This document shows positions 1 through 64,000 of a stretch of 64,000 bases of DNA, in pieces (the first letter of the stretch is position 1; each line of letters begins with the position of its first letter). The notes below the pieces were generated by a model that saw nothing but the letters and a program-made list of their open reading frames with translations, did not search any database and was not told the origin of the DNA. Position numbers and translations under genes: made by a program. The stretch is from an uncultured virus (IMG/VR IMGVR_UViG_3300027578_000004) (lineage: Duplodnaviria > Heunggongvirae > Uroviricota > Caudoviricetes), in IMG/VR virus record IMGVR_UViG_3300027578_000004, one strand, 5' to 3'.

Positions 1-620
1 ATCAAAAACCCAGTGTTCTTTCTGGATACCAATGACGATACATTCAGAAACTTGACTCTCTTGGCAAACCGTTGATAGTTTATTGGAACCGGACTGAATA
101 TTCTGGCATTTTCAAATAAGTCAACTATACTGTGACGTTTATAGTGAACGGGTGGTATTGTGTGTGGTTCCACTATAATATCCTTCTTGATGCCTGAATT
201 TACAAACACCTCTTTACACCATTGTGAAGGCACGCTTACTACATTTACGATACTGTCATTTATCGCTTTTACCCACTTGTCTGGAAGCGGATCAAAGTCC
301 CATACAGTTCTGCCAGTAATTTTTTTGTTACCAATCCAATCTTTGTGTGACTCAATGACTTGATTCCAAATGTCGGGTGTAAAATGAATCACCACTTCCG
401 AATCACTCAACTTTTCTTTCTTTGAAAATACGGGAAGCTTCTTTAAGTTGTTGTGAAAATACTTGTAAAACTCAGTGTCATCTTTTACTGGTGCTCCAGA
501 CAATGTAGCAAAATAAACTTCATGACCGTTTTGTAATAGGTCATAAATGTATCCCTTGGCCGCATTAGCATACCCACTCGCACCATCCGCACCGAAATAA
601 ACAACTTTCTTGTTACTCAT
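1..620 (-). CDS. Glycosyltransferase (GT-B/GT4-like), partial; runs off the window edge
   Basis: Not in the ORF track. Manual translation from ATG at 620 gives MSNKKVVYFGADGASGYANAAKGYIYD..., with later TVWDFDPLP and VSVPSQWCKEVF segments typical of phage GT4-like proteins. Late-type motif at 626-633. Confidence 0.7.
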   Translation of the reverse strand, partial: MSNKKVVYFGADGASGYANAAKGYIYDLLQNGHEVYFATLSGAPVKDDTEFYKYFHNNLKKLPVFSKKEKLSDSEVVIHFTPDIWNQVIESHKDWIGNKKITGRTVWDFDPLPDKWVKAINDSIVNVVSVPSQWCKEVFVNSGIKKDIIVEPHTIPPVHYKRHSIVDLFENARIFSPVPINYQRFAKRVKFLNVSSLVSRKNTGFL

Positions 621-664
621 TTGGTAATAAATAGTCCGAGTGGGTATTTGCCTACTTTTTACAA

Positions 665-1624
665 TTACTTAGATATGACCTTTATGATCTTGGCAATACA
701 AGCCATGAACGTAATCTCTTTATCAATAACCAATGCATTTTGGTATAGACTTTCCGAGATATCTACAATCACACTAATTGTATGACCATTATCATACTCA
801 ATAGCCTTGTTATATAACTCAGAATACAGTTCGTCAAAATGTTTGATACCTGCATCATTGATCAACTGTCTAATCTCAGTAAATGCCTTCTTGTTGGTCT
901 TGGCAGTCTTAAGAATAGAAATCATCTTGTTCTTTACATCTGCATTGGCAGACTGTAACTTGACCAGCTCCAATTTTCCACTGGTAGAACTCTGTTGAAC
1001 AACATTGACGATCTTACGAATATCTGGATAATACTCTTTGACCACAGTTGCCACCGTTGGCATTTCAAATGTGATATTCTCCTTCGTAAGGATCTTCACG
1101 ATATACATCGCAACATCCTTCATCGTAGGAGGTTCCAATTTGAACACTTGAGTCCTACTGAACAACGGTTCAATGATCTTATCAATATAGTTACAAGTAA
1201 GAATAAAACGAGTCGTCTTACTGTAAGTCTCCATCAAATTACGAAGTGATGCCTGTGAGTTTGTAGACATATAGTCAGACTCGTCCAGAATCACAATCTT
1301 AAGATCATTGAAACCCATTGTTGATGCGAACGGCTTGATCTTATCACGAACAAAGTCAACACCAGTGTTATCTGATGCGTTGACATACATCACATCACAC
1401 GGAATGTTCTTGGTAATAATCTTTGCAAGTGTGGTCTTACCAGTTCCTGCATTACCATGAAATAACAAATGTCCAGGCACATTCTTCTTGGTGATATAAT
1501 CAGTGATGATCGATCTGACTCGTTCATCACAAATATAGTCTTCCAAAGTGTCTGGACGATACTTTTCAGCCCAAACACCATGGTCAGAAACTTGAGGTTG
1601 TTCTGTTTCAGTAAAGAAACTCAT
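665..1624 (-). CDS. gp44: Clamp loader large subunit (RFC/T4 gp44-like AAA+)
   Basis: WAEKYRP, Walker A GNAGTGKTT, NASD, Walker B ILDESD, FILTCN, sensor SRT. Confidence 0.95.
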   Translation of the reverse strand: MSFFTETEQPQVSDHGVWAEKYRPDTLEDYICDERVRSIITDYITKKNVPGHLLFHGNAGTGKTTLAKIITKNIPCDVMYVNASDNTGVDFVRDKIKPFASTMGFNDLKIVILDESDYMSTNSQASLRNLMETYSKTTRFILTCNYIDKIIEPLFSRTQVFKLEPPTMKDVAMYIVKILTKENITFEMPTVATVVKEYYPDIRKIVNVVQQSSTSGKLELVKLQSANADVKNKMISILKTAKTNKKAFTEIRQLINDAGIKHFDELYSELYNKAIEYDNGHTISVIVDISESLYQNALVIDKEITFMACIAKIIKVISK

Positions 1625-1632
1625 AATTTATA

Positions 1633-2370
1633 TTAGTCGATATTCTTGAATTCGATCAGGAAGTAATTGCTGTTAAACATTGCATTATCAAATTCAACGT
1701 TCGCAATACCTGCATCACTGATCTTCAATACAGCATTATCACAGTCTGTGTTGGAAGTCAAGATCTCCTTCAAATACTTCGCACTGAAATGAAGAGTCTT
1801 ACCAATCTTATCCTTACCTGCAACCGGCTTGACCTCAATATTGATACGATTACTGTTTACATTACTAAATCCAAGAGTCATCTTGATCTTACCCTTCTTG
1901 TCTGTGGTCAAAGTGAAAATATCAACATCACTCAACGCACTCTTTGCCTTGACAAAGGTAGTCACGAACTCCTTGGTCAACGGAATTTCCAAATTAAACG
2001 GAGGCAACTTCTTGAGTTCAGCCGCCTTTGGAATCACACTCAAATCAGCCGTAACATACTGAACATCGGTTTCGGCACTTGCCAACACCAAAGATGTAAC
2101 CTTGTCGTTGGTCTTTGTAGGAGAAATAGTCAACTCATCAGCCAAGACAGTCAACATCTTCTTCAACTTAGCTGTGTCATTAACACCAATCTCCATGTCT
2201 TCCAATCCATCATTTGTCTTGATCGTGACAAATCCCAACACGTTCTTGTCATCACTAATTGCAGATGTCTTGATGTTTGTATCTTTTGCGTTTACTACCC
2301 ACTTTACAGACTCAATAGTTCCGTTAAGTGAATACTTGTCAATGAATGTATTTAATGTTTCTTTCTTCAT
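1633..2370 (-). CDS. gp45: Sliding clamp (T4 gp45/PCNA-like)
   Basis: 245 aa beta-rich protein between the clamp loader and the polymerase; C-terminal FSAKYLKEIL...LKISDAGIANVEF...YFL is clamp-like. Confidence 0.8.
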   Translation of the reverse strand: MKKETLNTFIDKYSLNGTIESVKWVVNAKDTNIKTSAISDDKNVLGFVTIKTNDGLEDMEIGVNDTAKLKKMLTVLADELTISPTKTNDKVTSLVLASAETDVQYVTADLSVIPKAAELKKLPPFNLEIPLTKEFVTTFVKAKSALSDVDIFTLTTDKKGKIKMTLGFSNVNSNRINIEVKPVAGKDKIGKTLHFSAKYLKEILTSNTDCDNAVLKISDAGIANVEFDNAMFNSNYFLIEFKNID

Positions 2371-2378
2371 ACTTGTTT

Positions 2379-2407
2379 ATGCTACTATGTTGTTTTGTTA
2401 CTGTCAA
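2379..2407 (-). promoter_or_regulatory. Sigma70-like promoter for the clamp/clamp-loader genes
   Basis: TTGACA-N17-TAGCAT on the minus strand, 8 nt before the ATG at 2370. Confidence 0.6.
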
Positions 2408-2820
2408 ACCGTTTCAAAAAATTCTTCTGGGATAATACTAACATTAGTCTTTTCTTTAATACACCGACTATGTGTATCGTTATCCATAAAGAAAAGATCA
2501 GTTGGTGATATGTAAAAGTGATTGATCAAATAATCAGCATAAGCTACACTTCTCATTTGATAATACACCTTCACATTGTTTTGTAGTGTTCTAAACTCTA
2601 TGTAATAGACTTTTGGATCACTTAATCTGTATAACTGAGACTTGGGTATATACAATTCGTGGTCGCATATCTGATTCTTGGTAAATTCAACATACGGTCC
2701 ACGTTGTCCTATTACAACACGTTGATATTGTGTTGCAATAGGTGTGTTTGATATACAGTCAAATAAAGGTAACTTGGTTCCCTCTAAGGGGATATTCAAT
2801 AGTTTTTCGTAGGAACTCAT
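2404..2820 (-). CDS. Hypothetical protein
   Basis: 138 aa ORF filling the gap between the polymerase and clamp genes; weak TTGATG-N17-TAGTAT upstream. Confidence 0.7.
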   Translation of the reverse strand: MSSYEKLLNIPLEGTKLPLFDCISNTPIATQYQRVVIGQRGPYVEFTKNQICDHELYIPKSQLYRLSDPKVYYIEFRTLQNNVKVYYQMRSVAYADYLINHFYISPTDLFFMDNDTHSRCIKEKTNVSIIPEEFFETV

Positions 2821-2868
2821 TGATCAATACTATCAAGTGATTGACAAAACATCAACCTATAAGAAGTA

Positions 2869-5526
2869 TCAGAAACTAAAGAACTCACCAAGCTTTTTAT
2901 CAGTCTGATTTGGATAATCCCAATTCAAAATGTTATAGAAATCCAAAAGTTTACCTTTCAACTCTTGTTCATACATTGCGTTTCTATCAACATACTGATT
3001 GACAAAATCCATAATACGATCTGGATCAGTTCCGTCTGCTTTCAAAGCAATACAGTCAGAACCATACTCGTTGTTCTTCAAATATACCCACTTGATCTTT
3101 TGACCGTGGAAAATCGGAGGAACAATTTTATCCAATTCCCAATGTTGCAATAGATCATTGTAAAACAACGCAGCCTTTGCCTGTGCAGTGGTTCCTTTGA
3201 TATATTTGAACTTACTACGAGTCTTCGGATTATAATCAGTCTTGGTTTCACCACCACTCTTGAACTTGACACTGGTATTCTTTGCAATTTCAATAACAGA
3301 TGACTCGACCAAGTTGGTTTCCAAGAACTTCAAGATATTTTGATCAATGATTTCTTTGTCAGTCTTACGAAGAATATCATCCAAGAATTGTTGCATGAAC
3401 TTACGAAACTGAATTGGGAATGATGTTCTAACAACGTCAATACCCTTCACTTCCATTTCATCACACACGATACCACCCTTGTTGATGATAAACTGTGCAT
3501 ATCGTTTCTTAGCCAACCAAAAACCAGTCTTTGCAATAACTTCTTGTTTTGCATCAAACCGATGTTTTTCGATGTTAAAGAATCGAACTGCCATCATATC
3601 ATAAAACTTATTGACAAACGACTGAACTTCGCCAGTCACCTTCAAGATTGCATCAGTCATTTGCTTTTCATCATTCTGATCAATCTCAGGCATGTTCTTC
3701 TGAATGATAGGCAGCGCACTTGCGAAACAAGAATCAGTGTCGGTATAAATCACCCAATCACCTTCGGTTTCGTTCAACGTCTTCTTGAAATATTCATTGA
3801 TTGCCTTACCAGTGGTCTTGATAATATCTTGACCAGTGATAGTCACGGCACTCGCATTATCCTTATCATAGAATCTAAAGATAGGAAGACCCAAAACACC
3901 ATAGATTGAGTTGAGTAGAACCTTTTGAACCTTCTGTCTCTGTTCATAAAATTCATACATAGACTCATCACCTTGTTCGTGATACTTCTTAGCCATCTTA
4001 CGCATGTCTTTGCGTTCATCGAACCACTTGACCAGAATCTCTGGAATAACACCGGCAGTCTCTTTGTAATAAAGAACACCGTTACTCGCAACACTCAACT
4101 TGGATTCTGCAATCAATTTCTTGAACTGTTCATTTGTATAAGCGTTTCCACCAATATGGTAAGTGGAAATTCTGTTTTGTGTGAACATCTTGGCACTGTA
4201 GTAATACAGTCTTTGTTCAATATATTGTTCCAACGAAGTTTCTTTCTGTGTGCTGTCACTCAGATTGTTGTAATCATCGGTCAATTCTGCACGACGTTCA
4301 TCAACAAACTTTTCATCAAATTCAATTCTATCAATAACACCTATCTTGGTTTCAGGACTGATGTTAAGACTGATGATGATATTCGGATACATTGATGTAA
4401 GGTCCAAGTCAAAAACCCAATCATAACGACCAGGCTTAGGAGCCTTAACATATGCACCTTCAAATCCTTCTTCATTTTCATCTAAACGTTGCTCATATTC
4501 TTCCCTACCCTCAATAGGTTTATTCTTGGCAACTTGTCCCTTTCTACGAAGATACATAAGAATTGCACCTTCGATGAATCGTGAACTCATTTGATAACAA
4601 TCATACGGAACGTGACCCTTGTGACAAATAGCCCTAGCCAATTCAATAAACTGAAGTTTCTTCTCCAATGCGACAATAATCTGAACGTCATTCAAGTTGT
4701 ATTCGATATACTTCTTGATATCAGACTTATACAAATCATCAAGACTTCCTTTGTAGGTAATCTTTTCCATACCCACAACCTTCTTACCAATCGCATTAAG
4801 TGCATAACTTGGTTCTTTCTTGATGTTCAACTTTTCATAAAGACGCATATAGTCCAAGTGAGTCACACCAGCGATTACGAGTTTCTTACTCCAATCGTTG
4901 ATATAAGTCACACCAATCGGACTCATACGTTTTGCCTGTGAAGCACCAATAATGTTCTTCATTCGACGATACAAGTAAGGCATGTCGAAATCATTACTGT
5001 TCCAACCAGTCACAATGGTTGGTTGAATTTCTTCCCACTTGGTAACAAAGTGAGCCAACAAACTTTCCTCTGTAGTGAAACTCACAACCTCGACATTATC
5101 TTTGGAAAATGTCTCAAGTTTACCTTCTCTATCAAGAATGAAAGCAGTATACTTTTCGGTCAGACCATCACAGATTGCGATAGCTGTAATTTCCTTGTCT
5201 GCTTCATCAACGTTTGGAAATCCACCTTCGGTGCTGACCTCAATGTCCAGATACAACACACGATGTCCTTCTGAAAGATCATCACTATCTTCGTATGCGT
5301 CGATCAAGATTCTGGTTTCAATCGGAACGTCTGATTCAAACAACGATGGATCTCTGGGATTAAAACTATAAACCTTCTCAAGTTCATCACCAAAAATACT
5401 CTTATACTTTCCGTTGGGACGTTTACGATACGCATACGGTCTGAACACGAAGTTCGTGTAACCTTTTTTGTCATCCCAAAGATGACACGTATTTGTCTTT
5501 TTGTCGAAATAGATGTTTTGATACAT
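2869..5526 (-). CDS. gp43: Family B DNA polymerase with 3'-5' exonuclease (T4 gp43-like)
   Basis: ExoI LDIEV, ExoII GWNSNDFD, ExoIII YNLND, motif A DLTSMYPN, motif B KVLLNSIYG, motif C YTDTDS, KKRY, C-terminal clamp-binding-like LGEFFSF. Confidence 0.97.
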   Translation of the reverse strand: MYQNIYFDKKTNTCHLWDDKKGYTNFVFRPYAYRKRPNGKYKSIFGDELEKVYSFNPRDPSLFESDVPIETRILIDAYEDSDDLSEGHRVLYLDIEVSTEGGFPNVDEADKEITAIAICDGLTEKYTAFILDREGKLETFSKDNVEVVSFTTEESLLAHFVTKWEEIQPTIVTGWNSNDFDMPYLYRRMKNIIGASQAKRMSPIGVTYINDWSKKLVIAGVTHLDYMRLYEKLNIKKEPSYALNAIGKKVVGMEKITYKGSLDDLYKSDIKKYIEYNLNDVQIIVALEKKLQFIELARAICHKGHVPYDCYQMSSRFIEGAILMYLRRKGQVAKNKPIEGREEYEQRLDENEEGFEGAYVKAPKPGRYDWVFDLDLTSMYPNIIISLNISPETKIGVIDRIEFDEKFVDERRAELTDDYNNLSDSTQKETSLEQYIEQRLYYYSAKMFTQNRISTYHIGGNAYTNEQFKKLIAESKLSVASNGVLYYKETAGVIPEILVKWFDERKDMRKMAKKYHEQGDESMYEFYEQRQKVQKVLLNSIYGVLGLPIFRFYDKDNASAVTITGQDIIKTTGKAINEYFKKTLNETEGDWVIYTDTDSCFASALPIIQKNMPEIDQNDEKQMTDAILKVTGEVQSFVNKFYDMMAVRFFNIEKHRFDAKQEVIAKTGFWLAKKRYAQFIINKGGIVCDEMEVKGIDVVRTSFPIQFRKFMQQFLDDILRKTDKEIIDQNILKFLETNLVESSVIEIAKNTSVKFKSGGETKTDYNPKTRSKFKYIKGTTAQAKAALFYNDLLQHWELDKIVPPIFHGQKIKWVYLKNNEYGSDCIALKADGTDPDRIMDFVNQYVDRNAMYEQELKGKLLDFYNILNWDYPNQTDKKLGEFFSF

Positions 5527-5537
5527 AACCTATGTTC

Positions 5538-5768
5538 TTATGGTAGTCGCAACTTGTCCATAAGTCCATCGAAAACTTGCAGCTTCTCTGGCTTGATCAT
5601 GAGTCTGCAATTTGTTAACCTATTCATCAATTTTCTATGATTAATGCTTGTGAATAAAGATGGTTCAAGGTCAACTCCCGCTAATACGGGTGGGTTGACC
5701 TTGTTCACACAATACCACAATATTGATAATTCGTCTTCGTTAAGACTGTGTAACTGTTGTAGTGTCAT
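5538..5768 (-). CDS. Hypothetical protein
   Basis: 76 aa ORF whose start overlaps the stop of the upstream gene. Confidence 0.6.
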   Translation of the reverse strand: MTLQQLHSLNEDELSILWYCVNKVNPPVLAGVDLEPSLFTSINHRKLMNRLTNCRLMIKPEKLQVFDGLMDKLRLP

Positions 5769-6505
5769 TATTTCAGCTTAAAACCAAATATGTTAGAACC
5801 ATAATTTACAAACAAAACATTATCCAATTTGGACTGCAATGTCTTTAACTCAGCTGTATGAACTTCTTTTTCTACATCTTCTACTTCTTTGATGCTGAAA
5901 CTGTTGCCTGTGGTCTTTACGCTAGCTTCTCTTGGACTCAAAGATGCTTGTGGAGTTATTACCAAGAAGTCACCTTCCTTCAAATCCTTCTTTTTCTTGC
6001 TGCTCTTTGCATCTAGCACCACAGCCTTACCTTCCACAACATATACTTGCGTAAATTTTTCTCCAGACTTAACAAAAATCTTTGCCTTATCAAAAATAAT
6101 AAGTGCCATTGAAGTTCCCACGGTCACAGATTTGTCCGATTCACTGATAATATACATTTCTCCGATGTTAGAGAAGTTGAGAGAATGATCCTTAATTTTC
6201 ACCACTTCAGGTAGCGAAAAATTGTTTACATACTCAGTCTGAGTTGCATTGAAATAAGCCGCTGAGTTTTCCTTTTGATACACAGAAACTCTATATGGCA
6301 GGGCGTATGTCGCAGTTCCGTTTGTTCCAATTGTTACTGATAAGTTATTGGTCAAAGTGTAGGTCTTACCATTTGTTGTAGGCAATACGTTCAGTTTATT
6401 TGCAACAACCTCACCCAATTCAACTTTATCTGTAGAATCATATAGATAAAGATCATTTGCTAATAGCGAGACTCCAGTTAGTAATAATGTTAGTAATTTC
6501 TTCAT
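5768..6505 (-). CDS. Secreted/periplasmic FecR-like beta-domain protein
   Basis: Signal-peptide-like N-terminus MKKLLTLLLTGVSLLA; VTVGTSMALI and TQVYVVEGKAVV resemble FecR-domain motifs. Confidence 0.5.
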   Translation of the reverse strand: MKKLLTLLLTGVSLLANDLYLYDSTDKVELGEVVANKLNVLPTTNGKTYTLTNNLSVTIGTNGTATYALPYRVSVYQKENSAAYFNATQTEYVNNFSLPEVVKIKDHSLNFSNIGEMYIISESDKSVTVGTSMALIIFDKAKIFVKSGEKFTQVYVVEGKAVVLDAKSSKKKKDLKEGDFLVITPQASLSPREASVKTTGNSFSIKEVEDVEKEVHTAELKTLQSKLDNVLFVNYGSNIFGFKLK

Positions 6506-6529
6506 ACGTTAATAAATAGTTGTTATAAA

Positions 6530-6557
6530 TTGACAGTTCAAGGTTATAGTGTATCAT
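6530..6557 (+). promoter_or_regulatory. Sigma70-like promoter heading the plus-strand island
   Basis: TTGACA-N16-TATCAT with GTG before the -10; ATG at 6564. Confidence 0.55.
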
Positions 6558-6563
6558 GTCATT

Positions 6564-7448
6564 ATGTCTGTTCAAGAAATAAAAAAGAATCGTGTTAGTT
6601 TCAGCCAATATTCGACATTTTTGAAGTGTCCACACAAGTGGTATTTGGATTATGTCAAGAATCTTCGTGTGCGTGATGATAGTATTCACACCACATTTGG
6701 AACTGCAATTCACCATGTGTTTCAAACATATCTGGATACACTGTATAAGAAGAGTGTAACCGAGGCTGATTCATTGAACCTCAATAAAATCTTCATCGAC
6801 AAGTTTACTGAAGAAGTCAAAAAGTTGAAGCCTGAAGACTACAACGAAGAAGAGTTCACTGACTTTTGTTTTGATGGGCAAGACATTATCTCTACATTCT
6901 GTAAGACTGCCAATAGACTCAAGTATTTTCCAGCAAAAGACTATGAACTGGTTGGTATTGAAATTCCTTTGGAGATGCCACTCAAAAACAACGTTGAATT
7001 TGTTGGATTCATTGATATTGTTCTTAAGGAAGTAAACAAAGAAAAGTATCGTATTATTGACTTCAAGACTTCTGGTCAAGGTTGGAACAAGTATCAAAAA
7101 GAAGATGAAAGCAAATATGCTCAGCTTCACCTATACAAGAGTGTTTACAGTAAGAAGTTCAATGTTCCTTTGGAATCTATTGATGTCGAATTCTTCATCG
7201 TCAAACGTAAGTTGTTAGAAAACGTTAGCTTCCCACAAAGCAGAATTCAAGTATTTATTCCTCCCCATGGATCAAACCATATCAAGGAATCAATTAATAA
7301 CTTCATTGAATTCTTGGATCATGGATTCAAACCAGATGGATCTTATAATGAGGATAGTCAATATCCCAAGATTCCAGGCAATGGTAAAAAGAACTGCAAG
7401 TATTGTATCCACTACAAGAAAGCTTGCGACGGTAAAGCCACAAAATAA
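6564..7448 (+). CDS. PD-(D/E)XK exonuclease, RecB/AddB/Cas4-like, with 4-Cys Fe-S staple
   Basis: SFSQYSTFLKCP, FGTAIH, GIE, GFIDIV, IIDFKTS, QLHLY, C-terminal CKYC-x5-C. Start moved to the in-frame ATG at 6564. Confidence 0.85.
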   Translation: MSVQEIKKNRVSFSQYSTFLKCPHKWYLDYVKNLRVRDDSIHTTFGTAIHHVFQTYLDTLYKKSVTEADSLNLNKIFIDKFTEEVKKLKPEDYNEEEFTDFCFDGQDIISTFCKTANRLKYFPAKDYELVGIEIPLEMPLKNNVEFVGFIDIVLKEVNKEKYRIIDFKTSGQGWNKYQKEDESKYAQLHLYKSVYSKKFNVPLESIDVEFFIVKRKLLENVSFPQSRIQVFIPPHGSNHIKESINNFIEFLDHGFKPDGSYNEDSQYPKIPGNGKKNCKYCIHYKKACDGKATK

Positions 7449-7497
7449 AATATAAGGTCCGCCAGCATATTTACATATGTATATATGTGAATATGTT

Positions 7498-7719
7498 ATG
7501 GACCAATTTGTTACTACAGTAAAACTTGACAATGAGTTATATACTCAATTCAAGGAAATCAATGTGCGAGCACGTATATCTTTTCAGGACTTTGTAAACA
7601 AGTGTCTTGAGAAGTATGTTGAAGACGATGATTTTAGAAATGAAATCAGCGAGAGTGTTGTGCAGCAGTTGAGTTATAATAAACCGTTTCAACTCTCAAA
7701 TCCCAAAAGCAAACAATGA
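7498..7719 (+). CDS. Ribbon-helix-helix (CopG/Arc-like) DNA-binding protein
   Basis: TTVKLDNELYTQFKEINVRARISFQDFVNKCLEKY has a strand-helix-helix pattern. Start set at ATG 7498. Confidence 0.55.
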   Translation: MDQFVTTVKLDNELYTQFKEINVRARISFQDFVNKCLEKYVEDDDFRNEISESVVQQLSYNKPFQLSNPKSKQ

Positions 7720-8261
7720 AAAAGAAAAAGATACTATTATTAAGTGATGATCTTCGAATGCATAGTGGTGTGGCAACTATGAGTCGAGAACTGGTATTAG
7801 GCACATTACACCATTATGACTGGGTTCAGATCGCTGGTGCAATCAAACATCCAGAAGCCGGTAAGGTTGTGGATATGTGTGATGCTTCCAATAAAATGAC
7901 TGGTCTAAAAGACTGTTATTTGAAATTATACCCAGCCGATGGTTATGGTAATGAAGAAACACTGTTTGGTGTAATTGGTGCTGAGAAGCCTGATGCCATC
8001 CTACACTTCACAGATCCTCGTTATTGGGCTTGGTTGTATCTGATTGAGAATCAAATAAGAAGCAAGATTCCTTTAACATATCTGGACATTTGGGATGATC
8101 TACCATATCCTATGTGGAATAGACCGTTCTATAAGAGCTGTGATGCTTTGTTTGCTATTAGTAAACAGACCGACAATCTAAACAAGTGGGTATTGGGACC
8201 AGAATATTGCACCAGTATCTACGGAGACTTTGACAAGGAAGGAAAAATTGTATGCCAGTAA
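7716..8261 (+). CDS. GT4-like glycosyltransferase, N-terminal half
   Basis: KILLLSDD...SGVA, KPDAILHFTDP, IWDD, AISKQT (N-terminal Rossmann domain of GT-B). Confidence 0.8.
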   Translation: MKKKKILLLSDDLRMHSGVATMSRELVLGTLHHYDWVQIAGAIKHPEAGKVVDMCDASNKMTGLKDCYLKLYPADGYGNEETLFGVIGAEKPDAILHFTDPRYWAWLYLIENQIRSKIPLTYLDIWDDLPYPMWNRPFYKSCDALFAISKQTDNLNKWVLGPEYCTSIYGDFDKEGKIVCQ

Positions 8262-9220
8262 AAGGAAAACATTTATTACATTACGTTCCACACGGAATCG
8301 ACTCAAAGGTGTTTAACACACTTCCCAAGAACAATGGTTTGGTCAACAAACTAAAGAAGGAGTTGTTGGGCGACACCAATTACAAGTTCGTGATTGGGTT
8401 CAACAGTAGAAACACTCATAGAAAGCACCCAGCCAACCTAATTTTGGCATTCAAAAACTTCTGTGATCATTTGACTCCAGAACAAGCAAAGGAATGTGCT
8501 TTGTTGATGCATACGGACAAAACATGTGATCAAGGAACCAACCTTCTGTCAGTTATTGAAGCAGTGTGTCCAGATTATACTGTTGTCATCGACGAAAATC
8601 GTAGAACTCCAGAAGAAATGGTCGCATTTTACAATATTTGTGATGTGGTTGCCAATGTGAGTTCCAATGAAGGATTTGGATTGAGTATCGCCGAAGCAAT
8701 CATGTGTGGAACTCCAGTTATTGCAACTGTGACTGGTGGTCTACAAGATCAATTGGGTCTTGTGGATGATGATGGAAAGCCATATGAGTTTAACTTGGAG
8801 TTTGGCACCAACGTCACTGGTAAATACAAGAAACATGGTGTTTGGTCAAAGCCATTGTGGACCAAAGTTCAAACACTACAAGGTAGTCCTCCTACACCAT
8901 ACATCATGGATGACTTTGTGGATTACAAGGATATTTCTGAGGCTATCATGTATTGGTATTTGGTTGGTCCAGAAAAGAGAGAGTCATATGGTGCCGAAGG
9001 TAGACGTTGGGCACTAAACGAAGGTGGTATTAACTCTAAGAACATGTGTGATCAGTTCATTAAAGCAATGGATTTCACTATTGATAACTTTACACCACCC
9101 AAGAAGTTTGGTATATTCCGTTATAGTGAAGAGTTCAACACGGACAATTTGCCACAAGATAAACTTGGATTTGATATGCACAAGATCGATGTTGAAGCCA
9201 TCAAGAAGGAAATTCAATGA
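8252..9220 (+). CDS. GT4-like glycosyltransferase, C-terminal half
   Basis: YVPHGID, RNTHRK, SSNEGFGLSIAEAIMCGTPVIATVTGG (GT4 E-x7-E signature). Confidence 0.85.
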   Translation: MPVKGKHLLHYVPHGIDSKVFNTLPKNNGLVNKLKKELLGDTNYKFVIGFNSRNTHRKHPANLILAFKNFCDHLTPEQAKECALLMHTDKTCDQGTNLLSVIEAVCPDYTVVIDENRRTPEEMVAFYNICDVVANVSSNEGFGLSIAEAIMCGTPVIATVTGGLQDQLGLVDDDGKPYEFNLEFGTNVTGKYKKHGVWSKPLWTKVQTLQGSPPTPYIMDDFVDYKDISEAIMYWYLVGPEKRESYGAEGRRWALNEGGINSKNMCDQFIKAMDFTIDNFTPPKKFGIFRYSEEFNTDNLPQDKLGFDMHKIDVEAIKKEIQ

Positions 9221-9792
9221 ATGTTAAAAAACTATCTGATAAAGCGGTAATTCCTAGTAAGGGAAGTGTTGGTGCGGCTGGTTATGATTTGTATACAACC
9301 GAATCATATGAGCTTAAACCAGGTGAACGTAAAGCATTTAAGACCGATATCGCATTAGCTATCCCAGAAGGATTTTATGGTCGAGTAGCACCACGTAGCG
9401 GACTTGCTGTTAAACACGGTATTGATGTTCTTGCTGGTGTTATTGACAGTGATTATCGTGGAGAAATTCTAGTTGCACTAATCAACCTTGGTGACAAACC
9501 AGTTCAACTACCTATTGTAAAAGACGGTAAAGAAACCGCAATTGCTCAAATTATTTTTGAAGCATGTGGAACTATTACCGGTGGATTTGTTGAAGTCGAT
9601 GATCTAACTGCTACCCAACGTGGGTCTGGTGGATTTGGTAGTAGTGACAACAAACGTGAAACCATAGACCAAGCATCCAAACAAATGTCAAAGATGGAAG
9701 AACTATACAACAAGTTGGGAGGCATTCCAACACCGGCAAGAAAGTATAGTGAACTAATCAACGAAAGAGAACAACAACAATTCAACAAATAA
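9217..9792 (+). CDS. dut: Trimeric dUTPase with C-terminal extension
   Basis: AGYDL, PRSGLA, AGVIDSDYRGEI, IAQ, RGSGGFGSS. Confidence 0.93.
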   Translation: MNVKKLSDKAVIPSKGSVGAAGYDLYTTESYELKPGERKAFKTDIALAIPEGFYGRVAPRSGLAVKHGIDVLAGVIDSDYRGEILVALINLGDKPVQLPIVKDGKETAIAQIIFEACGTITGGFVEVDDLTATQRGSGGFGSSDNKRETIDQASKQMSKMEELYNKLGGIPTPARKYSELINEREQQQFNK

Positions 9793-9793
9793 T

Positions 9794-11116
9794 ATGAGTA
9801 AACCACTATGTTTAATTTCTGGTCCAGTCTTCAACCGTAGCGGATACGGTGATTGGGCAACAGCCGTTGCTAAGAGCATCGTTCGATATGATAAATACGA
9901 TGTAAAGATTGCACCTACTCGTTGGGGTAATTGTCAACCAAAACGTTATATCGAAGAACTGACAGATCCAGAAGATAGAAACCTCACTACGAAGTTTCTG
10001 TTGCAACCTCTTCAAAAGCAACCAGATCTGTTTATTCAATTGAGTATTCCCAATGAGTTTCAGCGTGTGGGTAAATACAACATCGGTATGACCGCTGGTA
10101 TTGAAACCACAGTCGCATCTGGTGAGTTCATTGAAGGTGTGAATAGAACCGATTTGACCATCGCATTGTCTAAACATTCCAAGGATGTGTTGGAAAGCAC
10201 CAAGATGTTGAAGCAAACCCCAGATGGTAAGCGTGAAGAAATTGCGGTCAAGAAGCCAATCGAAGTGTGTTTCTGGGGAGCTGACACTCGTATCTTCAAG
10301 AAGACTGATGAACGAGTTGCAACCGTTGATGAAGCACTCGCCAATATCAAGGAAGACTTTGCTTACTTGTTTGTTGGTCAGTGGACTCACAGTGGATTGT
10401 TTGCAGATCGTAAGGACATTGCAAATCTAGTCAAGACCTTCTGTGAAGCATTTAACAACAATTCACCGAACAAGCCATGTTTGATCCTCAAGACTTCGGG
10501 TGTTGGATTCTCAACTGTTGATAGGTTTGAAATTCTAAACAATATCAATAAGATTACCTCGTCGTTTGAAGGTCAAGTTCCTAATGTATATCTGTTGCAT
10601 GGTGAGTTGACCGAGGTAGAAATGAACGCACTGTTCAATCATCCAAAGGTAAAGGTTCATATTTCATTTACTCATGGTGAGGGATATGGTCACCCATTGT
10701 TGTTACAAACACTCAGTGGTAAGCCAGTTCTTGCTCCAGATTGGAGTGGTCACCTTGACTTCATGAATCCAAAGTATGCTACATTACTTCAAGGTCAATT
10801 GGTTGATGTAGATAAAAAGTCCGTCAATCAGTGGATCATCAAGGACAGTAAGTGGTTTAGAGTATCTTATGGTCTAGCTGAAACTAAGATGAAGGAAATC
10901 TTCAATAGTAGACCAAAGAAGATATTTGAAAATGCAGAACTTCTTCGTCAAGAAAACGCCGAGAAGTTTAGTATGGATGCCATGGACAAGAGACTGTGGA
11001 CTATATTGGATCAGTATGTCCCCAAGTTTGCTGTTGAGAATCAATTTGTGCTTCCAAAGTTCACTAAGTCAACTGGTGACTCTTTGTCGGCTGGACTACC
11101 TACATTGAAGATCTAA
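9794..11116 (+). CDS. GT4-like glycosyltransferase
   Basis: PVFNRSGYG, FVGQW, DRKD, LILKT, THGEGYGHPLL, WSGHLDF. Confidence 0.85.
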   Translation: MSKPLCLISGPVFNRSGYGDWATAVAKSIVRYDKYDVKIAPTRWGNCQPKRYIEELTDPEDRNLTTKFLLQPLQKQPDLFIQLSIPNEFQRVGKYNIGMTAGIETTVASGEFIEGVNRTDLTIALSKHSKDVLESTKMLKQTPDGKREEIAVKKPIEVCFWGADTRIFKKTDERVATVDEALANIKEDFAYLFVGQWTHSGLFADRKDIANLVKTFCEAFNNNSPNKPCLILKTSGVGFSTVDRFEILNNINKITSSFEGQVPNVYLLHGELTEVEMNALFNHPKVKVHISFTHGEGYGHPLLLQTLSGKPVLAPDWSGHLDFMNPKYATLLQGQLVDVDKKSVNQWIIKDSKWFRVSYGLAETKMKEIFNSRPKKIFENAELLRQENAEKFSMDAMDKRLWTILDQYVPKFAVENQFVLPKFTKSTGDSLSAGLPTLKI

Positions 11117-11117
11117 C

Positions 11118-11759
11118 ATGTTTCTTTCATACTTAATTACCACCCATAACGAAACGACCAGCTTGGATAAGTTGTTGTCCAAGCTGGTTTCTTCCCTCAA
11201 ACCAAACCAAGAAATTGTTGTGATTGATGATCACTCAACTAATCCAGATACACTGGCTGTGTTTGAGAAGTATCAAAACTCTATACAACTACGTCTTCAT
11301 AGATTGGATAACAACTATGGAGCACAAAAGAACTTTGGTATTGACTCTTGTAGAGGTGAGTGGATATTCCAACTTGACGGTGACGAATATCCTACGGATG
11401 CTTTGTTGGAACACATTGAATTATTAATCAAACAAAATGATGTCAATGATGTCATTTGGTTGCCAAGATGCAATAATTTCACGGGTGTAACTCAAGCTGA
11501 CATTGATATGTGGGGTTGGCGTATGGTTGAGGGTATGGTAAACTTCCCAGACTATCAGTCACGGTTGTATAAGAGAAAGCCAAACATTCGTTACAAGAAA
11601 CGTTTGCATGAACGAGTTGAAGGTTATGATAGCTATACCATTATTCCTCCTCAAAAGGAATATGCAATTGTTCATGAAAAGACGATTGAAAAACAACGTG
11701 AAAGTAATGATCGGTATATGAAGAACTTTACTGTCGAGGAAAATCTGGGAACTCCATAA
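11118..11759 (+). CDS. GT2 glycosyltransferase
   Basis: YLITTHNE, IVVIDDHS, QKNFGI, WIFQLDGDE, LHE. Confidence 0.9.
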   Translation: MFLSYLITTHNETTSLDKLLSKLVSSLKPNQEIVVIDDHSTNPDTLAVFEKYQNSIQLRLHRLDNNYGAQKNFGIDSCRGEWIFQLDGDEYPTDALLEHIELLIKQNDVNDVIWLPRCNNFTGVTQADIDMWGWRMVEGMVNFPDYQSRLYKRKPNIRYKKRLHERVEGYDSYTIIPPQKEYAIVHEKTIEKQRESNDRYMKNFTVEENLGTP

Positions 11760-11760
11760 C

Positions 11761-12732
11761 ATGAGAACTTGTTTTATCAGTCCAATCAACATAAACGGAA
11801 AGGTTCCACGAAACTTCAACAACTTGAGTGTTGTGGTATCTTGGCCTGTTGCATCTGACTCTGATATCATCAACGTCTTTGGTTTGGCACAGTCCGATCC
11901 CCAGTCCATACAACAACAGTATGATATTGGTGTGATAATTCTACCCAAGGACATTTCACAACTCAATCTTGAGACACTTCTTGTCAATGCTAAAAAGTTG
12001 TGTAAGAAGGTTGGTCATATGCAAGAGGGTAGTCATTGGTATTATCAAGATTACAAGTATGTTGATCAAATCAGATATTTGAACTTTGTTGGATCTATGG
12101 ATATACTGTTTGCTCATAGTAAAACAGATGTTCCATATTACAGTGGTATATACAAAAAGAAAACGTATACTATTCAAACTCTGATTGTGGATGATGGGTT
12201 ACGTGCGAAGAACATTACCCCAGAACGTAATGGTGAAGTTATTATTGGTGGTAACTTCTGTAGTTGGTATAGTGGGATTGATAGTTACTTTGTGGCACGT
12301 AACTTCAATAAACCTATTTGGGTTCCAAGTATGGGTAGACGTATTGAAAATGAAGAACATACTCCAAATCTAAACCACTTGCCATTTTTGGAGTGGACTG
12401 ATTGGATGATTGCCTTGTCCAAGTTTAGTTATGGTGTTCATTTGATGAGACCCAGAGTTGCTGGAACGTTTGCATTGAATTGTTCTTATTGGGGTATACC
12501 ATGTATTGGATACACAGGATTGGACACTCAACAAATTCTACATCCAGATCTAAGTGTTGATACTGGAGACATTGAAAGTGCTAATAAGTTGGCAATTCAA
12601 CTACGTGATGATAAAGATTTTTACAACCAATGTGTTGATGTTACCAAATCAAATTATCAAAAATATTACACCGAACAAGTTTGGTTGAAACAATGGAGAG
12701 AAATGTGCAATGATATTTTGGCGAATTCTTAA
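11761..12732 (+). CDS. Putative GT-B glycosyltransferase
   Basis: C-terminal AGTFALNCSYWGIPCIG resembles a GT-B donor-binding motif; lies in the GT cluster. Confidence 0.55.
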   Translation: MRTCFISPININGKVPRNFNNLSVVVSWPVASDSDIINVFGLAQSDPQSIQQQYDIGVIILPKDISQLNLETLLVNAKKLCKKVGHMQEGSHWYYQDYKYVDQIRYLNFVGSMDILFAHSKTDVPYYSGIYKKKTYTIQTLIVDDGLRAKNITPERNGEVIIGGNFCSWYSGIDSYFVARNFNKPIWVPSMGRRIENEEHTPNLNHLPFLEWTDWMIALSKFSYGVHLMRPRVAGTFALNCSYWGIPCIGYTGLDTQQILHPDLSVDTGDIESANKLAIQLRDDKDFYNQCVDVTKSNYQKYYTEQVWLKQWREMCNDILANS

Positions 12733-13576
12733 CGATAAACGAGTGAATGTATATGAATGTGAAGCTTTGGGATTTCCTCAAAGTGATGCTAGATTCATTC
12801 CCGATGACTATTTGGCAAAACAAAAGTTCGTGATTCTCAGAACATGTTTTGGTATTGGTGATTGGGGTATCATCTCAGCACTACCACGCAAACTAAAAAG
12901 AAAGTATCCAGATTGTAAGGTTTATCTACCATCTGAGGCGTTGTTGTTCAAATTGTTCTCAGACATTCTAAGTCCGTCTGTTCTGACCAACAAACCATTT
13001 AGTGTAGTCAAAGACATATTTGCAAATAATCCTTATGTGGACGGTTATGTTGATACTTGTGAGGGTGATGTATTTCACGATCACTACAGAATCTATAATC
13101 CAGAATTACCCGATGAACCTCTTGCCAAACAAATGTTGAAGTTCTGGCAATTCAGAGATCATGAATTGGATGATGTTTTGCCAGAATTGTATTTTAGCAA
13201 ATCAGAGATTGGTTTGGGTGATAAAATCATCAATGGGTTTACTGGTGACAAGCCATTTGGAACACTGTTGTTGTCGAACCGTTATGACTATCAATCAGAT
13301 GAAAAGTTGTTGAAATACATCAATCTGTATGATTTACCTTATTACTACTGGACATCAAAACCAATAGAACTCACAAGGTTTGCTAATATAAACAAAGTGT
13401 TGGATATGAGTATGTTACCTCTACGTATTCAGTTTTACATAAAAACTCGAGCACTTGTCAACATTGGAAATCAAAGTGGTATGAATGATACCATTGCAAA
13501 GTATACCAAGAACATCACGCTTCAAAGACAATTTCCATTGGGAGGTAATTTTGTCGAAGCAACGCAATACATCTAA
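12710..13576 (+). CDS. GT9 (ADP-heptose:LPS heptosyltransferase)-like protein
   Basis: GIGDWGIISALPRKLKRKYPDCKV, IFANNPYVD, NIGNQSG resemble the GT9 GD...P / N-P-x-vD / G-x-DSG motifs. Confidence 0.6.
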   Translation: MIFWRILNDKRVNVYECEALGFPQSDARFIPDDYLAKQKFVILRTCFGIGDWGIISALPRKLKRKYPDCKVYLPSEALLFKLFSDILSPSVLTNKPFSVVKDIFANNPYVDGYVDTCEGDVFHDHYRIYNPELPDEPLAKQMLKFWQFRDHELDDVLPELYFSKSEIGLGDKIINGFTGDKPFGTLLLSNRYDYQSDEKLLKYINLYDLPYYYWTSKPIELTRFANINKVLDMSMLPLRIQFYIKTRALVNIGNQSGMNDTIAKYTKNITLQRQFPLGGNFVEATQYI

Positions 13577-13580
13577 TATT

Positions 13581-14243
13581 ATGGAAAACAAACTAAAATT
13601 TGACTGGGAAAACTATAAAACAGACAAAAACATGACTGGTCATGGATACAATGATTGTTATGATGATGTTTTTGAGACACGCCGATTTTTGTGTAAAAAT
13701 GTAATAGAAATAGGAACTAGACCAGGTAGTATCAATTTGTGGAATGACTATTTTCCAAATTCTACTCTATATGGTTTGGACATACTTGACCCAAAAGTAA
13801 AAAGTGACCGATTTGTTTATGAACATGTGAATCAAGGAAGTGAAGAAGATTGGCAAACTTTCAAAAACAAATATGACTTCACGTTTGATGTCATAATTGA
13901 TGACGGTCCACATACGACTCCAGAACAGTTGATATGCTTCAATACAGTGTTTGAGAAACTATCATCTGGTGGTATATTTGTAATAGAAGATTTACATGCG
14001 ACCGAACCGTATGACAACACCTATCTTAGGAATAGAAAATATTGTAATTTCTCGATTCTTGATGTATTGAAAAATTTCCAAAATAACATATACACACCAA
14101 TTGAATTGTTGCCAAACATGTCATATATTCAGAGTAATATTGACAGTGTAGTTATAAAAAAATCCAAGAGAAACCGTTGGTATAATGAATGGCCACATTA
14201 TACAAAGGAATCATCGGAAATAGCTTTTATTTTTAAAAAGTAA
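13581..14243 (+). CDS. Class I SAM-dependent methyltransferase (sugar O-methyltransferase-like)
   Basis: HGY, VIEIG, YGLDI, FDVIIDDGPH, GGIFVIEDL. Start set at ATG 13581. Confidence 0.8.
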   Translation: MENKLKFDWENYKTDKNMTGHGYNDCYDDVFETRRFLCKNVIEIGTRPGSINLWNDYFPNSTLYGLDILDPKVKSDRFVYEHVNQGSEEDWQTFKNKYDFTFDVIIDDGPHTTPEQLICFNTVFEKLSSGGIFVIEDLHATEPYDNTYLRNRKYCNFSILDVLKNFQNNIYTPIELLPNMSYIQSNIDSVVIKKSKRNRWYNEWPHYTKESSEIAFIFKK

Positions 14244-14279
14244 AAACTATGTATTAAGACGAACTACGTTACTTTAAAC

Positions 14280-15482
14280 ATGAAAATAAGTTTTATAATA
14301 CCAAGCAGAAACAACCTGAAGTATCTCAAGTGGGCATATGCTTCTTTGAGAAAAAATCTAAGTCACACACAACATGAAGTTTGTGTCGCTGATGATTTTA
14401 GTGATGATGGAACAGCTGATTGGTGTAAGCAAACTGCCGAGAACGATCCTCATTTTAAGTTCATTCGGAACGATGGTCCAACCCGTCTAGGTCACACAAT
14501 TTTATATGACCGTTTGATCAACGACGTTGCCACCAACGATGTGGTCATGATTTACCACGCCGACATGTATGCGTGTCCAAATTTTGACAAGCACATTGAG
14601 AAATACATTCAGCCAGGCACAGTTGTGAGTTTGACCCGAATCGAACCACCTCTTCATCCTCCAGGCCCAGAGAAGATTGTGATGGATTTTGGAACTGAGC
14701 CAGAGTTGTTTATTGAAGAGAACTTCTTAAAGTGGTTCAATGAAAGTAAGATCAACCGCCGTGACAAAACCACCGAGGGTATATTCGCACCATGGGCTCT
14801 TTACAAAAAGGACTTTCAATCAATTGGTGGTCATGATCCACTTTATGCTCCTCAAAGCAAAGAAGACAGTGACATCTTCAATCGTTTTCAATTGAACGGT
14901 TACAAGTTTGTTCAAACATGGGAAGGATGTGTATATCACATGACTTGTCGTGGTAGCCGTTATAATCCTACTCTAACCACCGTTGGTAAGGAAAGTGATG
15001 AGTGGTTGGCTCAGAACAACAAGAGTGCCAGAAACTTCATTCGTAAGTGGGGTCACTTTGTGAAACACACAGATACCATGAAGCCTATTGTGCCTAAACG
15101 TTACGATGTTGGGTTTGTAGCAATCAATTGTGATGAATACAGATTGATGTTGTTGGAACCATGGTGTGACACAATCTATACAGACGTTCCATATGATCGT
15201 TATATTCAGGCTGAACAAAAGAATACCAAATTCAATCTCAAGAAGAAATTGAAGAGATATGAGGATCAAAAGACAAATGATGTAATTGTTGAGTTCGATG
15301 CATCTAAGTTAACTACACAAAACTTTGAGTTCTTCAACATGCTTCAATTGATGTTGGAAGATAGTGGTGTTATAGGTAGCGTAGAGTTTGATATTTTCAA
15401 GTTAAAGGTAAATAACTTAAAAGATTATGGTCGAGGATTGATAGATATTAATGATAAGTGGTATTTAGAAAAACTAGTATGA
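14280..15482 (+). CDS. GT2 glycosyltransferase
   Basis: SFIIPSRNN, ADDFSDDGT, HADM, IGGHD, KEDSD, VYH. Confidence 0.9.
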   Translation: MKISFIIPSRNNLKYLKWAYASLRKNLSHTQHEVCVADDFSDDGTADWCKQTAENDPHFKFIRNDGPTRLGHTILYDRLINDVATNDVVMIYHADMYACPNFDKHIEKYIQPGTVVSLTRIEPPLHPPGPEKIVMDFGTEPELFIEENFLKWFNESKINRRDKTTEGIFAPWALYKKDFQSIGGHDPLYAPQSKEDSDIFNRFQLNGYKFVQTWEGCVYHMTCRGSRYNPTLTTVGKESDEWLAQNNKSARNFIRKWGHFVKHTDTMKPIVPKRYDVGFVAINCDEYRLMLLEPWCDTIYTDVPYDRYIQAEQKNTKFNLKKKLKRYEDQKTNDVIVEFDASKLTTQNFEFFNMLQLMLEDSGVIGSVEFDIFKLKVNNLKDYGRGLIDINDKWYLEKLV

Positions 15483-16276
15483 ATAAAGTATCAATAGGAA
15501 TCATTGGTTATGGATATGTAGGAAAAGCGTTTCATAACTTTTTCAAGGGTCATTATGATGTAAAGATCTATGATCCAGCACTTGCAAATTCATCTACGAA
15601 GGATGATATCAATAAGTGTGATCTTGCTGTAATTTGTGTTCCAACTCCAGAAAACGAAGATGGTAGTTGTAACACTGCTATTGTGGAACAAACGGTTCAG
15701 TGGGTAAATACTCCATTGATTCTTTTGAAGTCTACTGTAGAAATTGGAACCACAGATCGTCTCATAAAGACATACAATAAAGATATTGTGTTTAGTCCAG
15801 AGTTTGCTGGTGAATCAAAGTATTGGACACCCGATGGATTTACTACCGACGTTAAACAAACTCCGTTCTTTATTTTTGGTGGTAAGAAAGAATTGTGTTA
15901 TAAATTGATTGAGATCTATACACCAATTACAGGTCCAAGCAAAACTTATAGAGTAACTGATCCAATCAATGCCGAACTCGCAAAGTATATCACCAACACT
16001 CAGTTGGCGATGAAGGTGGCATATTGTAATGAGATCTATGACCTCTGTGAGAAGTTGGGAACCAACTATTATGAAGTTCGTGATCTATGGTTATTGGACC
16101 CTAGAACTACCAAATCACATACAGCGGTGTTTACTGGTGAACGTGGTTTCGGTGGTAAGTGCTTTCCAAAAGATACAAAGGCTTTGGTTAAGTTGGGTGA
16201 CAAGGTTGGTGTTGACCTAGCAATACTAAAGAGTGTATTGGATAGTAATGAAAAACAACTGAATAAAAACGTATGA
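15479..16276 (+). CDS. UDP-glucose/GDP-mannose 6-dehydrogenase family protein (short form)
   Basis: GYGYVG, ICVPTP, KSTV, FSPEF, AELAKY, GFGGKCFPKD (catalytic Cys). Start at the ATGA overlap, 15479. Confidence 0.9.
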   Translation: MNKVSIGIIGYGYVGKAFHNFFKGHYDVKIYDPALANSSTKDDINKCDLAVICVPTPENEDGSCNTAIVEQTVQWVNTPLILLKSTVEIGTTDRLIKTYNKDIVFSPEFAGESKYWTPDGFTTDVKQTPFFIFGGKKELCYKLIEIYTPITGPSKTYRVTDPINAELAKYITNTQLAMKVAYCNEIYDLCEKLGTNYYEVRDLWLLDPRTTKSHTAVFTGERGFGGKCFPKDTKALVKLGDKVGVDLAILKSVLDSNEKQLNKNV

Positions 16277-16650
16277 ATCTAGCAGACCTCGACATTCCTC
16301 TAATTTTCTGGATATCATTTATACTAATAGTGTGGTTTGAAAGTGATATCATGACGACCATCGCCACCTTAACAAATACTCGTAATTTGATTAGAATAGA
16401 TGAGTTCTCAAAGTATAAATTAGAAGTTGATGCGATGTCTAACTATCCTACGTTTTTGTATAGTAAATACCCAAGTTACTTTACAAAGCTAATATCATGT
16501 CCAATTTGTTTATGTTTCTGGTCAACATTAGCAACGGTGAGTGTGTTGGTATATACAGTTGGTTATCATGAAATATATACTCTGTTGTTGTTTCCAATCA
16601 ACTATGTATCCAGTTTGTTTATCTATTTAATTATACGTAAGCTACTATGA
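16273..16650 (+). CDS. Membrane protein with CxxC (DUF1360-like)
   Basis: Several hydrophobic segments; LISCPICLCFW. Confidence 0.6.
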   Translation: MNLADLDIPLIFWISFILIVWFESDIMTTIATLTNTRNLIRIDEFSKYKLEVDAMSNYPTFLYSKYPSYFTKLISCPICLCFWSTLATVSVLVYTVGYHEIYTLLLFPINYVSSLFIYLIIRKLL

Positions 16651-16928
16651 TTATCGGCGACTATCAATCGTTTTATAACTTAATCAAAGGTGATCCAAAC
16701 CAAATTGCAATTAGTTTGGGTGAATGCATTGACGGATTGTCAAGAATCTGTTCGTGTAACAAAAGCAGAAAACAAGCAAAAGCTCAAGAGTGTAACGAAC
16801 TTTATGTTAAGTTTGTGAAGAACAACCAAAACACTTTGGCTGACTATATGCGCAATAAAACAAATGATGCGGAAATAGTTTTTAACCATAACTCGCATCA
16901 TCCGATTTTGAAATTGAAACTACGTTAG
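16647..16928 (+). CDS. Hypothetical protein
   Basis: 93 aa, ATGA-coupled to the upstream gene, Cys-containing. Confidence 0.65.
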   Translation: MIIGDYQSFYNLIKGDPNQIAISLGECIDGLSRICSCNKSRKQAKAQECNELYVKFVKNNQNTLADYMRNKTNDAEIVFNHNSHHPILKLKLR

Positions 16929-17587
16929 ATTACAGACTTAGTTACAATCTTCATTGAAATCAAAGCATCCTCAACATGTTTTCTAATGTAAGGACACTCC
17001 AATAACTGTTCCTTGGTTGTGTATTTCTCCGACATATCTTCCCATTCAAAAGCATAATCGGCACGTTTCATCACCTTGGGATTATTAAGCATCTCATGTT
17101 CATTAGGAGCTGCTTCATAAATTTTAACTGGCTTTGATGTGGTGACTCTACGTTTGGATGGAGCTGGACCCATCTTGAATCGGGTAACATGAACCAACTT
17201 GCCTGCCATCTTGAATTGAAGCCAAGTGCATTCATCTTCTGGATAATGATCATATCTGATATCGGTGATGAAAAATACATCTGCCTTTGACTTGGCAATG
17301 TGCTTTTCCACCTTTTGAGTCCAATATTTACCTTCACTGGTCTTTCTCATTACATCACCATATGCCACAAGAAGTGGACGAATAATGGTCTTTTGTGCGG
17401 TATCTTCTGTGAACACATCAATACCCGTCTTTTTGAAAATAAGATCCTTGAGATCACTCTTCAATTCATAAGCAAGAGCATGACGCTCTGTCTTGAGTTT
17501 ATATTGTTTTTCAAGAATGTCTTGTGCGACAGTTGTAAACAAATCTTTTCCGCTTCTGGCCATGCCTGATACACCTATAACTTTCAT
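16925..17587 (-). CDS. Deoxynucleoside monophosphate kinase (T4 gp1-like)
   Basis: IGVSGMARSGKD, LAYELK, RPLLVAYG, ITDIRY. Confidence 0.8.
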   Translation of the reverse strand: MKVIGVSGMARSGKDLFTTVAQDILEKQYKLKTERHALAYELKSDLKDLIFKKTGIDVFTEDTAQKTIIRPLLVAYGDVMRKTSEGKYWTQKVEKHIAKSKADVFFITDIRYDHYPEDECTWLQFKMAGKLVHVTRFKMGPAPSKRRVTTSKPVKIYEAAPNEHEMLNNPKVMKRADYAFEWEDMSEKYTTKEQLLECPYIRKHVEDALISMKIVTKSVI

Positions 17588-17591
17588 AATA

Positions 17592-18089
17592 TTAATCCTT
17601 GGTAAATAGTTCTTCTACTTCTGTTTGTGAATATCCGAAAGATGCGACCAACGTTTGCAATTCCTTGATACCATCTTCAGTCGAAATAAGTAGGTTGTAG
17701 TAATCTTTGGAATCACGACTACCCACATTAAATTTTCTACAGATGCAATCTATAATTGTTTGGTTGGGATCTTTTGTAGACTTCTTGATATATGGATAAA
17801 ACTTGAAGTCCTTGGGTAGACACTGAATCAACAATGTATACATTTGCTTCTCAGGCAAAACCTCCATGTATTTTGATATCAACGATATTTCTTCGATGAC
17901 ATTTGGGTCCATGCTCAAGACTCGTAGAATCATGTATTTACTGAATGACTTTTGTTCACTTTCAGTCAATGACTCATAATAATCTGGACTTTGAACTTGA
18001 CGGATGTGTTTAACGTGATCAAACAATCCTTTACTCTTTACTACGGTCTCTTCGCTGTTGGAAGCTTTGCCTTTTCGTTTCATTGCCAT
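17592..18089 (-). CDS. Probable clamp loader small subunit (gp62-like)
   Basis: LFDHVKHI...FSKYMILRVLSM...YPYIKK resembles T4-like gp62. Confidence 0.55.
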   Translation of the reverse strand: MAMKRKGKASNSEETVVKSKGLFDHVKHIRQVQSPDYYESLTESEQKSFSKYMILRVLSMDPNVIEEISLISKYMEVLPEKQMYTLLIQCLPKDFKFYPYIKKSTKDPNQTIIDCICRKFNVGSRDSKDYYNLLISTEDGIKELQTLVASFGYSQTEVEELFTKD

Positions 18090-18327
18090 ACATTCTAATA
18101 CGTCGCTTCAGTTCTTCAAGATCTTTTATGACCTTGACTCGTTCACCAGACAACAATTCAAATGCTTCAGTTATTGTAGTGAATAACTTGTCTGATTCGT
18201 TCTTCGTATTTTCCAGATTTTGTTTAAGATTGTTGATTTGTTTACGAAGACTGGTATAAAGAAAAAATGTGGCTGCTATCGACAGCAGCCACATTCCAAC
18301 AATCAATGTTGTTGTTCCTAATGTCAT
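18031..18327 (-). CDS. Membrane-anchored coiled-coil protein
   Basis: N-terminal transmembrane helix followed by heptad-rich sequence. Confidence 0.55.
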   Translation of the reverse strand: MTLGTTTLIVGMWLLSIAATFFLYTSLRKQINNLKQNLENTKNESDKLFTTITEAFELLSGERVKVIKDLEELKRRIRMYGNETKRQSFQQRRDRSKE

Positions 18328-18330
18328 TGA

Positions 18331-18534
18331 TTAGGCCTTGTAACCAGCAGCGAGAACCTCACGGAGGGCCTTGATCTGACGACCGTTCAAATCGAGGCGG
18401 GTATCACCAGCACGAAGGGTCAAACGAGCAGCCTTCTTGGCACCAGCAACTGGAGTGGAGAGATAGAGCTCAACACCAGTGGTATTGTGGCCGACGAAGT
18501 TAGTCTTGTTACGAGCATTCTTACGAGTATACAT
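18331..18534 (-). CDS. Small basic protein
   Basis: 67 aa, Arg/Lys-rich, codons look more GC-rich than the neighbours, own promoter. Confidence 0.75.
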   Translation of the reverse strand: MYTRKNARNKTNFVGHNTTGVELYLSTPVAGAKKAARLTLRAGDTRLDLNGRQIKALREVLAAGYKA

Positions 18535-18598
18535 ATTTATTTTCCTTTTTATTTGTTTTTGTTTTTTTGTTTCGTTAGTTCATCACCAACTTGTAATT

Positions 18599-18626
18599 AT
18601 CTTACCACACGTTCTTAGATAGTCAA
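18599..18626 (-). promoter_or_regulatory. Early-type promoter
   Basis: TTGACT-N16-TAAGAT with GTGG immediately before the -10. Confidence 0.55.
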
Positions 18627-18641
18627 CAACATCTACTTCTT

Positions 18642-19553
18642 TTATTTTTGGATGTTGCTTTCGAAGTATTCAATCGCATAGTCCTTTGCTTTGAACTCAA
18701 AGTCCAAGTCAATGTCTTCGCCAACGAACTCTTCGGGAAACTTGGTAGGATAGTCCGCATGCGCACGAGGATTACGATTTTTGACATCGTTATCGCTGAA
18801 ATGAAACAGCGGAACATAACTACCCCATGTAGATTTTGCCAGTGTAACTGCATTTTTAGCAGTGAGACCGCCAGTATTACACTGAAAATGTAAATTGTCA
18901 TATGTAATCGGAATACCAGTTTCTTGATAAATGTAGTTATACAGCTGGTCAACATTCCAACTATTGGGTTTGTCTTCGTTCTCCAATACCAAACGACTCT
19001 TAACACCCTCAGGAAGCTGTCTAAACACCTCTATAAACCGTTTTGCCGTAGCTTTGAGGTCTCCCTTATAACAGTTCATGTGGATGTTTATAGGCGCATT
19101 ATACGAACGAGGAAGACCCAACCGATCCATAATATCAGCATGATAGGTCAATTCCACAATAGATTTCTGTGCCACAGACTCATTTGCACTGGCAGGAACC
19201 ACAAACTGGTCGGGATGAGTGCTACAACGAATATTACTATTTTTGATAAGAATAGCACATTCACGAAATGCTTGATCAATCTTGTCTTTATCTGGAAGAC
19301 AATCGAATGATAGATCTGCTTCGGGTAGAGTTTTTAGAGGAAATAGATCGCTACTTACACGATAATTCCATCCTTTATCGATACAATACTTGATAGTTTC
19401 TTTTGTAACATTAACGTTGTTTAATACACGTTTGCTAAGAATTTCAAGTGAATCGACACGTTCAAGTGCAAGAAACCGTGATTTTGTCATGGTATTTGCT
19501 TTGAAACCACGTTCTTGGAGCTTAAGGGATATACAACACAAACTTTTTCTCAT
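18642..19553 (-). CDS. uvsE: UV damage endonuclease
   Basis: YRVSSDLFP, STHPDQF, INIH, RLVLENED, ITYDNLH, PLFHFS, AHADY, EFKAKD. Confidence 0.93.
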   Translation of the reverse strand: MRKSLCCISLKLQERGFKANTMTKSRFLALERVDSLEILSKRVLNNVNVTKETIKYCIDKGWNYRVSSDLFPLKTLPEADLSFDCLPDKDKIDQAFRECAILIKNSNIRCSTHPDQFVVPASANESVAQKSIVELTYHADIMDRLGLPRSYNAPINIHMNCYKGDLKATAKRFIEVFRQLPEGVKSRLVLENEDKPNSWNVDQLYNYIYQETGIPITYDNLHFQCNTGGLTAKNAVTLAKSTWGSYVPLFHFSDNDVKNRNPRAHADYPTKFPEEFVGEDIDLDFEFKAKDYAIEYFESNIQK

Positions 19554-19560
19554 GGTTCTT

Positions 19561-19588
19561 ATTATACCACGAGCAAGTGTGAAGTCAA
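19561..19588 (-). promoter_or_regulatory. Early-type promoter for uvsE
   Basis: TTGACT-N16-TATAAT with GTGG before the -10; 7 nt to the ATG at 19553. Confidence 0.7.
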
Positions 19589-20005
19589 TTAGAAGCTACC
19601 ACTACCGCTTTGGCTACCGCTAAATGAACCAGTAGCACAACAATCAACACCCAATATTGGACAGAAGTATCCAAGTAGTTTCCATGTGGTAGGGCCAGCA
19701 GCTGTTTTAACCCAAGAGGCTTTCTTGTTGATGCCTTGGGTTAAAACATACTGTGTTTTTTTAGTAAGATCGGGAAATTGATCTGATAATGAATTAAAAT
19801 CTGCGTCTGTATTTGCTCTATACCAGATTAAATTGTCATTTTTAATGAGCAAATCACCAGGATCACCAGTGAATACACCTTCAGGAGAAGTATCTTTTTC
19901 CGTCGTTGTTCTAGCAGACTTAGCAAATTGCGTCAGCTTAGATACAAATTTCTGATATCTATCTGCAAACGTATAATTGACGGACGGATTTTTACTTTTT
20001 CCCAT
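19589..20005 (-). CDS. Hypothetical, possible virion appendage protein
   Basis: SPEGVFTGDPGDLL...WVKTAAGPTTW resembles a short phage fibre module; late-type motif at 20017-20024. Confidence 0.55.
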   Translation of the reverse strand: MGKSKNPSVNYTFADRYQKFVSKLTQFAKSARTTTEKDTSPEGVFTGDPGDLLIKNDNLIWYRANTDADFNSLSDQFPDLTKKTQYVLTQGINKKASWVKTAAGPTTWKLLGYFCPILGVDCCATGSFSGSQSGSGSF

Positions 20006-20033
20006 GCCTTTACCATAATAAATAGTAAAAATC

Positions 20034-21215
20034 TCATCTTCCTACTTCACCAAAGTAAAGTTTTTTTGAGTCTTCATAAGACATTCCGATCATTTTATTG
20101 TAATACAGAACGTCTCCCTTCAATCGATTCTCACTTTTGAGAGTCTTGTATCTCGCAATCGCCTTTTGTCTCCACCAATCAATAATGTATTTTTCATTGT
20201 AAATTGGATTCAACTCTAGCTTGCTTTCTTCAATTTCTCCTTTTAGGAAATCCCTACTATTACGATAGGGACAAGCATAGTATGTTCCACGTTCATATCC
20301 ATGGACATATTCAGCTGCTTTAATTTCACACTGAGAGAAAATCATGCTCAACACACGATTCTTGGCACCAGTTACAGGTCCACTAACACCTTCTTTCTGG
20401 GTCATTGCCTGTTTGTATTTGTCGGCTTTGTTCTCTTTAATCCAATCGTGCCATACCTTGTAAATGTCATCGTCTGGCTTGATAGTCATTTTACCACTAC
20501 TAGTTCCACACTTGTGCCACCATTTAAGACTATTATACATACTGTAACTGCCATATAGACTGGTTGTGGTAATACCAGCCAGAGTTTGCCCATACAACTG
20601 CTTCCAAAGATTTCTTACAGTTTCACCAGTTACTAACCCCGCAATCAACTTTCCACCCAAGAAGTTGTATCCAAATGGTTGGGTAGACATAATACAACTA
20701 CCAATTGCACTGTTGTTCAGCTTCTTACATTTTAGTTTTGCATCGGGAGTCCAACCAATATAGTTATCACGATCAGTAATTGTAATAACATCACTGGACA
20801 TACTAATAACACCAAGATATCTAGGATTATCTTTGTTGCCATCGCTAATCAACAATTTGATGAATCTGCCTGGGGTTTGATCATATGCCATTGTATGAAC
20901 AAACGTTCTAAGCATTACCCATTCAGTATCCAGTGCAGTATTATCTACATGAACTACTGTTGGATTAATACTTTCAATTTCCTTAATAGTGGCTGCTTCA
21001 TCATTTAGATCTGTGGGTGTCCAAATCTTGTTTCTGGCAATTGCTGCTCGTTCAGAATAATGATTTAATTCTTGCAGTTCGACCCACTTCTTGTAGAAGG
21101 TTTGTTCTTCTACAGACATCGACTTGAGATAATTGAGATTGTCAATTAGTTTCTTCTTGTTTGTCTCATAGTCGAATTGTTCGATTCCACTAAAATATTC
21201 TTGTAATACGTCCAT
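20034..21215 (-). CDS. DUF4338/DruA-like conserved phage protein
   Basis: PGR, YLGVI, QPFGYNFLGGKLIA, TTTSLYG, SMYN, G-T-S-G motifs as I recall them for this family. Confidence 0.55.
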   Translation of the reverse strand: MDVLQEYFSGIEQFDYETNKKKLIDNLNYLKSMSVEEQTFYKKWVELQELNHYSERAAIARNKIWTPTDLNDEAATIKEIESINPTVVHVDNTALDTEWVMLRTFVHTMAYDQTPGRFIKLLISDGNKDNPRYLGVISMSSDVITITDRDNYIGWTPDAKLKCKKLNNSAIGSCIMSTQPFGYNFLGGKLIAGLVTGETVRNLWKQLYGQTLAGITTTSLYGSYSMYNSLKWWHKCGTSSGKMTIKPDDDIYKVWHDWIKENKADKYKQAMTQKEGVSGPVTGAKNRVLSMIFSQCEIKAAEYVHGYERGTYYACPYRNSRDFLKGEIEESKLELNPIYNEKYIIDWWRQKAIARYKTLKSENRLKGDVLYYNKMIGMSYEDSKKLYFGEVGR

Positions 21216-21234
21216 ATTTATAAACTAGTATACC

Positions 21235-21474
21235 ATGAAGTTTAAAAAGATCAATCCAAAAGAAGAAACGTTTTTTGTATTCGAAACGAGTCAAAGATCT
21301 TTTAGTATATTTGACAGTCAATTGGATGAACCTATCTATTATGGTAGTTGGAACATGTGTGAAGGTGTTGTTAAAAACATCAAAAAACACATGAAAGATG
21401 CTTCTATCTATTACTACTCAAAAGAAAAAAGCGGACAGCTTAAGCTAAGTCCGCTTTGGTCTCACAATATTTGA
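21235..21474 (+). CDS. Hypothetical protein
   Basis: 79 aa; preceded by TATTTATA (21215-21222) on its own strand. Confidence 0.65.
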   Translation: MKFKKINPKEETFFVFETSQRSFSIFDSQLDEPIYYGSWNMCEGVVKNIKKHMKDASIYYYSKEKSGQLKLSPLWSHNI

Positions 21475-21482
21475 ATCAACTA

Positions 21483-21854
21483 TTACACAGACATAGTGAC
21501 GTTCTGTGAATTGGTTGACTCAGCAATCGTGACAACAGACTCTTCCTTAGAAGCATTGACAGTCAAAACATTGACACTCAATCCATCCTTCAGCACAACA
21601 CCCTTACTCTTTGCTTCTGCAATATGTTCTTGAGTAATAGGTGAACATGCTAACACCAAACGAGGACGACCCTTACCATTGTGAAGATATCCAACCTCCG
21701 AAACCATGTTATCAGAGATCGCCTTCTTGAGTCGAACTCGCAACGTGATGTTGACAAACTCGGGATTCTTCTGGTTCAGTTCCTCAATTGTGAAGATATT
21801 CTTCGGCCAATTAACGGTGAGGTTTGTCTTGTTCTTACGATCAGTCTTTTTCAT
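21483..21854 (-). CDS. Putative winged-helix DNA-binding protein
   Basis: FTIEEL...TLRVRLKKAI...VG...GKGRPRLV fits a wHTH with a GRP wing. Confidence 0.5.
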   Translation of the reverse strand: MKKTDRKNKTNLTVNWPKNIFTIEELNQKNPEFVNITLRVRLKKAISDNMVSEVGYLHNGKGRPRLVLACSPITQEHIAEAKSKGVVLKDGLSVNVLTVNASKEESVVTIAESTNSQNVTMSV

Positions 21855-21929
21855 TTTTTATCCTTTCTTGTATTTATGTTTATAGTTTAGGTATGATATA
21901 CCTGTGTTTAAATTATATCAGAAGAGTTG

Positions 21930-24029
21930 TTATACGTCAACACTTTCCAACATCTTTTTATTGAGCGTGTTCACAATCTGATTGATATTTTCAACATTAA
22001 TAAACACACCATCCTTGCCATACATGGTTTTGAACATATTAGCAGATTGTGGCGGAACAGTGTTATTTTCACTAATGAAGTAAGAAATAACCCGATAGTT
22101 CATGCTACGAATCTTGTTAACTTGTTTTCTGGTATGAGAAGCAGCATCAGCACCACTATATGCAACGGGTATCTGAACGCTTTCGCCGTTGAAAGAAAAA
22201 CATGGTTCGCCATCAGAAATATTGATGAAGTAGCTGTCCATATCAGCCCCACCTTCAGGCATTTCTTTCATGATTGCCTCAAAACTCAATCCTTCGGGAG
22301 TCAACCCGTCTGGATGAATAAAAGCAAACAAATTCTTGATCTTGACAATCTTATCCTTATTGGAATCATATGCCATCACAACATACGGCATCTTATCCAT
22401 AGTAGACCTAAAACTAATGGTGACACGAATGTTTTCCAACATACTGGCAGCCTTAGCAATTGAAGTGCAAAGAAGCATAGTCTTATTCCACTTGCTTCCT
22501 CTCATACTAGCACTAGCATCAACACTGATATGAAAGTTCATCTTCTTGTATTTAGAAGTAGCAGTAGTGTAAAAGATGTTTTCTGCATCAAAACCCAACT
22601 CATGGATAATACGCTTGTCAAGCCGTCCAGTTTCCCTGCGAGTAAACTTTTCAACATTTACTTCGTTACGAAATTGAAGACGCTTACCAATCTTGGTTCC
22701 AAGACTAATACCACGATCAATGATTTTCTGTAGCTCAATAACTTGAGGAATAGAAGACACATCCTTGTATCCATACCAAGACCTAACAGGTCCAAGCGGA
22801 AACTCTTCAGACATAGCCAGTTCCTTAGTAAGGTTCTTGACCAAAATACATTCAATAGCGCCAACGTTGTTCTGACTAATAACATATTCGTTACCAACGT
22901 CGATCAGATCAATTTGACTACGTTCCAATATATTAAGAACCTGATTCTCCTTCTTGGAAACCTTCTTCTTCTTAAGATTACCAGAAACAAATTCCTTCTG
23001 CTTTTCAAAAGCCCTTGCAATCTTGCTCTTCTTGGTTTGAGACACACTATCATCATCGCCAACATTAGTATTGGCAGTAGGTGCATCCGTTGTCTCTACA
23101 GAGGTAGTATCGCCACCAAGAGCATCTTCTTCATCTTTAGGATTAACCTTGTCAGACTTTTCACCAGATTCAACCTTGGTTTCTTGACCCTTGGAATCCT
23201 CATTTTGTCCGTCGCCACCAGAAGCATTGACATCCATCTTGGGTTGAGGAACCATCTTAGCTTCGTTGATGTTCTTGAATATAATTGTAGCAACTTCAAA
23301 CGCACACTCAAGACGAGACATACCAGTGTCCAATCGACTGATGTTTGTCAAATTGATAGTCTTGGCAATTTCATACAGACCAGGCAAAGCATCCAGATCA
23401 GTATACTCATTGGTGATATTGATGATACGATATATGTATGACTCGGTGTTAAGCGACCTGTATAGGTTGCTCTTGAGTCCATCATCAATGATACTGGTGT
23501 TGAAATACTTGTCGTAAAGCGCCTCATAGTAACCTCGGTAACCAGGCGCATTCTTGTATACAGTGTAGTCAATGTATCGGTCTTCGATAATATTGAACAA
23601 AGTCTTACAGACGTTTGCCACTTCCTCCTTGGAAATGTTCAGGTTAATGGCACAGTCATAGATTTCTCTAGGAACCTTCTGCCACAAAGTCTTATACAAA
23701 TCAAAATCAGAATAACAGATGTGGCTGCCTTCATGCAGCGCCAATCCGACAGCTACATCAAAGTTATTCTTTTCATTAACATCAGCACCAATATACACGG
23801 TCTTACCGTCAGTCATACTAACGTTTTGATCGTTAAACATGACGGGGATGTTTCTACTGGTGAGAATTGACACGTAGTTAGAAATAGCCCTACGTGCGGC
23901 CGACAACCTAATTAGGTGAGCAGTCGTTTCAGTCTGGGCACTAGAAAGATCAAGATCATCGGATTCGTCTGTAAAATCCCAATCCATGTCATAATCCTTC
24001 ATCCAGAAGTCGCTGTGTTGCTTTCCCAT
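21930..24029 (-). CDS. Metallopeptidase-like (HExxH) + von Willebrand A domain protein (CobT-like MoxR partner)
   Basis: TDGKTV, LHEGSH, NIIEDRYID, acidic linker, GRLD, MIDAS VDASASM, TPEG, ISDGEP. Confidence 0.85.
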   Translation of the reverse strand: MGKQHSDFWMKDYDMDWDFTDESDDLDLSSAQTETTAHLIRLSAARRAISNYVSILTSRNIPVMFNDQNVSMTDGKTVYIGADVNEKNNFDVAVGLALHEGSHICYSDFDLYKTLWQKVPREIYDCAINLNISKEEVANVCKTLFNIIEDRYIDYTVYKNAPGYRGYYEALYDKYFNTSIIDDGLKSNLYRSLNTESYIYRIINITNEYTDLDALPGLYEIAKTINLTNISRLDTGMSRLECAFEVATIIFKNINEAKMVPQPKMDVNASGGDGQNEDSKGQETKVESGEKSDKVNPKDEEDALGGDTTSVETTDAPTANTNVGDDDSVSQTKKSKIARAFEKQKEFVSGNLKKKKVSKKENQVLNILERSQIDLIDVGNEYVISQNNVGAIECILVKNLTKELAMSEEFPLGPVRSWYGYKDVSSIPQVIELQKIIDRGISLGTKIGKRLQFRNEVNVEKFTRRETGRLDKRIIHELGFDAENIFYTTATSKYKKMNFHISVDASASMRGSKWNKTMLLCTSIAKAASMLENIRVTISFRSTMDKMPYVVMAYDSNKDKIVKIKNLFAFIHPDGLTPEGLSFEAIMKEMPEGGADMDSYFINISDGEPCFSFNGESVQIPVAYSGADAASHTRKQVNKIRSMNYRVISYFISENNTVPPQSANMFKTMYGKDGVFINVENINQIVNTLNKKMLESVDV

Positions 24030-24060
24030 AAATTAAGTCGGTTAATTGTTGTTTATACTA

Positions 24061-25041
24061 TTAGAACGGAACCTGATTGTTTTCCTTGATAGGATCGTTG
24101 AACAGATTGGTCTTGGATTCAGTCTTGATATACTTTTGAACAAGCTGTTTCACATAGGTCCGTTCACTGTCAACGCCACCATCGTCACTGAAATTAGGAT
24201 AAATGGTAGTCTCGGCAATTTCAAGCAAATTAAATCCGTCAACAATAAGTTCAGCAATCTCGACGGTTGAACGAGTAGGAAGAAAGTTGGTAATCTTGCT
24301 ATCTTCCAACTTGACTTGCTTGCGGGTGTGATCCGCAATGTCACAGACGGCATTAAGCATATCAAGCTTATCTACATCAGTGATATCAAATCGAGACTTC
24401 AACAGTTCAAACTCACTGGCACGATCCAGAGGAGTCATTTCGATCTTGACTGGGAAACGTGAAAGCAAAGCACGGTCCATAACACGGGTAGCGGTGTATT
24501 CATTACCAACGTTTGCAGTAGCAATAAATGTGACCCCATCCGCAACCTTCACAATTTCACTATCTTCCTTCTCATCAAGACGAAGATAACGTTGAAGGTC
24601 ATCAAGAACGGTCATAAGAATATTAACACCATCGTGATGAGAACGAGAAATTTCATCAAGAAGAATGATGGCGTTGGGAGTGCGAATAGCCTTAACAAAG
24701 CTGGACTCCTTGAAGAAGGTTCCACTAGACTTGTCGAAGTGCGTATTTCCAATAAGAGATGCACGGGCATCTTGAGTAGCTCCAAGATTGAAGTAGAAAA
24801 ACTTGTTTTCCTTACCAACAACCTTGGCAACAGTTTGAGCAGCAAGAGTCTTGCCGCAACCAGTGGGTCCAAGAAGAAGAATGTTCTTGCCACGAATTGT
24901 GGACCGAACCATATACTTCCACTTGACATCATCCATAATCAGAGAAGATGGACGCAAATCCTTGCACGTATCAAGGAACTTCTTAATATCAAAATTCGCC
25001 GTCACGGTCAAATTCATTTCATTGCCTTTTTTGTTTTTCAT
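24061..25041 (-). CDS. MoxR/CbbQ/CobS-family AAA+ ATPase
   Basis: GPTGCGKT, LIG, ILLDEISR, FIATAN, MDRALLSRF, PTR. Start placed downstream of the promoter; an alternative ATG lies at 25017. Confidence 0.9.
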   Translation of the reverse strand: MKNKKGNEMNLTVTANFDIKKFLDTCKDLRPSSLIMDDVKWKYMVRSTIRGKNILLLGPTGCGKTLAAQTVAKVVGKENKFFYFNLGATQDARASLIGNTHFDKSSGTFFKESSFVKAIRTPNAIILLDEISRSHHDGVNILMTVLDDLQRYLRLDEKEDSEIVKVADGVTFIATANVGNEYTATRVMDRALLSRFPVKIEMTPLDRASEFELLKSRFDITDVDKLDMLNAVCDIADHTRKQVKLEDSKITNFLPTRSTVEIAELIVDGFNLLEIAETTIYPNFSDDGGVDSERTYVKQLVQKYIKTESKTNLFNDPIKENNQVPF

Positions 25042-25061
25042 AGGTGATCTCAACACCACCT

Positions 25062-25089
25062 ATACTACCACACAGTTTTTGTATGTCAA
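25062..25089 (-). promoter_or_regulatory. Early-type promoter for the MoxR-vWA pair
   Basis: TTGACA-N16-TAGTAT with GTGG before the -10. Confidence 0.65.
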
Positions 25090-25098
25090 CACCCAAAT

Positions 25099-25126
25099 AA
25101 AAAAACCGCTGATTTTGTCAGCGGTT
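25099..25126 (-). terminator. Rho-independent terminator
   Basis: 9-bp stem AACCGCTGA/TCAGCGGTT, 5-nt loop, T-run on the minus strand. Confidence 0.75.
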
Positions 25127-25148
25127 CCTTTTGTTATTTTTAATCAAA

Positions 25149-25496
25149 TTAACGGTGCCAGTGATGATGGTGATGATATCTGTAAACCGGCGTTGGACAG
25201 CCTGGATACACTACCACACTAGGTGACGCATAATAAACAACTGGAGCAGGCTGCACATAAACAACAGGTGCTGGTTGAACCACTACTGGCTGTTGGACTA
25301 CCACGGGTTGTTGAACTACTACTGGCTGTTGAACGTAAACCACTTGAGGAGCAGGATTTACAATCTTATCAATAACATGAACAACAGCTACACCTGTCAA
25401 AACCTTACCAACTGTTGCCCATTCACGATCTCCCGCCTTGACCGTCTGTGATGCTAATACCGAAGCAAGAGCAACACCCATTACCATTTTAATCAT
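25149..25496 (-). CDS. Secreted low-complexity protein (PVVVQQ repeats, His-rich tail)
   Basis: Signal peptide, GDREWATVGKVLTG, PVVVQ x3, C-terminal YHHHHHWHR. Confidence 0.75.
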   Translation of the reverse strand: MIKMVMGVALASVLASQTVKAGDREWATVGKVLTGVAVVHVIDKIVNPAPQVVYVQQPVVVQQPVVVQQPVVVQPAPVVYVQPAPVVYYASPSVVVYPGCPTPVYRYHHHHHWHR

Positions 25497-25557
25497 ATAT
25501 GTCCTTTTAGTTATAATTTAGACCAACGAAGATTGGACGAAGACGGATTTATGTTAT

Positions 25558-25923
25558 TCAAGCATGTGGAGGGGTTGGGCCACCACCGCCACCACCCAAG
25601 AACTTTGTAAAAACATATGAAAAAAATGCGCCACCAAGAGCAGAAGCGGTAGTTACCATACCCGCAAGATAATATCTAAAATACTCCAATGCAACCACTT
25701 TATTATTAACTTCTGTAATGTTCTTTGTTAACGTTGCGTTGAAGGTGTCAATTTTATTATCAATCTTTGTTTCTACTTCGTTTATTTTTTTATGCAGCGC
25801 ACTGTTGTTTTCTTTCTCAGTGTTCTGCATCGTTGTCAACGTTGAATTCATCGCCTGTAATTGGGTATTGATTGACGACAATACCGCATCGTAACTATTT
25901 GGATTGAATTCTCCGTCTGCCAT
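25558..25923 (-). CDS. Coiled-coil protein with C-terminal TM helix (holin/XhlA-like architecture)
   Basis: Heptad-rich N-terminus, single hydrophobic C-terminal segment. Confidence 0.5.
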   Translation of the reverse strand: MADGEFNPNSYDAVLSSINTQLQAMNSTLTTMQNTEKENNSALHKKINEVETKIDNKIDTFNATLTKNITEVNNKVVALEYFRYYLAGMVTTASALGGAFFSYVFTKFLGGGGGGPTPPHA

Positions 25924-25934
25924 AACAATGTATT

Positions 25935-26576
25935 TTACTTTTTACGAGCCTTACCGCCCTTGGTGTATTTGACTACCAACTTTTGTAGATTCTTTGGTAG
26001 CTTTGGAGGTTCATAAGATGGATTCTTAGACTTATGATCTACCTGCTTTTCAGTCTTTCCAACAGGACGCATAGGTTCAGTTGGATCATCTTTTGGTTCA
26101 TTCATGGCCTTCGCCTTGATAGACTTTACTACCTTGTTGTCTTTTTCTGGATCAACCAAGTTTTGTTCTTCTGATGCCTTATCTGCTTTCTTACCACCTT
26201 CTTTATCCTTGCTGTTTTCTACATTCTTTTCATAAGCATTATCAACATAGTTTAGTTCTTTTGAATTCAACCATTCTTTGACATACTTCTTGACATCCTC
26301 AAATGGAATATACAAAATCTTTTGACGTTCTACACCGTCTTTAAAGTATTGTAAATCGAAGATATCGTGAACTATAGGGCGAATGTTAATGTGATGAGGC
26401 TCACATTCGCATACGTTGTAGTTTCCAGCATCGTCAAGAGTAATAGGCTTCTTGATTTCTTTAGATAAAGATTCCATCATTTCAGCCCAGGTCTTATTAA
26501 CCTCAGTCGTCTTTTCCTCAATGACCTCTCTTACTATCTTTTTTACAGCATTTTTCAGTTGATCTCTATAGTTCAT
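25935..26576 (-). CDS. Hypothetical late protein, possibly head-internal
   Basis: N-terminal LKNAVKKIVREVIEE, highly charged; late-type motif at 26592-26599. Confidence 0.65.
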   Translation of the reverse strand: MNYRDQLKNAVKKIVREVIEEKTTEVNKTWAEMMESLSKEIKKPITLDDAGNYNVCECEPHHINIRPIVHDIFDLQYFKDGVERQKILYIPFEDVKKYVKEWLNSKELNYVDNAYEKNVENSKDKEGGKKADKASEEQNLVDPEKDNKVVKSIKAKAMNEPKDDPTEPMRPVGKTEKQVDHKSKNPSYEPPKLPKNLQKLVVKYTKGGKARKK

Positions 26577-26628
26577 ATGGTAAGTCTATCATATAAATAT
26601 ACGTCACTCATTAAAAGTGACATATTAT

Positions 26629-27690
26629 TTATAACTTAAATCCGTCGAAAGCATTCTCTGTAATTGTGTTATCCACACCCTTTACATAGCTACTCAACTC
26701 GGTTTCTTGAGGAGCCACTTGAAGCTTCTTACTGTCATAGTAACTGTCCAACCAACCAGCCAATGGATTGGTCTTGGCATTAGGATACAACTTCTTATAT
26801 CCGATGCTTTGTAGACGGTTATTAGCCAACCACTCAACGTAGGTGTTCAAACTATCATTGGTCAATCCAACAAGGTTACCCTTACTGAATAGATAATTAG
26901 CCCAGTCCTTTTCAGCCTCTACAGCGATTTTGTATGCTTCGTATACCTTGTCTTCGGACTTCTTAACAATATCTTGGAATCCTTCTTCCTTGTTTTCACT
27001 CAAATAACGAAGAATATTTTGGGTAATAGCAACGTGTAGATTTTCGTCACGACTGATGAACTTAATAATCTTAGCATTACCCTCCATCTTCCCACGATAT
27101 CCAAAGTAAAAACTACAAGCAAACGACACATAGAAAACAAGACCCTCGGTGATCTGTGTAGCCAAAATAGCATCAAAGATCTGTTGTCGAATGTCATCCT
27201 TGTCGGTTGCCAAAAGAGCATCATACTTCTCACTAATAGCCTTGGCTCTCTTTACAATCTCGGTGTCTTCAAGAATACTATCAAAGAACTTGGTAGCATC
27301 TGGATACACGTTGTTGAGAATGTATGTATATGAATTACTGTGAATAGTCTCAAAGAAACTCCAAGTATTCATACAAATCTCCAACTCGGGATTTGTGACA
27401 TGCTTCATCATTTGGTGAATACTACGACTCAACATACTGTCGGTCATAGTTTGAAACTTGAGGTTACTATCGAATACAAATCGTTCTTCATCAGAAAGAT
27501 TCTTGTAATCACTAATATCCTTCACCAAAGAAACCTCCTGCGGTCTCCAGAAGAAGTTCAGTTGTTGATCATATAGATCATAAAACTTCGGATACTTTTG
27601 TTTGTCATATCGTTGAAGTGACAAGTCCTCTCCCAAGAACAATGGATTCTTCGTTGCGTCAATATTAGTTTTATTCAATACAGTCTTCAT
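26629..27690 (-). CDS. nrdB: Ribonucleotide reductase class Ia beta subunit
   Basis: FFWRPQEV, QTMTDS, ETIHSNSY, EGLVFYVSF, RDENLH, QVAPQETELSSY. Confidence 0.97.
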   Translation of the reverse strand: MKTVLNKTNIDATKNPLFLGEDLSLQRYDKQKYPKFYDLYDQQLNFFWRPQEVSLVKDISDYKNLSDEERFVFDSNLKFQTMTDSMLSRSIHQMMKHVTNPELEICMNTWSFFETIHSNSYTYILNNVYPDATKFFDSILEDTEIVKRAKAISEKYDALLATDKDDIRQQIFDAILATQITEGLVFYVSFACSFYFGYRGKMEGNAKIIKFISRDENLHVAITQNILRYLSENKEEGFQDIVKKSEDKVYEAYKIAVEAEKDWANYLFSKGNLVGLTNDSLNTYVEWLANNRLQSIGYKKLYPNAKTNPLAGWLDSYYDSKKLQVAPQETELSSYVKGVDNTITENAFDGFKL

Positions 27691-27702
27691 ATTCTCCTTT
27701 CA

Positions 27703-30000
27703 TTATAGGGCACATGCACCGCTTTCACAACCAGATTGTTGTTCAATCTTGGGTTCAGGCTTTACTGCCTCTGTCTTTTTATGTTCCATAGCGGTTTGTT
27801 TATCACCATCATCGGTATTAGCGTAATACAAATTCTTAATACCATACTTGTAAGCCATCAACATATCCTTAATAACTTCTTGAACTGGAACCTTGTTACT
27901 AGGATACCTTGAAGGAACATAATAGGTATTTGTGCTGATACTCATATCAGTGAACTTCTGAATAGCAGCAGCCACTCTGAGATATCCGTCATTATCAGGC
28001 ATGTCAAAAGCAAACGTATAATGTTCCTTATACTTGTCAATGCCTGGAACCACCACTGGCAAAATGTTACTCTTGCTTCCCTTGAAACTGATCAAACTAC
28101 GAGGAGGTTCAATGCCGTTGGTGGAACTTTGAATCACACTGCTTGACTCCACAGGCATACAGGCAGTAAGAGTAGAATGTCTCATACCATGTTTCTTGAT
28201 TTCCTCACGTAGAGCTTCCCAATCCATATGTAGAGGTTCAGTGATGAATTCATCAACGTCTCTCTTATAAGTATCAATCGGCAACACTCCTTGACTAAAC
28301 TTAGTTTTGTCAAACTTCTCACACTTACCAAGTTCCTTAGCCATTTCAACAGATGCTTGAATCAAATAGTAACTCTGCTTCTCCATCCACTTGGCAACAA
28401 AGTTTGGAGCATTCTTATCCCAATACTTCAATCCTTCTTTTGCCAACAAAGCAGCCAAGTTACTTACACCAACACCAAGACTACGGCGTCTCTTGGCAAA
28501 GTTCTCAGCAGCCGGAACGAAATAGTTTTGGTGTTCGATCAAAGAATCCAACATTCTAACGATCACTTCACACACACTCTTCATTTCTTCGTCATCCTTG
28601 ATCTCCAACCAGTTTACGGCAGCAAGAATACAAACGCCAATTTCACCATTCTTGTCATTAACATCCTCAATAGGAATCAAAGGATGATTCACTTCAAGAC
28701 ACAAGTTACTGGTGTCAACCTGTTCCAACCAACTGCCGTGGTCGTTAGCATGGTCAACAAACATGGTATAAATACGACCAGTCTCCAAACGTTCCTTGGC
28801 AAGAAGACCCATCAATTCACGAGCAGAAACCTTCTTCTTGAACTTAATGTTCTTGTTGGCTTCAGCCTTTTCATACTTTTCCTTGAAGTCAGCAAATCCA
28901 AAGCTGTTCCACAAACTAGGACACTCATGATAACTGAACAATGTAACTTCCTTGTTTTGGAGGAAACGTTCAAAGATCAACTTATCCAATCCTACACAAT
29001 AGTCCAATTTACGAACACGGTTATCATCAGTTCCGGCATTGTTCTTCAACACCAAGATATCCATGATGTCATAGTGGAACCAAGCAAAGTTAACAGTTGC
29101 ACTTCCACCACGAATACCGTTCTGGTGACAACACTTCACAGTGGATTCAAATGCCTTGGCAAAAGGAATTGGTCCAGTATGAATAACTTCACCATTACGA
29201 ATTGGAGCATTGGTGGCACGCAAACGAGAAAGGTTCAAACCAATACCATAACGACTTGCAGTGGCAAAACCAACTGCACTGTTGTTGCTGAAGATACTCT
29301 TGAGAGTGTCATCAACGGTGAATAGAGAACATGAAGCATAACTCTTCATTGGAGTTCTCACACCAGCCATGATTGGGGTTGGAAGATTGATCTTGTGTTT
29401 GCTGAAATAGTTGTATGCCTTCTTTACATACTCAAGACGACCTTCCTTATAATCCTTGAAGAACGTCATGGCAATCAACATATATGCGAACTGTGGAGTC
29501 TCATAGATCTTCTTGGTTGATCTATTTTGCACCAAGTATTTATCACACAACTGCTTGATACCGGCATAAGTGAAATTGAAATCACGATCATGCTTCAGAT
29601 ATTCGTCAAGCTTGTCGAACTCTTGTTTGGTATACCAGTTGAGAATTTCTTCATCATATACCAAGTTGGTTATGTTTTCCTTTGTGAGGTCATACAACTT
29701 GGGTGGATTCTTGCCTCCCCACACTTCTTTACGAAGATGGTAATTCAACAATCGTGAAGCAACATATTGATAATTAGGCTTTTCTTCACTAATCAAATTT
29801 GCAGCTGCTTCGATCAACATAGAATGAACGTCCTTGGTTGTCATTCCATCAAAGAAGGACAAGTGTGCATTCATTGCTACTTCCTCAAAACCAACACCTT
29901 TGATGTCAACGGTAGCCCATTGCAAAACCTTATTGATTTTGTCTGCGTTGAATTTCTCTACCTTACCGTTACGTTTTTTAATAAAAATCTCTTTGTTCAT
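27703..30000 (-). CDS. nrdA: Ribonucleotide reductase class Ia alpha subunit with ATP cone
   Basis: IKKRNG ATP cone, PTPIMAG, SC, SNLCLE, MPVESSS, NGIEP, LYY, C-terminal CESGAC. Confidence 0.97.
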   Translation of the reverse strand: MNKEIFIKKRNGKVEKFNADKINKVLQWATVDIKGVGFEEVAMNAHLSFFDGMTTKDVHSMLIEAAANLISEEKPNYQYVASRLLNYHLRKEVWGGKNPPKLYDLTKENITNLVYDEEILNWYTKQEFDKLDEYLKHDRDFNFTYAGIKQLCDKYLVQNRSTKKIYETPQFAYMLIAMTFFKDYKEGRLEYVKKAYNYFSKHKINLPTPIMAGVRTPMKSYASCSLFTVDDTLKSIFSNNSAVGFATASRYGIGLNLSRLRATNAPIRNGEVIHTGPIPFAKAFESTVKCCHQNGIRGGSATVNFAWFHYDIMDILVLKNNAGTDDNRVRKLDYCVGLDKLIFERFLQNKEVTLFSYHECPSLWNSFGFADFKEKYEKAEANKNIKFKKKVSARELMGLLAKERLETGRIYTMFVDHANDHGSWLEQVDTSNLCLEVNHPLIPIEDVNDKNGEIGVCILAAVNWLEIKDDEEMKSVCEVIVRMLDSLIEHQNYFVPAAENFAKRRRSLGVGVSNLAALLAKEGLKYWDKNAPNFVAKWMEKQSYYLIQASVEMAKELGKCEKFDKTKFSQGVLPIDTYKRDVDEFITEPLHMDWEALREEIKKHGMRHSTLTACMPVESSSVIQSSTNGIEPPRSLISFKGSKSNILPVVVPGIDKYKEHYTFAFDMPDNDGYLRVAAAIQKFTDMSISTNTYYVPSRYPSNKVPVQEVIKDMLMAYKYGIKNLYYANTDDGDKQTAMEHKKTEAVKPEPKIEQQSGCESGACAL

Positions 30001-30039
30001 AAATTTGTTACAATGGTGATAAATAATTATGTGTCAAAA

Positions 30040-30105
30040 ATGCCGTTGTAAACTATCTGACAGAACTTTTTGAAACTTTTTTTGTCAGGTTTTTTACAAC
30101 GGCAT
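30040..30105. repeat. Long inverted repeat between the helicase gene and nrdA
   Basis: Perfect 13-bp arms ATGCCGTTGTAAA (30040-30052) / TTTACAACGGCAT (30093-30105) enclosing CTGACA (30057-62) / TGTCAG (30083-88). Confidence 0.8.
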
Positions 30106-30113
30106 ACTATGAA

Positions 30114-31499
30114 TTATTCTTCGTCGTCTGTGCTACTATGGGCATTCCACTTATTCTTCAGAATTTTCTTGACTTGGTTTTCACCATCCATCATCTCATT
30201 CTGAAGTGCCATACCTTCTCTTGAAGATTCACTGAATATTTCAATCTGACCACATCCGGCATTCATCTTACTTGGGAATGTCAAACCGTCTGGTCCGAAA
30301 CGATTCTTGATGATATGGAATCGTGCAGTGTTGTTAACTTTATCGGTAACTTTACGACTGAGTGACATAACAAAGTCGGCAGTCATGATCTTACGATAAC
30401 TGTCTGCGATGTTGTTAGCCTGAATGATATCTTCATCCATTGCGGCACGATTACTTTGTGAAGCACTCCAAATAGGAACTTGTAGTTCACCCGCAATACT
30501 TCTCAATTCTTCGTAAATACCACCAGCTTCTTGATAACTGTTACTATTACGATCACTGTGAATTGGTCGAAGAATATCAGCGTAATCGACAATAATCATA
30601 TCAATCTTGGTTCCCAGAGTATGAATACGTTCACAATGTGACTTCAAACTATGAGCTGATACTGTCTTGATCGGGAAATACTTGATCTTCAATTTACCAG
30701 GCACTTCGTTGATCTTCTGTTTGACCACCTCGACATTGTTACGAATATTCTGGAAGTCAATACCAGTGAAACAACTATCATAACGAAGACCAACATAGTT
30801 CTCATTCAACTCCAACGTGAAGTGAAGAACATTCTTTCCTTGCTTCATTGCCTCGGCACCAAGCTTACTCAAGACCCAAGACTTACCAGATCCGGCACAA
30901 GCCGTAATAATACCAAGTTCGCCAGGTCCAAGACCACCGTCCATCAAACCATCAATTACTTCCCAATTGGTTTTGATTGAATTACGAGCCATCACAGTCA
31001 TACGCTTCTCAACGTCTTCTTCATACGAATGACCGAGATTACGTTCCATGCCTGCCTTAAGAGCTTCATCAACCTTGCTCTTGATCTTTTCATACTCACC
31101 AGTTGCCAACAAATCTGCGGCATCCATGATGGCATTCTTCAACTTCTGATTCTTACAGAATTCAAGAAACTGTTCCTTGATGAACTTCAAATCACCATCG
31201 TTCATCTTTTGATACACCAACTTTAGACTGTTAACGATACTCGCCTTGAGTGCCTCGTTGGTAATTGTTTCAAGTCTGACCTTGAAGACGTTGAGTGAAG
31301 GAAGATCACGATATTCATGAAAGTAACTGATACTTTCCTTGACGATCCATCTATGTGCCTCATTCTCAAAGAAGTCTGCTTCTACGATGTCTGCCAATCG
31401 TTCAATGAATGGACGATCAGATACCAGTCCTGCGATGCATTTAACTTGGAATTCATTTCCAAACTTTTTTAGGTTGTCGATAATTACTTTGTCGCTCAT
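30114..31499 (-). CDS. gp41: Replicative helicase (DnaB/T4 gp41-like)
   Basis: ACAGSGKS, FTLEL, IIVDYAD, SASQSNR, ADSY, TADF, IKNRFG. Confidence 0.93.
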   Translation of the reverse strand: MSDKVIIDNLKKFGNEFQVKCIAGLVSDRPFIERLADIVEADFFENEAHRWIVKESISYFHEYRDLPSLNVFKVRLETITNEALKASIVNSLKLVYQKMNDGDLKFIKEQFLEFCKNQKLKNAIMDAADLLATGEYEKIKSKVDEALKAGMERNLGHSYEEDVEKRMTVMARNSIKTNWEVIDGLMDGGLGPGELGIITACAGSGKSWVLSKLGAEAMKQGKNVLHFTLELNENYVGLRYDSCFTGIDFQNIRNNVEVVKQKINEVPGKLKIKYFPIKTVSAHSLKSHCERIHTLGTKIDMIIVDYADILRPIHSDRNSNSYQEAGGIYEELRSIAGELQVPIWSASQSNRAAMDEDIIQANNIADSYRKIMTADFVMSLSRKVTDKVNNTARFHIIKNRFGPDGLTFPSKMNAGCGQIEIFSESSREGMALQNEMMDGENQVKKILKNKWNAHSSTDDEE

Positions 31500-31523
31500 G
31501 TGTTACTTTCTATTTGATAATAC

Positions 31524-31553
31524 GATGCTACACTACATGCGTAGCATCTTCAA
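31524..31553 (-). promoter_or_regulatory. Promoter overlapped by an 8-bp inverted repeat, upstream of the helicase
   Basis: TTGAAG-N17-TAGCAT; inverted repeat GATGCTAC (31524-31) / GTAGCATC (31541-48). Confidence 0.45.
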
Positions 31554-31566
31554 CTTTTTATACTGG

Positions 31567-32634
31567 TTAGATTACGAAACTGTTGACCTTACCCCAAGTC
31601 TCATTCAACCATACCATGTAGTTTGGTAGGTTATTCCACATTTTATCTTCGTTGATCAACTTGCTGAAGACCAGTTTGTTTATATGGGGAACTGGCTTTT
31701 GAATGATCTCTTCAATTCTGAGTTGAGTGAATGACTGAATTTGTGTGTCTTTCAACTGCATCAACTCATGATTTCTATCAAGTGTCAGTTTGTCACTCAA
31801 CACTTTTTCATAGAGCTTATACTTGCCTTTGTTGTTTTCAGCGTAATTGTAAATTTCTTGCAGAGAAGTTTGACGTTCGTCTGCCAAAAACGGAAAACAC
31901 TTCAATATGGTTTTTAGACCAGCACCATTGATGCCTGGAATATTATCACTATCATCACCTTCCATAGCTCTATAGAAAATGAAGTTGTTACATGTGATAC
32001 CATATTCATCTACGATTTCTTTACAACCAAAAATCTTCTTCTTGGTAGGACTCCAAATTTTGATTCTGTCACTGGCCAACTGTAAAAAGTCTTTGTCCGA
32101 TGACATGATGGTAACGTTGCTGTCCTTGAATGTTTGTTCAGCCAAATAAGCAATAGTATCATCAGCTTCAATATTATCAATTGCCATCACAGTAATTGGT
32201 AATACGTCAAGATAGTTGATTAGTCGCAACAACTCCATCTTGAGATTCTTTTGCTCAATATCACTATTAGACATATCGTCATAGGTTCTATTGAACTTGA
32301 TACGAGTCTTACGTCCCTTTTTGTATTCTGGGTAAATCTTACGACGTTTTTGACTACCACCATTACCGTCAAAAACAACAATAACACGGGTGGGATTCAA
32401 TAGTTTGATTGCATAACCGACACTCTTCAAGAAACCAGCAATCCCACCCGTGTGCATTCCATCGTCATTCATAGATGGAACCGCCATGAACGATCTAATA
32501 AAGGTATTTAGACCGTCCACGATAAGGATGTCGGAGTTGGTAGTTTTTTGAAGGCCACCAGCCCCGACATCCTCTTTGATGTTCTCAAACAACGAGAACA
32601 ACTTTTTCTTTTCGTTGGAAGTAAATCCACTCAT
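31567..32634 (-). CDS. 5'-3' exonuclease/flap endonuclease (PolI N-terminal/T4 RNase H-like)
   Basis: IVDGLN, VFDG, YKKGR, EADD, SSDKDFLQL, GDDSDNIPGINGAGLKT. Confidence 0.93.
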   Translation of the reverse strand: MSGFTSNEKKKLFSLFENIKEDVGAGGLQKTTNSDILIVDGLNTFIRSFMAVPSMNDDGMHTGGIAGFLKSVGYAIKLLNPTRVIVVFDGNGGSQKRRKIYPEYKKGRKTRIKFNRTYDDMSNSDIEQKNLKMELLRLINYLDVLPITVMAIDNIEADDTIAYLAEQTFKDSNVTIMSSDKDFLQLASDRIKIWSPTKKKIFGCKEIVDEYGITCNNFIFYRAMEGDDSDNIPGINGAGLKTILKCFPFLADERQTSLQEIYNYAENNKGKYKLYEKVLSDKLTLDRNHELMQLKDTQIQSFTQLRIEEIIQKPVPHINKLVFSKLINEDKMWNNLPNYMVWLNETWGKVNSFVI

Positions 32635-32636
32635 GA

Positions 32637-33779
32637 TTATTCTTCAGCGCCAGCGTCTTCTTCGTCAGACGACACTTCTGCGTCTTCAACAATCTTGCTG
32701 TTAGGGTCTTTATACTTCATCACAGTTGCGTCACAAATCTTCAAGTAAATTTCTTCCTTTAGCTTTGTGTCAGTTTGCAACGTAGAAATGAAATCCTTAG
32801 ACTGGAACTTCCATTCGGTGCCATCATCCTTTTGATATGTATAATATGCACCACCTTGTTTGATCAGATTATTGTCCTTGAGAACTTTAATCCAACTGCT
32901 GTAGTCGGCAATTCCGCTATCGTAGTAGATATCGAAATTAGCGAGTCGATTGGGCGGACCCATTCTGTTCTTAACAACAACTGCCTTACACTCATTACCG
33001 ATGATTTCCTCACCCTTCTTGAGCTTACCAGTGTTGTTAAGACGAACACGAACACTACAATGATAAGCCAGAGCCTTACCACCACTCACTACATACTTGT
33101 CACCAAATGCCATAGCATTTAGATTCTGACGTAGCTGATTAGTAAACACGGTAAGAACCTTTTGCTTACCAATCATGTTGGTGATCTTTCTCATAGCCTT
33201 ACTGATAATGATACTCTTACCAGTTGCATAACCATCCTTGCCATGATCACTCTCTAGTTCTGCCTTTGTTGAAGCAGCAGCCACAGAGTCAACAATGATT
33301 GTGAGAATACGATCCTTGTTAGACTTTCTCACAATTGCAATCATCTTCTCCATCTGTTCAAAAATGTCCTCAACGGTTTCACATTGAACATACAGAAGTT
33401 TAGATAGATTTACACCAAGACTCTTCCAGAACTCAGGGGCAGCAGCGTTTTCAGTATCAATAACCACTGCAATTCCACCCTTCTTTTGGGTATCGGCCAC
33501 GACATGCGCACTAACAAGACTCTTACCAGTGCCTTCAAGACCGTTGAATTCTACCATTTTACCAACAGGCAATCCACCGTGAGGACGATTGCTGATTGCT
33601 AAATCCAAAATAGATGATCCCGTGCTGATCCAGTCAGTGATATCAGCCGGATTATCTTGTTCATCCAACCTATACGCAATCTTTCCACCATCCTTATTAG
33701 CCTTGTTAAGCTCATTTTGGAGTAGATCAATTAGATCGTCTCTGTTGGATTCTTGTCCGCTATTTGATTTTTTTGCCAT
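32637..33779 (-). CDS. recA: RecA/UvsX recombinase
   Basis: ISTGSSILDLA, GGLPVG, GLEGTGKS, IDTE, IVDSVAA, FTNQLR, GGKAL, VVKNR. Confidence 0.95.
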   Translation of the reverse strand: MAKKSNSGQESNRDDLIDLLQNELNKANKDGGKIAYRLDEQDNPADITDWISTGSSILDLAISNRPHGGLPVGKMVEFNGLEGTGKSLVSAHVVADTQKKGGIAVVIDTENAAAPEFWKSLGVNLSKLLYVQCETVEDIFEQMEKMIAIVRKSNKDRILTIIVDSVAAASTKAELESDHGKDGYATGKSIIISKAMRKITNMIGKQKVLTVFTNQLRQNLNAMAFGDKYVVSGGKALAYHCSVRVRLNNTGKLKKGEEIIGNECKAVVVKNRMGPPNRLANFDIYYDSGIADYSSWIKVLKDNNLIKQGGAYYTYQKDDGTEWKFQSKDFISTLQTDTKLKEEIYLKICDATVMKYKDPNSKIVEDAEVSSDEEDAGAEE

Positions 33780-33794
33780 AACGTGTATAACTAG

Positions 33795-33829
33795 AAAGCC
33801 GGTGGGGTATAAAAAACTCCACCGGCTTT
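33795..33829 (-). terminator. Hairpin/terminator between ssb and recA
   Basis: 11-bp stem AAAGCCGGTGG/CCACCGGCTTT with a 13-nt loop. Confidence 0.6.
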
Positions 33830-33840
33830 ATTTATTGTTT

Positions 33841-34731
33841 TTAGGAGTTGAACAAGTCATCAAAAGCCTTCTCTACATCAGTAGATCCGCCCTTTGACTT
33901 ACTTGCGGTTGGGGAAACAAAAGCAGCCTTCTTAGTCTCTGCCTTTGGTTGAACAGCAGTCTTTACTCCAGACGGAGCAACTGCCTTTACTGTAGCGGGA
34001 GTTTCAGCGACTTCCTCTTCAGCCTCAGTTCCAGCGGGAACTTCAACTTCAGCGGTTTCGGTTTCTGGATTCAACCACTTATCCATAACGTCCTTGAGTT
34101 CATCATAAGACAACTCTGGGAACAGATCAAGGATGTTAGTCTGATTCTTGAGGGAATCAACCAACTGAGCGTTCTTAGGATCAACAGCAGGTGTGACATT
34201 TGGCTTCACACGAACTGTGGTCTCAGGAAAGCTCTTACCAGTTTCCTCTGCGGTCTTGAACTCAATGGTAATATCACGACCATTTGCGAGATCAGTAATA
34301 TCACCATACTCTGGATCAAGACATACCGACACAAGCTCTTGATACACGGTCTTACCGAATCCCCAGAACTTCACACCTTCACTCTCTTGACCACGAACGA
34401 TCACAGGAGCGAATGTGCGCATCTTGGGTTCCATCTTACGACCCATCTGCCAATCTTCCTTGGAACCAGTCTTCTTCAAACGATTGGCAAACTCCACAAT
34501 AGGATCTGGACGACCAAAGCTGTCAGGAGACAAATAGGTCTTACCATTGATATTATAGTGGAACTTGAGTTCAATAAACGGATTCTCGGGATTGAACTTG
34601 TAGGGAACAATACGAACAACTTGTTTACCGGGATTAGGCTTCCAGAGAACATCATTCTTCTTACTGTTTCCAGAACCTTGGCTTGAAAGGGAGTTCAAGC
34701 GACTCTTCAACTGCGATATATTTAGTGCCAT
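33841..34731 (-). CDS. gp32: Single-stranded DNA-binding protein (T4 gp32-like)
   Basis: WKP, VRIVPY, DPIVE, VKFWGFGKTVY, YGDITD...GRD, acidic/aromatic tail FDDLFNS; next to recA. Confidence 0.85.
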   Translation of the reverse strand: MALNISQLKSRLNSLSSQGSGNSKKNDVLWKPNPGKQVVRIVPYKFNPENPFIELKFHYNINGKTYLSPDSFGRPDPIVEFANRLKKTGSKEDWQMGRKMEPKMRTFAPVIVRGQESEGVKFWGFGKTVYQELVSVCLDPEYGDITDLANGRDITIEFKTAEETGKSFPETTVRVKPNVTPAVDPKNAQLVDSLKNQTNILDLFPELSYDELKDVMDKWLNPETETAEVEVPAGTEAEEEVAETPATVKAVAPSGVKTAVQPKAETKKAAFVSPTASKSKGGSTDVEKAFDDLFNS

Positions 34732-34772
34732 AATTAGTTTAATTAGTTAATTAGTTTATAGGTTAATTAGTT
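34732..34772 (-). repeat. AACTAATT x4 in the SSB leader
   Basis: Plus-strand AATTAGTT at 34732, 34741, 34749 and 34765, abutting the ATG. Confidence 0.85.
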
Positions 34773-34824
34773 AAGTATTCTTAATTCACTTAAATTAAGA
34801 TTCGTAACGAATCACCATGACAAG

Positions 34825-34853
34825 ACTCTACAGTGTATGCAGAGAATCGTCAA
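34825..34853 (-). promoter_or_regulatory. Sigma70-like promoter for ssb
   Basis: TTGACG-N17-TAGAGT; a TATTTATA motif lies just upstream (34856-63). Confidence 0.5.
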
Positions 34854-34867
34854 GGTATAAATAAGTA

Positions 34868-35263
34868 TCACCAAGAAAGCACAGAAAACAACTTTAATCC
34901 GACTATTTTTACGCCTGGATCTGCTACCAAAATGATGCTATTTTTGTATAAATCCCAGTTCAATTGAAAGGTTTTATCGAACACACCGTTGTTCTCGTCT
35001 TCAATCAATCTGTTCATCGCATTCAACGTATATAGCGTGTTGGTTTGCTTCTTTCTGTGAACGCTTATCGTATTCGGGTATTTAATTTTAGAATCAATGT
35101 TTTTAACAATATTGAATGTGAGATAAATTTCTCTCAGATTCTTCTCGTTAGCAAACACGAATATTTTGTTATCTGCCATCTCGTAGGTCTTTTTGATCTC
35201 GTCTACGACTGACAAATATTTGTTGCTGTCTGAGAATGTGCAAAGCAGTTGTTTTTGAATCAT
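34868..35263 (-). CDS. Hypothetical protein
   Basis: 131 aa, ATGA-coupled; QLLCTF...HRKKQTNTLYTLNA. Confidence 0.75.
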   Translation of the reverse strand: MIQKQLLCTFSDSNKYLSVVDEIKKTYEMADNKIFVFANEKNLREIYLTFNIVKNIDSKIKYPNTISVHRKKQTNTLYTLNAMNRLIEDENNGVFDKTFQLNWDLYKNSIILVADPGVKIVGLKLFSVLSW

Positions 35264-37137
35264 GTTAATGTAGGTTCAGCAACAGGAGGTAACTGCGTCG
35301 ATGTGTTTGGCATTTCCCATCTCCAAGCACCATCGGCATGTCCTTCAAATCCTAAAAATTCTGTGAAGCTTTCCCATCCCTCAGAAATCAACGCATTTAG
35401 ATATCTCGAAAAGCGCAATAACACTTCAAATATACTTTGTAAACCAGATTTGATGTTCTCCCAAGCCTTTGTGAAAAAGTCTTTTAATTCGCCACTAAGC
35501 GATTTGATTGTGGTCCAAACATCACTAAAATAGTCACTGATCGACTTGCCTATACTTTGCACTGTGTCCATAAGGCCTTCGTCCAATTTGATTTCTTCTA
35601 GTTTGATATCACCACGAATCGCAATACCACGGGTGCCACCACGGTTTGAAAATCTGAACGATATGTTCTTATCGTTTTCAGTAATGAACTTGTCTACTGT
35701 GTAATAATGGCAATCACCACTACAATCCCAAGTCATCATATAGTCGGCAATACACTCGGCACTAAAGTCTGCCTTTCCTTGTTGGAATCTACGTTTTCCA
35801 GTAGCAAGTTCCTCAATTAGCAAACGACGACGAGCTGGTTGAACAAATACGCTATTGAGTGTCAACATCACAGTTTCAGTATTAACAGGTATCACACCCT
35901 TCTTTACAAACTGTTTGTTTTGAATAATGATCTTCTCAATATCACCAACTTCTGCTTTGATTTGATCTACAGATTTATTACCTTTAACAGCATTCGTCAA
36001 CGACTTTTGTAGTTTCTCTTTTACTTCATCGTTTAGTCCGATATAAAACTTCTTTTGTAGACCATCCATAATGAATGACGAAACTTGTTCCATCACCTTT
36101 ACGTCTTCACCAGAGTCTTTCAAAATAGCAGATACTACAGAATTGACTTCGGCATTTTGAGCACTACAAATTTGTGCTCCCTTTGCCTTCAAACTGGCTC
36201 TCATACGTGTCTTACCTTCAAAGATCAAATCGGTCTTTGAGGTTCTGTCAATATTTGCAAAAATAGGATTGGTAATATTACATCTCAAATTACCCAATGC
36301 AGTTGATGCTTTGATACCTTGTTTCTTCAACTTTGCTACAATCTTCTTAGCAACATCGTCGTCTGTTTCAATTCCAGCAAACTCGTCATTGATGTGATAC
36401 TCCATTTTTTGAGCATTACATTTGACTTGCTTTTCTACTACAACAACTGGACCAACATTTTCTTTATAAACTTGTTCACCAATCATGTTGCCAGCCTTGT
36501 CATACCAACGAAGACCATTTTTTACATATCCCAATTCAGTTGCTTCGTTGACAGTATATTCTTCTTTCTCACAATCATTGCACCCACAATCTTCACATTC
36601 ATCTACTTGTTGGTTGATCAATGGAACTCCGCCAGTCAAAATTGAATCAACAGCAGCCGCATCTTGAACTTTTTCTTTTGTGCTTCTGTCGTCTTTTTTA
36701 TCATCTCCAGTAACTTTCTTGTTCAACTCCTTGTCAAGAGAAACTGTGTCAGACTTATCTTGTTTGTCTTCTTCACCAGAATCGGTTTTCGCAATATCAG
36801 CGGTTGATAGTCCTCCTGTGTCAGAGGGTGAAAACAAAGTTCCTGCATTTTTCTTCGGGTTTTCTGCAAAGTGAGTTCCTTTATCTACGGCACGGTCACG
36901 ATATTCTTTGCTTGGAAATGTAACCAATATACCATCTTTATTGTAAGCCTGACGTTCTGGGAAACGACCTGCTTCAAACAACTTTGCTGTTCTCTCGACC
37001 ACCGCATCAATTGAAAATCCAGCCTTCTCCAAGTATTCTTGTAACACAAAAACGTGTTCAGGCATTTCTAGCCTCAACACGCCATCTTTTATACGACTGT
37101 CACAACACACATCGTTTATAATTGAGTTGAATTTCAT
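35260..37137 (-). CDS. Large late protein with a putative restriction-endonuclease-like domain
   Basis: TSKTDLIF-x7-ASLK resembles a PD-(D/E)XK variant; late-type motif at 37142-37149; ATG at 37137. Confidence 0.5.
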   Translation of the reverse strand: MKFNSIINDVCCDSRIKDGVLRLEMPEHVFVLQEYLEKAGFSIDAVVERTAKLFEAGRFPERQAYNKDGILVTFPSKEYRDRAVDKGTHFAENPKKNAGTLFSPSDTGGLSTADIAKTDSGEEDKQDKSDTVSLDKELNKKVTGDDKKDDRSTKEKVQDAAAVDSILTGGVPLINQQVDECEDCGCNDCEKEEYTVNEATELGYVKNGLRWYDKAGNMIGEQVYKENVGPVVVVEKQVKCNAQKMEYHINDEFAGIETDDDVAKKIVAKLKKQGIKASTALGNLRCNITNPIFANIDRTSKTDLIFEGKTRMRASLKAKGAQICSAQNAEVNSVVSAILKDSGEDVKVMEQVSSFIMDGLQKKFYIGLNDEVKEKLQKSLTNAVKGNKSVDQIKAEVGDIEKIIIQNKQFVKKGVIPVNTETVMLTLNSVFVQPARRRLLIEELATGKRRFQQGKADFSAECIADYMMTWDCSGDCHYYTVDKFITENDKNISFRFSNRGGTRGIAIRGDIKLEEIKLDEGLMDTVQSIGKSISDYFSDVWTTIKSLSGELKDFFTKAWENIKSGLQSIFEVLLRFSRYLNALISEGWESFTEFLGFEGHADGAWRWEMPNTSTQLPPVAEPTLT

Positions 37138-37152
37138 CAATTATAAATATGT

Positions 37153-38475
37153 TTAACTTGAGACTAATTTCAAATCATTGTAATTATTTCCTTCATAAAC
37201 CTTTACCTTGAACCGTTTATTTCTGATAATGTCCACTACATCGTTGATTTCTTCGGGTTTCACACTACTATCCACATCAAACAATATACTGTCATAAATG
37301 TATAATATTGGTATAATCGGTTTACCCGACACATATTTCAACACATTACCAAGACTGTTCAATCCATATTCAGTCTCAGTTGCTTGAATGATATAAGCAA
37401 ACAACTTGTTCTTGTTAGGATCAATAATATGATGTTGATTGATCTTACGTTTGTAGATAGGGGTCTTTACATAGCCCTTGTTGGTAAACTCTTCCCAATA
37501 CCTATTCTTAAGTTCTTCCACCTTTTCAAAGTAAGGTATTTGTATATGTTTGTCTGATATCTGACCATACAAATTCACCATCGTCTGTTTCTTGGATTTA
37601 GACAATGTATTTGCATCTACTACATCAATATTGTAATACTGTTTGGCCAAATGTTCATAAATGGTTTCTTCATCTGGAACCTTGTATTGAATCAATTGTG
37701 CGACTAGATACGGATGAAAACCAGTAAAGTCAACCATCATTAGTTTACCATTGGCAAACCTAGATGTAAAACTTTCACGACATCCGTCTTCTTTGTTAAG
37801 AGCTACATAATTTACACTATCAAACTTGTTGCTTGGTCTGCCAGTTGGATTGTAAATATAATACTCACTGTAGACAGTATCTTGACTACCATCCTCACTA
37901 GTCACAACTCTTGCATTTGGAAAACAAGCTTTGAATTGAGGAGTATTGACATGAATACCATTACGTTCAACTTCAAACAAAGTATCTGTAACAATGTTAT
38001 TGAAAAACTTGAAACAATATGAATCTGTGTTTTCATCTTCATACTGATCAATTAGATCTACTTCTGCATCAAATTCATTTTGGTGAACAACATACGGAAC
38101 CACCAAATTGACATGATTCAACTTGTTGTGAGTCATCTGTAACTGTGTGGTATACAAATGATTTGGCATTTCAACAACCTCACCATCTTTAAGAAAGGAA
38201 AACAAGTTTATGTCATATAATTCCGCATTTGGAATATGATACTTGTATCGTTTCTTGTTGTTGACATAAACCTTCTTATTTGCCAACGTTTTCTTGAACG
38301 TCTTAAGAGTTGAGTTTGCGGTTACGTCGGGATGTTCAAAATTAAAGTATTCCGACTGTTTGGTTTGATAATCGTAAACAAACGCCGCAATCACCTTGTC
38401 TTGCGACGGATGAAGGTTTGTATCTCTGAAGATGAACTTCAAATATATTTTGGATGATTGTGACACAGCATACAA
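37153..38475 (-). CDS. Family A DNA polymerase-like protein (compact, divergent)
   Basis: VERNGI, TGRPSN, motif A VDFTGFHP, motif B KSKKQTMVNLYG, YIIQATET, motif C YIYDSILFD. The true start may be GTG 38466. Confidence 0.8.
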   Translation of the reverse strand: MYAVSQSSKIYLKFIFRDTNLHPSQDKVIAAFVYDYQTKQSEYFNFEHPDVTANSTLKTFKKTLANKKVYVNNKKRYKYHIPNAELYDINLFSFLKDGEVVEMPNHLYTTQLQMTHNKLNHVNLVVPYVVHQNEFDAEVDLIDQYEDENTDSYCFKFFNNIVTDTLFEVERNGIHVNTPQFKACFPNARVVTSEDGSQDTVYSEYYIYNPTGRPSNKFDSVNYVALNKEDGCRESFTSRFANGKLMMVDFTGFHPYLVAQLIQYKVPDEETIYEHLAKQYYNIDVVDANTLSKSKKQTMVNLYGQISDKHIQIPYFEKVEELKNRYWEEFTNKGYVKTPIYKRKINQHHIIDPNKNKLFAYIIQATETEYGLNSLGNVLKYVSGKPIIPILYIYDSILFDVDSSVKPEEINDVVDIIRNKRFKVKVYEGNNYNDLKLVSS

Positions 38476-38501
38476 TATACATCATGCTGTGCTACTGTCA
38501 A
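38474..38501 (-). promoter_or_regulatory. Early-type promoter for the PolA-like gene
   Basis: TTGACA-N16-TATATT. Confidence 0.5.
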
Positions 38502-38507
38502 ATATAT

Positions 38508-38894
38508 TTAATAGCCTTGCCAGAATTGTAGTGGATTAGACAAAACAATCTCGATGCCTGGCAGAGTTTTGTTCAAGTTTGAAATTTGTAACAAGTTGTT
38601 TTCTTGAACTCCAGCTTCTAACAAAATTCGATCTTTGTATAAACTGTTCTTTCTTCCGCTAATTTGCCAGTCCAACTTACCTTTCACAAAAAAAGCCTCG
38701 TCGGTGGCACCATAGTCTCTAGCATTTGTTTCTATGATCATTTGTTGATTCTTTTTACCAACAAAGTATCTGGTTATCCAACCATATTCATAGTCCTTCT
38801 TTTTTGGTGTAGGAATATAGGTGCTAGGAAAGAATAGACTGAATTTCTCCAATCCTAATCTGTATGCTAATGCTGGATCAGTATCTTGAATCAT
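38508..38894 (-). CDS. Hypothetical protein in the baseplate operon
   Basis: 128 aa, ATGA-coupled to the upstream 1088-aa gene. Confidence 0.7.
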   Translation of the reverse strand: MIQDTDPALAYRLGLEKFSLFFPSTYIPTPKKKDYEYGWITRYFVGKKNQQMIIETNARDYGATDEAFFVKGKLDWQISGRKNSLYKDRILLEAGVQENNLLQISNLNKTLPGIEIVLSNPLQFWQGY

Positions 38895-41800
38895 ACGTCT
38901 ATAAATTTGTAATTTTGGTCAGGACAACATCTTAACATTGCTGTGACCACAGTTTCCCACTTGCCGGCATTTATCTGATGGTCAACCTCGTTAATCATAA
39001 ATATGACATTGCCTGGGACATATGGCTTTGGTAGATTTGATATAGCTATGTGTTGGAACATTCTAAATCCAAATATACCATCAAATGTCAAGGTCAACGT
39101 GAAGTTATCAGCTGGACCAGAATACTTTGAGTTGTTGTTTGTAGTATCACTGTCATCCAACATTTCTCTGAGTTTGCCTTTCAATGTTGGTGGAAGATTC
39201 AACATTACCCAACCAAACTTGGCAAGTGACGTTTTAACCTCTCCAGAGAATGGGTTATCAATGCCAAGTATCTGTGTTTTGTAACTCTTTTCTTCAATTG
39301 GACCATATGGATCTTCACCAGGCAAAAGAGCTCTTACACGCATTACCAACACTTTTTCGTCTTGTTTACCTTGAGTCTGTATTCTGCGTATTTCTTCATT
39401 TTTGTCAACAATAGGCCCATGTGGAACCGTTTGATTTAGTTCCGAATCCGATTGTTGTTTTGGTGGTTCATTTCTTTCTTTTCGGATTTGGTCATCAATT
39501 TCTTTCAACTTTTTGTTGACCTCATCCAATATCTGATAACTGTCAAATCGATCCGCATAGTTCAAACTTGGCAAACCAGTTTTGATTTGTGTGATCTTAT
39601 CTTTCTTCTGTATCAGATTAAGATTGGAATTGTTCAATATATCAGTTACTTGTCCCGCTGTATTATTTGCAGCATTTTGTCCACTGCCATACAACACTGA
39701 GTTGACTTGTTCATTGGTCAAATTAACTTGAAAATCAATCTTCTTGATGACATTTGAAGTTGATCCAATATCAAATTTGTAGATTTCATATTCTCTAGGC
39801 AATGAAAGATTTTTGTCAATAATAGATAACCCACCGTTTTCATTCTTCACAGTTTGTAGGTTCCAGAAATTATCTACAGCATCGTTGATGATGTTTAGAA
39901 TCTTGTTGACGATTTGTTCCAATGTCTTCAATTCGGTGTCTTTACCAATTTCAATCAATCGTGACTTACTGATGTATATGTTCTTGAGATATCCATAGTA
40001 GTGTGCTTGATACGTTCTACTACCGACAGTCTTTGGTTGACTAAAAGGAAATGCTGCACTATTGGTTCCTTGTCCGCCAATAGTATAATACAACCAATTG
40101 ATGATTGTATCCAAGTTATCTCTGGCTGCAACACCTGTTTTAAATGTGTTACGTGCTTTAAGAGCCGCTTTCCAAAGTGGAGATGAAATTGTTGTAATAC
40201 ATTCAGCATCCAAAGAATTTGCTTTCAACTTTTGTGCCCTATCCTTCTCTTCTTTCAAACCAGCATTGATCTTGGAATTGTAATTTTCCCAATAATACTG
40301 ATCCAAAAATGCGTTATTGCTAACATCAGATTGATCTAAGTAACCTTTTGGACCAGCACGACCAATGTTTATTTTTGGAGCAATTGGATTTGGAATCAAC
40401 ACATCTTTATCACATGAAATCAAATTTGGATGACCACCAATGATTATGTCAGAAATATCAATGTTGTTGTTTCCGGTTTTTGGCTCGGCACAAAAGAGGT
40501 TTATAATTTCAAAAACGAAATCCAATTGATACCATGCTTCATCATTAGAACCATCCTCATAATCAAAATCTGTGGATTTATCTGCAAACGATACAACGTT
40601 TTTGTATGCAACTCCATTATTTGTTGGACCAGACTCGCCTGGAGCATAAGTTATAACCTCACTTGTATTTGGAACTGGGACTGGGACTGGATTTCCACGT
40701 AAACCAGCTGCAGCGGCTGCAGCGCCTCTGGAGCCTGCTGGTGATGGTGTTCCAGACGTTTGAGTTCCACGTTGACCAGCTGCAGCCGCTGCCGCTGCTC
40801 GTGACCCCGCTGGCATTGGATTGCCAGGAGTTGGATTTCTACGACCTCCAAGAGTTGCGGCATCAGCTCGACTCAAAGTTTTCTTTTTTGGAATTTTACT
40901 TGCCTTGTAAACGTCTTGAATACGTCCCATAAACACTCTGTTTTCTTTCTTTCCAGAATAGAAATTGTTTGATGGTTTAAAATTACCAGGCAATCCAGTT
41001 TGTTGTGCTTGAACCTGTTGTTTCTTTTCGTCTTTTGCTTGTTTACTAAGAGCCTTTCTTAGGGTCTCAGTGTTCTTTGGATCAAGCAAATAGTTGATGT
41101 AATTTTCACGGCTCTCAAGAACTTGTTTTGTAAACTGAAGATAGTTTGAGAAAAAGTCCTTCAAGTTGACATATTCCTTTGTGTCAGCTTGTTGTTTGTC
41201 ATCACCTTGTGAAACAGTTGGATTATCAGCTCTGTATCCAGCATACATTGCTTGTCTTGAGATAAGTTCTGTTGTGCAGTTGTATACAAATCCGTCTTCT
41301 GTAGAGAAGTTATATTTGGATATGATTCCGGTGATCAATCCATAGTTACCAAATGACTTGTAATACTTTTCAAGTGCCAACTCTGGTCTTAGAATCAACT
41401 TGTAACATTCGTTTACATCATCCAAAGGAACCAATGAATCAATGTTGAATAAATTCCAACCAAACTCCAAGAACACATTGATCTTTGGACTCAACCAAAA
41501 TGGCATCATGTATTCCAACTGCGCAAGACTGTAGCATTGCCAGTTGATCGTGGCATTCGACATCATGTCTTTGTTTGTCTTGACGTTCACAGATGTGATG
41601 CCGGGTGGTGGTAGTATAGACGGAACTGTAGAGTTTTGTGGGAACTTTAGTCCACCTGGACAATGCGCACCGGCATCATAATATGTGCTGGTTCTATACT
41701 TTGTGTCTATGAAATGAGGATTTCCATTGGCTTGATAACCAATTATTGCTTTATCTTCAACCAAGGCATTTCCTTGTCGTTTGAATCCATAAGCATTGTT

Positions 41801-42157
41801 AAATCCTTCACCACCACTAAGAACAAATCCTTCGTATATTGGAAGCTTGTCGTTCTTTAACAAGTATTTACTGATTGGGACTGTTGGTGATCCTACTTGA
41901 CCAGTTCCATTTGAAAATGCACGAACCCATGGAGTCATTGGACCTCTATAGGTTTCATGATCCATTTGAAAATTAGTTACTGTGTTGACGCCAGCGTTTT
42001 GTCCTATGTTGATACTGTTCTTACGTCTACGAAGTTCACGAACCAACTGCCATGGAATATTTTGTGCTTCCCACCATCTTACGTCTCTTTCAACGATATC
42101 AGATGCTTGTGGTTTTGCCCATGTAGGTTGTAATTGGACATTTGGTGTTGTTGCCAT
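38891..42157 (-). CDS. Putative baseplate hub protein
   Basis: PPPGITSV, FLEFGWN, C-terminal LTFDGIFGFRMFQ...F.I..VDH.I...WET motif typical of gp27/late-control-D-like hubs; position in the tail module. Confidence 0.55.
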   Translation of the reverse strand: MATTPNVQLQPTWAKPQASDIVERDVRWWEAQNIPWQLVRELRRRKNSINIGQNAGVNTVTNFQMDHETYRGPMTPWVRAFSNGTGQVGSPTVPISKYLLKNDKLPIYEGFVLSGGEGFNNAYGFKRQGNALVEDKAIIGYQANGNPHFIDTKYRTSTYYDAGAHCPGGLKFPQNSTVPSILPPPGITSVNVKTNKDMMSNATINWQCYSLAQLEYMMPFWLSPKINVFLEFGWNLFNIDSLVPLDDVNECYKLILRPELALEKYYKSFGNYGLITGIISKYNFSTEDGFVYNCTTELISRQAMYAGYRADNPTVSQGDDKQQADTKEYVNLKDFFSNYLQFTKQVLESRENYINYLLDPKNTETLRKALSKQAKDEKKQQVQAQQTGLPGNFKPSNNFYSGKKENRVFMGRIQDVYKASKIPKKKTLSRADAATLGGRRNPTPGNPMPAGSRAAAAAAAGQRGTQTSGTPSPAGSRGAAAAAAGLRGNPVPVPVPNTSEVITYAPGESGPTNNGVAYKNVVSFADKSTDFDYEDGSNDEAWYQLDFVFEIINLFCAEPKTGNNNIDISDIIIGGHPNLISCDKDVLIPNPIAPKINIGRAGPKGYLDQSDVSNNAFLDQYYWENYNSKINAGLKEEKDRAQKLKANSLDAECITTISSPLWKAALKARNTFKTGVAARDNLDTIINWLYYTIGGQGTNSAAFPFSQPKTVGSRTYQAHYYGYLKNIYISKSRLIEIGKDTELKTLEQIVNKILNIINDAVDNFWNLQTVKNENGGLSIIDKNLSLPREYEIYKFDIGSTSNVIKKIDFQVNLTNEQVNSVLYGSGQNAANNTAGQVTDILNNSNLNLIQKKDKITQIKTGLPSLNYADRFDSYQILDEVNKKLKEIDDQIRKERNEPPKQQSDSELNQTVPHGPIVDKNEEIRRIQTQGKQDEKVLVMRVRALLPGEDPYGPIEEKSYKTQILGIDNPFSGEVKTSLAKFGWVMLNLPPTLKGKLREMLDDSDTTNNNSKYSGPADNFTLTLTFDGIFGFRMFQHIAISNLPKPYVPGNVIFMINEVDHQINAGKWETVVTAMLRCCPDQNYKFIDV

Positions 42158-42162
42158 ATAAC

Positions 42163-42453
42163 TTAATTTGCTTCTTTAAGATCCTGCATAATTTGTGGTA
42201 AATTGCCTGGTATTCTGATTTGCTTTCCTACTGGTATAGATAGTCTACCATTACCCAAACCGTTAGCATTTGCAATTACCCACCAATAACTTTCATTACC
42301 ATAATACTTTTTAGCTAAACTATCAAGATAATCTTCTTCACTAGCAGTAATATAAATATCATTGACATCTGGTGGAATAACTGGGTAATATGTTGTAGCA
42401 TATACTCGGTTTCCGTCCCAGCGCTTTTGGATCGGTGTAAATTGATATCTCAT
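42163..42453 (-). CDS. LysM-like baseplate protein (gp53/tail X-like)
   Basis: DYLDSLAKKYYGNESYWWVIANAN...GKQIRIP. Confidence 0.8.
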   Translation of the reverse strand: MRYQFTPIQKRWDGNRVYATTYYPVIPPDVNDIYITASEEDYLDSLAKKYYGNESYWWVIANANGLGNGRLSIPVGKQIRIPGNLPQIMQDLKEAN

Positions 42454-42462
42454 ACTGTATAA

Positions 42463-45006
42463 TTATGGTGTTGCGGCAACATTAGTTTGATCAACACGGT
42501 TAATATCGTATCTAATATTTTGCGAGAACTTGTTGACCGAAGCATTGTCTTGTGACTTGTCTCCATAAAATTCGGTTCTTGGACCAGTCTCGCCAATGTC
42601 TTCTGGATTAAAGATTTGAACTGGTGCATCACCCCATATAGCTTTTCCAACATATGGTAGATCTTTTTCAAGCACACTCATTTCAATCTGAATATCTGCT
42701 GTCTTAGGAAATTGTGCCACACGACCAGTAGAGTTTCCTTTTCTTTGATCTATGGAACTGTTCAATAATGCTGATGAATTTTCCCAAGATATTGCCTTGT
42801 TTGGACCATAATACCAACTTTGTCCGTTTTTACCGGCTTCTTCTGGTATTGTTTCCCAACCAGCATCTTCTGGAATAGTTACGTTACAACTATTGATAAC
42901 CACATTGTGATTTTTATAGAAATCACCCAATGTCAATTGAACCATTGGTGACACCATAAAACCACCAAATTGACGAGCAGTATAGTTTGCTGGACGAGTC
43001 AATCCTACCAGATAGTTGATTCTGTTCCACATAGGCATCAATTCTTTCACACTGTGTGCATTAACAGTGAAGTTGAAACTGACACTACGAGTAAATCCTT
43101 TGTAGTAGTATAGCTTGTCCGCACGACCTAGATATTCAACAGTCTCCCAAGTTGCGTTGTTGTTGTCACTGATTGACTTGACCGTCGCATTGAATGGTAT
43201 GTATTTCTTGTTTACAATGTCATAGAAATAGAACTTGATGATGTCTGGTCCATACACACCAAACTTGTCGGTATTGGCATATAAAGCATCAAACTGATCT
43301 TGTTTCAATACCTCTAACGCATTGACATAATCAACATTGTTTGTTGGACGAATATAACGATCATTTGGTCCTTCTCCAAGACGAGTAGGAACCTTGTTTC
43401 CAGTTGTTTCATCCACTCTCCAACGACCTTGATAAGTGTTGTTCTGTGAAGGACTTGGAGAGTTTAAGTTGCTAGGATTGAGATCTTTTAGATAATCCAT
43501 ACCAACTTTACTTGAACCAAACTTAGCAAATTGAAGAGGTTGTAAATTACTTCTGTTTACCGAATATTTCTCTTCGTTAGAACCCTTGATGGTATTGACC
43601 GAAGTATCAAGATTGTTGATCAACCTTTGAACTGTAAGTGTCTGGGTGTCAACAAACGTGTCATTGAAGTTCTTGGTGCCATCCATCAACGACTTGTAAT
43701 TAAGAAGTTGATCACTTCTTTCTTGTTCACCATAATAACCTCTGGTGACCAACTTACCATACTTCAACGAATTGTCTGATACTGAATTGTCGTTCTTCTC
43801 AGTGGTAATTTGATTACCCAAGAAAGGTTCAGATCCATTGTATAGACCAACTTCACCTGTAAGTGATGTAATGGTTGATGGTTGACTAGATTTGTATAAG
43901 TTACCAGTGATCGTCAACCTAGAAAGATTTGGCTTGTTCTTGGACTTATTGTAGAATCTTTGTGTTACTGCTTGTGAGTAATTAGCTCTTTTGCCAAATC
44001 CAATAGAATTCAACAACCCACTCAAAATACCACCGTTCTTGATTCCAGTTGAATTTGCATCAAACAACTTACCAGCATTCAAATACAAATCATAGGTTTC
44101 TTCATCAGCACGAAACTTAGCTGCCCATGGTTGCTTTGGAGGAAGAATACCACCGACTACAGTATTGTTCTGTATGAACTTACCTACACCCGACAACAAT
44201 CTACTAAAAAATGATCCCGCACCTTGACTCACCAAACGACTATATCTTGGTGAATTGTATGCGTTTGTAGCAGTGTTACCTCTTAGAAGGTCTTTAACGT
44301 CTCCTCTTGCTATTGGAGCTACAACTTCGTTGGATCTATCACCACCACCAACAAGACTGGTAAGTGTGCTTAATCCAATACCGTTGCTAGCCGCACTGGC
44401 GACCGATGAACGTGGTGGAGGTGGTTGTGCTGGTGCTCCTCCGACCAAAGCACCTACGGTCGATACTACACTTCCAAGACCAATACCGTTGACAATACCA
44501 CCAATAAGGTTACTGGTGTCTATGTGTCTGGTTGGCCAGTCCAATAGACCGAATGAAGCTGGTTTTAAAGCGGCAATCAATGGAGAGCCTGGATTGTAGA
44601 CCTTGGTTTCATCAAACGGTTGATATCCTTGTAGAATCAATTGTTTGACAATGAAACGAGTTCCTTTACCAGATCCCATGAACTTTCTGACCAAGTTGGC
44701 ATCTTGGGTAGCAGCACGAACAAAACCCGTTACTTTTGATCGTTGACCTTGATTTGGATTCTTATAGTCAAACCTAGACTTTAGTGCATCTGCCAAACCA
44801 ACATCTTCTGGTTTATTGATAGAATATAGTCTTTCAGCATTACCATTGCTTTCAAACAATGCACGAAGTTTACCAGGCGATCTTATGTTGATAAAGTCGG
44901 CGGTGGGTGATGGTAGTCTTAGACCAGCACCTTGAATGTTTGCGAGTGTAGTGATTTGATCACCACCACCGGTTAATCCTTCTACGAATGTTTGACTATT
45001 TGCCAT
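42463..45006 (-). CDS. Putative baseplate/tail-tube initiator protein
   Basis: C-terminal WETVEYLGRADKLYYYKGFTRSVSFNF...PMVQLTLGD tube-initiator-like domain; directly downstream of the tape measure gene. Confidence 0.55.
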   Translation of the reverse strand: MANSQTFVEGLTGGGDQITTLANIQGAGLRLPSPTADFINIRSPGKLRALFESNGNAERLYSINKPEDVGLADALKSRFDYKNPNQGQRSKVTGFVRAATQDANLVRKFMGSGKGTRFIVKQLILQGYQPFDETKVYNPGSPLIAALKPASFGLLDWPTRHIDTSNLIGGIVNGIGLGSVVSTVGALVGGAPAQPPPPRSSVASAASNGIGLSTLTSLVGGGDRSNEVVAPIARGDVKDLLRGNTATNAYNSPRYSRLVSQGAGSFFSRLLSGVGKFIQNNTVVGGILPPKQPWAAKFRADEETYDLYLNAGKLFDANSTGIKNGGILSGLLNSIGFGKRANYSQAVTQRFYNKSKNKPNLSRLTITGNLYKSSQPSTITSLTGEVGLYNGSEPFLGNQITTEKNDNSVSDNSLKYGKLVTRGYYGEQERSDQLLNYKSLMDGTKNFNDTFVDTQTLTVQRLINNLDTSVNTIKGSNEEKYSVNRSNLQPLQFAKFGSSKVGMDYLKDLNPSNLNSPSPSQNNTYQGRWRVDETTGNKVPTRLGEGPNDRYIRPTNNVDYVNALEVLKQDQFDALYANTDKFGVYGPDIIKFYFYDIVNKKYIPFNATVKSISDNNNATWETVEYLGRADKLYYYKGFTRSVSFNFTVNAHSVKELMPMWNRINYLVGLTRPANYTARQFGGFMVSPMVQLTLGDFYKNHNVVINSCNVTIPEDAGWETIPEEAGKNGQSWYYGPNKAISWENSSALLNSSIDQRKGNSTGRVAQFPKTADIQIEMSVLEKDLPYVGKAIWGDAPVQIFNPEDIGETGPRTEFYGDKSQDNASVNKFSQNIRYDINRVDQTNVAATP

Positions 45007-45023
45007 TGTATATAAATATCAGA

Positions 45024-47684
45024 TTAGAAGGTTGCCTGACCAAGAGATCCTCTAGTATTAGCAGATTTTGCCAAAGCATAGTTGACCTGACGACCATCAA
45101 GATTGACTGCGATACCACCATTTGCCATCATTGTGGTCAATGTATCGATCTTTTGAGCAACAAGTTCAAGACCTTGTTTGATTTCTTTTGTTTCATTACT
45201 TTTGTTAGCAGACGTTACTGCCGATACTGCGGCTAGAGCAGCTACATTACCAAGTTCTATTTTTGGTAGTTCTATACCACTTAGTTCTTTTAATGATGAA
45301 ACTGCGGCTCTAATACCAGATGCTGATATTGCTAACAAACTCAATTGTGTTGTTACTCTGGTCAATTCTCTGGTTGGGAACAATATCAAAGCAGCACCTA
45401 GTATTCCTAGTGATGCTGATAGTGCTCCAACACCAGCAGCTGCCACGATTAACAATGGAGACACCAATGCCAACTTAACAAGTGGGCCGGCAACTCCACC
45501 AACTACAGCTGGAAGTTGTTTGAATATGTCCAACATGGTTTTGAATGCCGTTGTAATAACACCTGCAACAATATTTCCCAATCCTAGAATTACCCCACCA
45601 ATTATACCAAGCGATGGTGTTACCATTTGTATAGCTTTAGCAAATCCAATTGCTGCAAGTGATGTTACAGCCAAGGCTCCAGCAAAAATCAACAAACCAG
45701 CACCAAGTGGTGAAGGTGGTGTCATCAATCCTGCAATTATAGCTAGTCCAGCACCAAGTATTACTAAAGCGGCAGTAAATGCTAGTATTTGTGTTGCACT
45801 GGTTTGTCCAAGCATACTCATAGCATATCCTAATCCCATGGCTGCTCCAGTGATCAACACCAACAATACTGCCAACTTTGCCATGTCACTCCACTTGAGT
45901 CCACCAACAGCAGTTCCTAAAGAAGTAATACCTCTTGATATACCTTCAAGACCCTTACCGAGACCTTCACCAGCGACTTGAGCAGCTTTGCCAAACATAT
46001 TACCCAAGAACTCCAACACCTTGGTCAATCCGAACTTAAGTGTGTAGAACGCTACTAATACAGTTCCAACACCCACTGTGATTGCAATCAATACTTGTGA
46101 CCAAGAAGCTTTGAATGAAAGTATAGCAGCTATAGCATTAAAGAATGCCGTTTGAACCGACATTATTATTGCGTATACTGGTTGAAGTAACTTACCAAGA
46201 TTCAACAATGCTTGTTCTTTTGCTTGTGCCAATTTTTGAGATTCAGCTTCAGCAGTCTTTTGTCTCAACATCAACTCAAGTTCTGCTTTACGTGCATCAG
46301 CTCCTTTTTTCTCAAGAGATCTCAATTCCTCTTGAGCTTTCTTCATTTTCTTTGCTTCTTCTGGAAACAATCGTTCTGCTTCCAATAAGTTTTTCTTTTG
46401 AGTCTGAATCTTTTGTAGTTCAGAAAAATCTTTACCAGTAGCTTCAGCAAGTGCTTTACGTTGGTTGTAATTCAACTTGTCGAGATCACCGACACGTTCA
46501 ATTTCTTTTTGTAACGCTTTTTCAGCACCAATCAAATCACCAGCAAATGCCAATCTACGTGATTCATTGAAACTCAAATTTTGACCCAACAAAGCAGCTG
46601 CTTTTAGTTCGGCTCCAATTGATGACTCAAAATTCAATAATGCTTCGGCTGATTTTGCAGCTGCATCCAAACTAGTTCCAAGTTTTCTTGCTTCTGCGGC
46701 TTGTTTGATCAACTCAGTAGTGTTACCCTTGAAAATAGTTCTAACAGCACTGCTTGCGTTAGCCACATCTTTCATCACTTGACCCATTGGAACACCAGCA
46801 GCTTCGGCAGCCTTAGCAGCAATTACAGTCATTGCTTCTTGAGCCATTACTGATGTTCCTCCTACTTCGGCAAGTGTAGTTTGGAACTTGGTTGCTTCAT
46901 CTACTGACAAACCAGTCAAACGACTTATATTGGCTGACTCTTTACCGATTGTTGCCAATTGAGTGTCAGTCAATGCGTATTCTTTTCTAATAGCAGTTAC
47001 AGCTTTTAAAATCTCTTGGTTGGTTGCAAAATTTGAACTTAATTCACCAGTGATCTTTTGGATAGTATCATACTGTCTGTTTATTTCATCCTTGGTAGTT
47101 CCTTGTGCTTTAGCTTGTTCACTCAATAAAGCATCATACTTTTCACCAAGAGAAATTATGGTTGAATATACAGCACTAATTACTTCAAGTGTGTTTTTTT
47201 GTTTTTCTAAGTTCTTGAGTTGTTGATCTGTTGTATACTTCAGATTGAGTGCTTCAAAGTATATTCTTTGATACTCTTCATATGATCCCTCTAAAGAAGT
47301 TCTCTGTTTTTCTAAGTATGAAAGACGTTCTTGTTCGGATCTTGTCAAATTGTTTCTATCACCATTTTCTTTCTGTTGAAGTTGTTGCATTTCTTCAAGT
47401 TGAGCGGTGATATTAAATAATTGATTGCGAGCCTTGTCCATTGTAGCCGCATATCCAGCAGATTGGTTTTTTAGTGCTTCATATCGAGCTGCCATTTGTG
47501 ACAGAGTTTTGTCCATCAAAATAGCTGGATCTACAACACTTTGCATCTTTTTTCCAAGTTCATCGGCGTTTTTTGCCAACGACCCTAGTTTTTTCATACC
47601 CTCATTAAGTTCTTTATTGAACTTGGTAGCTGCATTATCAAGTTCACTTCTGAGGTTGCGGAGGTCTGCTGTATAATCTGCCAT
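45024..47684 (-). CDS. Tail tape measure protein
   Basis: 886 aa, Ala/Leu/Gly-rich helical, coiled coil plus long hydrophobic stretch, LLNFESSIGAEL, C-terminal VNLDGRQV; follows the tube and chaperone genes. Confidence 0.85.
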   Translation of the reverse strand: MADYTADLRNLRSELDNAATKFNKELNEGMKKLGSLAKNADELGKKMQSVVDPAILMDKTLSQMAARYEALKNQSAGYAATMDKARNQLFNITAQLEEMQQLQQKENGDRNNLTRSEQERLSYLEKQRTSLEGSYEEYQRIYFEALNLKYTTDQQLKNLEKQKNTLEVISAVYSTIISLGEKYDALLSEQAKAQGTTKDEINRQYDTIQKITGELSSNFATNQEILKAVTAIRKEYALTDTQLATIGKESANISRLTGLSVDEATKFQTTLAEVGGTSVMAQEAMTVIAAKAAEAAGVPMGQVMKDVANASSAVRTIFKGNTTELIKQAAEARKLGTSLDAAAKSAEALLNFESSIGAELKAAALLGQNLSFNESRRLAFAGDLIGAEKALQKEIERVGDLDKLNYNQRKALAEATGKDFSELQKIQTQKKNLLEAERLFPEEAKKMKKAQEELRSLEKKGADARKAELELMLRQKTAEAESQKLAQAKEQALLNLGKLLQPVYAIIMSVQTAFFNAIAAILSFKASWSQVLIAITVGVGTVLVAFYTLKFGLTKVLEFLGNMFGKAAQVAGEGLGKGLEGISRGITSLGTAVGGLKWSDMAKLAVLLVLITGAAMGLGYAMSMLGQTSATQILAFTAALVILGAGLAIIAGLMTPPSPLGAGLLIFAGALAVTSLAAIGFAKAIQMVTPSLGIIGGVILGLGNIVAGVITTAFKTMLDIFKQLPAVVGGVAGPLVKLALVSPLLIVAAAGVGALSASLGILGAALILFPTRELTRVTTQLSLLAISASGIRAAVSSLKELSGIELPKIELGNVAALAAVSAVTSANKSNETKEIKQGLELVAQKIDTLTTMMANGGIAVNLDGRQVNYALAKSANTRGSLGQATF

Positions 47685-47711
47685 ATGTCAATTATACTAA
47701 TAAATATCTAG

Positions 47712-47942
47712 TTATCTGAAACTAGGTCTATCTATTTTGCCTGACTTTGGCTGACTTGAAGACTGCTTTTGTGATTCTGCTTCTTTTTCCTTGGCTTCTA
47801 TGAGTTTTTTATAATAGAAGTTACGAAGATATACAGGCAGATTGTATATCTCTGTTGGGAAGAATCCTCCGTTACCATAATAACAGAGGTCGAATATAAC
47901 TTGTTGTATGTAAACCTTATACTCTTGAGTCAGGCCAAAAAA
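47712..47942 (-). CDS. Start-less ORF (76 aa), probable frameshift extension of the chaperone (gpGT/gp51-like)
   Basis: Manual translation: FFGLTQEYKVYIQQVIFDLCYYGNGGFFPTEIYNLPVYLRNFYYKKLIEAKEKEAESQKQSSSQPKSGKIDRPSFR*. No in-frame ATG, GTG or TTG; an in-frame TGA lies 3 codons before the T7 run. Confidence 0.75.
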   Translation of the reverse strand, partial: FFGLTQEYKVYIQQVIFDLCYYGNGGFFPTEIYNLPVYLRNFYYKKLIEAKEKEAESQKQSSSQPKSGKIDRPSFR

Positions 47943-48720
47943 ACTGGACAGTCATTGGCACTGCTGCCCTTTCTTCGGCACCGCATTCTTTACAACTGAA
48001 CTCAAACGTTGCATCGATATCAGGTGTAATTTCTTTGATGTATTGACGTAGTGCAAGACTGTCACGACTTTGCATATTATCAATTAGAGACTTTAGTTTT
48101 GCTGGTTCGGTTTCACCATCAAATTCAATAACAGACTTCTTTAAACGTGAAGTAACCTCAGCTGATGACTTGTTGTTTAACTTGGCAAGTGCCGCAGTTT
48201 CACGTTCGATATCCTTTTCATCACTGTCAGTCATCAGCTTGAACTTGACTACTGATTTTGAGTATGGAAGTGTGAACTCAAACACATTTGTGCCTGGTTC
48301 ATACTTTGTTTCATCAAGTTCCTTTTCCTTGATTTCACTCAAATTGATATTGAGACGATTGCTTGCTTGACACTTAGGACACGTAATATCTACTGGACCA
48401 TAATTGTCACCGTAAGCAATACGACGAACCGCAAAGATAACCGCATTCTTATCACCAATCAAAAGGTCACTTGACTTGATGTTCTTGTCTACGATCAGTG
48501 ACTCCAACAACTTGTCGATTGCCAATCCTTTCTTGAGAAGATTTGGACTGGTGAGAATATCTTCTTCCTTGGCAGTCATCATCTTTATTTCAATAGTTCC
48601 CTTTGCGAGAGGACTATTGGGTGGATAGAAATGACCTTTACTAGGAAGATCAATAGTTTCTGTTGGAAACGTAGTTTGTTGCTTGTTTGCCACTCTTTGT
48701 AAAACGATTTCGTCACTCAT
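47917..48720 (-). CDS. T4 gp26-like baseplate hub/tail assembly chaperone
   Basis: IDLPSKG, MTAKEEDIL, CPKC, CKEC, C-terminal FFWP; between the tube and tape measure genes. Confidence 0.8.
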   Translation of the reverse strand: MSDEIVLQRVANKQQTTFPTETIDLPSKGHFYPPNSPLAKGTIEIKMMTAKEEDILTSPNLLKKGLAIDKLLESLIVDKNIKSSDLLIGDKNAVIFAVRRIAYGDNYGPVDITCPKCQASNRLNINLSEIKEKELDETKYEPGTNVFEFTLPYSKSVVKFKLMTDSDEKDIERETAALAKLNNKSSAEVTSRLKKSVIEFDGETEPAKLKSLIDNMQSRDSLALRQYIKEITPDIDATFEFSCKECGAEERAAVPMTVQFFWPDSRV

Positions 48721-48765
48721 AAATTATAACAATACATAGAACCAATTGTATATTTTTGGATATTT

Positions 48766-49557
48766 TTATTTTGGCTTGATCTTCTTTTGAGCGTCTTGTG
48801 CAGCTTTTGTTAAAATACCGGCTCTCACATTAATTTTAGCAATTGCGTCCTTAAACTTGGATTCTGGTCCAACCAAAGCATCCATAAACCCATTGTCTTC
48901 GGTCATTATTTTTTTGATCAATGCTTTGATTTTTCTTCTTTTGATTTCGTCCATAGATTTCTTCTTGGTTAATATGTTATAAATACTTTTGACTACTCCA
49001 GTTTTTACGCCTGGATAATTTGTCTGGAAATTCTGAACGTCTCCGTTTGCCAAATCTTGTCTCAATGTGCTGGCACTAATACTTTGTCCGTTTTTTTCAT
49101 CGGTTCTACCTTGATAGTTTGTTGGAGCATCGTCAGTCATTTCGATCACCGACACATTCTGTGGTGCTGTTGAACCGTCTTTTGTTGGTTTGGTTTTATA
49201 ACGATCAACTGCTGCTTTGAATATCTTGCTACGTTTAGCATCTTCTGGACTCTTGGAACTGGCTGCCAATGCGATGGTTTCATTACTATCTTTTGGTAGA
49301 TTGAAAACATATCCAAATGCTGCGTTCATAGGACTGTCATCGTTGACCGGCACAACCTCTACCTTGGGGTTTGTAGGCAATAGGTTCCATATTGCTACAC
49401 TCTGTTGACGGTTAACTCCATCACGTTCACTTGGTCCTACCATCACAATTACTTTACCAACATCACTTCGACTTGCAAATTTGTTGGCTAATCCAAGATG
49501 CCCAGCATGAGGTGGTTTGAATCCACCGGGTAGTAGCACAGTTACTTTATTGTCCAT
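48766..49557 (-). CDS. Cytidylyltransferase-like (HIGH-family) nucleotidyltransferase
   Basis: PGGFKPPHAGH (HxGH) and ISASTLR. Confidence 0.8.
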   Translation of the reverse strand: MDNKVTVLLPGGFKPPHAGHLGLANKFASRSDVGKVIVMVGPSERDGVNRQQSVAIWNLLPTNPKVEVVPVNDDSPMNAAFGYVFNLPKDSNETIALAASSKSPEDAKRSKIFKAAVDRYKTKPTKDGSTAPQNVSVIEMTDDAPTNYQGRTDEKNGQSISASTLRQDLANGDVQNFQTNYPGVKTGVVKSIYNILTKKKSMDEIKRRKIKALIKKIMTEDNGFMDALVGPESKFKDAIAKINVRAGILTKAAQDAQKKIKPK

Positions 49558-49578
49558 ATCAATAAATATACATAAAAG

Positions 49579-49609
49579 AAAAAACCCTCCGCTTTTTTGA
49601 CGGAGGGTT
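49579..49609 (-). terminator. Rho-independent terminator after the tail tube gene
   Basis: 9-bp stem AACCCTCCG/CGGAGGGTT followed by a T-run on the minus strand. Confidence 0.8.
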
Positions 49610-49632
49610 CAAAGGACATAAATGAACAGTAA

Positions 49633-50124
49633 TTAGTATTGGAGGATGCAGTAGTCTGGTTGAACAGTCAAGTTGATCTTCATTGCTTCACCATCGTTTG
49701 ACCAGTCTAGTGAGTTGAACGTTGCTTCGGTGATGAACGAACCCTTGAGTGTCCATTCTTCTACTTTGTCACCAACTGGACCTAGAACGTTGATGGTCAA
49801 ATCCTTCTTATAGAAGTCTTGGTAACCGTCACGACCAGTTACAGATTCATGGTGCAAACGAACCCATTCCATTACAGCTTGGGCACCAGAAGGAACGATT
49901 GGGTCATACAATTCTAGTGTTACTTGACCCCAGATGCTCTTACCCTTGTAAAAGGTTCTGATGTTGATATGATCAAGCTCCTTAGCTGCTTGTGTTAGTT
50001 TTGGACGGTCTGTCTTCTTGATAATGAATGAAGGAACGCCGTCGCAATACATGATAAAGCGGTTTTGAACCTTTGGCTCAAATGCTGTGTAAAAAATTTC
50101 TGATGGATTTAGTAATTCTGCCAT
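49633..50124 (-). CDS. gp19: Tail tube protein (T4 gp19-like)
   Basis: FEPKVQNRF, RP, W..VTLELYD, VMEW, YKKD, LGPVGDKVEEWTLKG, LDWS, DY. Confidence 0.9.
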   Translation of the reverse strand: MAELLNPSEIFYTAFEPKVQNRFIMYCDGVPSFIIKKTDRPKLTQAAKELDHINIRTFYKGKSIWGQVTLELYDPIVPSGAQAVMEWVRLHHESVTGRDGYQDFYKKDLTINVLGPVGDKVEEWTLKGSFITEATFNSLDWSNDGEAMKINLTVQPDYCILQY

Positions 50125-50148
50125 AGTGTTATTCCTTTATGTCCTAGA

Positions 50149-50156
50149 TATAAATA
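50149..50156 (-). promoter_or_regulatory. Putative late promoter TATTTATA (representative of 17 copies)
   Basis: The same 8-mer TATTTAT(A/T) lies 3-24 nt upstream of 17 starts; positions are listed in the findings. Confidence 0.7.
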
Positions 50157-50185
50157 TGATTAAGATTCAATTCTTGTGATTTTTT

Positions 50186-51346
50186 TTATAATTTGTTGAG
50201 ATCTTTATCAACAAGATTTGTGATGTTTATTCTCAACTTACTTATGAATCCACTGGCTCTCAAAAGTTTGAATACAAGGTTTTCGGTGCTGTATTCTCCT
50301 CCCGAGCTTAAACCAGCTTCACGCATTTTATAGATACGTTGAACCAAGTCTTTCAATGTATCTAAATCTTGTTGTTCGACCGCTTTGTTTATCTTGGTCA
50401 CCAAGTCTTTGTATTTGGTCTTTATAGCGTCTTTGTCGATCTTAACGTCTTCATACGAGGGTTTTTTTATCCACTTGTTATGAAGGATACTATAAACAGC
50501 TTGGCTACGGTTTACATCGTTAATGTCTTGTATATAAACTTCTACTGGATGATTGTCAACACTGATATCATGTTGTTCGTTCCATTTATTTTTGTAACCG
50601 TCAACTAGTTTTTTGACCAGTTCTTTGTTTTCATCAACCTTTGAGAAGTCAATCAAAACGTGTAGATCAATATCACTGGTTGGAGTCCAATTATAACCAG
50701 CCGTGCTTCCTAAAAAGTATATGTCCTCAATTGGGGCAGTCAACTCAGTGTCTTTGTAAAAAGTGGTAGCTATTTTTAACAACTGACTGAGAACTTCTGG
50801 TTTTAAAGTTTCACCGTCCCAAATTTCTGGGTTCAAAATGCTGTTGTATATTCTGTATGACTCTTTGACACCCAACGTTTCTTTGAGTTTGTTGATAGTG
50901 TCTGTTGCGTTTTTGTGAAGTATACCAATGCCACCAGCCTGAATAAACTCATTGACGTTATCTTCACGGTCATCGATCAATATTGAATCTGGTGTAGCAA
51001 ATTTAGCTTTGTCTTCTCTTTCGGGAACCAAGTTTTGTTTGAGTGTCACATTGTGATCCGACAACCACTTTTCTTTACCTTGTTTACACTCGGCATCAGT
51101 TGCATGACTTAGTATTTCCGTTGGAAATTCTTTGATAAAATTGTAGAGAATCTTACCATCATTCATCCAAGGCATGGTTGCATAAAAATTTGGACTGTTT
51201 TTATGAACCAACTCGTATCTTTTTTCTTTACCGTGTTCTGACTCGTATGTTTCTACTGGAACTCCAAACAATCTTTCAAACTGTTTTTCCCAGTCTGTCA
51301 GAACTCCATCCATATCAACGTAAATTTTGTATTTGCTTTGAACCAT
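50186..51346 (-). CDS. Fusion: HAD 5'(3')-nucleotidase-like + Pol-beta-superfamily nucleotidyltransferase
   Basis: N-half YVDMDGVL, ILS, K, ILIDD; C-half FLGSTAGYNW...SDIDLH...VEVYIQD. Confidence 0.8.
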   Translation of the reverse strand: MVQSKYKIYVDMDGVLTDWEKQFERLFGVPVETYESEHGKEKRYELVHKNSPNFYATMPWMNDGKILYNFIKEFPTEILSHATDAECKQGKEKWLSDHNVTLKQNLVPEREDKAKFATPDSILIDDREDNVNEFIQAGGIGILHKNATDTINKLKETLGVKESYRIYNSILNPEIWDGETLKPEVLSQLLKIATTFYKDTELTAPIEDIYFLGSTAGYNWTPTSDIDLHVLIDFSKVDENKELVKKLVDGYKNKWNEQHDISVDNHPVEVYIQDINDVNRSQAVYSILHNKWIKKPSYEDVKIDKDAIKTKYKDLVTKINKAVEQQDLDTLKDLVQRIYKMREAGLSSGGEYSTENLVFKLLRASGFISKLRINITNLVDKDLNKL

Positions 51347-51362
51347 TATATTAATAAATATG

Positions 51363-51695
51363 TCATTTCTTAAGAAACAAAGAGTATATTACACGACCAA
51401 GTTGTGCGCTAAACTTTCTTACTTTATACTCTGGTAGATCCCAAAAAAATGCGTGAGTAACTTCTTCAATCAACACATTTAGTCTACGTCTAGTTAAAAG
51501 ACTCTTATCAATTAATATTCTGGAGTTTTTAAGGCTTGGATTGTAACACCAACCATCAGCGTCTTTTATATCGGAAAAATGAATTGGAATAATCTGCTTT
51601 AAGTAGGTTTCTATACTTAATTGCTGCGCTTTGCTGATGCTGCGTTGCTTGTTGCGCTTGTTGCGCTTATTGCGCTTATTAATTTTAGCATTCAT
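51363..51695 (-). CDS. Small basic protein with a degenerate zincin-like motif
   Basis: NKR x3 N-terminus; LIEEVTHAFF (EExxH in place of HExxH); TTGACA-N16-TATAAG upstream (51729-56). Confidence 0.6.
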   Translation of the reverse strand: MNAKINKRNKRNKRNKQRSISKAQQLSIETYLKQIIPIHFSDIKDADGWCYNPSLKNSRILIDKSLLTRRRLNVLIEEVTHAFFWDLPEYKVRKFSAQLGRVIYSLFLKK

Positions 51696-51731
51696 ATATT
51701 AAGCACATAAACAGCAATGCTTGCTGCGCTT
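51621..51731. repeat. AAGCGCA (TGCGCTT) x5 array
   Basis: TGCGCTT at 51625, 51653, 51662, 51671 and 51725; the 11-mer TTGCTGCGCTT at 51621 and 51721. Confidence 0.8.
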
Positions 51732-51736
51732 ATACT

Positions 51737-51919
51737 TTATATATCCAGAATGTCAACTAATTTTACTCCAAGACCTACAGAAATATCCAACTTTATTTTG
51801 TGCGATTGGAATAAATCTTCGAATACCGTTAAAAAATCTTCGTCTGCGGACCCATTACTTTGCGAGTTGATGGGTTCGTAGTAGATTTCATCATCATACT
51901 GCTCAAACCGTAGTTTCAC
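51737..51919 (-). CDS. Small acidic hypothetical protein
   Basis: 60 aa, GTG start 4 nt after a late-type motif (51924-31). Confidence 0.45.
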   Translation of the reverse strand: MKLRFEQYDDEIYYEPINSQSNGSADEDFLTVFEDLFQSHKIKLDISVGLGVKLVDILDI

Positions 51920-51937
51920 ATAATATAAATATGTGAA

Positions 51938-52219
51938 TTATTTAGCAGCAGGTTTAAAAGTTCCGTCCTTGATATTCAAAACACCGTCACCATACTTCTG
52001 GCTCAACTGTTGAAGAATGTCATTTTCTTCCTTTTGAATAGTAGTCCAGTCTTCAAGCAACTTCTTTCTTGCATTACCAAGATCATTCAGTTGTTGATCC
52101 AAATCGATCTTGGCAAGTTCAAGCTGGCCAAGTTCAAATATCTTTTGTTGATACTTGCCTTGGAGTTGCGCAATTTGTTGCATTTCTGCGTCGGTAAACT
52201 TTGTAACATTTTCACTCAT
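51938..52219 (-). CDS. Small coiled-coil protein (possible fibre chaperone)
   Basis: Heptad pattern, ends LSQKYGDGVLNIKDGTF; ATG 52219 follows a late-type motif. Confidence 0.7.
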   Translation of the reverse strand: MSENVTKFTDAEMQQIAQLQGKYQQKIFELGQLELAKIDLDQQLNDLGNARKKLLEDWTTIQKEENDILQQLSQKYGDGVLNIKDGTFKPAAK

Positions 52220-52260
52220 ATACAATAAATACAGGCGGGTTGGTCCCCGCCATTATTTTA

Positions 52261-53652
52261 TTAGAGTTTATCAATCACGACTTTCAACTTATCAACGTCC
52301 TTACGTTCAGCGTTAATCATGTAATAGAAATTTACGGTTCCCTTATTAAACAACTTGTTGAAGAAGTTTGTCTTTCTATCGACACCAATATAAATCTTGT
52401 TGCCTTCTACCTTTTCAACATAATAAGTGTCAGGAGACCCAATTGCGGTCAAATGAACAGTAATGGTAGATTCATCAATCAACCAAGTCCAGTAGTCAGG
52501 CAAATCAATCGATAATGATTCGGATCTACCACGAACGAACACAGCGTGTTCTGGACCTTCCAGCGTAGCATGAACGAGTCGTTTCGTTTCATCTTCTTGA
52601 TGGTCAATAACGAATGACTTTGTAGATGCGGCAAATGAACCTTGGACCTCAAGATTAAACTGAGGGTCCATTACATCATTGATACCAACTCTACTACCAG
52701 TTACGTAAAATACGTTTGTTCCATTTACACTACTTACAACTCTAAAAGGCGCCGAAGAACCACTTGCGATCAACTGACGTTCAACTACAACGTCTCTGCC
52801 AACTGTAACGTCATTTTCGACAGTCAAGTTGTTTAGAACATTGAGATCGTTAACAGTAAGAACATCTTGAACCAACGCCGTTCCAGCCATCAAACTACCA
52901 ACATCTGCGTTACTAGCACTCAAACTACCACTCAATACCAAACCAGTAGATTTATCTTCCCAAATTCCGTCAGCGGCGTTATAGACTAAGAATGCGCCGT
53001 CTGCAGGAGAAGCACTACTACTAATATTGCTTATTTCGTCAATAGTAGTAGGTTGTTTTACGTCAACAAAGATTGATCCAGTAGTGTTGTTTACACCAGT
53101 GATATAACCAACTTTGACCACATCTCTAGGAGCATTTGGACGAATACTAGTATATGAACCAGAAACCGAAGGACTCACATACAACTCGTCACCAAGAGAA
53201 AATCCAGTAGCAGTGTTTAAACCAGTCAAATATCCACTGGTCAAAACATATCCAGTAAATCCAGCTGGTATTGAATCGTTGACAACACCCAAAATGTCAC
53301 TGGTAATTGTAGATCCAGGGGTGTGTATTTTGGAAACTGCTAAATCTACAACTATTTGAGAACTTAAATTACTTCCAATTACACTAACAACTTGGCCTTT
53401 AGAGAGTGTGAGTCCAGAACCATTTTGAACCAAAACTAAACTTGGACTAGGAGCTCCTCCGCCATTTAAAGCGTAAGAAGCACTCAAAGCATATGAAGCA
53501 GATTCAACTCTTACAGAAGACGAAGGAATGACTACAGGAAATTTATTTTCATCAAAAGCTAACAAAGACGCAGTTTGTGGTCGGATAACTTGCTCAGTAA
53601 ACGAACTACCACTTCTGCGGCTTAATAATAAATCCTTTTCTAAAAAAATCAT
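52261..53652 (-). CDS. Tail fibre/appendage protein
   Basis: ASYALSASYALNGGG linker, RVGIN...LEVQG, C-terminal KSFVIDH...LVHATLEGPE...LPDYW domain typical of phage fibres. Confidence 0.7.
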   Translation of the reverse strand: MIFLEKDLLLSRRSGSSFTEQVIRPQTASLLAFDENKFPVVIPSSSVRVESASYALSASYALNGGGAPSPSLVLVQNGSGLTLSKGQVVSVIGSNLSSQIVVDLAVSKIHTPGSTITSDILGVVNDSIPAGFTGYVLTSGYLTGLNTATGFSLGDELYVSPSVSGSYTSIRPNAPRDVVKVGYITGVNNTTGSIFVDVKQPTTIDEISNISSSASPADGAFLVYNAADGIWEDKSTGLVLSGSLSASNADVGSLMAGTALVQDVLTVNDLNVLNNLTVENDVTVGRDVVVERQLIASGSSAPFRVVSSVNGTNVFYVTGSRVGINDVMDPQFNLEVQGSFAASTKSFVIDHQEDETKRLVHATLEGPEHAVFVRGRSESLSIDLPDYWTWLIDESTITVHLTAIGSPDTYYVEKVEGNKIYIGVDRKTNFFNKLFNKGTVNFYYMINAERKDVDKLKVVIDKL

Positions 53653-53695
53653 ATCTTAGTCTAATATAAATATGAACAGTTCCAGATATATTCAA

Positions 53696-55129
53696 TTAAA
53701 ATGTTTCATCGACCATAGCAATCGGAACACGACGCCATTCACCGTATGAATATATGTAAAAATAGTTGCCATCATAGCTTATCCAACCATCTTCACCATA
53801 GTCGGAAGATTTGTATGGAACTTGATGATAATACTTATCTGGAAATCGTTGAAATACTCTAAAAGCAGTGTTTATTGGTCGAACTCCGTTAGAATAAACG
53901 GGGTTACCATTACAATCGGTTCCACTGATATAAGCCCCACTATTTGGGTCAAAATCAAACACTGCGATAGCTCTACGCACCCATCCTAGTGGTTTGCGAT
54001 ATACATAAATAAAATATTCATCGTATGCCAACCAGCCATTTTCTCCATAATCCGAGGTCTTTTTTGGAGGTGGTCTGAACAATACTTTCTCTGTAATTGC
54101 TGGTTTGTCGTCTTTTTCAAGGTCTGGTGCTCGTGTTGCAGAGTTGTATTTTACACCCACATTCTTCAAATAAGAGTATGGATTCTTGATATTTGAATCT
54201 TCAACTTGCGACATTTGTTCACCGTTTACAACATAATCAGACACCACAATCTTTCTGGTAGTGAACGTTTTTTGAGTTGTTGACTTGACACCATCAATAG
54301 TTTTTGGCAACAAGTAAGCATTGACAACCAAGTTAAAAGTCGTTTTTACATTTCTGTCTTCACCGGCACCCAACTCAACCGTGTTGGTATAGTCATCAAC
54401 TCTGGTTCTAAATCTGAAATCTCCCACACCCCAATAATCATGTGTAGCAAAATTGATCTTTTCCAATAACTTGTTGTTTTGATCAACATAATCTGTCCAC
54501 AAAATACACTCGTAAGTTATAGTAACATGATCTGGCAACGTAACATTGTAGATCTGATTGGTAGGTTTGTTTCTAAATGGATTGCCCAAATTCAAAATAT
54601 TGAACTTGTCGTATTTGTTCTTTTGATCAAATTTAGCAACAACTTGATATGACAAATAACGATTCAAAGTCATCAAATCTTTATTGTTGCTTACTGTGGC
54701 CCTCTTGATCAAAATAGCAGGCAACAAGATTTTACCTTGGTTATCACGCAAAAACCCGTCTCTTCTAACAGCATTCCATCTTTCTGGACTTGCATATAAA
54801 ACTGGAACCTTTACCAATGTTCCGTTGTCCATCACAGTCAAATCAACTCGTTGACTCATGTGGTTGATTATAGTAGTATCAATGTCAAGAAGAGTTACAC
54901 TAAAATTCTCGGTCTTGTCTTGATCACGACGAACTGCATTTTCTTTTCTATATGGACCTACCAACGGAATTGCCGTATTATCGTTAGGCATTGGGACACC
55001 AGTATCCTCATTTTGAATGACAGGTCTTCTAATATCAGACAAGTTTGAATTATCTTGTTTGACGTTAGGAGCAGGGTTGATTCCTTTTCCGTTTTGGCTT
55101 TTACCAGTTGGATTACCTTTCCACGACAT
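53696..55129 (-). CDS. Tail terminator/sheath stabiliser (gp15-like) with a C-terminal duplicated module
   Basis: VPVLYASPERW, LPAI, PDHVTITY, AYLLP; follows the gp13- and gp14-like genes. Confidence 0.7.
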   Translation of the reverse strand: MSWKGNPTGKSQNGKGINPAPNVKQDNSNLSDIRRPVIQNEDTGVPMPNDNTAIPLVGPYRKENAVRRDQDKTENFSVTLLDIDTTIINHMSQRVDLTVMDNGTLVKVPVLYASPERWNAVRRDGFLRDNQGKILLPAILIKRATVSNNKDLMTLNRYLSYQVVAKFDQKNKYDKFNILNLGNPFRNKPTNQIYNVTLPDHVTITYECILWTDYVDQNNKLLEKINFATHDYWGVGDFRFRTRVDDYTNTVELGAGEDRNVKTTFNLVVNAYLLPKTIDGVKSTTQKTFTTRKIVVSDYVVNGEQMSQVEDSNIKNPYSYLKNVGVKYNSATRAPDLEKDDKPAITEKVLFRPPPKKTSDYGENGWLAYDEYFIYVYRKPLGWVRRAIAVFDFDPNSGAYISGTDCNGNPVYSNGVRPINTAFRVFQRFPDKYYHQVPYKSSDYGEDGWISYDGNYFYIYSYGEWRRVPIAMVDETF

Positions 55130-55132
55130 AAA

Positions 55133-55699
55133 TTATGTTTGTCTTTCTACCACATTCAACTTACTGAGTCTGCTGTAGTGTGTATTGCAGATAAAACTCC
55201 AAGACTTATCTGGATGACCACCTAAAAATTGTTCTTGAATTACGTTGTCAATTTCATAGAAACGTTCGTTGTATAATAACACATCACCAATTTCTGGGAA
55301 GAAACCAGTAACGATACAATCACGTTCACGAAACTTGTATACTACACTTTGATTGCGATCTGGTCCGAACCCTTGGTTATCGTCACCAGTAATATCTTCA
55401 CGTTGAATCAAAGCGGTCATATTAATTGCTGGATAAAACGCCTTACCAGTGTCAGATGTTGCTTCACCATAGATGTTTACTCTAGTTTCAGTCACAGCAA
55501 CCTTGAACAATTGAACAACACATTCAATTATATCGCCGACCAATTCTGCGTTGATAGAACTAAGAAAGTTCATATCACGACTACTAAAATACCTACCAGG
55601 TAAATAATTGGTTCCATAGATACCAATGTCTTTACGACCATTGGTCCAGTATTGAGGAAAATTATTCTGGGGATACTGTGGTGTTACTGGGGCTGCCAT
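55133..55699 (-). CDS. Head closure/neck protein (gp14-like)
   Basis: NIYGEA, PEIGDVLLYNERFYEIDNV; synteny. Confidence 0.7.
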   Translation of the reverse strand: MAAPVTPQYPQNNFPQYWTNGRKDIGIYGTNYLPGRYFSSRDMNFLSSINAELVGDIIECVVQLFKVAVTETRVNIYGEATSDTGKAFYPAINMTALIQREDITGDDNQGFGPDRNQSVVYKFRERDCIVTGFFPEIGDVLLYNERFYEIDNVIQEQFLGGHPDKSWSFICNTHYSRLSKLNVVERQT

Positions 55700-55702
55700 A
55701 GA

Positions 55703-56938
55703 TTATCCTATATAAATGTGAACTGGAACCTTAGACAACATTTTGTTCATTGCCTCAGATTCTTTTTCGGTATTCTCCATCTGATTTACTCTCAAAGACT
55801 TGTCCAACATGTCTCTAAGTTTTTCAAGAAGATTAGACATTTCATCCTTAGCCTCAGCACGAAGTTCAGCACCGTCCAAGGTTACTTCACCACCTGGAAT
55901 TGGAACCGTGCTATACTTCTGCAAAATACGACCAAGTGTTTCTTTACATAGTGCCAAGAAATACTTTTTGATCCACTGTTTACCAGCTTGATTGATCTTA
56001 CAATATTGACAATACTCATACGGCACATCACTTGGATCACTAATGTATTCATATCGTGAACCACTAAAGAAGTTGGTAATGTTCTTGTCACTTTCAACGT
56101 AGTAGTCGATGTAGATTCTAAGATCAGTAGTTGGTATTGGGAAAATTCTCAACATGTTGTCACCAGTGATTTGGAAACCGTAGTGACTCTTACGAACCAT
56201 GTCGTTGAATTCAATTGCTTGAACACGTTCCAAATCTTCGAAGATAGGAGTCATCAAGAATTGTGTTGCTGGACTGTAAGCACTGAATCCCATTTCGCTT
56301 AAAACGTTACTATAACTCATACCAGTCATACTGAATGGGTCATAAATACGTGCGATTGCTGGTGGTCTAAAATGGAACACTCTACGAACTTCAATACGTG
56401 ATCCAGTAAGATGTTCAATTTGGTTACCAATAATTTGATTCAAGTCAAACACTTGATGACTATCTTGGGGACCACCAAAACTTGCAGATCCAGTTGCCAA
56501 GAATGATGCTCTCTTTAACTCTACTTCACCACCAACCAACGCTTCACTACCATATTGTTTGCTTAGTTGGACGATAAATGGTATACCGCTACCTTTGACA
56601 CTGAGACCAGTTAAGTTTTGATACTGGTCTTGTGGTAAACCTTGAACGTTAACCAAATTGTTGACGATGTTGAATTCGTTGATTACACGGTTATACTCCA
56701 ACACAGCTTCTTCAAAACATGCATAAAAGTTGACATCGATCATTTCAATGTCAACGATTGGATAACCTAAACGTTTTGCTGCCCACATCGCACTACCACT
56801 ACAATCGTTCTCAAACGTTGTTTCTGTGACAGAACAGTTGGTTTCATCAAGATAATAACCAAAGGGAACACTCGCAGTAGTAACCGCACTACCTGATCCT
56901 GGCCACCTTACTCTATCTTGGTCTAAATTAGCACTCAT
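55703..56938 (-). CDS. Head-tail adaptor/neck protein (gp13-like)
   Basis: RLGYPIVDIE, WIKKYFLALCKETLGRILQKY...PGGEVTLDG. Confidence 0.85.
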   Translation of the reverse strand: MSANLDQDRVRWPGSGSAVTTASVPFGYYLDETNCSVTETTFENDCSGSAMWAAKRLGYPIVDIEMIDVNFYACFEEAVLEYNRVINEFNIVNNLVNVQGLPQDQYQNLTGLSVKGSGIPFIVQLSKQYGSEALVGGEVELKRASFLATGSASFGGPQDSHQVFDLNQIIGNQIEHLTGSRIEVRRVFHFRPPAIARIYDPFSMTGMSYSNVLSEMGFSAYSPATQFLMTPIFEDLERVQAIEFNDMVRKSHYGFQITGDNMLRIFPIPTTDLRIYIDYYVESDKNITNFFSGSRYEYISDPSDVPYEYCQYCKINQAGKQWIKKYFLALCKETLGRILQKYSTVPIPGGEVTLDGAELRAEAKDEMSNLLEKLRDMLDKSLRVNQMENTEKESEAMNKMLSKVPVHIYIG

Positions 56939-56983
56939 TAAATATAAATATCGGAATCTTCGATATTAGTGCTAAAATCTACT

Positions 56984-57523
56984 CTATACCAAATTATTAC
57001 CTTCAAACTTTCGTGGACCACTCAAATCCACAATTTTATACTTAATTGGCATATCTTTTATAGTAGCATAAACAGCCTTTATGTTCTTGGGACTGTCGTC
57101 AATAAAAAATATGTCGTTGTAACCCTCATTTTCAATTTTATCCTTGATCCAGTTAGCCTTAGCCATAGGATCACTAGTTCCAACGGTCACAATAGGTATA
57201 TTGACTTTAAAATACCTCTGGAGAACGTTTTGTATGTGAGGCTGACTCTCTGGACCTCTCGCAGTCAAAACAACGGCAAGACGACCATCTGACCCCGCAC
57301 TGACTATCTTATAAAACCTCTTGGCTACATTACGAATAACTACGGGATCTATAACCGAGCTAAACTCTGAAAAATCAAATTTGTCACCGGGTTGTTGAGT
57401 ATACACCGCATATTGTGCAGGTGTTAATTTGACAACCGAACCATCTGATTTGGTCAATATTACTTTACCACCAGTTTCAAAAAGTGTGTCATCAAAATCA
57501 AATACTCTTAGTTTCTTGGTCAT
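56984..57523 (-). CDS. HAD-superfamily phosphatase (polynucleotide 3'-phosphatase/RNA-repair-like)
   Basis: VFDFDDTLF, VLTAR, K, FIDDSPKNI. Confidence 0.8.
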   Translation of the reverse strand: MTKKLRVFDFDDTLFETGGKVILTKSDGSVVKLTPAQYAVYTQQPGDKFDFSEFSSVIDPVVIRNVAKRFYKIVSAGSDGRLAVVLTARGPESQPHIQNVLQRYFKVNIPIVTVGTSDPMAKANWIKDKIENEGYNDIFFIDDSPKNIKAVYATIKDMPIKYKIVDLSGPRKFEGNNLV

Positions 57524-57651
57524 AGGAATGATTGCGCAATCAACTTATAGTCAGAAACATATGGTTTTGGTTGTGACTTTTTAACAGCATCCTCCTTCAG
57601 TTTCTTTGCCTTGAGAACCTTCTGAAGAGTGTTTTTTACTTTCTCATTCAT
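57520..57651 (-). CDS. Small basic protein (43 aa), not in the ORF track
   Basis: MNEKVKNTLQKVLKAKKLKEDAVKKSQPKPYVSDYKLIAQSFL*; overlaps both neighbours and fills the gap exactly. Confidence 0.6.
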   Translation of the reverse strand: MNEKVKNTLQKVLKAKKLKEDAVKKSQPKPYVSDYKLIAQSFL

Positions 57652-57913
57652 ACATTTTTGTAATTTTGACTACAAGTTTTCCAGAGCCTTTTATGACTCT
57701 GTGATACGTTTCTTTAGGTATAAATATTGAACCCTCCATCAAACACGGAAGATTATTATCCAATTGAACCTCCCAACCACCATTATTCTCCACAACCTCA
57801 ACCAAACGGTTTTCTTTATCCAAATGCCACTCTAATTCATGACTATCTATACCAGAATCGAACTCACGAATATATTGATTGTTTCCCAAGCTTGTCTCTG
57901 TATAAGGCATCAT
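57644..57913 (-). CDS. Cupin-like protein
   Basis: ELEWHLD...W...IFIPKETYHRVIKGSGKL two-motif cupin pattern. Confidence 0.7.
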   Translation of the reverse strand: MMPYTETSLGNNQYIREFDSGIDSHELEWHLDKENRLVEVVENNGGWEVQLDNNLPCLMEGSIFIPKETYHRVIKGSGKLVVKITKMYE

Positions 57914-58707
57914 ACATTTCTAGGACGCATTGGTTCTATTGTCCTCAGATGCGAATCATCGTCATCAGATTGTTCTACACTGTCTACCTTCTTTACATTT
58001 TTATAGTAATTTTCAATCCATTTTCTACCAATTGGATTTTTTATAGGACTCTTCAAAAAGTCAATCACACTTCTCAAAACACCTCTATCAATTGGTTCAT
58101 TGTTCTTTGTTCGATCAACTATTCTAAAGTTGTTACGAAATATGTTTTGAAAATGACCCAAATTATTTTGACAGCTAAACCACATCTGTGATAACAAATC
58201 TTCTGGTATCTTACGAGATCTCTTCGCATTACGTTCCATTGCAACTTGTAAACTAGTGTTGACAAATATCATGTAACAATCATATCCATGTTGTTCCATA
58301 ACACGTTTCTTGATTTGTATTGATTCTATACTATCACCAGTTCCATCTATGATAAGTCCTAATTTAGCCTTTCTATACATGTCTAGTTTTTTTCTTGTGA
58401 TTCGTTTTGCTTTTTCTCTAGTAGATTGAGGACCAACAGTCAATCGTTCAAACTCTTCTGGACTCAATTTACTAAAGTCTGTAGATATGTTCATATTATG
58501 AAGCATCTTCTCAAACTCGTTATCACTATTGATTACCTTCAAACCATATCGATTTACAGATGAATTGGAAGGTAAATCAAATAACTCAGTAGCTACAGTG
58601 CTTTTTCCACTACCAGGCCCACCAGCCATAAATATACACTTGAGAGTTGATGGATCATCGACACCCTCGGTCAATCTATGCTTTTTTAGTAGTTCAAGTA
58701 AATTCAT
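57910..58707 (-). CDS. Zeta-toxin/PNK-like P-loop kinase
   Basis: FMAGGPGSGKS, INSD, LIIDGTG, VNTSLQVAMERNAKRSR. Confidence 0.85.
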   Translation of the reverse strand: MNLLELLKKHRLTEGVDDPSTLKCIFMAGGPGSGKSTVATELFDLPSNSSVNRYGLKVINSDNEFEKMLHNMNISTDFSKLSPEEFERLTVGPQSTREKAKRITRKKLDMYRKAKLGLIIDGTGDSIESIQIKKRVMEQHGYDCYMIFVNTSLQVAMERNAKRSRKIPEDLLSQMWFSCQNNLGHFQNIFRNNFRIVDRTKNNEPIDRGVLRSVIDFLKSPIKNPIGRKWIENYYKNVKKVDSVEQSDDDDSHLRTIEPMRPRNV

Positions 58708-59705
58708 AATGATTTGATATAAATATCAGTGTCTCTCTTCAATTCATCCTCTGGCACATTATCCAAGTTATCACCATACTTCTGTGTCCAATATTGTTTG
58801 ATCTTACCCAACATTGGTCCTGGCTTTAATTGTGGAAAATTAGCCATCAACCACTCACCACCATATTTGGATTTAACTGGGGTAAATGATTCAATCTCTT
58901 TTTGTTTATCCAACAACATCTGATACTTTTCTGGAAACAACCGCTTCAAGAAATAGTCTGGGTCACTAATCTGTTTGTGTTTATTCAAACCAATCAATGA
59001 CTTTCTAATATAATCAGCACTAGGTCTACCAGCTCTAACTCTCTTACGATCACTGTGATTCATAGTTTGACCCTTATAGTCATCGCTATCAAACATAGGA
59101 CTACCACTAATAAACTTAACAACATCATCATTGTTTTGTATACTATCGTAATCACCCAATACATCACCATAACCAAGTATTTTCAAACCGTCTTTTAGAT
59201 TCTTAGTAATTAGTATATCGTGATGTCTACCACTTTTATCTACATAAATCTTTTGAAAACCTGTAGTAGCATACTTGTAACCATTTTGTCTAGCCATTAC
59301 ACCCAATATACCACTAAAGTCTCCTAGTGCTAAATAAGTCTTTTGTGCGTCAAAGTCATCGTCTGTATCCGCATACAGAAAGTCTACATGAACATCCTTA
59401 CCCAAATCAGACTTGTAAAGAACACTATAGATATTTCCGTTACGACTATAATCCTTTACCTTATTACCCAAATTAGATAACAACGTGTTCTTGATATCAC
59501 CAGACGATCCTGTCAACACAATATCAATATCACCATGATCTTGTTTGGATGGTAGTGATTTACTCAATTCAAACTTGCTAAAACTATTACCCAGTTGATT
59601 CTTGAGTTCGTCAAAAACACTGTTCATTTCAGATGTAGTAATTCTACTGGCTCTACTACCAAATAGTTTGCCGCCCTCTTTCAATAAATCCATTAACTTG
59701 ATCAT
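58704..59705 (-). CDS. Pol-beta/PolX-superfamily nucleotidyltransferase
   Basis: HGDIDIVL, VHVDF, ARQNGYKY..TG...LGY (PolX thumb-like), C-terminal GGEWLM...LKPGPMLGKI (CCA-enzyme tail-like). Confidence 0.7.
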   Translation of the reverse strand: MIKLMDLLKEGGKLFGSRASRITTSEMNSVFDELKNQLGNSFSKFELSKSLPSKQDHGDIDIVLTGSSGDIKNTLLSNLGNKVKDYSRNGNIYSVLYKSDLGKDVHVDFLYADTDDDFDAQKTYLALGDFSGILGVMARQNGYKYATTGFQKIYVDKSGRHHDILITKNLKDGLKILGYGDVLGDYDSIQNNDDVVKFISGSPMFDSDDYKGQTMNHSDRKRVRAGRPSADYIRKSLIGLNKHKQISDPDYFLKRLFPEKYQMLLDKQKEIESFTPVKSKYGGEWLMANFPQLKPGPMLGKIKQYWTQKYGDNLDNVPEDELKRDTDIYIKSL

Positions 59706-59752
59706 AGACTATAATTAGATCCACACACTCGACTCACTGATGATTTAATCAA

Positions 59753-61933
59753 TCATGATGTTATATAGGCCATTGTAAACGGTGTTGTGGTAGAACTTTG
59801 CGCATTTGTAACTGAATTACCAGTAATACTATAAACTTGAACATAATCAGTGCTACCATTAAAATAAATTAATAACGACAAATTCGTATTAACAACACCG
59901 GTCCCACCGTCAGACGTTAAATCAGCTCCATTTTTGCGTAAAGTTAAATAACCTTCTCCTCCACCGCTATAAACTCTTGCTCCAGCAGATACTTGATACC
60001 ATCCGGCTACAGTTGGAGTAAATCTACCCGTTGTATTATTATACCAACTGGTAGAATCCGTTACTGCGATATTATATTTAATTATTGTAGCTGCATAACC
60101 ACCAGGATTTACAACACTTGTTGTTCCATATCTATAAATTGCAGTCGTTGATCCGCCGCCGCCACCACCATTTAAAGCATATGAAGCGGTTAAAGCATAT
60201 GAAGCGGTTAAAGCAGATGAAGCGGCCAAAGCATAAGAACTGCTAACGGAAGCTGACGCAAAACTTGAACTAATAGAACTTGTTGCGAAAGTAGCAACAT
60301 CAGCGTGACTCGAGCTTTGTATGTATTGAATAATTTCTGAATAACTAGATGATACCATTACATTTGTATAATCCAACACATTAACATATACTCTATCAAC
60401 AATCTGTCCCAGAAATTGAGAGCCTGACACAGGTTGTCCTGTGGCAGCCATCTTTCTTATTTTTAATGATGTATTATCCAACTTTTGAACACCATAATCT
60501 GACCCAGTATCATTCAATCCTCCAACCAGAGCTACATAAGTTGTATCATATTGTGTATATATACTATTTGGAAATTCGATTGATTGTGGGGTAAAACTAC
60601 TTGTGTATCTAGCAACACCTTTAGTAATTCTAAACTCATCCAAATATCCGAACATTGCTGTGGTTGGACTACACGTTGGACGGGAACCTATGTAAGTCGT
60701 GCCTCCTTGGTTATTTATAATTCCAGTTATGCCGGCACTCGACTCCAGAACACCGTTTATGAACAAATAAACTGTATTATTGTCTCTGGTTACCACAACA
60801 TTATACCATGTGTTTTGAGAGATTGTAGTTGTGGATGTAACACTTGTTAGTGTTGATCCCACAACAAAAGTGGCATTTATTTTATTATCTGCTTGTCTAC
60901 CTATATCAAGTGTTAAAGTTGTATAAGCATTACAATCCGCTCTTCTGGATAAAATGGGTCTATATACACCTACGTCTGAAAAATTTGCCCAAAATTCAAT
61001 TGTAAAATTTGATCCCGCAAAAACAGTAGGCACGCTTGAAAATGATAGATAATCACCGGTGCCATCGAAATATCCGCTTCCACTACCAAATTTATAAATT
61101 GATGATGTAATTTTTGTATTACCACTCCTAGTCACACTCACATTATTCGGCCCACTATCTGCAAAAGTGGTGGAATTATTAGCCCCATTAAAATGTAGTA
61201 ATAAACTACAACTTGTATAATATGGATCGCCAGTTGCGTAAATCCATCTTTCTAAAACAGAAACACCCCACGCATCACCTTCCAGATTAAGACCCGTTAT
61301 GATATTTTCTTGGTCCGGTCCAACCGAATATAATATTGTCTGATTCACAATACTGCCTGTTTGTAACGACGCAGTAATAATATTATTGTAAACTGGAGCA
61401 GTTGCATACGAGGCTGTTATCGCATTGTTACTCCAACTTGCAGTTATTGGATACGTGCTACCAGTTATTAATGTTGTTCCTCCTTCACTTGCATTTAATG
61501 CATATGAAGCCGTCAACGAATATGAACTACTAATACTATTCGCAACATAACTTGCAGTAGATGCAAAACTGGAACTTGTAGAATTATCCGCATTAACAAC
61601 ATAACTGCTGCTGATACTCCTACTTGCAGTTATTGGATATGTTGAACCAGTTGTCAAAAAAGAACCAGCATTAGATGCGTATGAAGCAGTCAAAGCATAA
61701 CTTGCACTGACAGCACTACCACTATAATAACTAACAGCATAACTTGCTGTCGCAGCATATGAAGCGCTTCCATAGAATGTTCCACTATTATTATGCGTAT
61801 AAAAATTACTCGCGCTTATTGTTGATTCATATGAAAGATTACTTCCAGAAATTATTAATTTTCTTACAGGATTAGATCCATCTTGAAAACTAATTTCTCC
61901 ATCTCCAGGCGTTATGATGATATTAGTTGGCAT
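59753..61933 (-). CDS. Fibre/adhesin with SASYA repeats, LamG (ConA-like) and C1q-like domains
   Basis: LLLHFNG...YFDGTGDYL...FTIEFW...GYLDEFRITKGVARY; C-terminal TGRFTPTVAGWYQV...NGSTDYV. Confidence 0.8.
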   Translation of the reverse strand: MPTNIIITPGDGEISFQDGSNPVRKLIISGSNLSYESTISASNFYTHNNSGTFYGSASYAATASYAVSYYSGSAVSASYALTASYASNAGSFLTTGSTYPITASRSISSSYVVNADNSTSSSFASTASYVANSISSSYSLTASYALNASEGGTTLITGSTYPITASWSNNAITASYATAPVYNNIITASLQTGSIVNQTILYSVGPDQENIITGLNLEGDAWGVSVLERWIYATGDPYYTSCSLLLHFNGANNSTTFADSGPNNVSVTRSGNTKITSSIYKFGSGSGYFDGTGDYLSFSSVPTVFAGSNFTIEFWANFSDVGVYRPILSRRADCNAYTTLTLDIGRQADNKINATFVVGSTLTSVTSTTTISQNTWYNVVVTRDNNTVYLFINGVLESSAGITGIINNQGGTTYIGSRPTCSPTTAMFGYLDEFRITKGVARYTSSFTPQSIEFPNSIYTQYDTTYVALVGGLNDTGSDYGVQKLDNTSLKIRKMAATGQPVSGSQFLGQIVDRVYVNVLDYTNVMVSSSYSEIIQYIQSSSHADVATFATSSISSSFASASVSSSYALAASSALTASYALTASYALNGGGGGGSTTAIYRYGTTSVVNPGGYAATIIKYNIAVTDSTSWYNNTTGRFTPTVAGWYQVSAGARVYSGGGEGYLTLRKNGADLTSDGGTGVVNTNLSLLIYFNGSTDYVQVYSITGNSVTNAQSSTTTPFTMAYITS
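60173..60240. repeat. 18-bp tandem repeat encoding TASYAL units
   Basis: TAAAGCATATGAAGCGGT x2 exact, plus 2 degenerate copies. Confidence 0.85.
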
Positions 61934-61989
61934 AGTTTATTATAAATATTAGAAAATTGCTATGCCCACAGTTAATACTGCGGTTTAAT

Positions 61990-62493
61990 TTACAATTTGT
62001 TATATGTCTTTTCAAACTCAACTTTAGCAATACGATAATAACCAGTATTAGCTGGGTCTTTTACCAAATAATCGCCTGGCTTAATAATCATGTCTTCTCC
62101 CCATGGAGCTTTAAATGTTACTGGTTCACCTGTATACAAAGCAACTTGTCTTGGAGATTGTTCTGGGTAAATATCACCACCAACATTACCAGTATATAAC
62201 TTAGGCAATTTAGCTGCCTTGATAACATAATTCTCACCAGTAGCACCACTGAAAATAATATCACCAACATCAGCAGTGTTTTGTGTTTCTTTACCATCAC
62301 TGGTTGTAGTAACTACTGGTTGTTGAATTGTTGACTTGGTATATGTCATTGGAGGCATAGAACCAGGCTTACCTCCGTCAATGTATTTATAAACCAACTT
62401 TTGTTTGGTCACTGGCTTGAATGCCAATGTGGATGCAATTTGATTGATATCTGCATTAGCAACTTCACTGAGAATGTCTTTTAGTTTAATCAT
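61990..62493 (-). CDS. PGDYG-like protein (two subdomain repeats)
   Basis: ADVGDIIFSGATGENYVI...LY and APWGEDMIIKPGDYLV...FEKTY. Confidence 0.7.
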   Translation of the reverse strand: MIKLKDILSEVANADINQIASTLAFKPVTKQKLVYKYIDGGKPGSMPPMTYTKSTIQQPVVTTTSDGKETQNTADVGDIIFSGATGENYVIKAAKLPKLYTGNVGGDIYPEQSPRQVALYTGEPVTFKAPWGEDMIIKPGDYLVKDPANTGYYRIAKVEFEKTYNKL

Positions 62494-63023
62494 AGGTTTA
62501 TAAAGTATTTGCCTTTTGGCCCACTATACTTGAATCTGGTAATTGGTAAAGATATATTTAGATTGTCTTTGATGTGTGGAAAGCTACCCTTCTTCACATA
62601 AGCTAATGTCATGTGGGGTTTGTAGTCTGGGTAACCGTCAGTATTTGGATAACCATCACATCTACGTCTCAATTCGGTCAATATAGGACTTTTTTCAACT
62701 TCAAACTTGACCACATCAAATTTATCATTCTCAAACAAATTGAGTGCTTTCAATACCACATTAAATGGCTTTACACCTTGAAGGATTCTAGCCACATCTG
62801 TTCTACCAATATCTGGTTCAAATCCATACTTGAGAGTCACATGAGGTTCTTCATCATAACCATATGTAGGATCATTAGGATCAGTATATAGTATTTGCGG
62901 TGGTATTGCGGTTCTACCAAGTCTAATTACATGTGGTCCATAAGTAGGACTTACATGTGCCATTAAACAACCTTTTTCAACGTGTCTATTTTCTACGAGT
63001 AACATATTTTCTAATAATTTCAC
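62490..63023 (-). CDS. 2H phosphoesterase (LigT/T4 gp57B-Acb1-like)
   Basis: Two HxT motifs: PHVTLKYG and YKPHMTLAY. Confidence 0.85.
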   Translation of the reverse strand: MKLLENMLLVENRHVEKGCLMAHVSPTYGPHVIRLGRTAIPPQILYTDPNDPTYGYDEEPHVTLKYGFEPDIGRTDVARILQGVKPFNVVLKALNLFENDKFDVVKFEVEKSPILTELRRRCDGYPNTDGYPDYKPHMTLAYVKKGSFPHIKDNLNISLPITRFKYSGPKGKYFINL

Positions 63024-64000
63024 GAATCAAATGTTCCTTCTTTACCAATTGGTCCAAAGGCACACCTCTATACTTTTGTCTTAGTTGCGCAATTGGCATA
63101 CCATATTGTTTTTCAGCTTGAGCAATCAGATTGTATCTATCTTGTTTCTCTTTTTCTAAAGATGCCAATTTACGAGCAACTACAGTAGCAACAGTATTCT
63201 TAATGTTATCATTATAATACTTCTCACCCGATACCAAAAGATCATTCAATATTTTAATTTCTACTTCTAACCCATTTACTTCTTTTTCTAAATTATCCTT
63301 TTCAGCAGGCGTAAGTTTCGCTCCTGTTGTATGAAGTTTTCCTCTCTTTTCAATAAACTCTTGTGTCTTATCATCAATTACTTTTTCCAAACTAGGTTGT
63401 TGTTGTATTTTCGTAAGACCCCAAGAAGGATAATCAAATTCACTACCAACCGGTGTATTGGACAAATCACTATCAGTTACCTTTATTGTTACATTATTAC
63501 CTTTAATAGCCGTAACATCAGCTCTTATACCAAGTCCTAGGATTTTTATTTTGTCACCTACTTTGAATTCAACATCTGCTTTATCCGTAACAGATGGTTT
63601 AGGTGGAGGAGTTTCTTTCCTAGGTTCTTCTTTGTCATACAGTTCATTGTATGACCTTATTTTGCTACCAATTTCATACAAACACTCAGTTGGATTATAT
63701 CCATTAAACTCTATGACTTTTTCATATTGATCTTTGTATGGAATTACCTTATCTTTATTATAATCCCAGAATGTTACAATGATAGCTTTACCACTCGGGA
63801 TTGTGCTTTCAATTTGAAGATCCAAATTTTCTGGCGGTTTACCATCTGTATTGTCTACCTCAAAGATTCTACCTTTCATGATAGGATCTGAATATGCGCC
63901 CATTCTACCCAACCCCTTTAGAATATTTTCCAAATCCAAATGACCACCACCATTATTACTAGCCTTTAATCGTTTGATACCTTTTTGGGCCCAATAATCC
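62986..64000 (-). CDS. Hypothetical protein, partial (frame open to the window edge)
   Basis: The frame continues upstream of 63939 (DYWAQKGIKRLKASNNGGGH...); SH3/KOW-like FKVGDKIKI segment; ends HLIREIIRK. Confidence 0.7.
   Translation of the reverse strand, partial: DYWAQKGIKRLKASNNGGGHLDLENILKGLGRMGAYSDPIMKGRIFEVDNTDGKPPENLDLQIESTIPSGKAIIVTFWDYNKDKVIPYKDQYEKVIEFNGYNPTECLYEIGSKIRSYNELYDKEEPRKETPPPKPSVTDKADVEFKVGDKIKILGLGIRADVTAIKGNNVTIKVTDSDLSNTPVGSEFDYPSWGLTKIQQQPSLEKVIDDKTQEFIEKRGKLHTTGAKLTPAEKDNLEKEVNGLEVEIKILNDLLVSGEKYYNDNIKNTVATVVARKLASLEKEKQDRYNLIAQAEKQYGMPIAQLRQKYRGVPLDQLVKKEHLIREIIRKYVTRRK

Follow-up and report, generated by a model that had tools for sequence, protein, structure and literature searches.

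Several unrelated, probably late genes of an uncultured river phage, a remote relative of T4, open with a short peptide that is, in our judgement, quite likely the counterpart in this phage group of the T4 capsid-targeting propeptide, with a changing accessory set as its cargo. The mechanism is known from T4 and the tag is a variant of it; the tagged proteins probably end up inside the virion. Comparative evidence indicates that the tag is a real, peptide-level feature. We analyzed a window of 64,000 nt (the whole stretch of DNA) and extended it by a 100%-identical IMG/VR record, so that 65 ORFs in the window alone became 87 in total. Proteins were annotated over 90.6 kb of the genome, whose GC content is 38% and whose size was estimated from CheckV at about 265 kb.

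A preliminary description had placed a similar N-terminal peptide on four enzymes, and we found it where described on the NTase, the PGDYG-like protein and the kinase (Table 1), while the 2H phosphoesterase likely has only MLLVE. A register with hydrophobic residues at positions 4 and 7, Leu/Ile at 8 and Glu at 10 fits the NTase, the PGDYG-like protein and the 423-, 350- and 260-aa ORFs; the kinase leader is longer and the 2H leader shorter. The 423-aa ORF starts 257 nt outside the window and carries the full tag MVKLIDILVE. Related helices had also been described in three further ORFs. All of these are present, with two of them not N-terminal, and the helix that opens the 213-aa ORF is a possible second leader class.

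Table 1. Positions of the tagged genes, their leaders and other ORFs discussed in the text
Feature	Position	Strand	Remarks
213-aa ORF	25935..26576	-	ATATTTAT upstream; longer amphipathic N-terminal helix ending in Glu
625-aa ORF	35260..37137	-	ATATTTAT upstream; start MKFNSIINDV; Glu at the Asp position in several relatives
HIGH-motif cytidylyl/adenylyltransferase-like protein	48766..49557	-	tag-like helix internal, from residue 210
Neck/head-tail adaptor gene	55703..56938	-	lower end of the variable capsid–neck interval
HAD phosphatase	56984..57523	-	
89-aa ORF	57644..57913	-	at this locus in 50/59 loci; no family match
P-loop kinase (AAA_33/zeta-like), 265 aa	57910..58707	-	
Kinase leader MNLLELLKKHRLTE, 14 aa	58666..58707	-	
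Nucleotidyltransferase (NTase), 333 aa	58704..59705	-	DNA polymerase X-type palm and thumb; helical tail
NTase leader MIKLMDLLKE, 10 aa	59676..59705	-	
Laminin-G/concanavalin fibre-like protein, 726 aa	59753..61933	-	within the cluster, untagged
PGDYG-like protein, 167 aa	61990..62493	-	Atlas 0.94 to PGDYG clusters
PGDYG-like protein leader MIKLKDILSE, 10 aa	62464..62493	-	
2H phosphoesterase, 171 aa	62490..63005	-	two HxT motifs; PF13563 E 3e-13
423-aa ORF, 3' part in window	62986..64000	-	C-terminal LIREII helix

In the window alone, 2 of the 65 ORFs are tagged against 0.4 expected from shuffling. With the extension, the strict pattern is found in 6/87 ORFs (0.4 after shuffling) and a wider pattern, written after the leaders had been seen, in 10/87 (0.62 after shuffling). 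By this wider, post hoc pattern 9 of the 25 head-block ORFs are tagged and only 1 of 62 elsewhere (p 3e-5), and none of the 16 annotated replication genes is tagged. The motif is commoner than in shuffled N-termini, enriched on head-block ORFs and absent from the annotated replication genes; the preliminary description had expected enrichment on unrelated late ORFs and absence from replication genes. The strict-pattern count exceeded the shuffled expectation in all 13 genomes or contigs. Another tag-bearing record, G008 (207 kb, CheckV 100%, linear), has six strict tags and gave no protease match at E 0.001. The adaptor family at the border of the interval has no tagged member (0/33). Moreover, one exact tag opens at least 129 ORFs in IMG/VR, with about 82 cargo clusters among the matches listed, and merely 14 of 84 representatives of the tagged cargo have Pfam matches. 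The name "lineage-specific" given to the tag earlier proved too narrow, since sequence comparison indicates that orthologues in other large phages have different leaders of the same type. A search of the literature on Far-T4, Immutovirus-like and Atu_ph07-like phages, with most subscription papers outside it, found no description of the tag.

A gp21-like protease, which had been expected elsewhere in the genome, lies about 8 kb beyond the window end. The extension encodes this protease (PF03420, E 2e-31; T4 gp21 structure 5jbl, E 3e-20) together with the scaffold, gp23 and five further tagged ORFs, and the ELDHP, SSRG and D motifs of the protease align with those of T4 gp21. Near residue 60, LLDE is conserved in all 16 capsid proteins of the family, with A/S as the next residue, and putative sites of the (L/I)-x-E type occur in the capsid and scaffold of this phage. 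In T4, IPI-III have a capsid targeting sequence (CTS) that is removed by gp21 (PMC9026906, PMC9958956, PMC5694885); residues 4 and 7 are those mapped for targeting, and 8 and 10 those mapped for cleavage (PMC9026906). In the T4 record, MKTYQEFIAE of IPII/III and MAKINELLRE of gp24 are in the same register as the tag, the ten residues removed from gp24 being closer to its pattern than the IP leader, and MLLIPE of gp68 and MELITE of Alt resemble MLLVE of the 2H protein. Both systems have a leader of 10 residues on the N-termini of unrelated proteins with the same key positions, a homologous S77 protease encoded by the phage itself and a variable cargo locus. However, the leader here reads MIKLxD(I/L)LxE instead of MKTYQEFIAE, varies in length from 5 to 17 residues, and at most 3/10 positions are identical with the literal T4 CTS. 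Its cargo, known from sequence alone, consists of enzymes of 170–480 aa instead of small inhibitors. The propeptides of T4 gp24, gp22, gp68 and Alt are found on shell, core and one ADP-ribosyltransferase, whereas here the leader is found on dozens of accessory families. By these comparisons, the tag would be an analogue or a distant homologue of the T4 CTS.

Putative late genes, many of which lie in the variable stretch that separates the capsid genes from the neck genes, show in their sequences an amphipathic leader where the start Met would otherwise stand. By analogy with T4, its hydrophobic face would bind the prohead core and the protein would be enclosed during head assembly. The phage S77 protease would then cut after (L/I/V)-x-E, the site type of the phage capsid, scaffold and protease, and so free the native N-terminus. 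Least certainly, small cargo may leave with the DNA or remain in the head. The predicted cut fits the domain starts: in 115 of 120 close NTase homologues a leader ending in [LIV]-x-E stands directly before GG and distant homologues begin M-GG, so the leader ends exactly at the native NTase start. Hydrophobic-x-E likewise precedes the domain in 118/120 kinase homologues. A kinase without a leader was not seen, so that the Glu of the kinase leader could belong to the domain.

We then compared these leaders with a published virion list, that of Agrobacterium phage Atu_ph07 (PMC6102473), which belongs to a different clade and not to this lineage; the stock was PEG-purified and the list includes RecA, SSB and RNR. 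Our kinase shares 37% identity with the kinase domain of the virion protein gp53 (87 kDa, 31 peptides; PMC6102473 Table S5). The gel band in which this protein peaks has a median of 21.8 kDa, and the kinase piece between two flanking sites is 23.0 kDa; gp53 belongs to the virion proteome and appears to be cut. The virion list also contains gp65, the NTase homologue, which has no leader. MRLIDLLE and MKWNDLNE are examples of leaders, shorter than those here by one to two residues, that are present on the mass-spectrometry-detected proteins gp43, gp53-63, gp561 and gp672. A pattern fixed beforehand gave 3/10 (p 0.22, not significant), and 21/34 was reached with a pattern written after the list had been seen. 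Of the seven proteins scored at 6 or more by a profile built only from 53 leaders of the present lineage, 5 are virion proteins, vs 132/815 (p 0.002); the AUC of the profile is only 0.575. Tag-like leaders are therefore modestly enriched among Atu_ph07 virion proteins. In the available text of PMC6102473 leaders are unmentioned, and "cleavage" and "internal" have 0 occurrences. The protease, the T4 register, the restriction of the tag to head-block genes and the presence of a homologue of the kinase in a virion proteome together argue well for the packaging reading already proposed in the preliminary description.

The cargo here includes enzymes predicted to act on nucleic-acid ends, namely the kinase, a PolX-fold transferase and probably the 2H protein, and early end healing or repair is their most likely service. 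The model of the NTase, built from an alignment of 117 sequences, has a pLDDT of 94 (single-sequence prediction only 41), and D59, D61 and D108 are invariant. It matches family X polymerases with Z 10.6–12.1 (rmsd 2.8–4.4 over 158–184 residues) and RNA transferases with Z 8.7 or less, and CD-NTase or TUTase identity ranked lower than PolX on the same comparison. As modelled, the NTase is a PolX-fold enzyme, sharing the palm-thumb fold and three catalytic Asp with Pol beta, Pol lambda and ASFV PolX. The match starts at residue 2–19 and leaves no room for the lyase and fingers domains, which ASFV PolX likewise lacks. Unlike these polymerases, the NTase, known here from sequence and model alone, has about 140 extra C-terminal residues with weak likeness to the tRNA nucleotidyltransferase tail (PF13735 matched in 7/117 members). 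The kinase gave no significant match in a PDB sequence search.

For the 2H protein a GTG is present at 63023, with a 38-nt overlap into the ORF upstream. In a comparison of 38 distinct N-termini of 2H proteins (64 of 79 loci covered), the reading MKLLENMLLVE is limited to this phage and an 89% relative, and the GTG was rejected as start on this comparison. Nine rows have their start, of the form M-hydrophobic-x-E, where ATG 63005 stands; of these nine, three have a stop at most one codon upstream. Another 11 rows begin without leader. The rows aligned at this ATG make it the most likely start, with the minimal 5-aa leader MLLVE. The two HxT motifs (PHVTL and PHMTL) are common to T4 Acb1 (57B) and LigT/ThpR phosphoesterases, but the protein lies under both family cut-offs (Acb1 model PF23474, 24.5 bits against 27; TIGR02258), with only short local matches to T4 57B. 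The PGDYG-like protein reaches 21.5 bits with PF14083, under the 27-bit cut-off; to our knowledge it has no function assigned, and we found no literature linking PGDYG with phage.

The four enzymes had been described as a counter-defence kit for RNA and nucleotides that is injected with the DNA. On this reading, which would add to the best explanation and which we consider rather unlikely, they would reverse tRNA/RNA cleavage by the host, or degrade nucleotides used in signalling, ahead of phage gene expression. Kinase, HAD, 2H and transferase are indeed RNA end-healing classes given for jumbo phages (PMC7824862), in one relative a tagged CCA-like enzyme is encoded between the 2H and NTase genes, and in phage pPa_SNUABM_DT01 the gene after the NTase homologue is also for a CCA enzyme. 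Acb1 gave the only PDB matches of the 2H protein, although not significant (E 0.39 and 0.85), and T4 Ip1-3 are injected anti-defence proteins (PMC12373910). However, among 59 spanned related loci 2H occurs in 2, PGDYG in 0, NTase in 2 and kinase in 6, and all four together in none. The HAD and 89-aa ORFs within the described span 56984..63023 are both untagged (HAD orthologues are tagged in some relatives, L154 and L457), the 2H protein has a minimal leader that many homologues lack, and the NTase is nearer to PolX (Z about 12) than to RNA transferases. T4 Pnkp-Rnl1 tRNA repair combines kinase, phosphatase and RNA ligase; here kinase and HAD are present, and a ligase was not found among the annotated proteins of 90.6 kb out of the roughly 265 kb. 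Tagged cargo with Pfam matches includes lysozymes, a cell-wall hydrolase, an M23 peptidase and RimK, and a probable prohead core protein is also tagged. Since the four enzymes never recur together and the tag is shared with lysozymes and a core protein, the kit as a unit is unproven.

The leader may also load the prohead while most of its proteins are core filler or passengers, degraded or never ejected, with enzymes acting in the head, for instance on ends or nicks of the packaged DNA, or not at all; this we hold to be unlikely. It would suit the gene adjoining the protease, which is tagged in 10/10 relatives and whose Glu-rich product has 4.7 cleavage-type sites per 100 aa, and the scaffold (5.8), which starts MSDLLKE. 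PolX, kinase and phosphatase would also suit DNA gap repair. Against it, the catalytic Asp residues are invariant, and the NTase and PGDYG-like protein have only 0.6 such sites per 100 aa, so that they would survive. Much less probable is a leader that binds another phage hub or serves as a degron or localisation signal, unlinked to the head protease. Amphipathic helices serve generally as binding elements, the terminase N-terminus and some C-termini have similar ones, and Mom and exonuclease domains are among the tagged cargo, but the fixed terminal Glu at the native domain start, the match to the capsid site and the head-block location would be left unexplained. A cassette at the level of DNA, or a bias towards AT at translation starts, which the AT-rich codons and low GC content might suggest, is highly improbable and largely refuted: the tag DNA is identical between copies at only 15–22 of 30 nt with unrelated flanks, synonymous codons differ in 36/54 identical-residue pairs, and in the 596 Gb of GTDB genomes the exact pattern gave only 38 stretches, several resembling the proteins of this phage, against the tagged ORFs of IMG/VR.

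Beyond the propeptide reading preferred above, we put forward tentatively, and with considerable doubt, that the loading leader is a superfamily-wide swappable code and that this phage injects a previously uncharacterised PolX-fold enzyme with tRNA-transferase tail, a kinase and a 2H protein as pre-transcription end-repair counter-defence. If true, sequence would suffice to tell, by means of the code, which proteins uncultured large phages inject; injected proteins are the class that gave T4 the anti-restriction factors Ip1-3. The addressing of proteins to the T4 prohead core is still called mysterious in the available part of PMC9958956, and a leader on dozens of unrelated families offers natural variants with which to study it, and a way to filter sequences for injected proteins. 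Two cultured relatives, Flavobacterium phage immuto_2-6A and Mel-JY01, have the tag. Metatranscriptome contigs from four river runs cover 28–30 of 30 bins of 44001–64000, with strand, start and timing not readable from them. The element ATATTTAT is found upstream of structural genes, the kinase and operon heads.

The window comes from part of a large T4-superfamily myophage, whose neck protein is 40%, 32% and 25% identical to those of the cultured relatives Mel-JY01, Flavobacterium phage immuto and RM378, respectively. The IMG/VR record G002, which is 100% identical to the window over 21,410 bases, contributes 26.6 kb more, and this extension encodes gp23, scaffold, S77 prohead protease, portal, terminase and sheath. 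The preliminary description proposed head loading through a short N-terminal tag ending in Glu and called for a gp21-like protease to be located elsewhere in the genome; the S77 protease of the extension is such an enzyme, matching PF03420 (E 2e-31) and the T4 gp21 structure 5jbl (E 3e-20). G008, another tag-bearing record, had no prohead protease match. In two relatives the match is interrupted by an in-frame insertion, possibly an intein.

The leaders of the NTase, the PGDYG-like protein and the kinase are present exactly as first described, whereas that of the 2H phosphoesterase had been read too long: orthologue starts favour MLLVE over MKLLENMLLVE, and the leader is absent from 11 of 38 distinct 2H orthologue starts (given for 64 of 79 loci). 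Five further tagged ORFs were found in the extension (MVKLIDILVE, MIKLNDLIE, MIKLRHLVE, MIKLSNILSE and MISLSDLLTE), the first being the true start of the 62986 ORF, and the scaffold begins with MSDLLKE.

Coordinates of features in the window and in related loci
Feature	Sequence	Position (strand)	Remark
Replication genes	window	1-38 kb	
Tail and baseplate genes	window	38-56 kb	
Gene among replication genes	window	35260-37137 (-)	ATATTTAT upstream; N-terminus MKFNSIINDV, with Glu replacing Asp in several relatives; compare the effect of Asp10 in T4
5'-3' deoxyribonucleotidase domain fused to second Pol-beta-type nucleotidyltransferase	window	50186-51346 (-)	ATATTTAT upstream; no tag
HAD	window	56984-57523	no tag
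89-aa ORF	window	57644-57913	no tag
Kinase	window	start 58707	ATATTTAT upstream
NTase	window	start 59705	
PGDYG-like protein	window	start 62493	
2H phosphoesterase	window	ATG 63005	
Other starts with ATATTTAT upstream (examples)	window	26576, 49557, 53652, 56938, 61933	
S77 prohead protease	G002 extension	~8 kb beyond window end	
Interrupted prohead protease	G007	71436-72494	in-frame insertion
Interrupted prohead protease	G013	74418-76124	in-frame insertion
Mom-like DNA modification gene	L082, related locus	5281-6054 (+)	adjoins capsid gene, opposite strand
Protease	L082	11526-12134	tag-like amphipathic helix at C-terminus, IIHDIISEL
Terminase	L082	16164-17777	tag-like amphipathic helix at N-terminus, LREIIKQE
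ORF of relative	L013, related locus	3375-4031	start AFTLIELL
Kinase homologue and neighbours	L295, Pelagibacter phage HTVC008M	103767-109412	MIPFILKE (kinase); MYNDLLVE, MKTLKELL (neighbours)

The strict pattern matched 2 of 65 ORFs in the window (0.4 in shuffled sequences) and 6 of 87 in window plus extension (again 0.4), so that the tag exceeds shuffled N-termini, a comparison put forward in the preliminary description. All 13 genomes or contigs examined gave more matches than expected, among them immuto (3/212 versus 0.92) and Mel-JY01 (6/228 versus 1.34). A wider pattern, devised after the leaders were seen, matched 9 of 25 head-block ORFs and 1 of 62 outside, with a p of 3e-5 that is optimistic; one inside match and the outside match look false. 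Absence of the tag from replication genes, also anticipated, was borne out, with no match among the 16 replication or nucleotide genes annotated. Tagged members occur in 29 of 391 clusters (1,066 unique family proteins), with none among neck (0/33), capsid (0/16), terminase (0/10), portal (0/8) or sheath (0/8) proteins.

One exact tag DNA pattern occurs in IMG/VR in at least 126 stretches and at least 129 distinct ORFs; among the matches listed, the tag is the first ATG of the frame in 118 of 128 ORFs, and the tagged ORFs fall into at least 82 BLAST clusters, a number inflated by truncated loci. A search of GTDB genomes (596 Gb) with the same pattern gave 38 stretches, of which both NZ_ isolate rows are 14-24-codon frames, a few others look like real cellular starts and several others, judged by eye, resemble the phage proteins. 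Several GTDB genome bins contain phage-like tag-bearing contigs (L476, L478, L481, L482, L493, L501, L506 and L508), probably mis-binned. Where two tag copies share a residue, they use different codons in 36 of 54 pairs, and the flanks are unrelated, so that selection is at the peptide level. With the tag-like starts in Pelagibacter phage HTVC008M, the tagged cluster reaches Kyanoviridae.

By its sequence, the leader looks like a cleaved propeptide. That of the NTase varies from 6 to more than 20 residues, yet [LIV]-x-E directly precedes GG in 115 of 120 close homologues, while 61 of 121 full-length distant matches begin M-GG, one of them away from the domain; in 6 others GG is preceded by hydrophobic-x-E, 4 show another arrangement and 50 lie outside the regex used. 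Thus, the leader stands in for the start Met. Hydrophobic-x-E precedes the kinase domain in 118 of 120 homologues, among which no leaderless kinase was seen, and PGDYG and 2H orthologues of other phages bear different leaders, such as MKTFREFVE. Moreover, LLDE followed by A or S near residue 60 is kept in 16 of 16 family capsid proteins, and L-I-x-E in three more distant ones.

The mechanism is already known from T4, in whose record IPII/III begin with MKTYQEFIAE, gp24 with MAKINELLRE, gp22 with MLKEQLIAE, gp68 with MLLIPE and Alt with MELITE. According to the available text of PMC9026906, gp21 cleaves after L/I-x-E, residues 4 and 7 serve targeting and residues 8 and 10 processing, and Asp10 leaves targeting intact and blocks cleavage only; the window tag has Leu4, Ile/Leu7, Leu8 and Glu10 in this register. 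The accessible part of PMC9958956 states that the first 10 residues of gp24 are removed and calls the localisation of T4 core proteins mysterious. No description of the leader was found in the portions available of the literature on Far-T4-type or Atu_ph07-type phages (PMC5694885, and term counts in PMC4360716 and PMC7824862). We consider packaging and cleavage of the tagged proteins likely.

Agrobacterium phage Atu_ph07 provided an external test, since one domain of its gp53 shares 37% identity with the kinase and gp53 has 31 peptides in the virion list of PMC6102473. This 87-kDa protein peaks in a band for which the median of the proteins listed is 21.8 kDa, and the gp53 fragment that holds the kinase, taken between the two sites flanking it, has 23.0 kDa; the table gives no band assignment for individual gp53 peptides (PMC6102473). 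Mass and position allowed us to place 137 of the 140 table rows, which were set against 822 ORFs of our own calling; as 714 are annotated, some of the 822 are spurious. The preset strict pattern was not significantly enriched in virions (3/10 versus 134/812, p 0.22). With a shorter pattern, devised once the virion list had been seen, the count was 21 of 34 (p 2e-9); the union of patterns with paralogues collapsed gave 13 of 32 (p 5e-4), and an [LI]-x-E of any kind with its end between residues 6 and 14 gave 43/159 versus 94/663 (p 2e-4). A leader profile built from 53 leaders of the window's lineage alone, with three false-looking prefixes dropped, retrieved 5 virion proteins out of 10 at a score of 4 (p 0.015), 5 out of 7 at 6 (p 0.002) and 1 out of 2 at 8 (p 0.31), with an AUC of 0.575. 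Several points speak against the tag reading: the virion list includes gp65, which is distantly homologous to the NTase (E 8e-5) and has no leader; gp86, annotated as 2'-5' RNA ligase, is absent from that list; the phage stock was PEG-purified (PMC6102473); and G008 gave no protease match. A 277-aa Atu_ph07 protein is also among the structural matches to the NTase. Ten tandem genes, gp53-gp62, carry MRWEQLTE-type leaders and all appear in the virion table.

The preliminary description proposed the tagged enzymes as a candidate counter-defence kit; a dedicated kit of this kind we regard as improbable. The kinase, NTase and 2H-type classes do match the RNA end healing described for jumbo phages in PMC7824862, and one relative has a tagged CCA-like enzyme within the cluster. 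The predicted NTase model (pLDDT 94) resembles family X polymerases (Z 10.6-12.1) more than RNA transferases (8.7 or less), with D59, D61 and D108 invariant; its tail weakly resembles tRNA transferases. The kinase, of AAA_33/zeta-like type, shows a weak likeness to PSTK, the 2H protein has both HxT motifs and scores below the Acb1 cut-off, and literature and database searches found no function for PGDYG. Yet of 78 neck-anchored loci (near-identical contigs not collapsed), 59 cover the whole interval between capsid and neck genes, and in these 2H occurs in 2, PGDYG in 0, NTase in 2 and kinase in 6, and none carries all four. Pfam matches were obtained for 14 of 84 tagged representatives, including lysozymes, a cell-wall hydrolase, M23, NUDIX, RimK and an exonuclease, and for 10 of 27 further ones, including GP88, Mom, an amidoligase and a weak ADP-ribosyltransferase. 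The tag is a predicted general loading signal on a variable cargo set, like that of the T4 Ip loci as presented in the available text of PMC12373910.

The motif ATATTTAT occurs at a distance of at most 40 nt from 18 of the 87 starts in window plus extension, against 0.5 expected; many copies stand 4-8 nt ahead of the ATG, and six relatives show the same placement. It is probably the late promoter, yielding near-leaderless mRNA, and its reverse complement nearly matches the T4 late box TATAAATA. The AFTLIELL start in a relative is of the prepilin type and a possible hint of the host.
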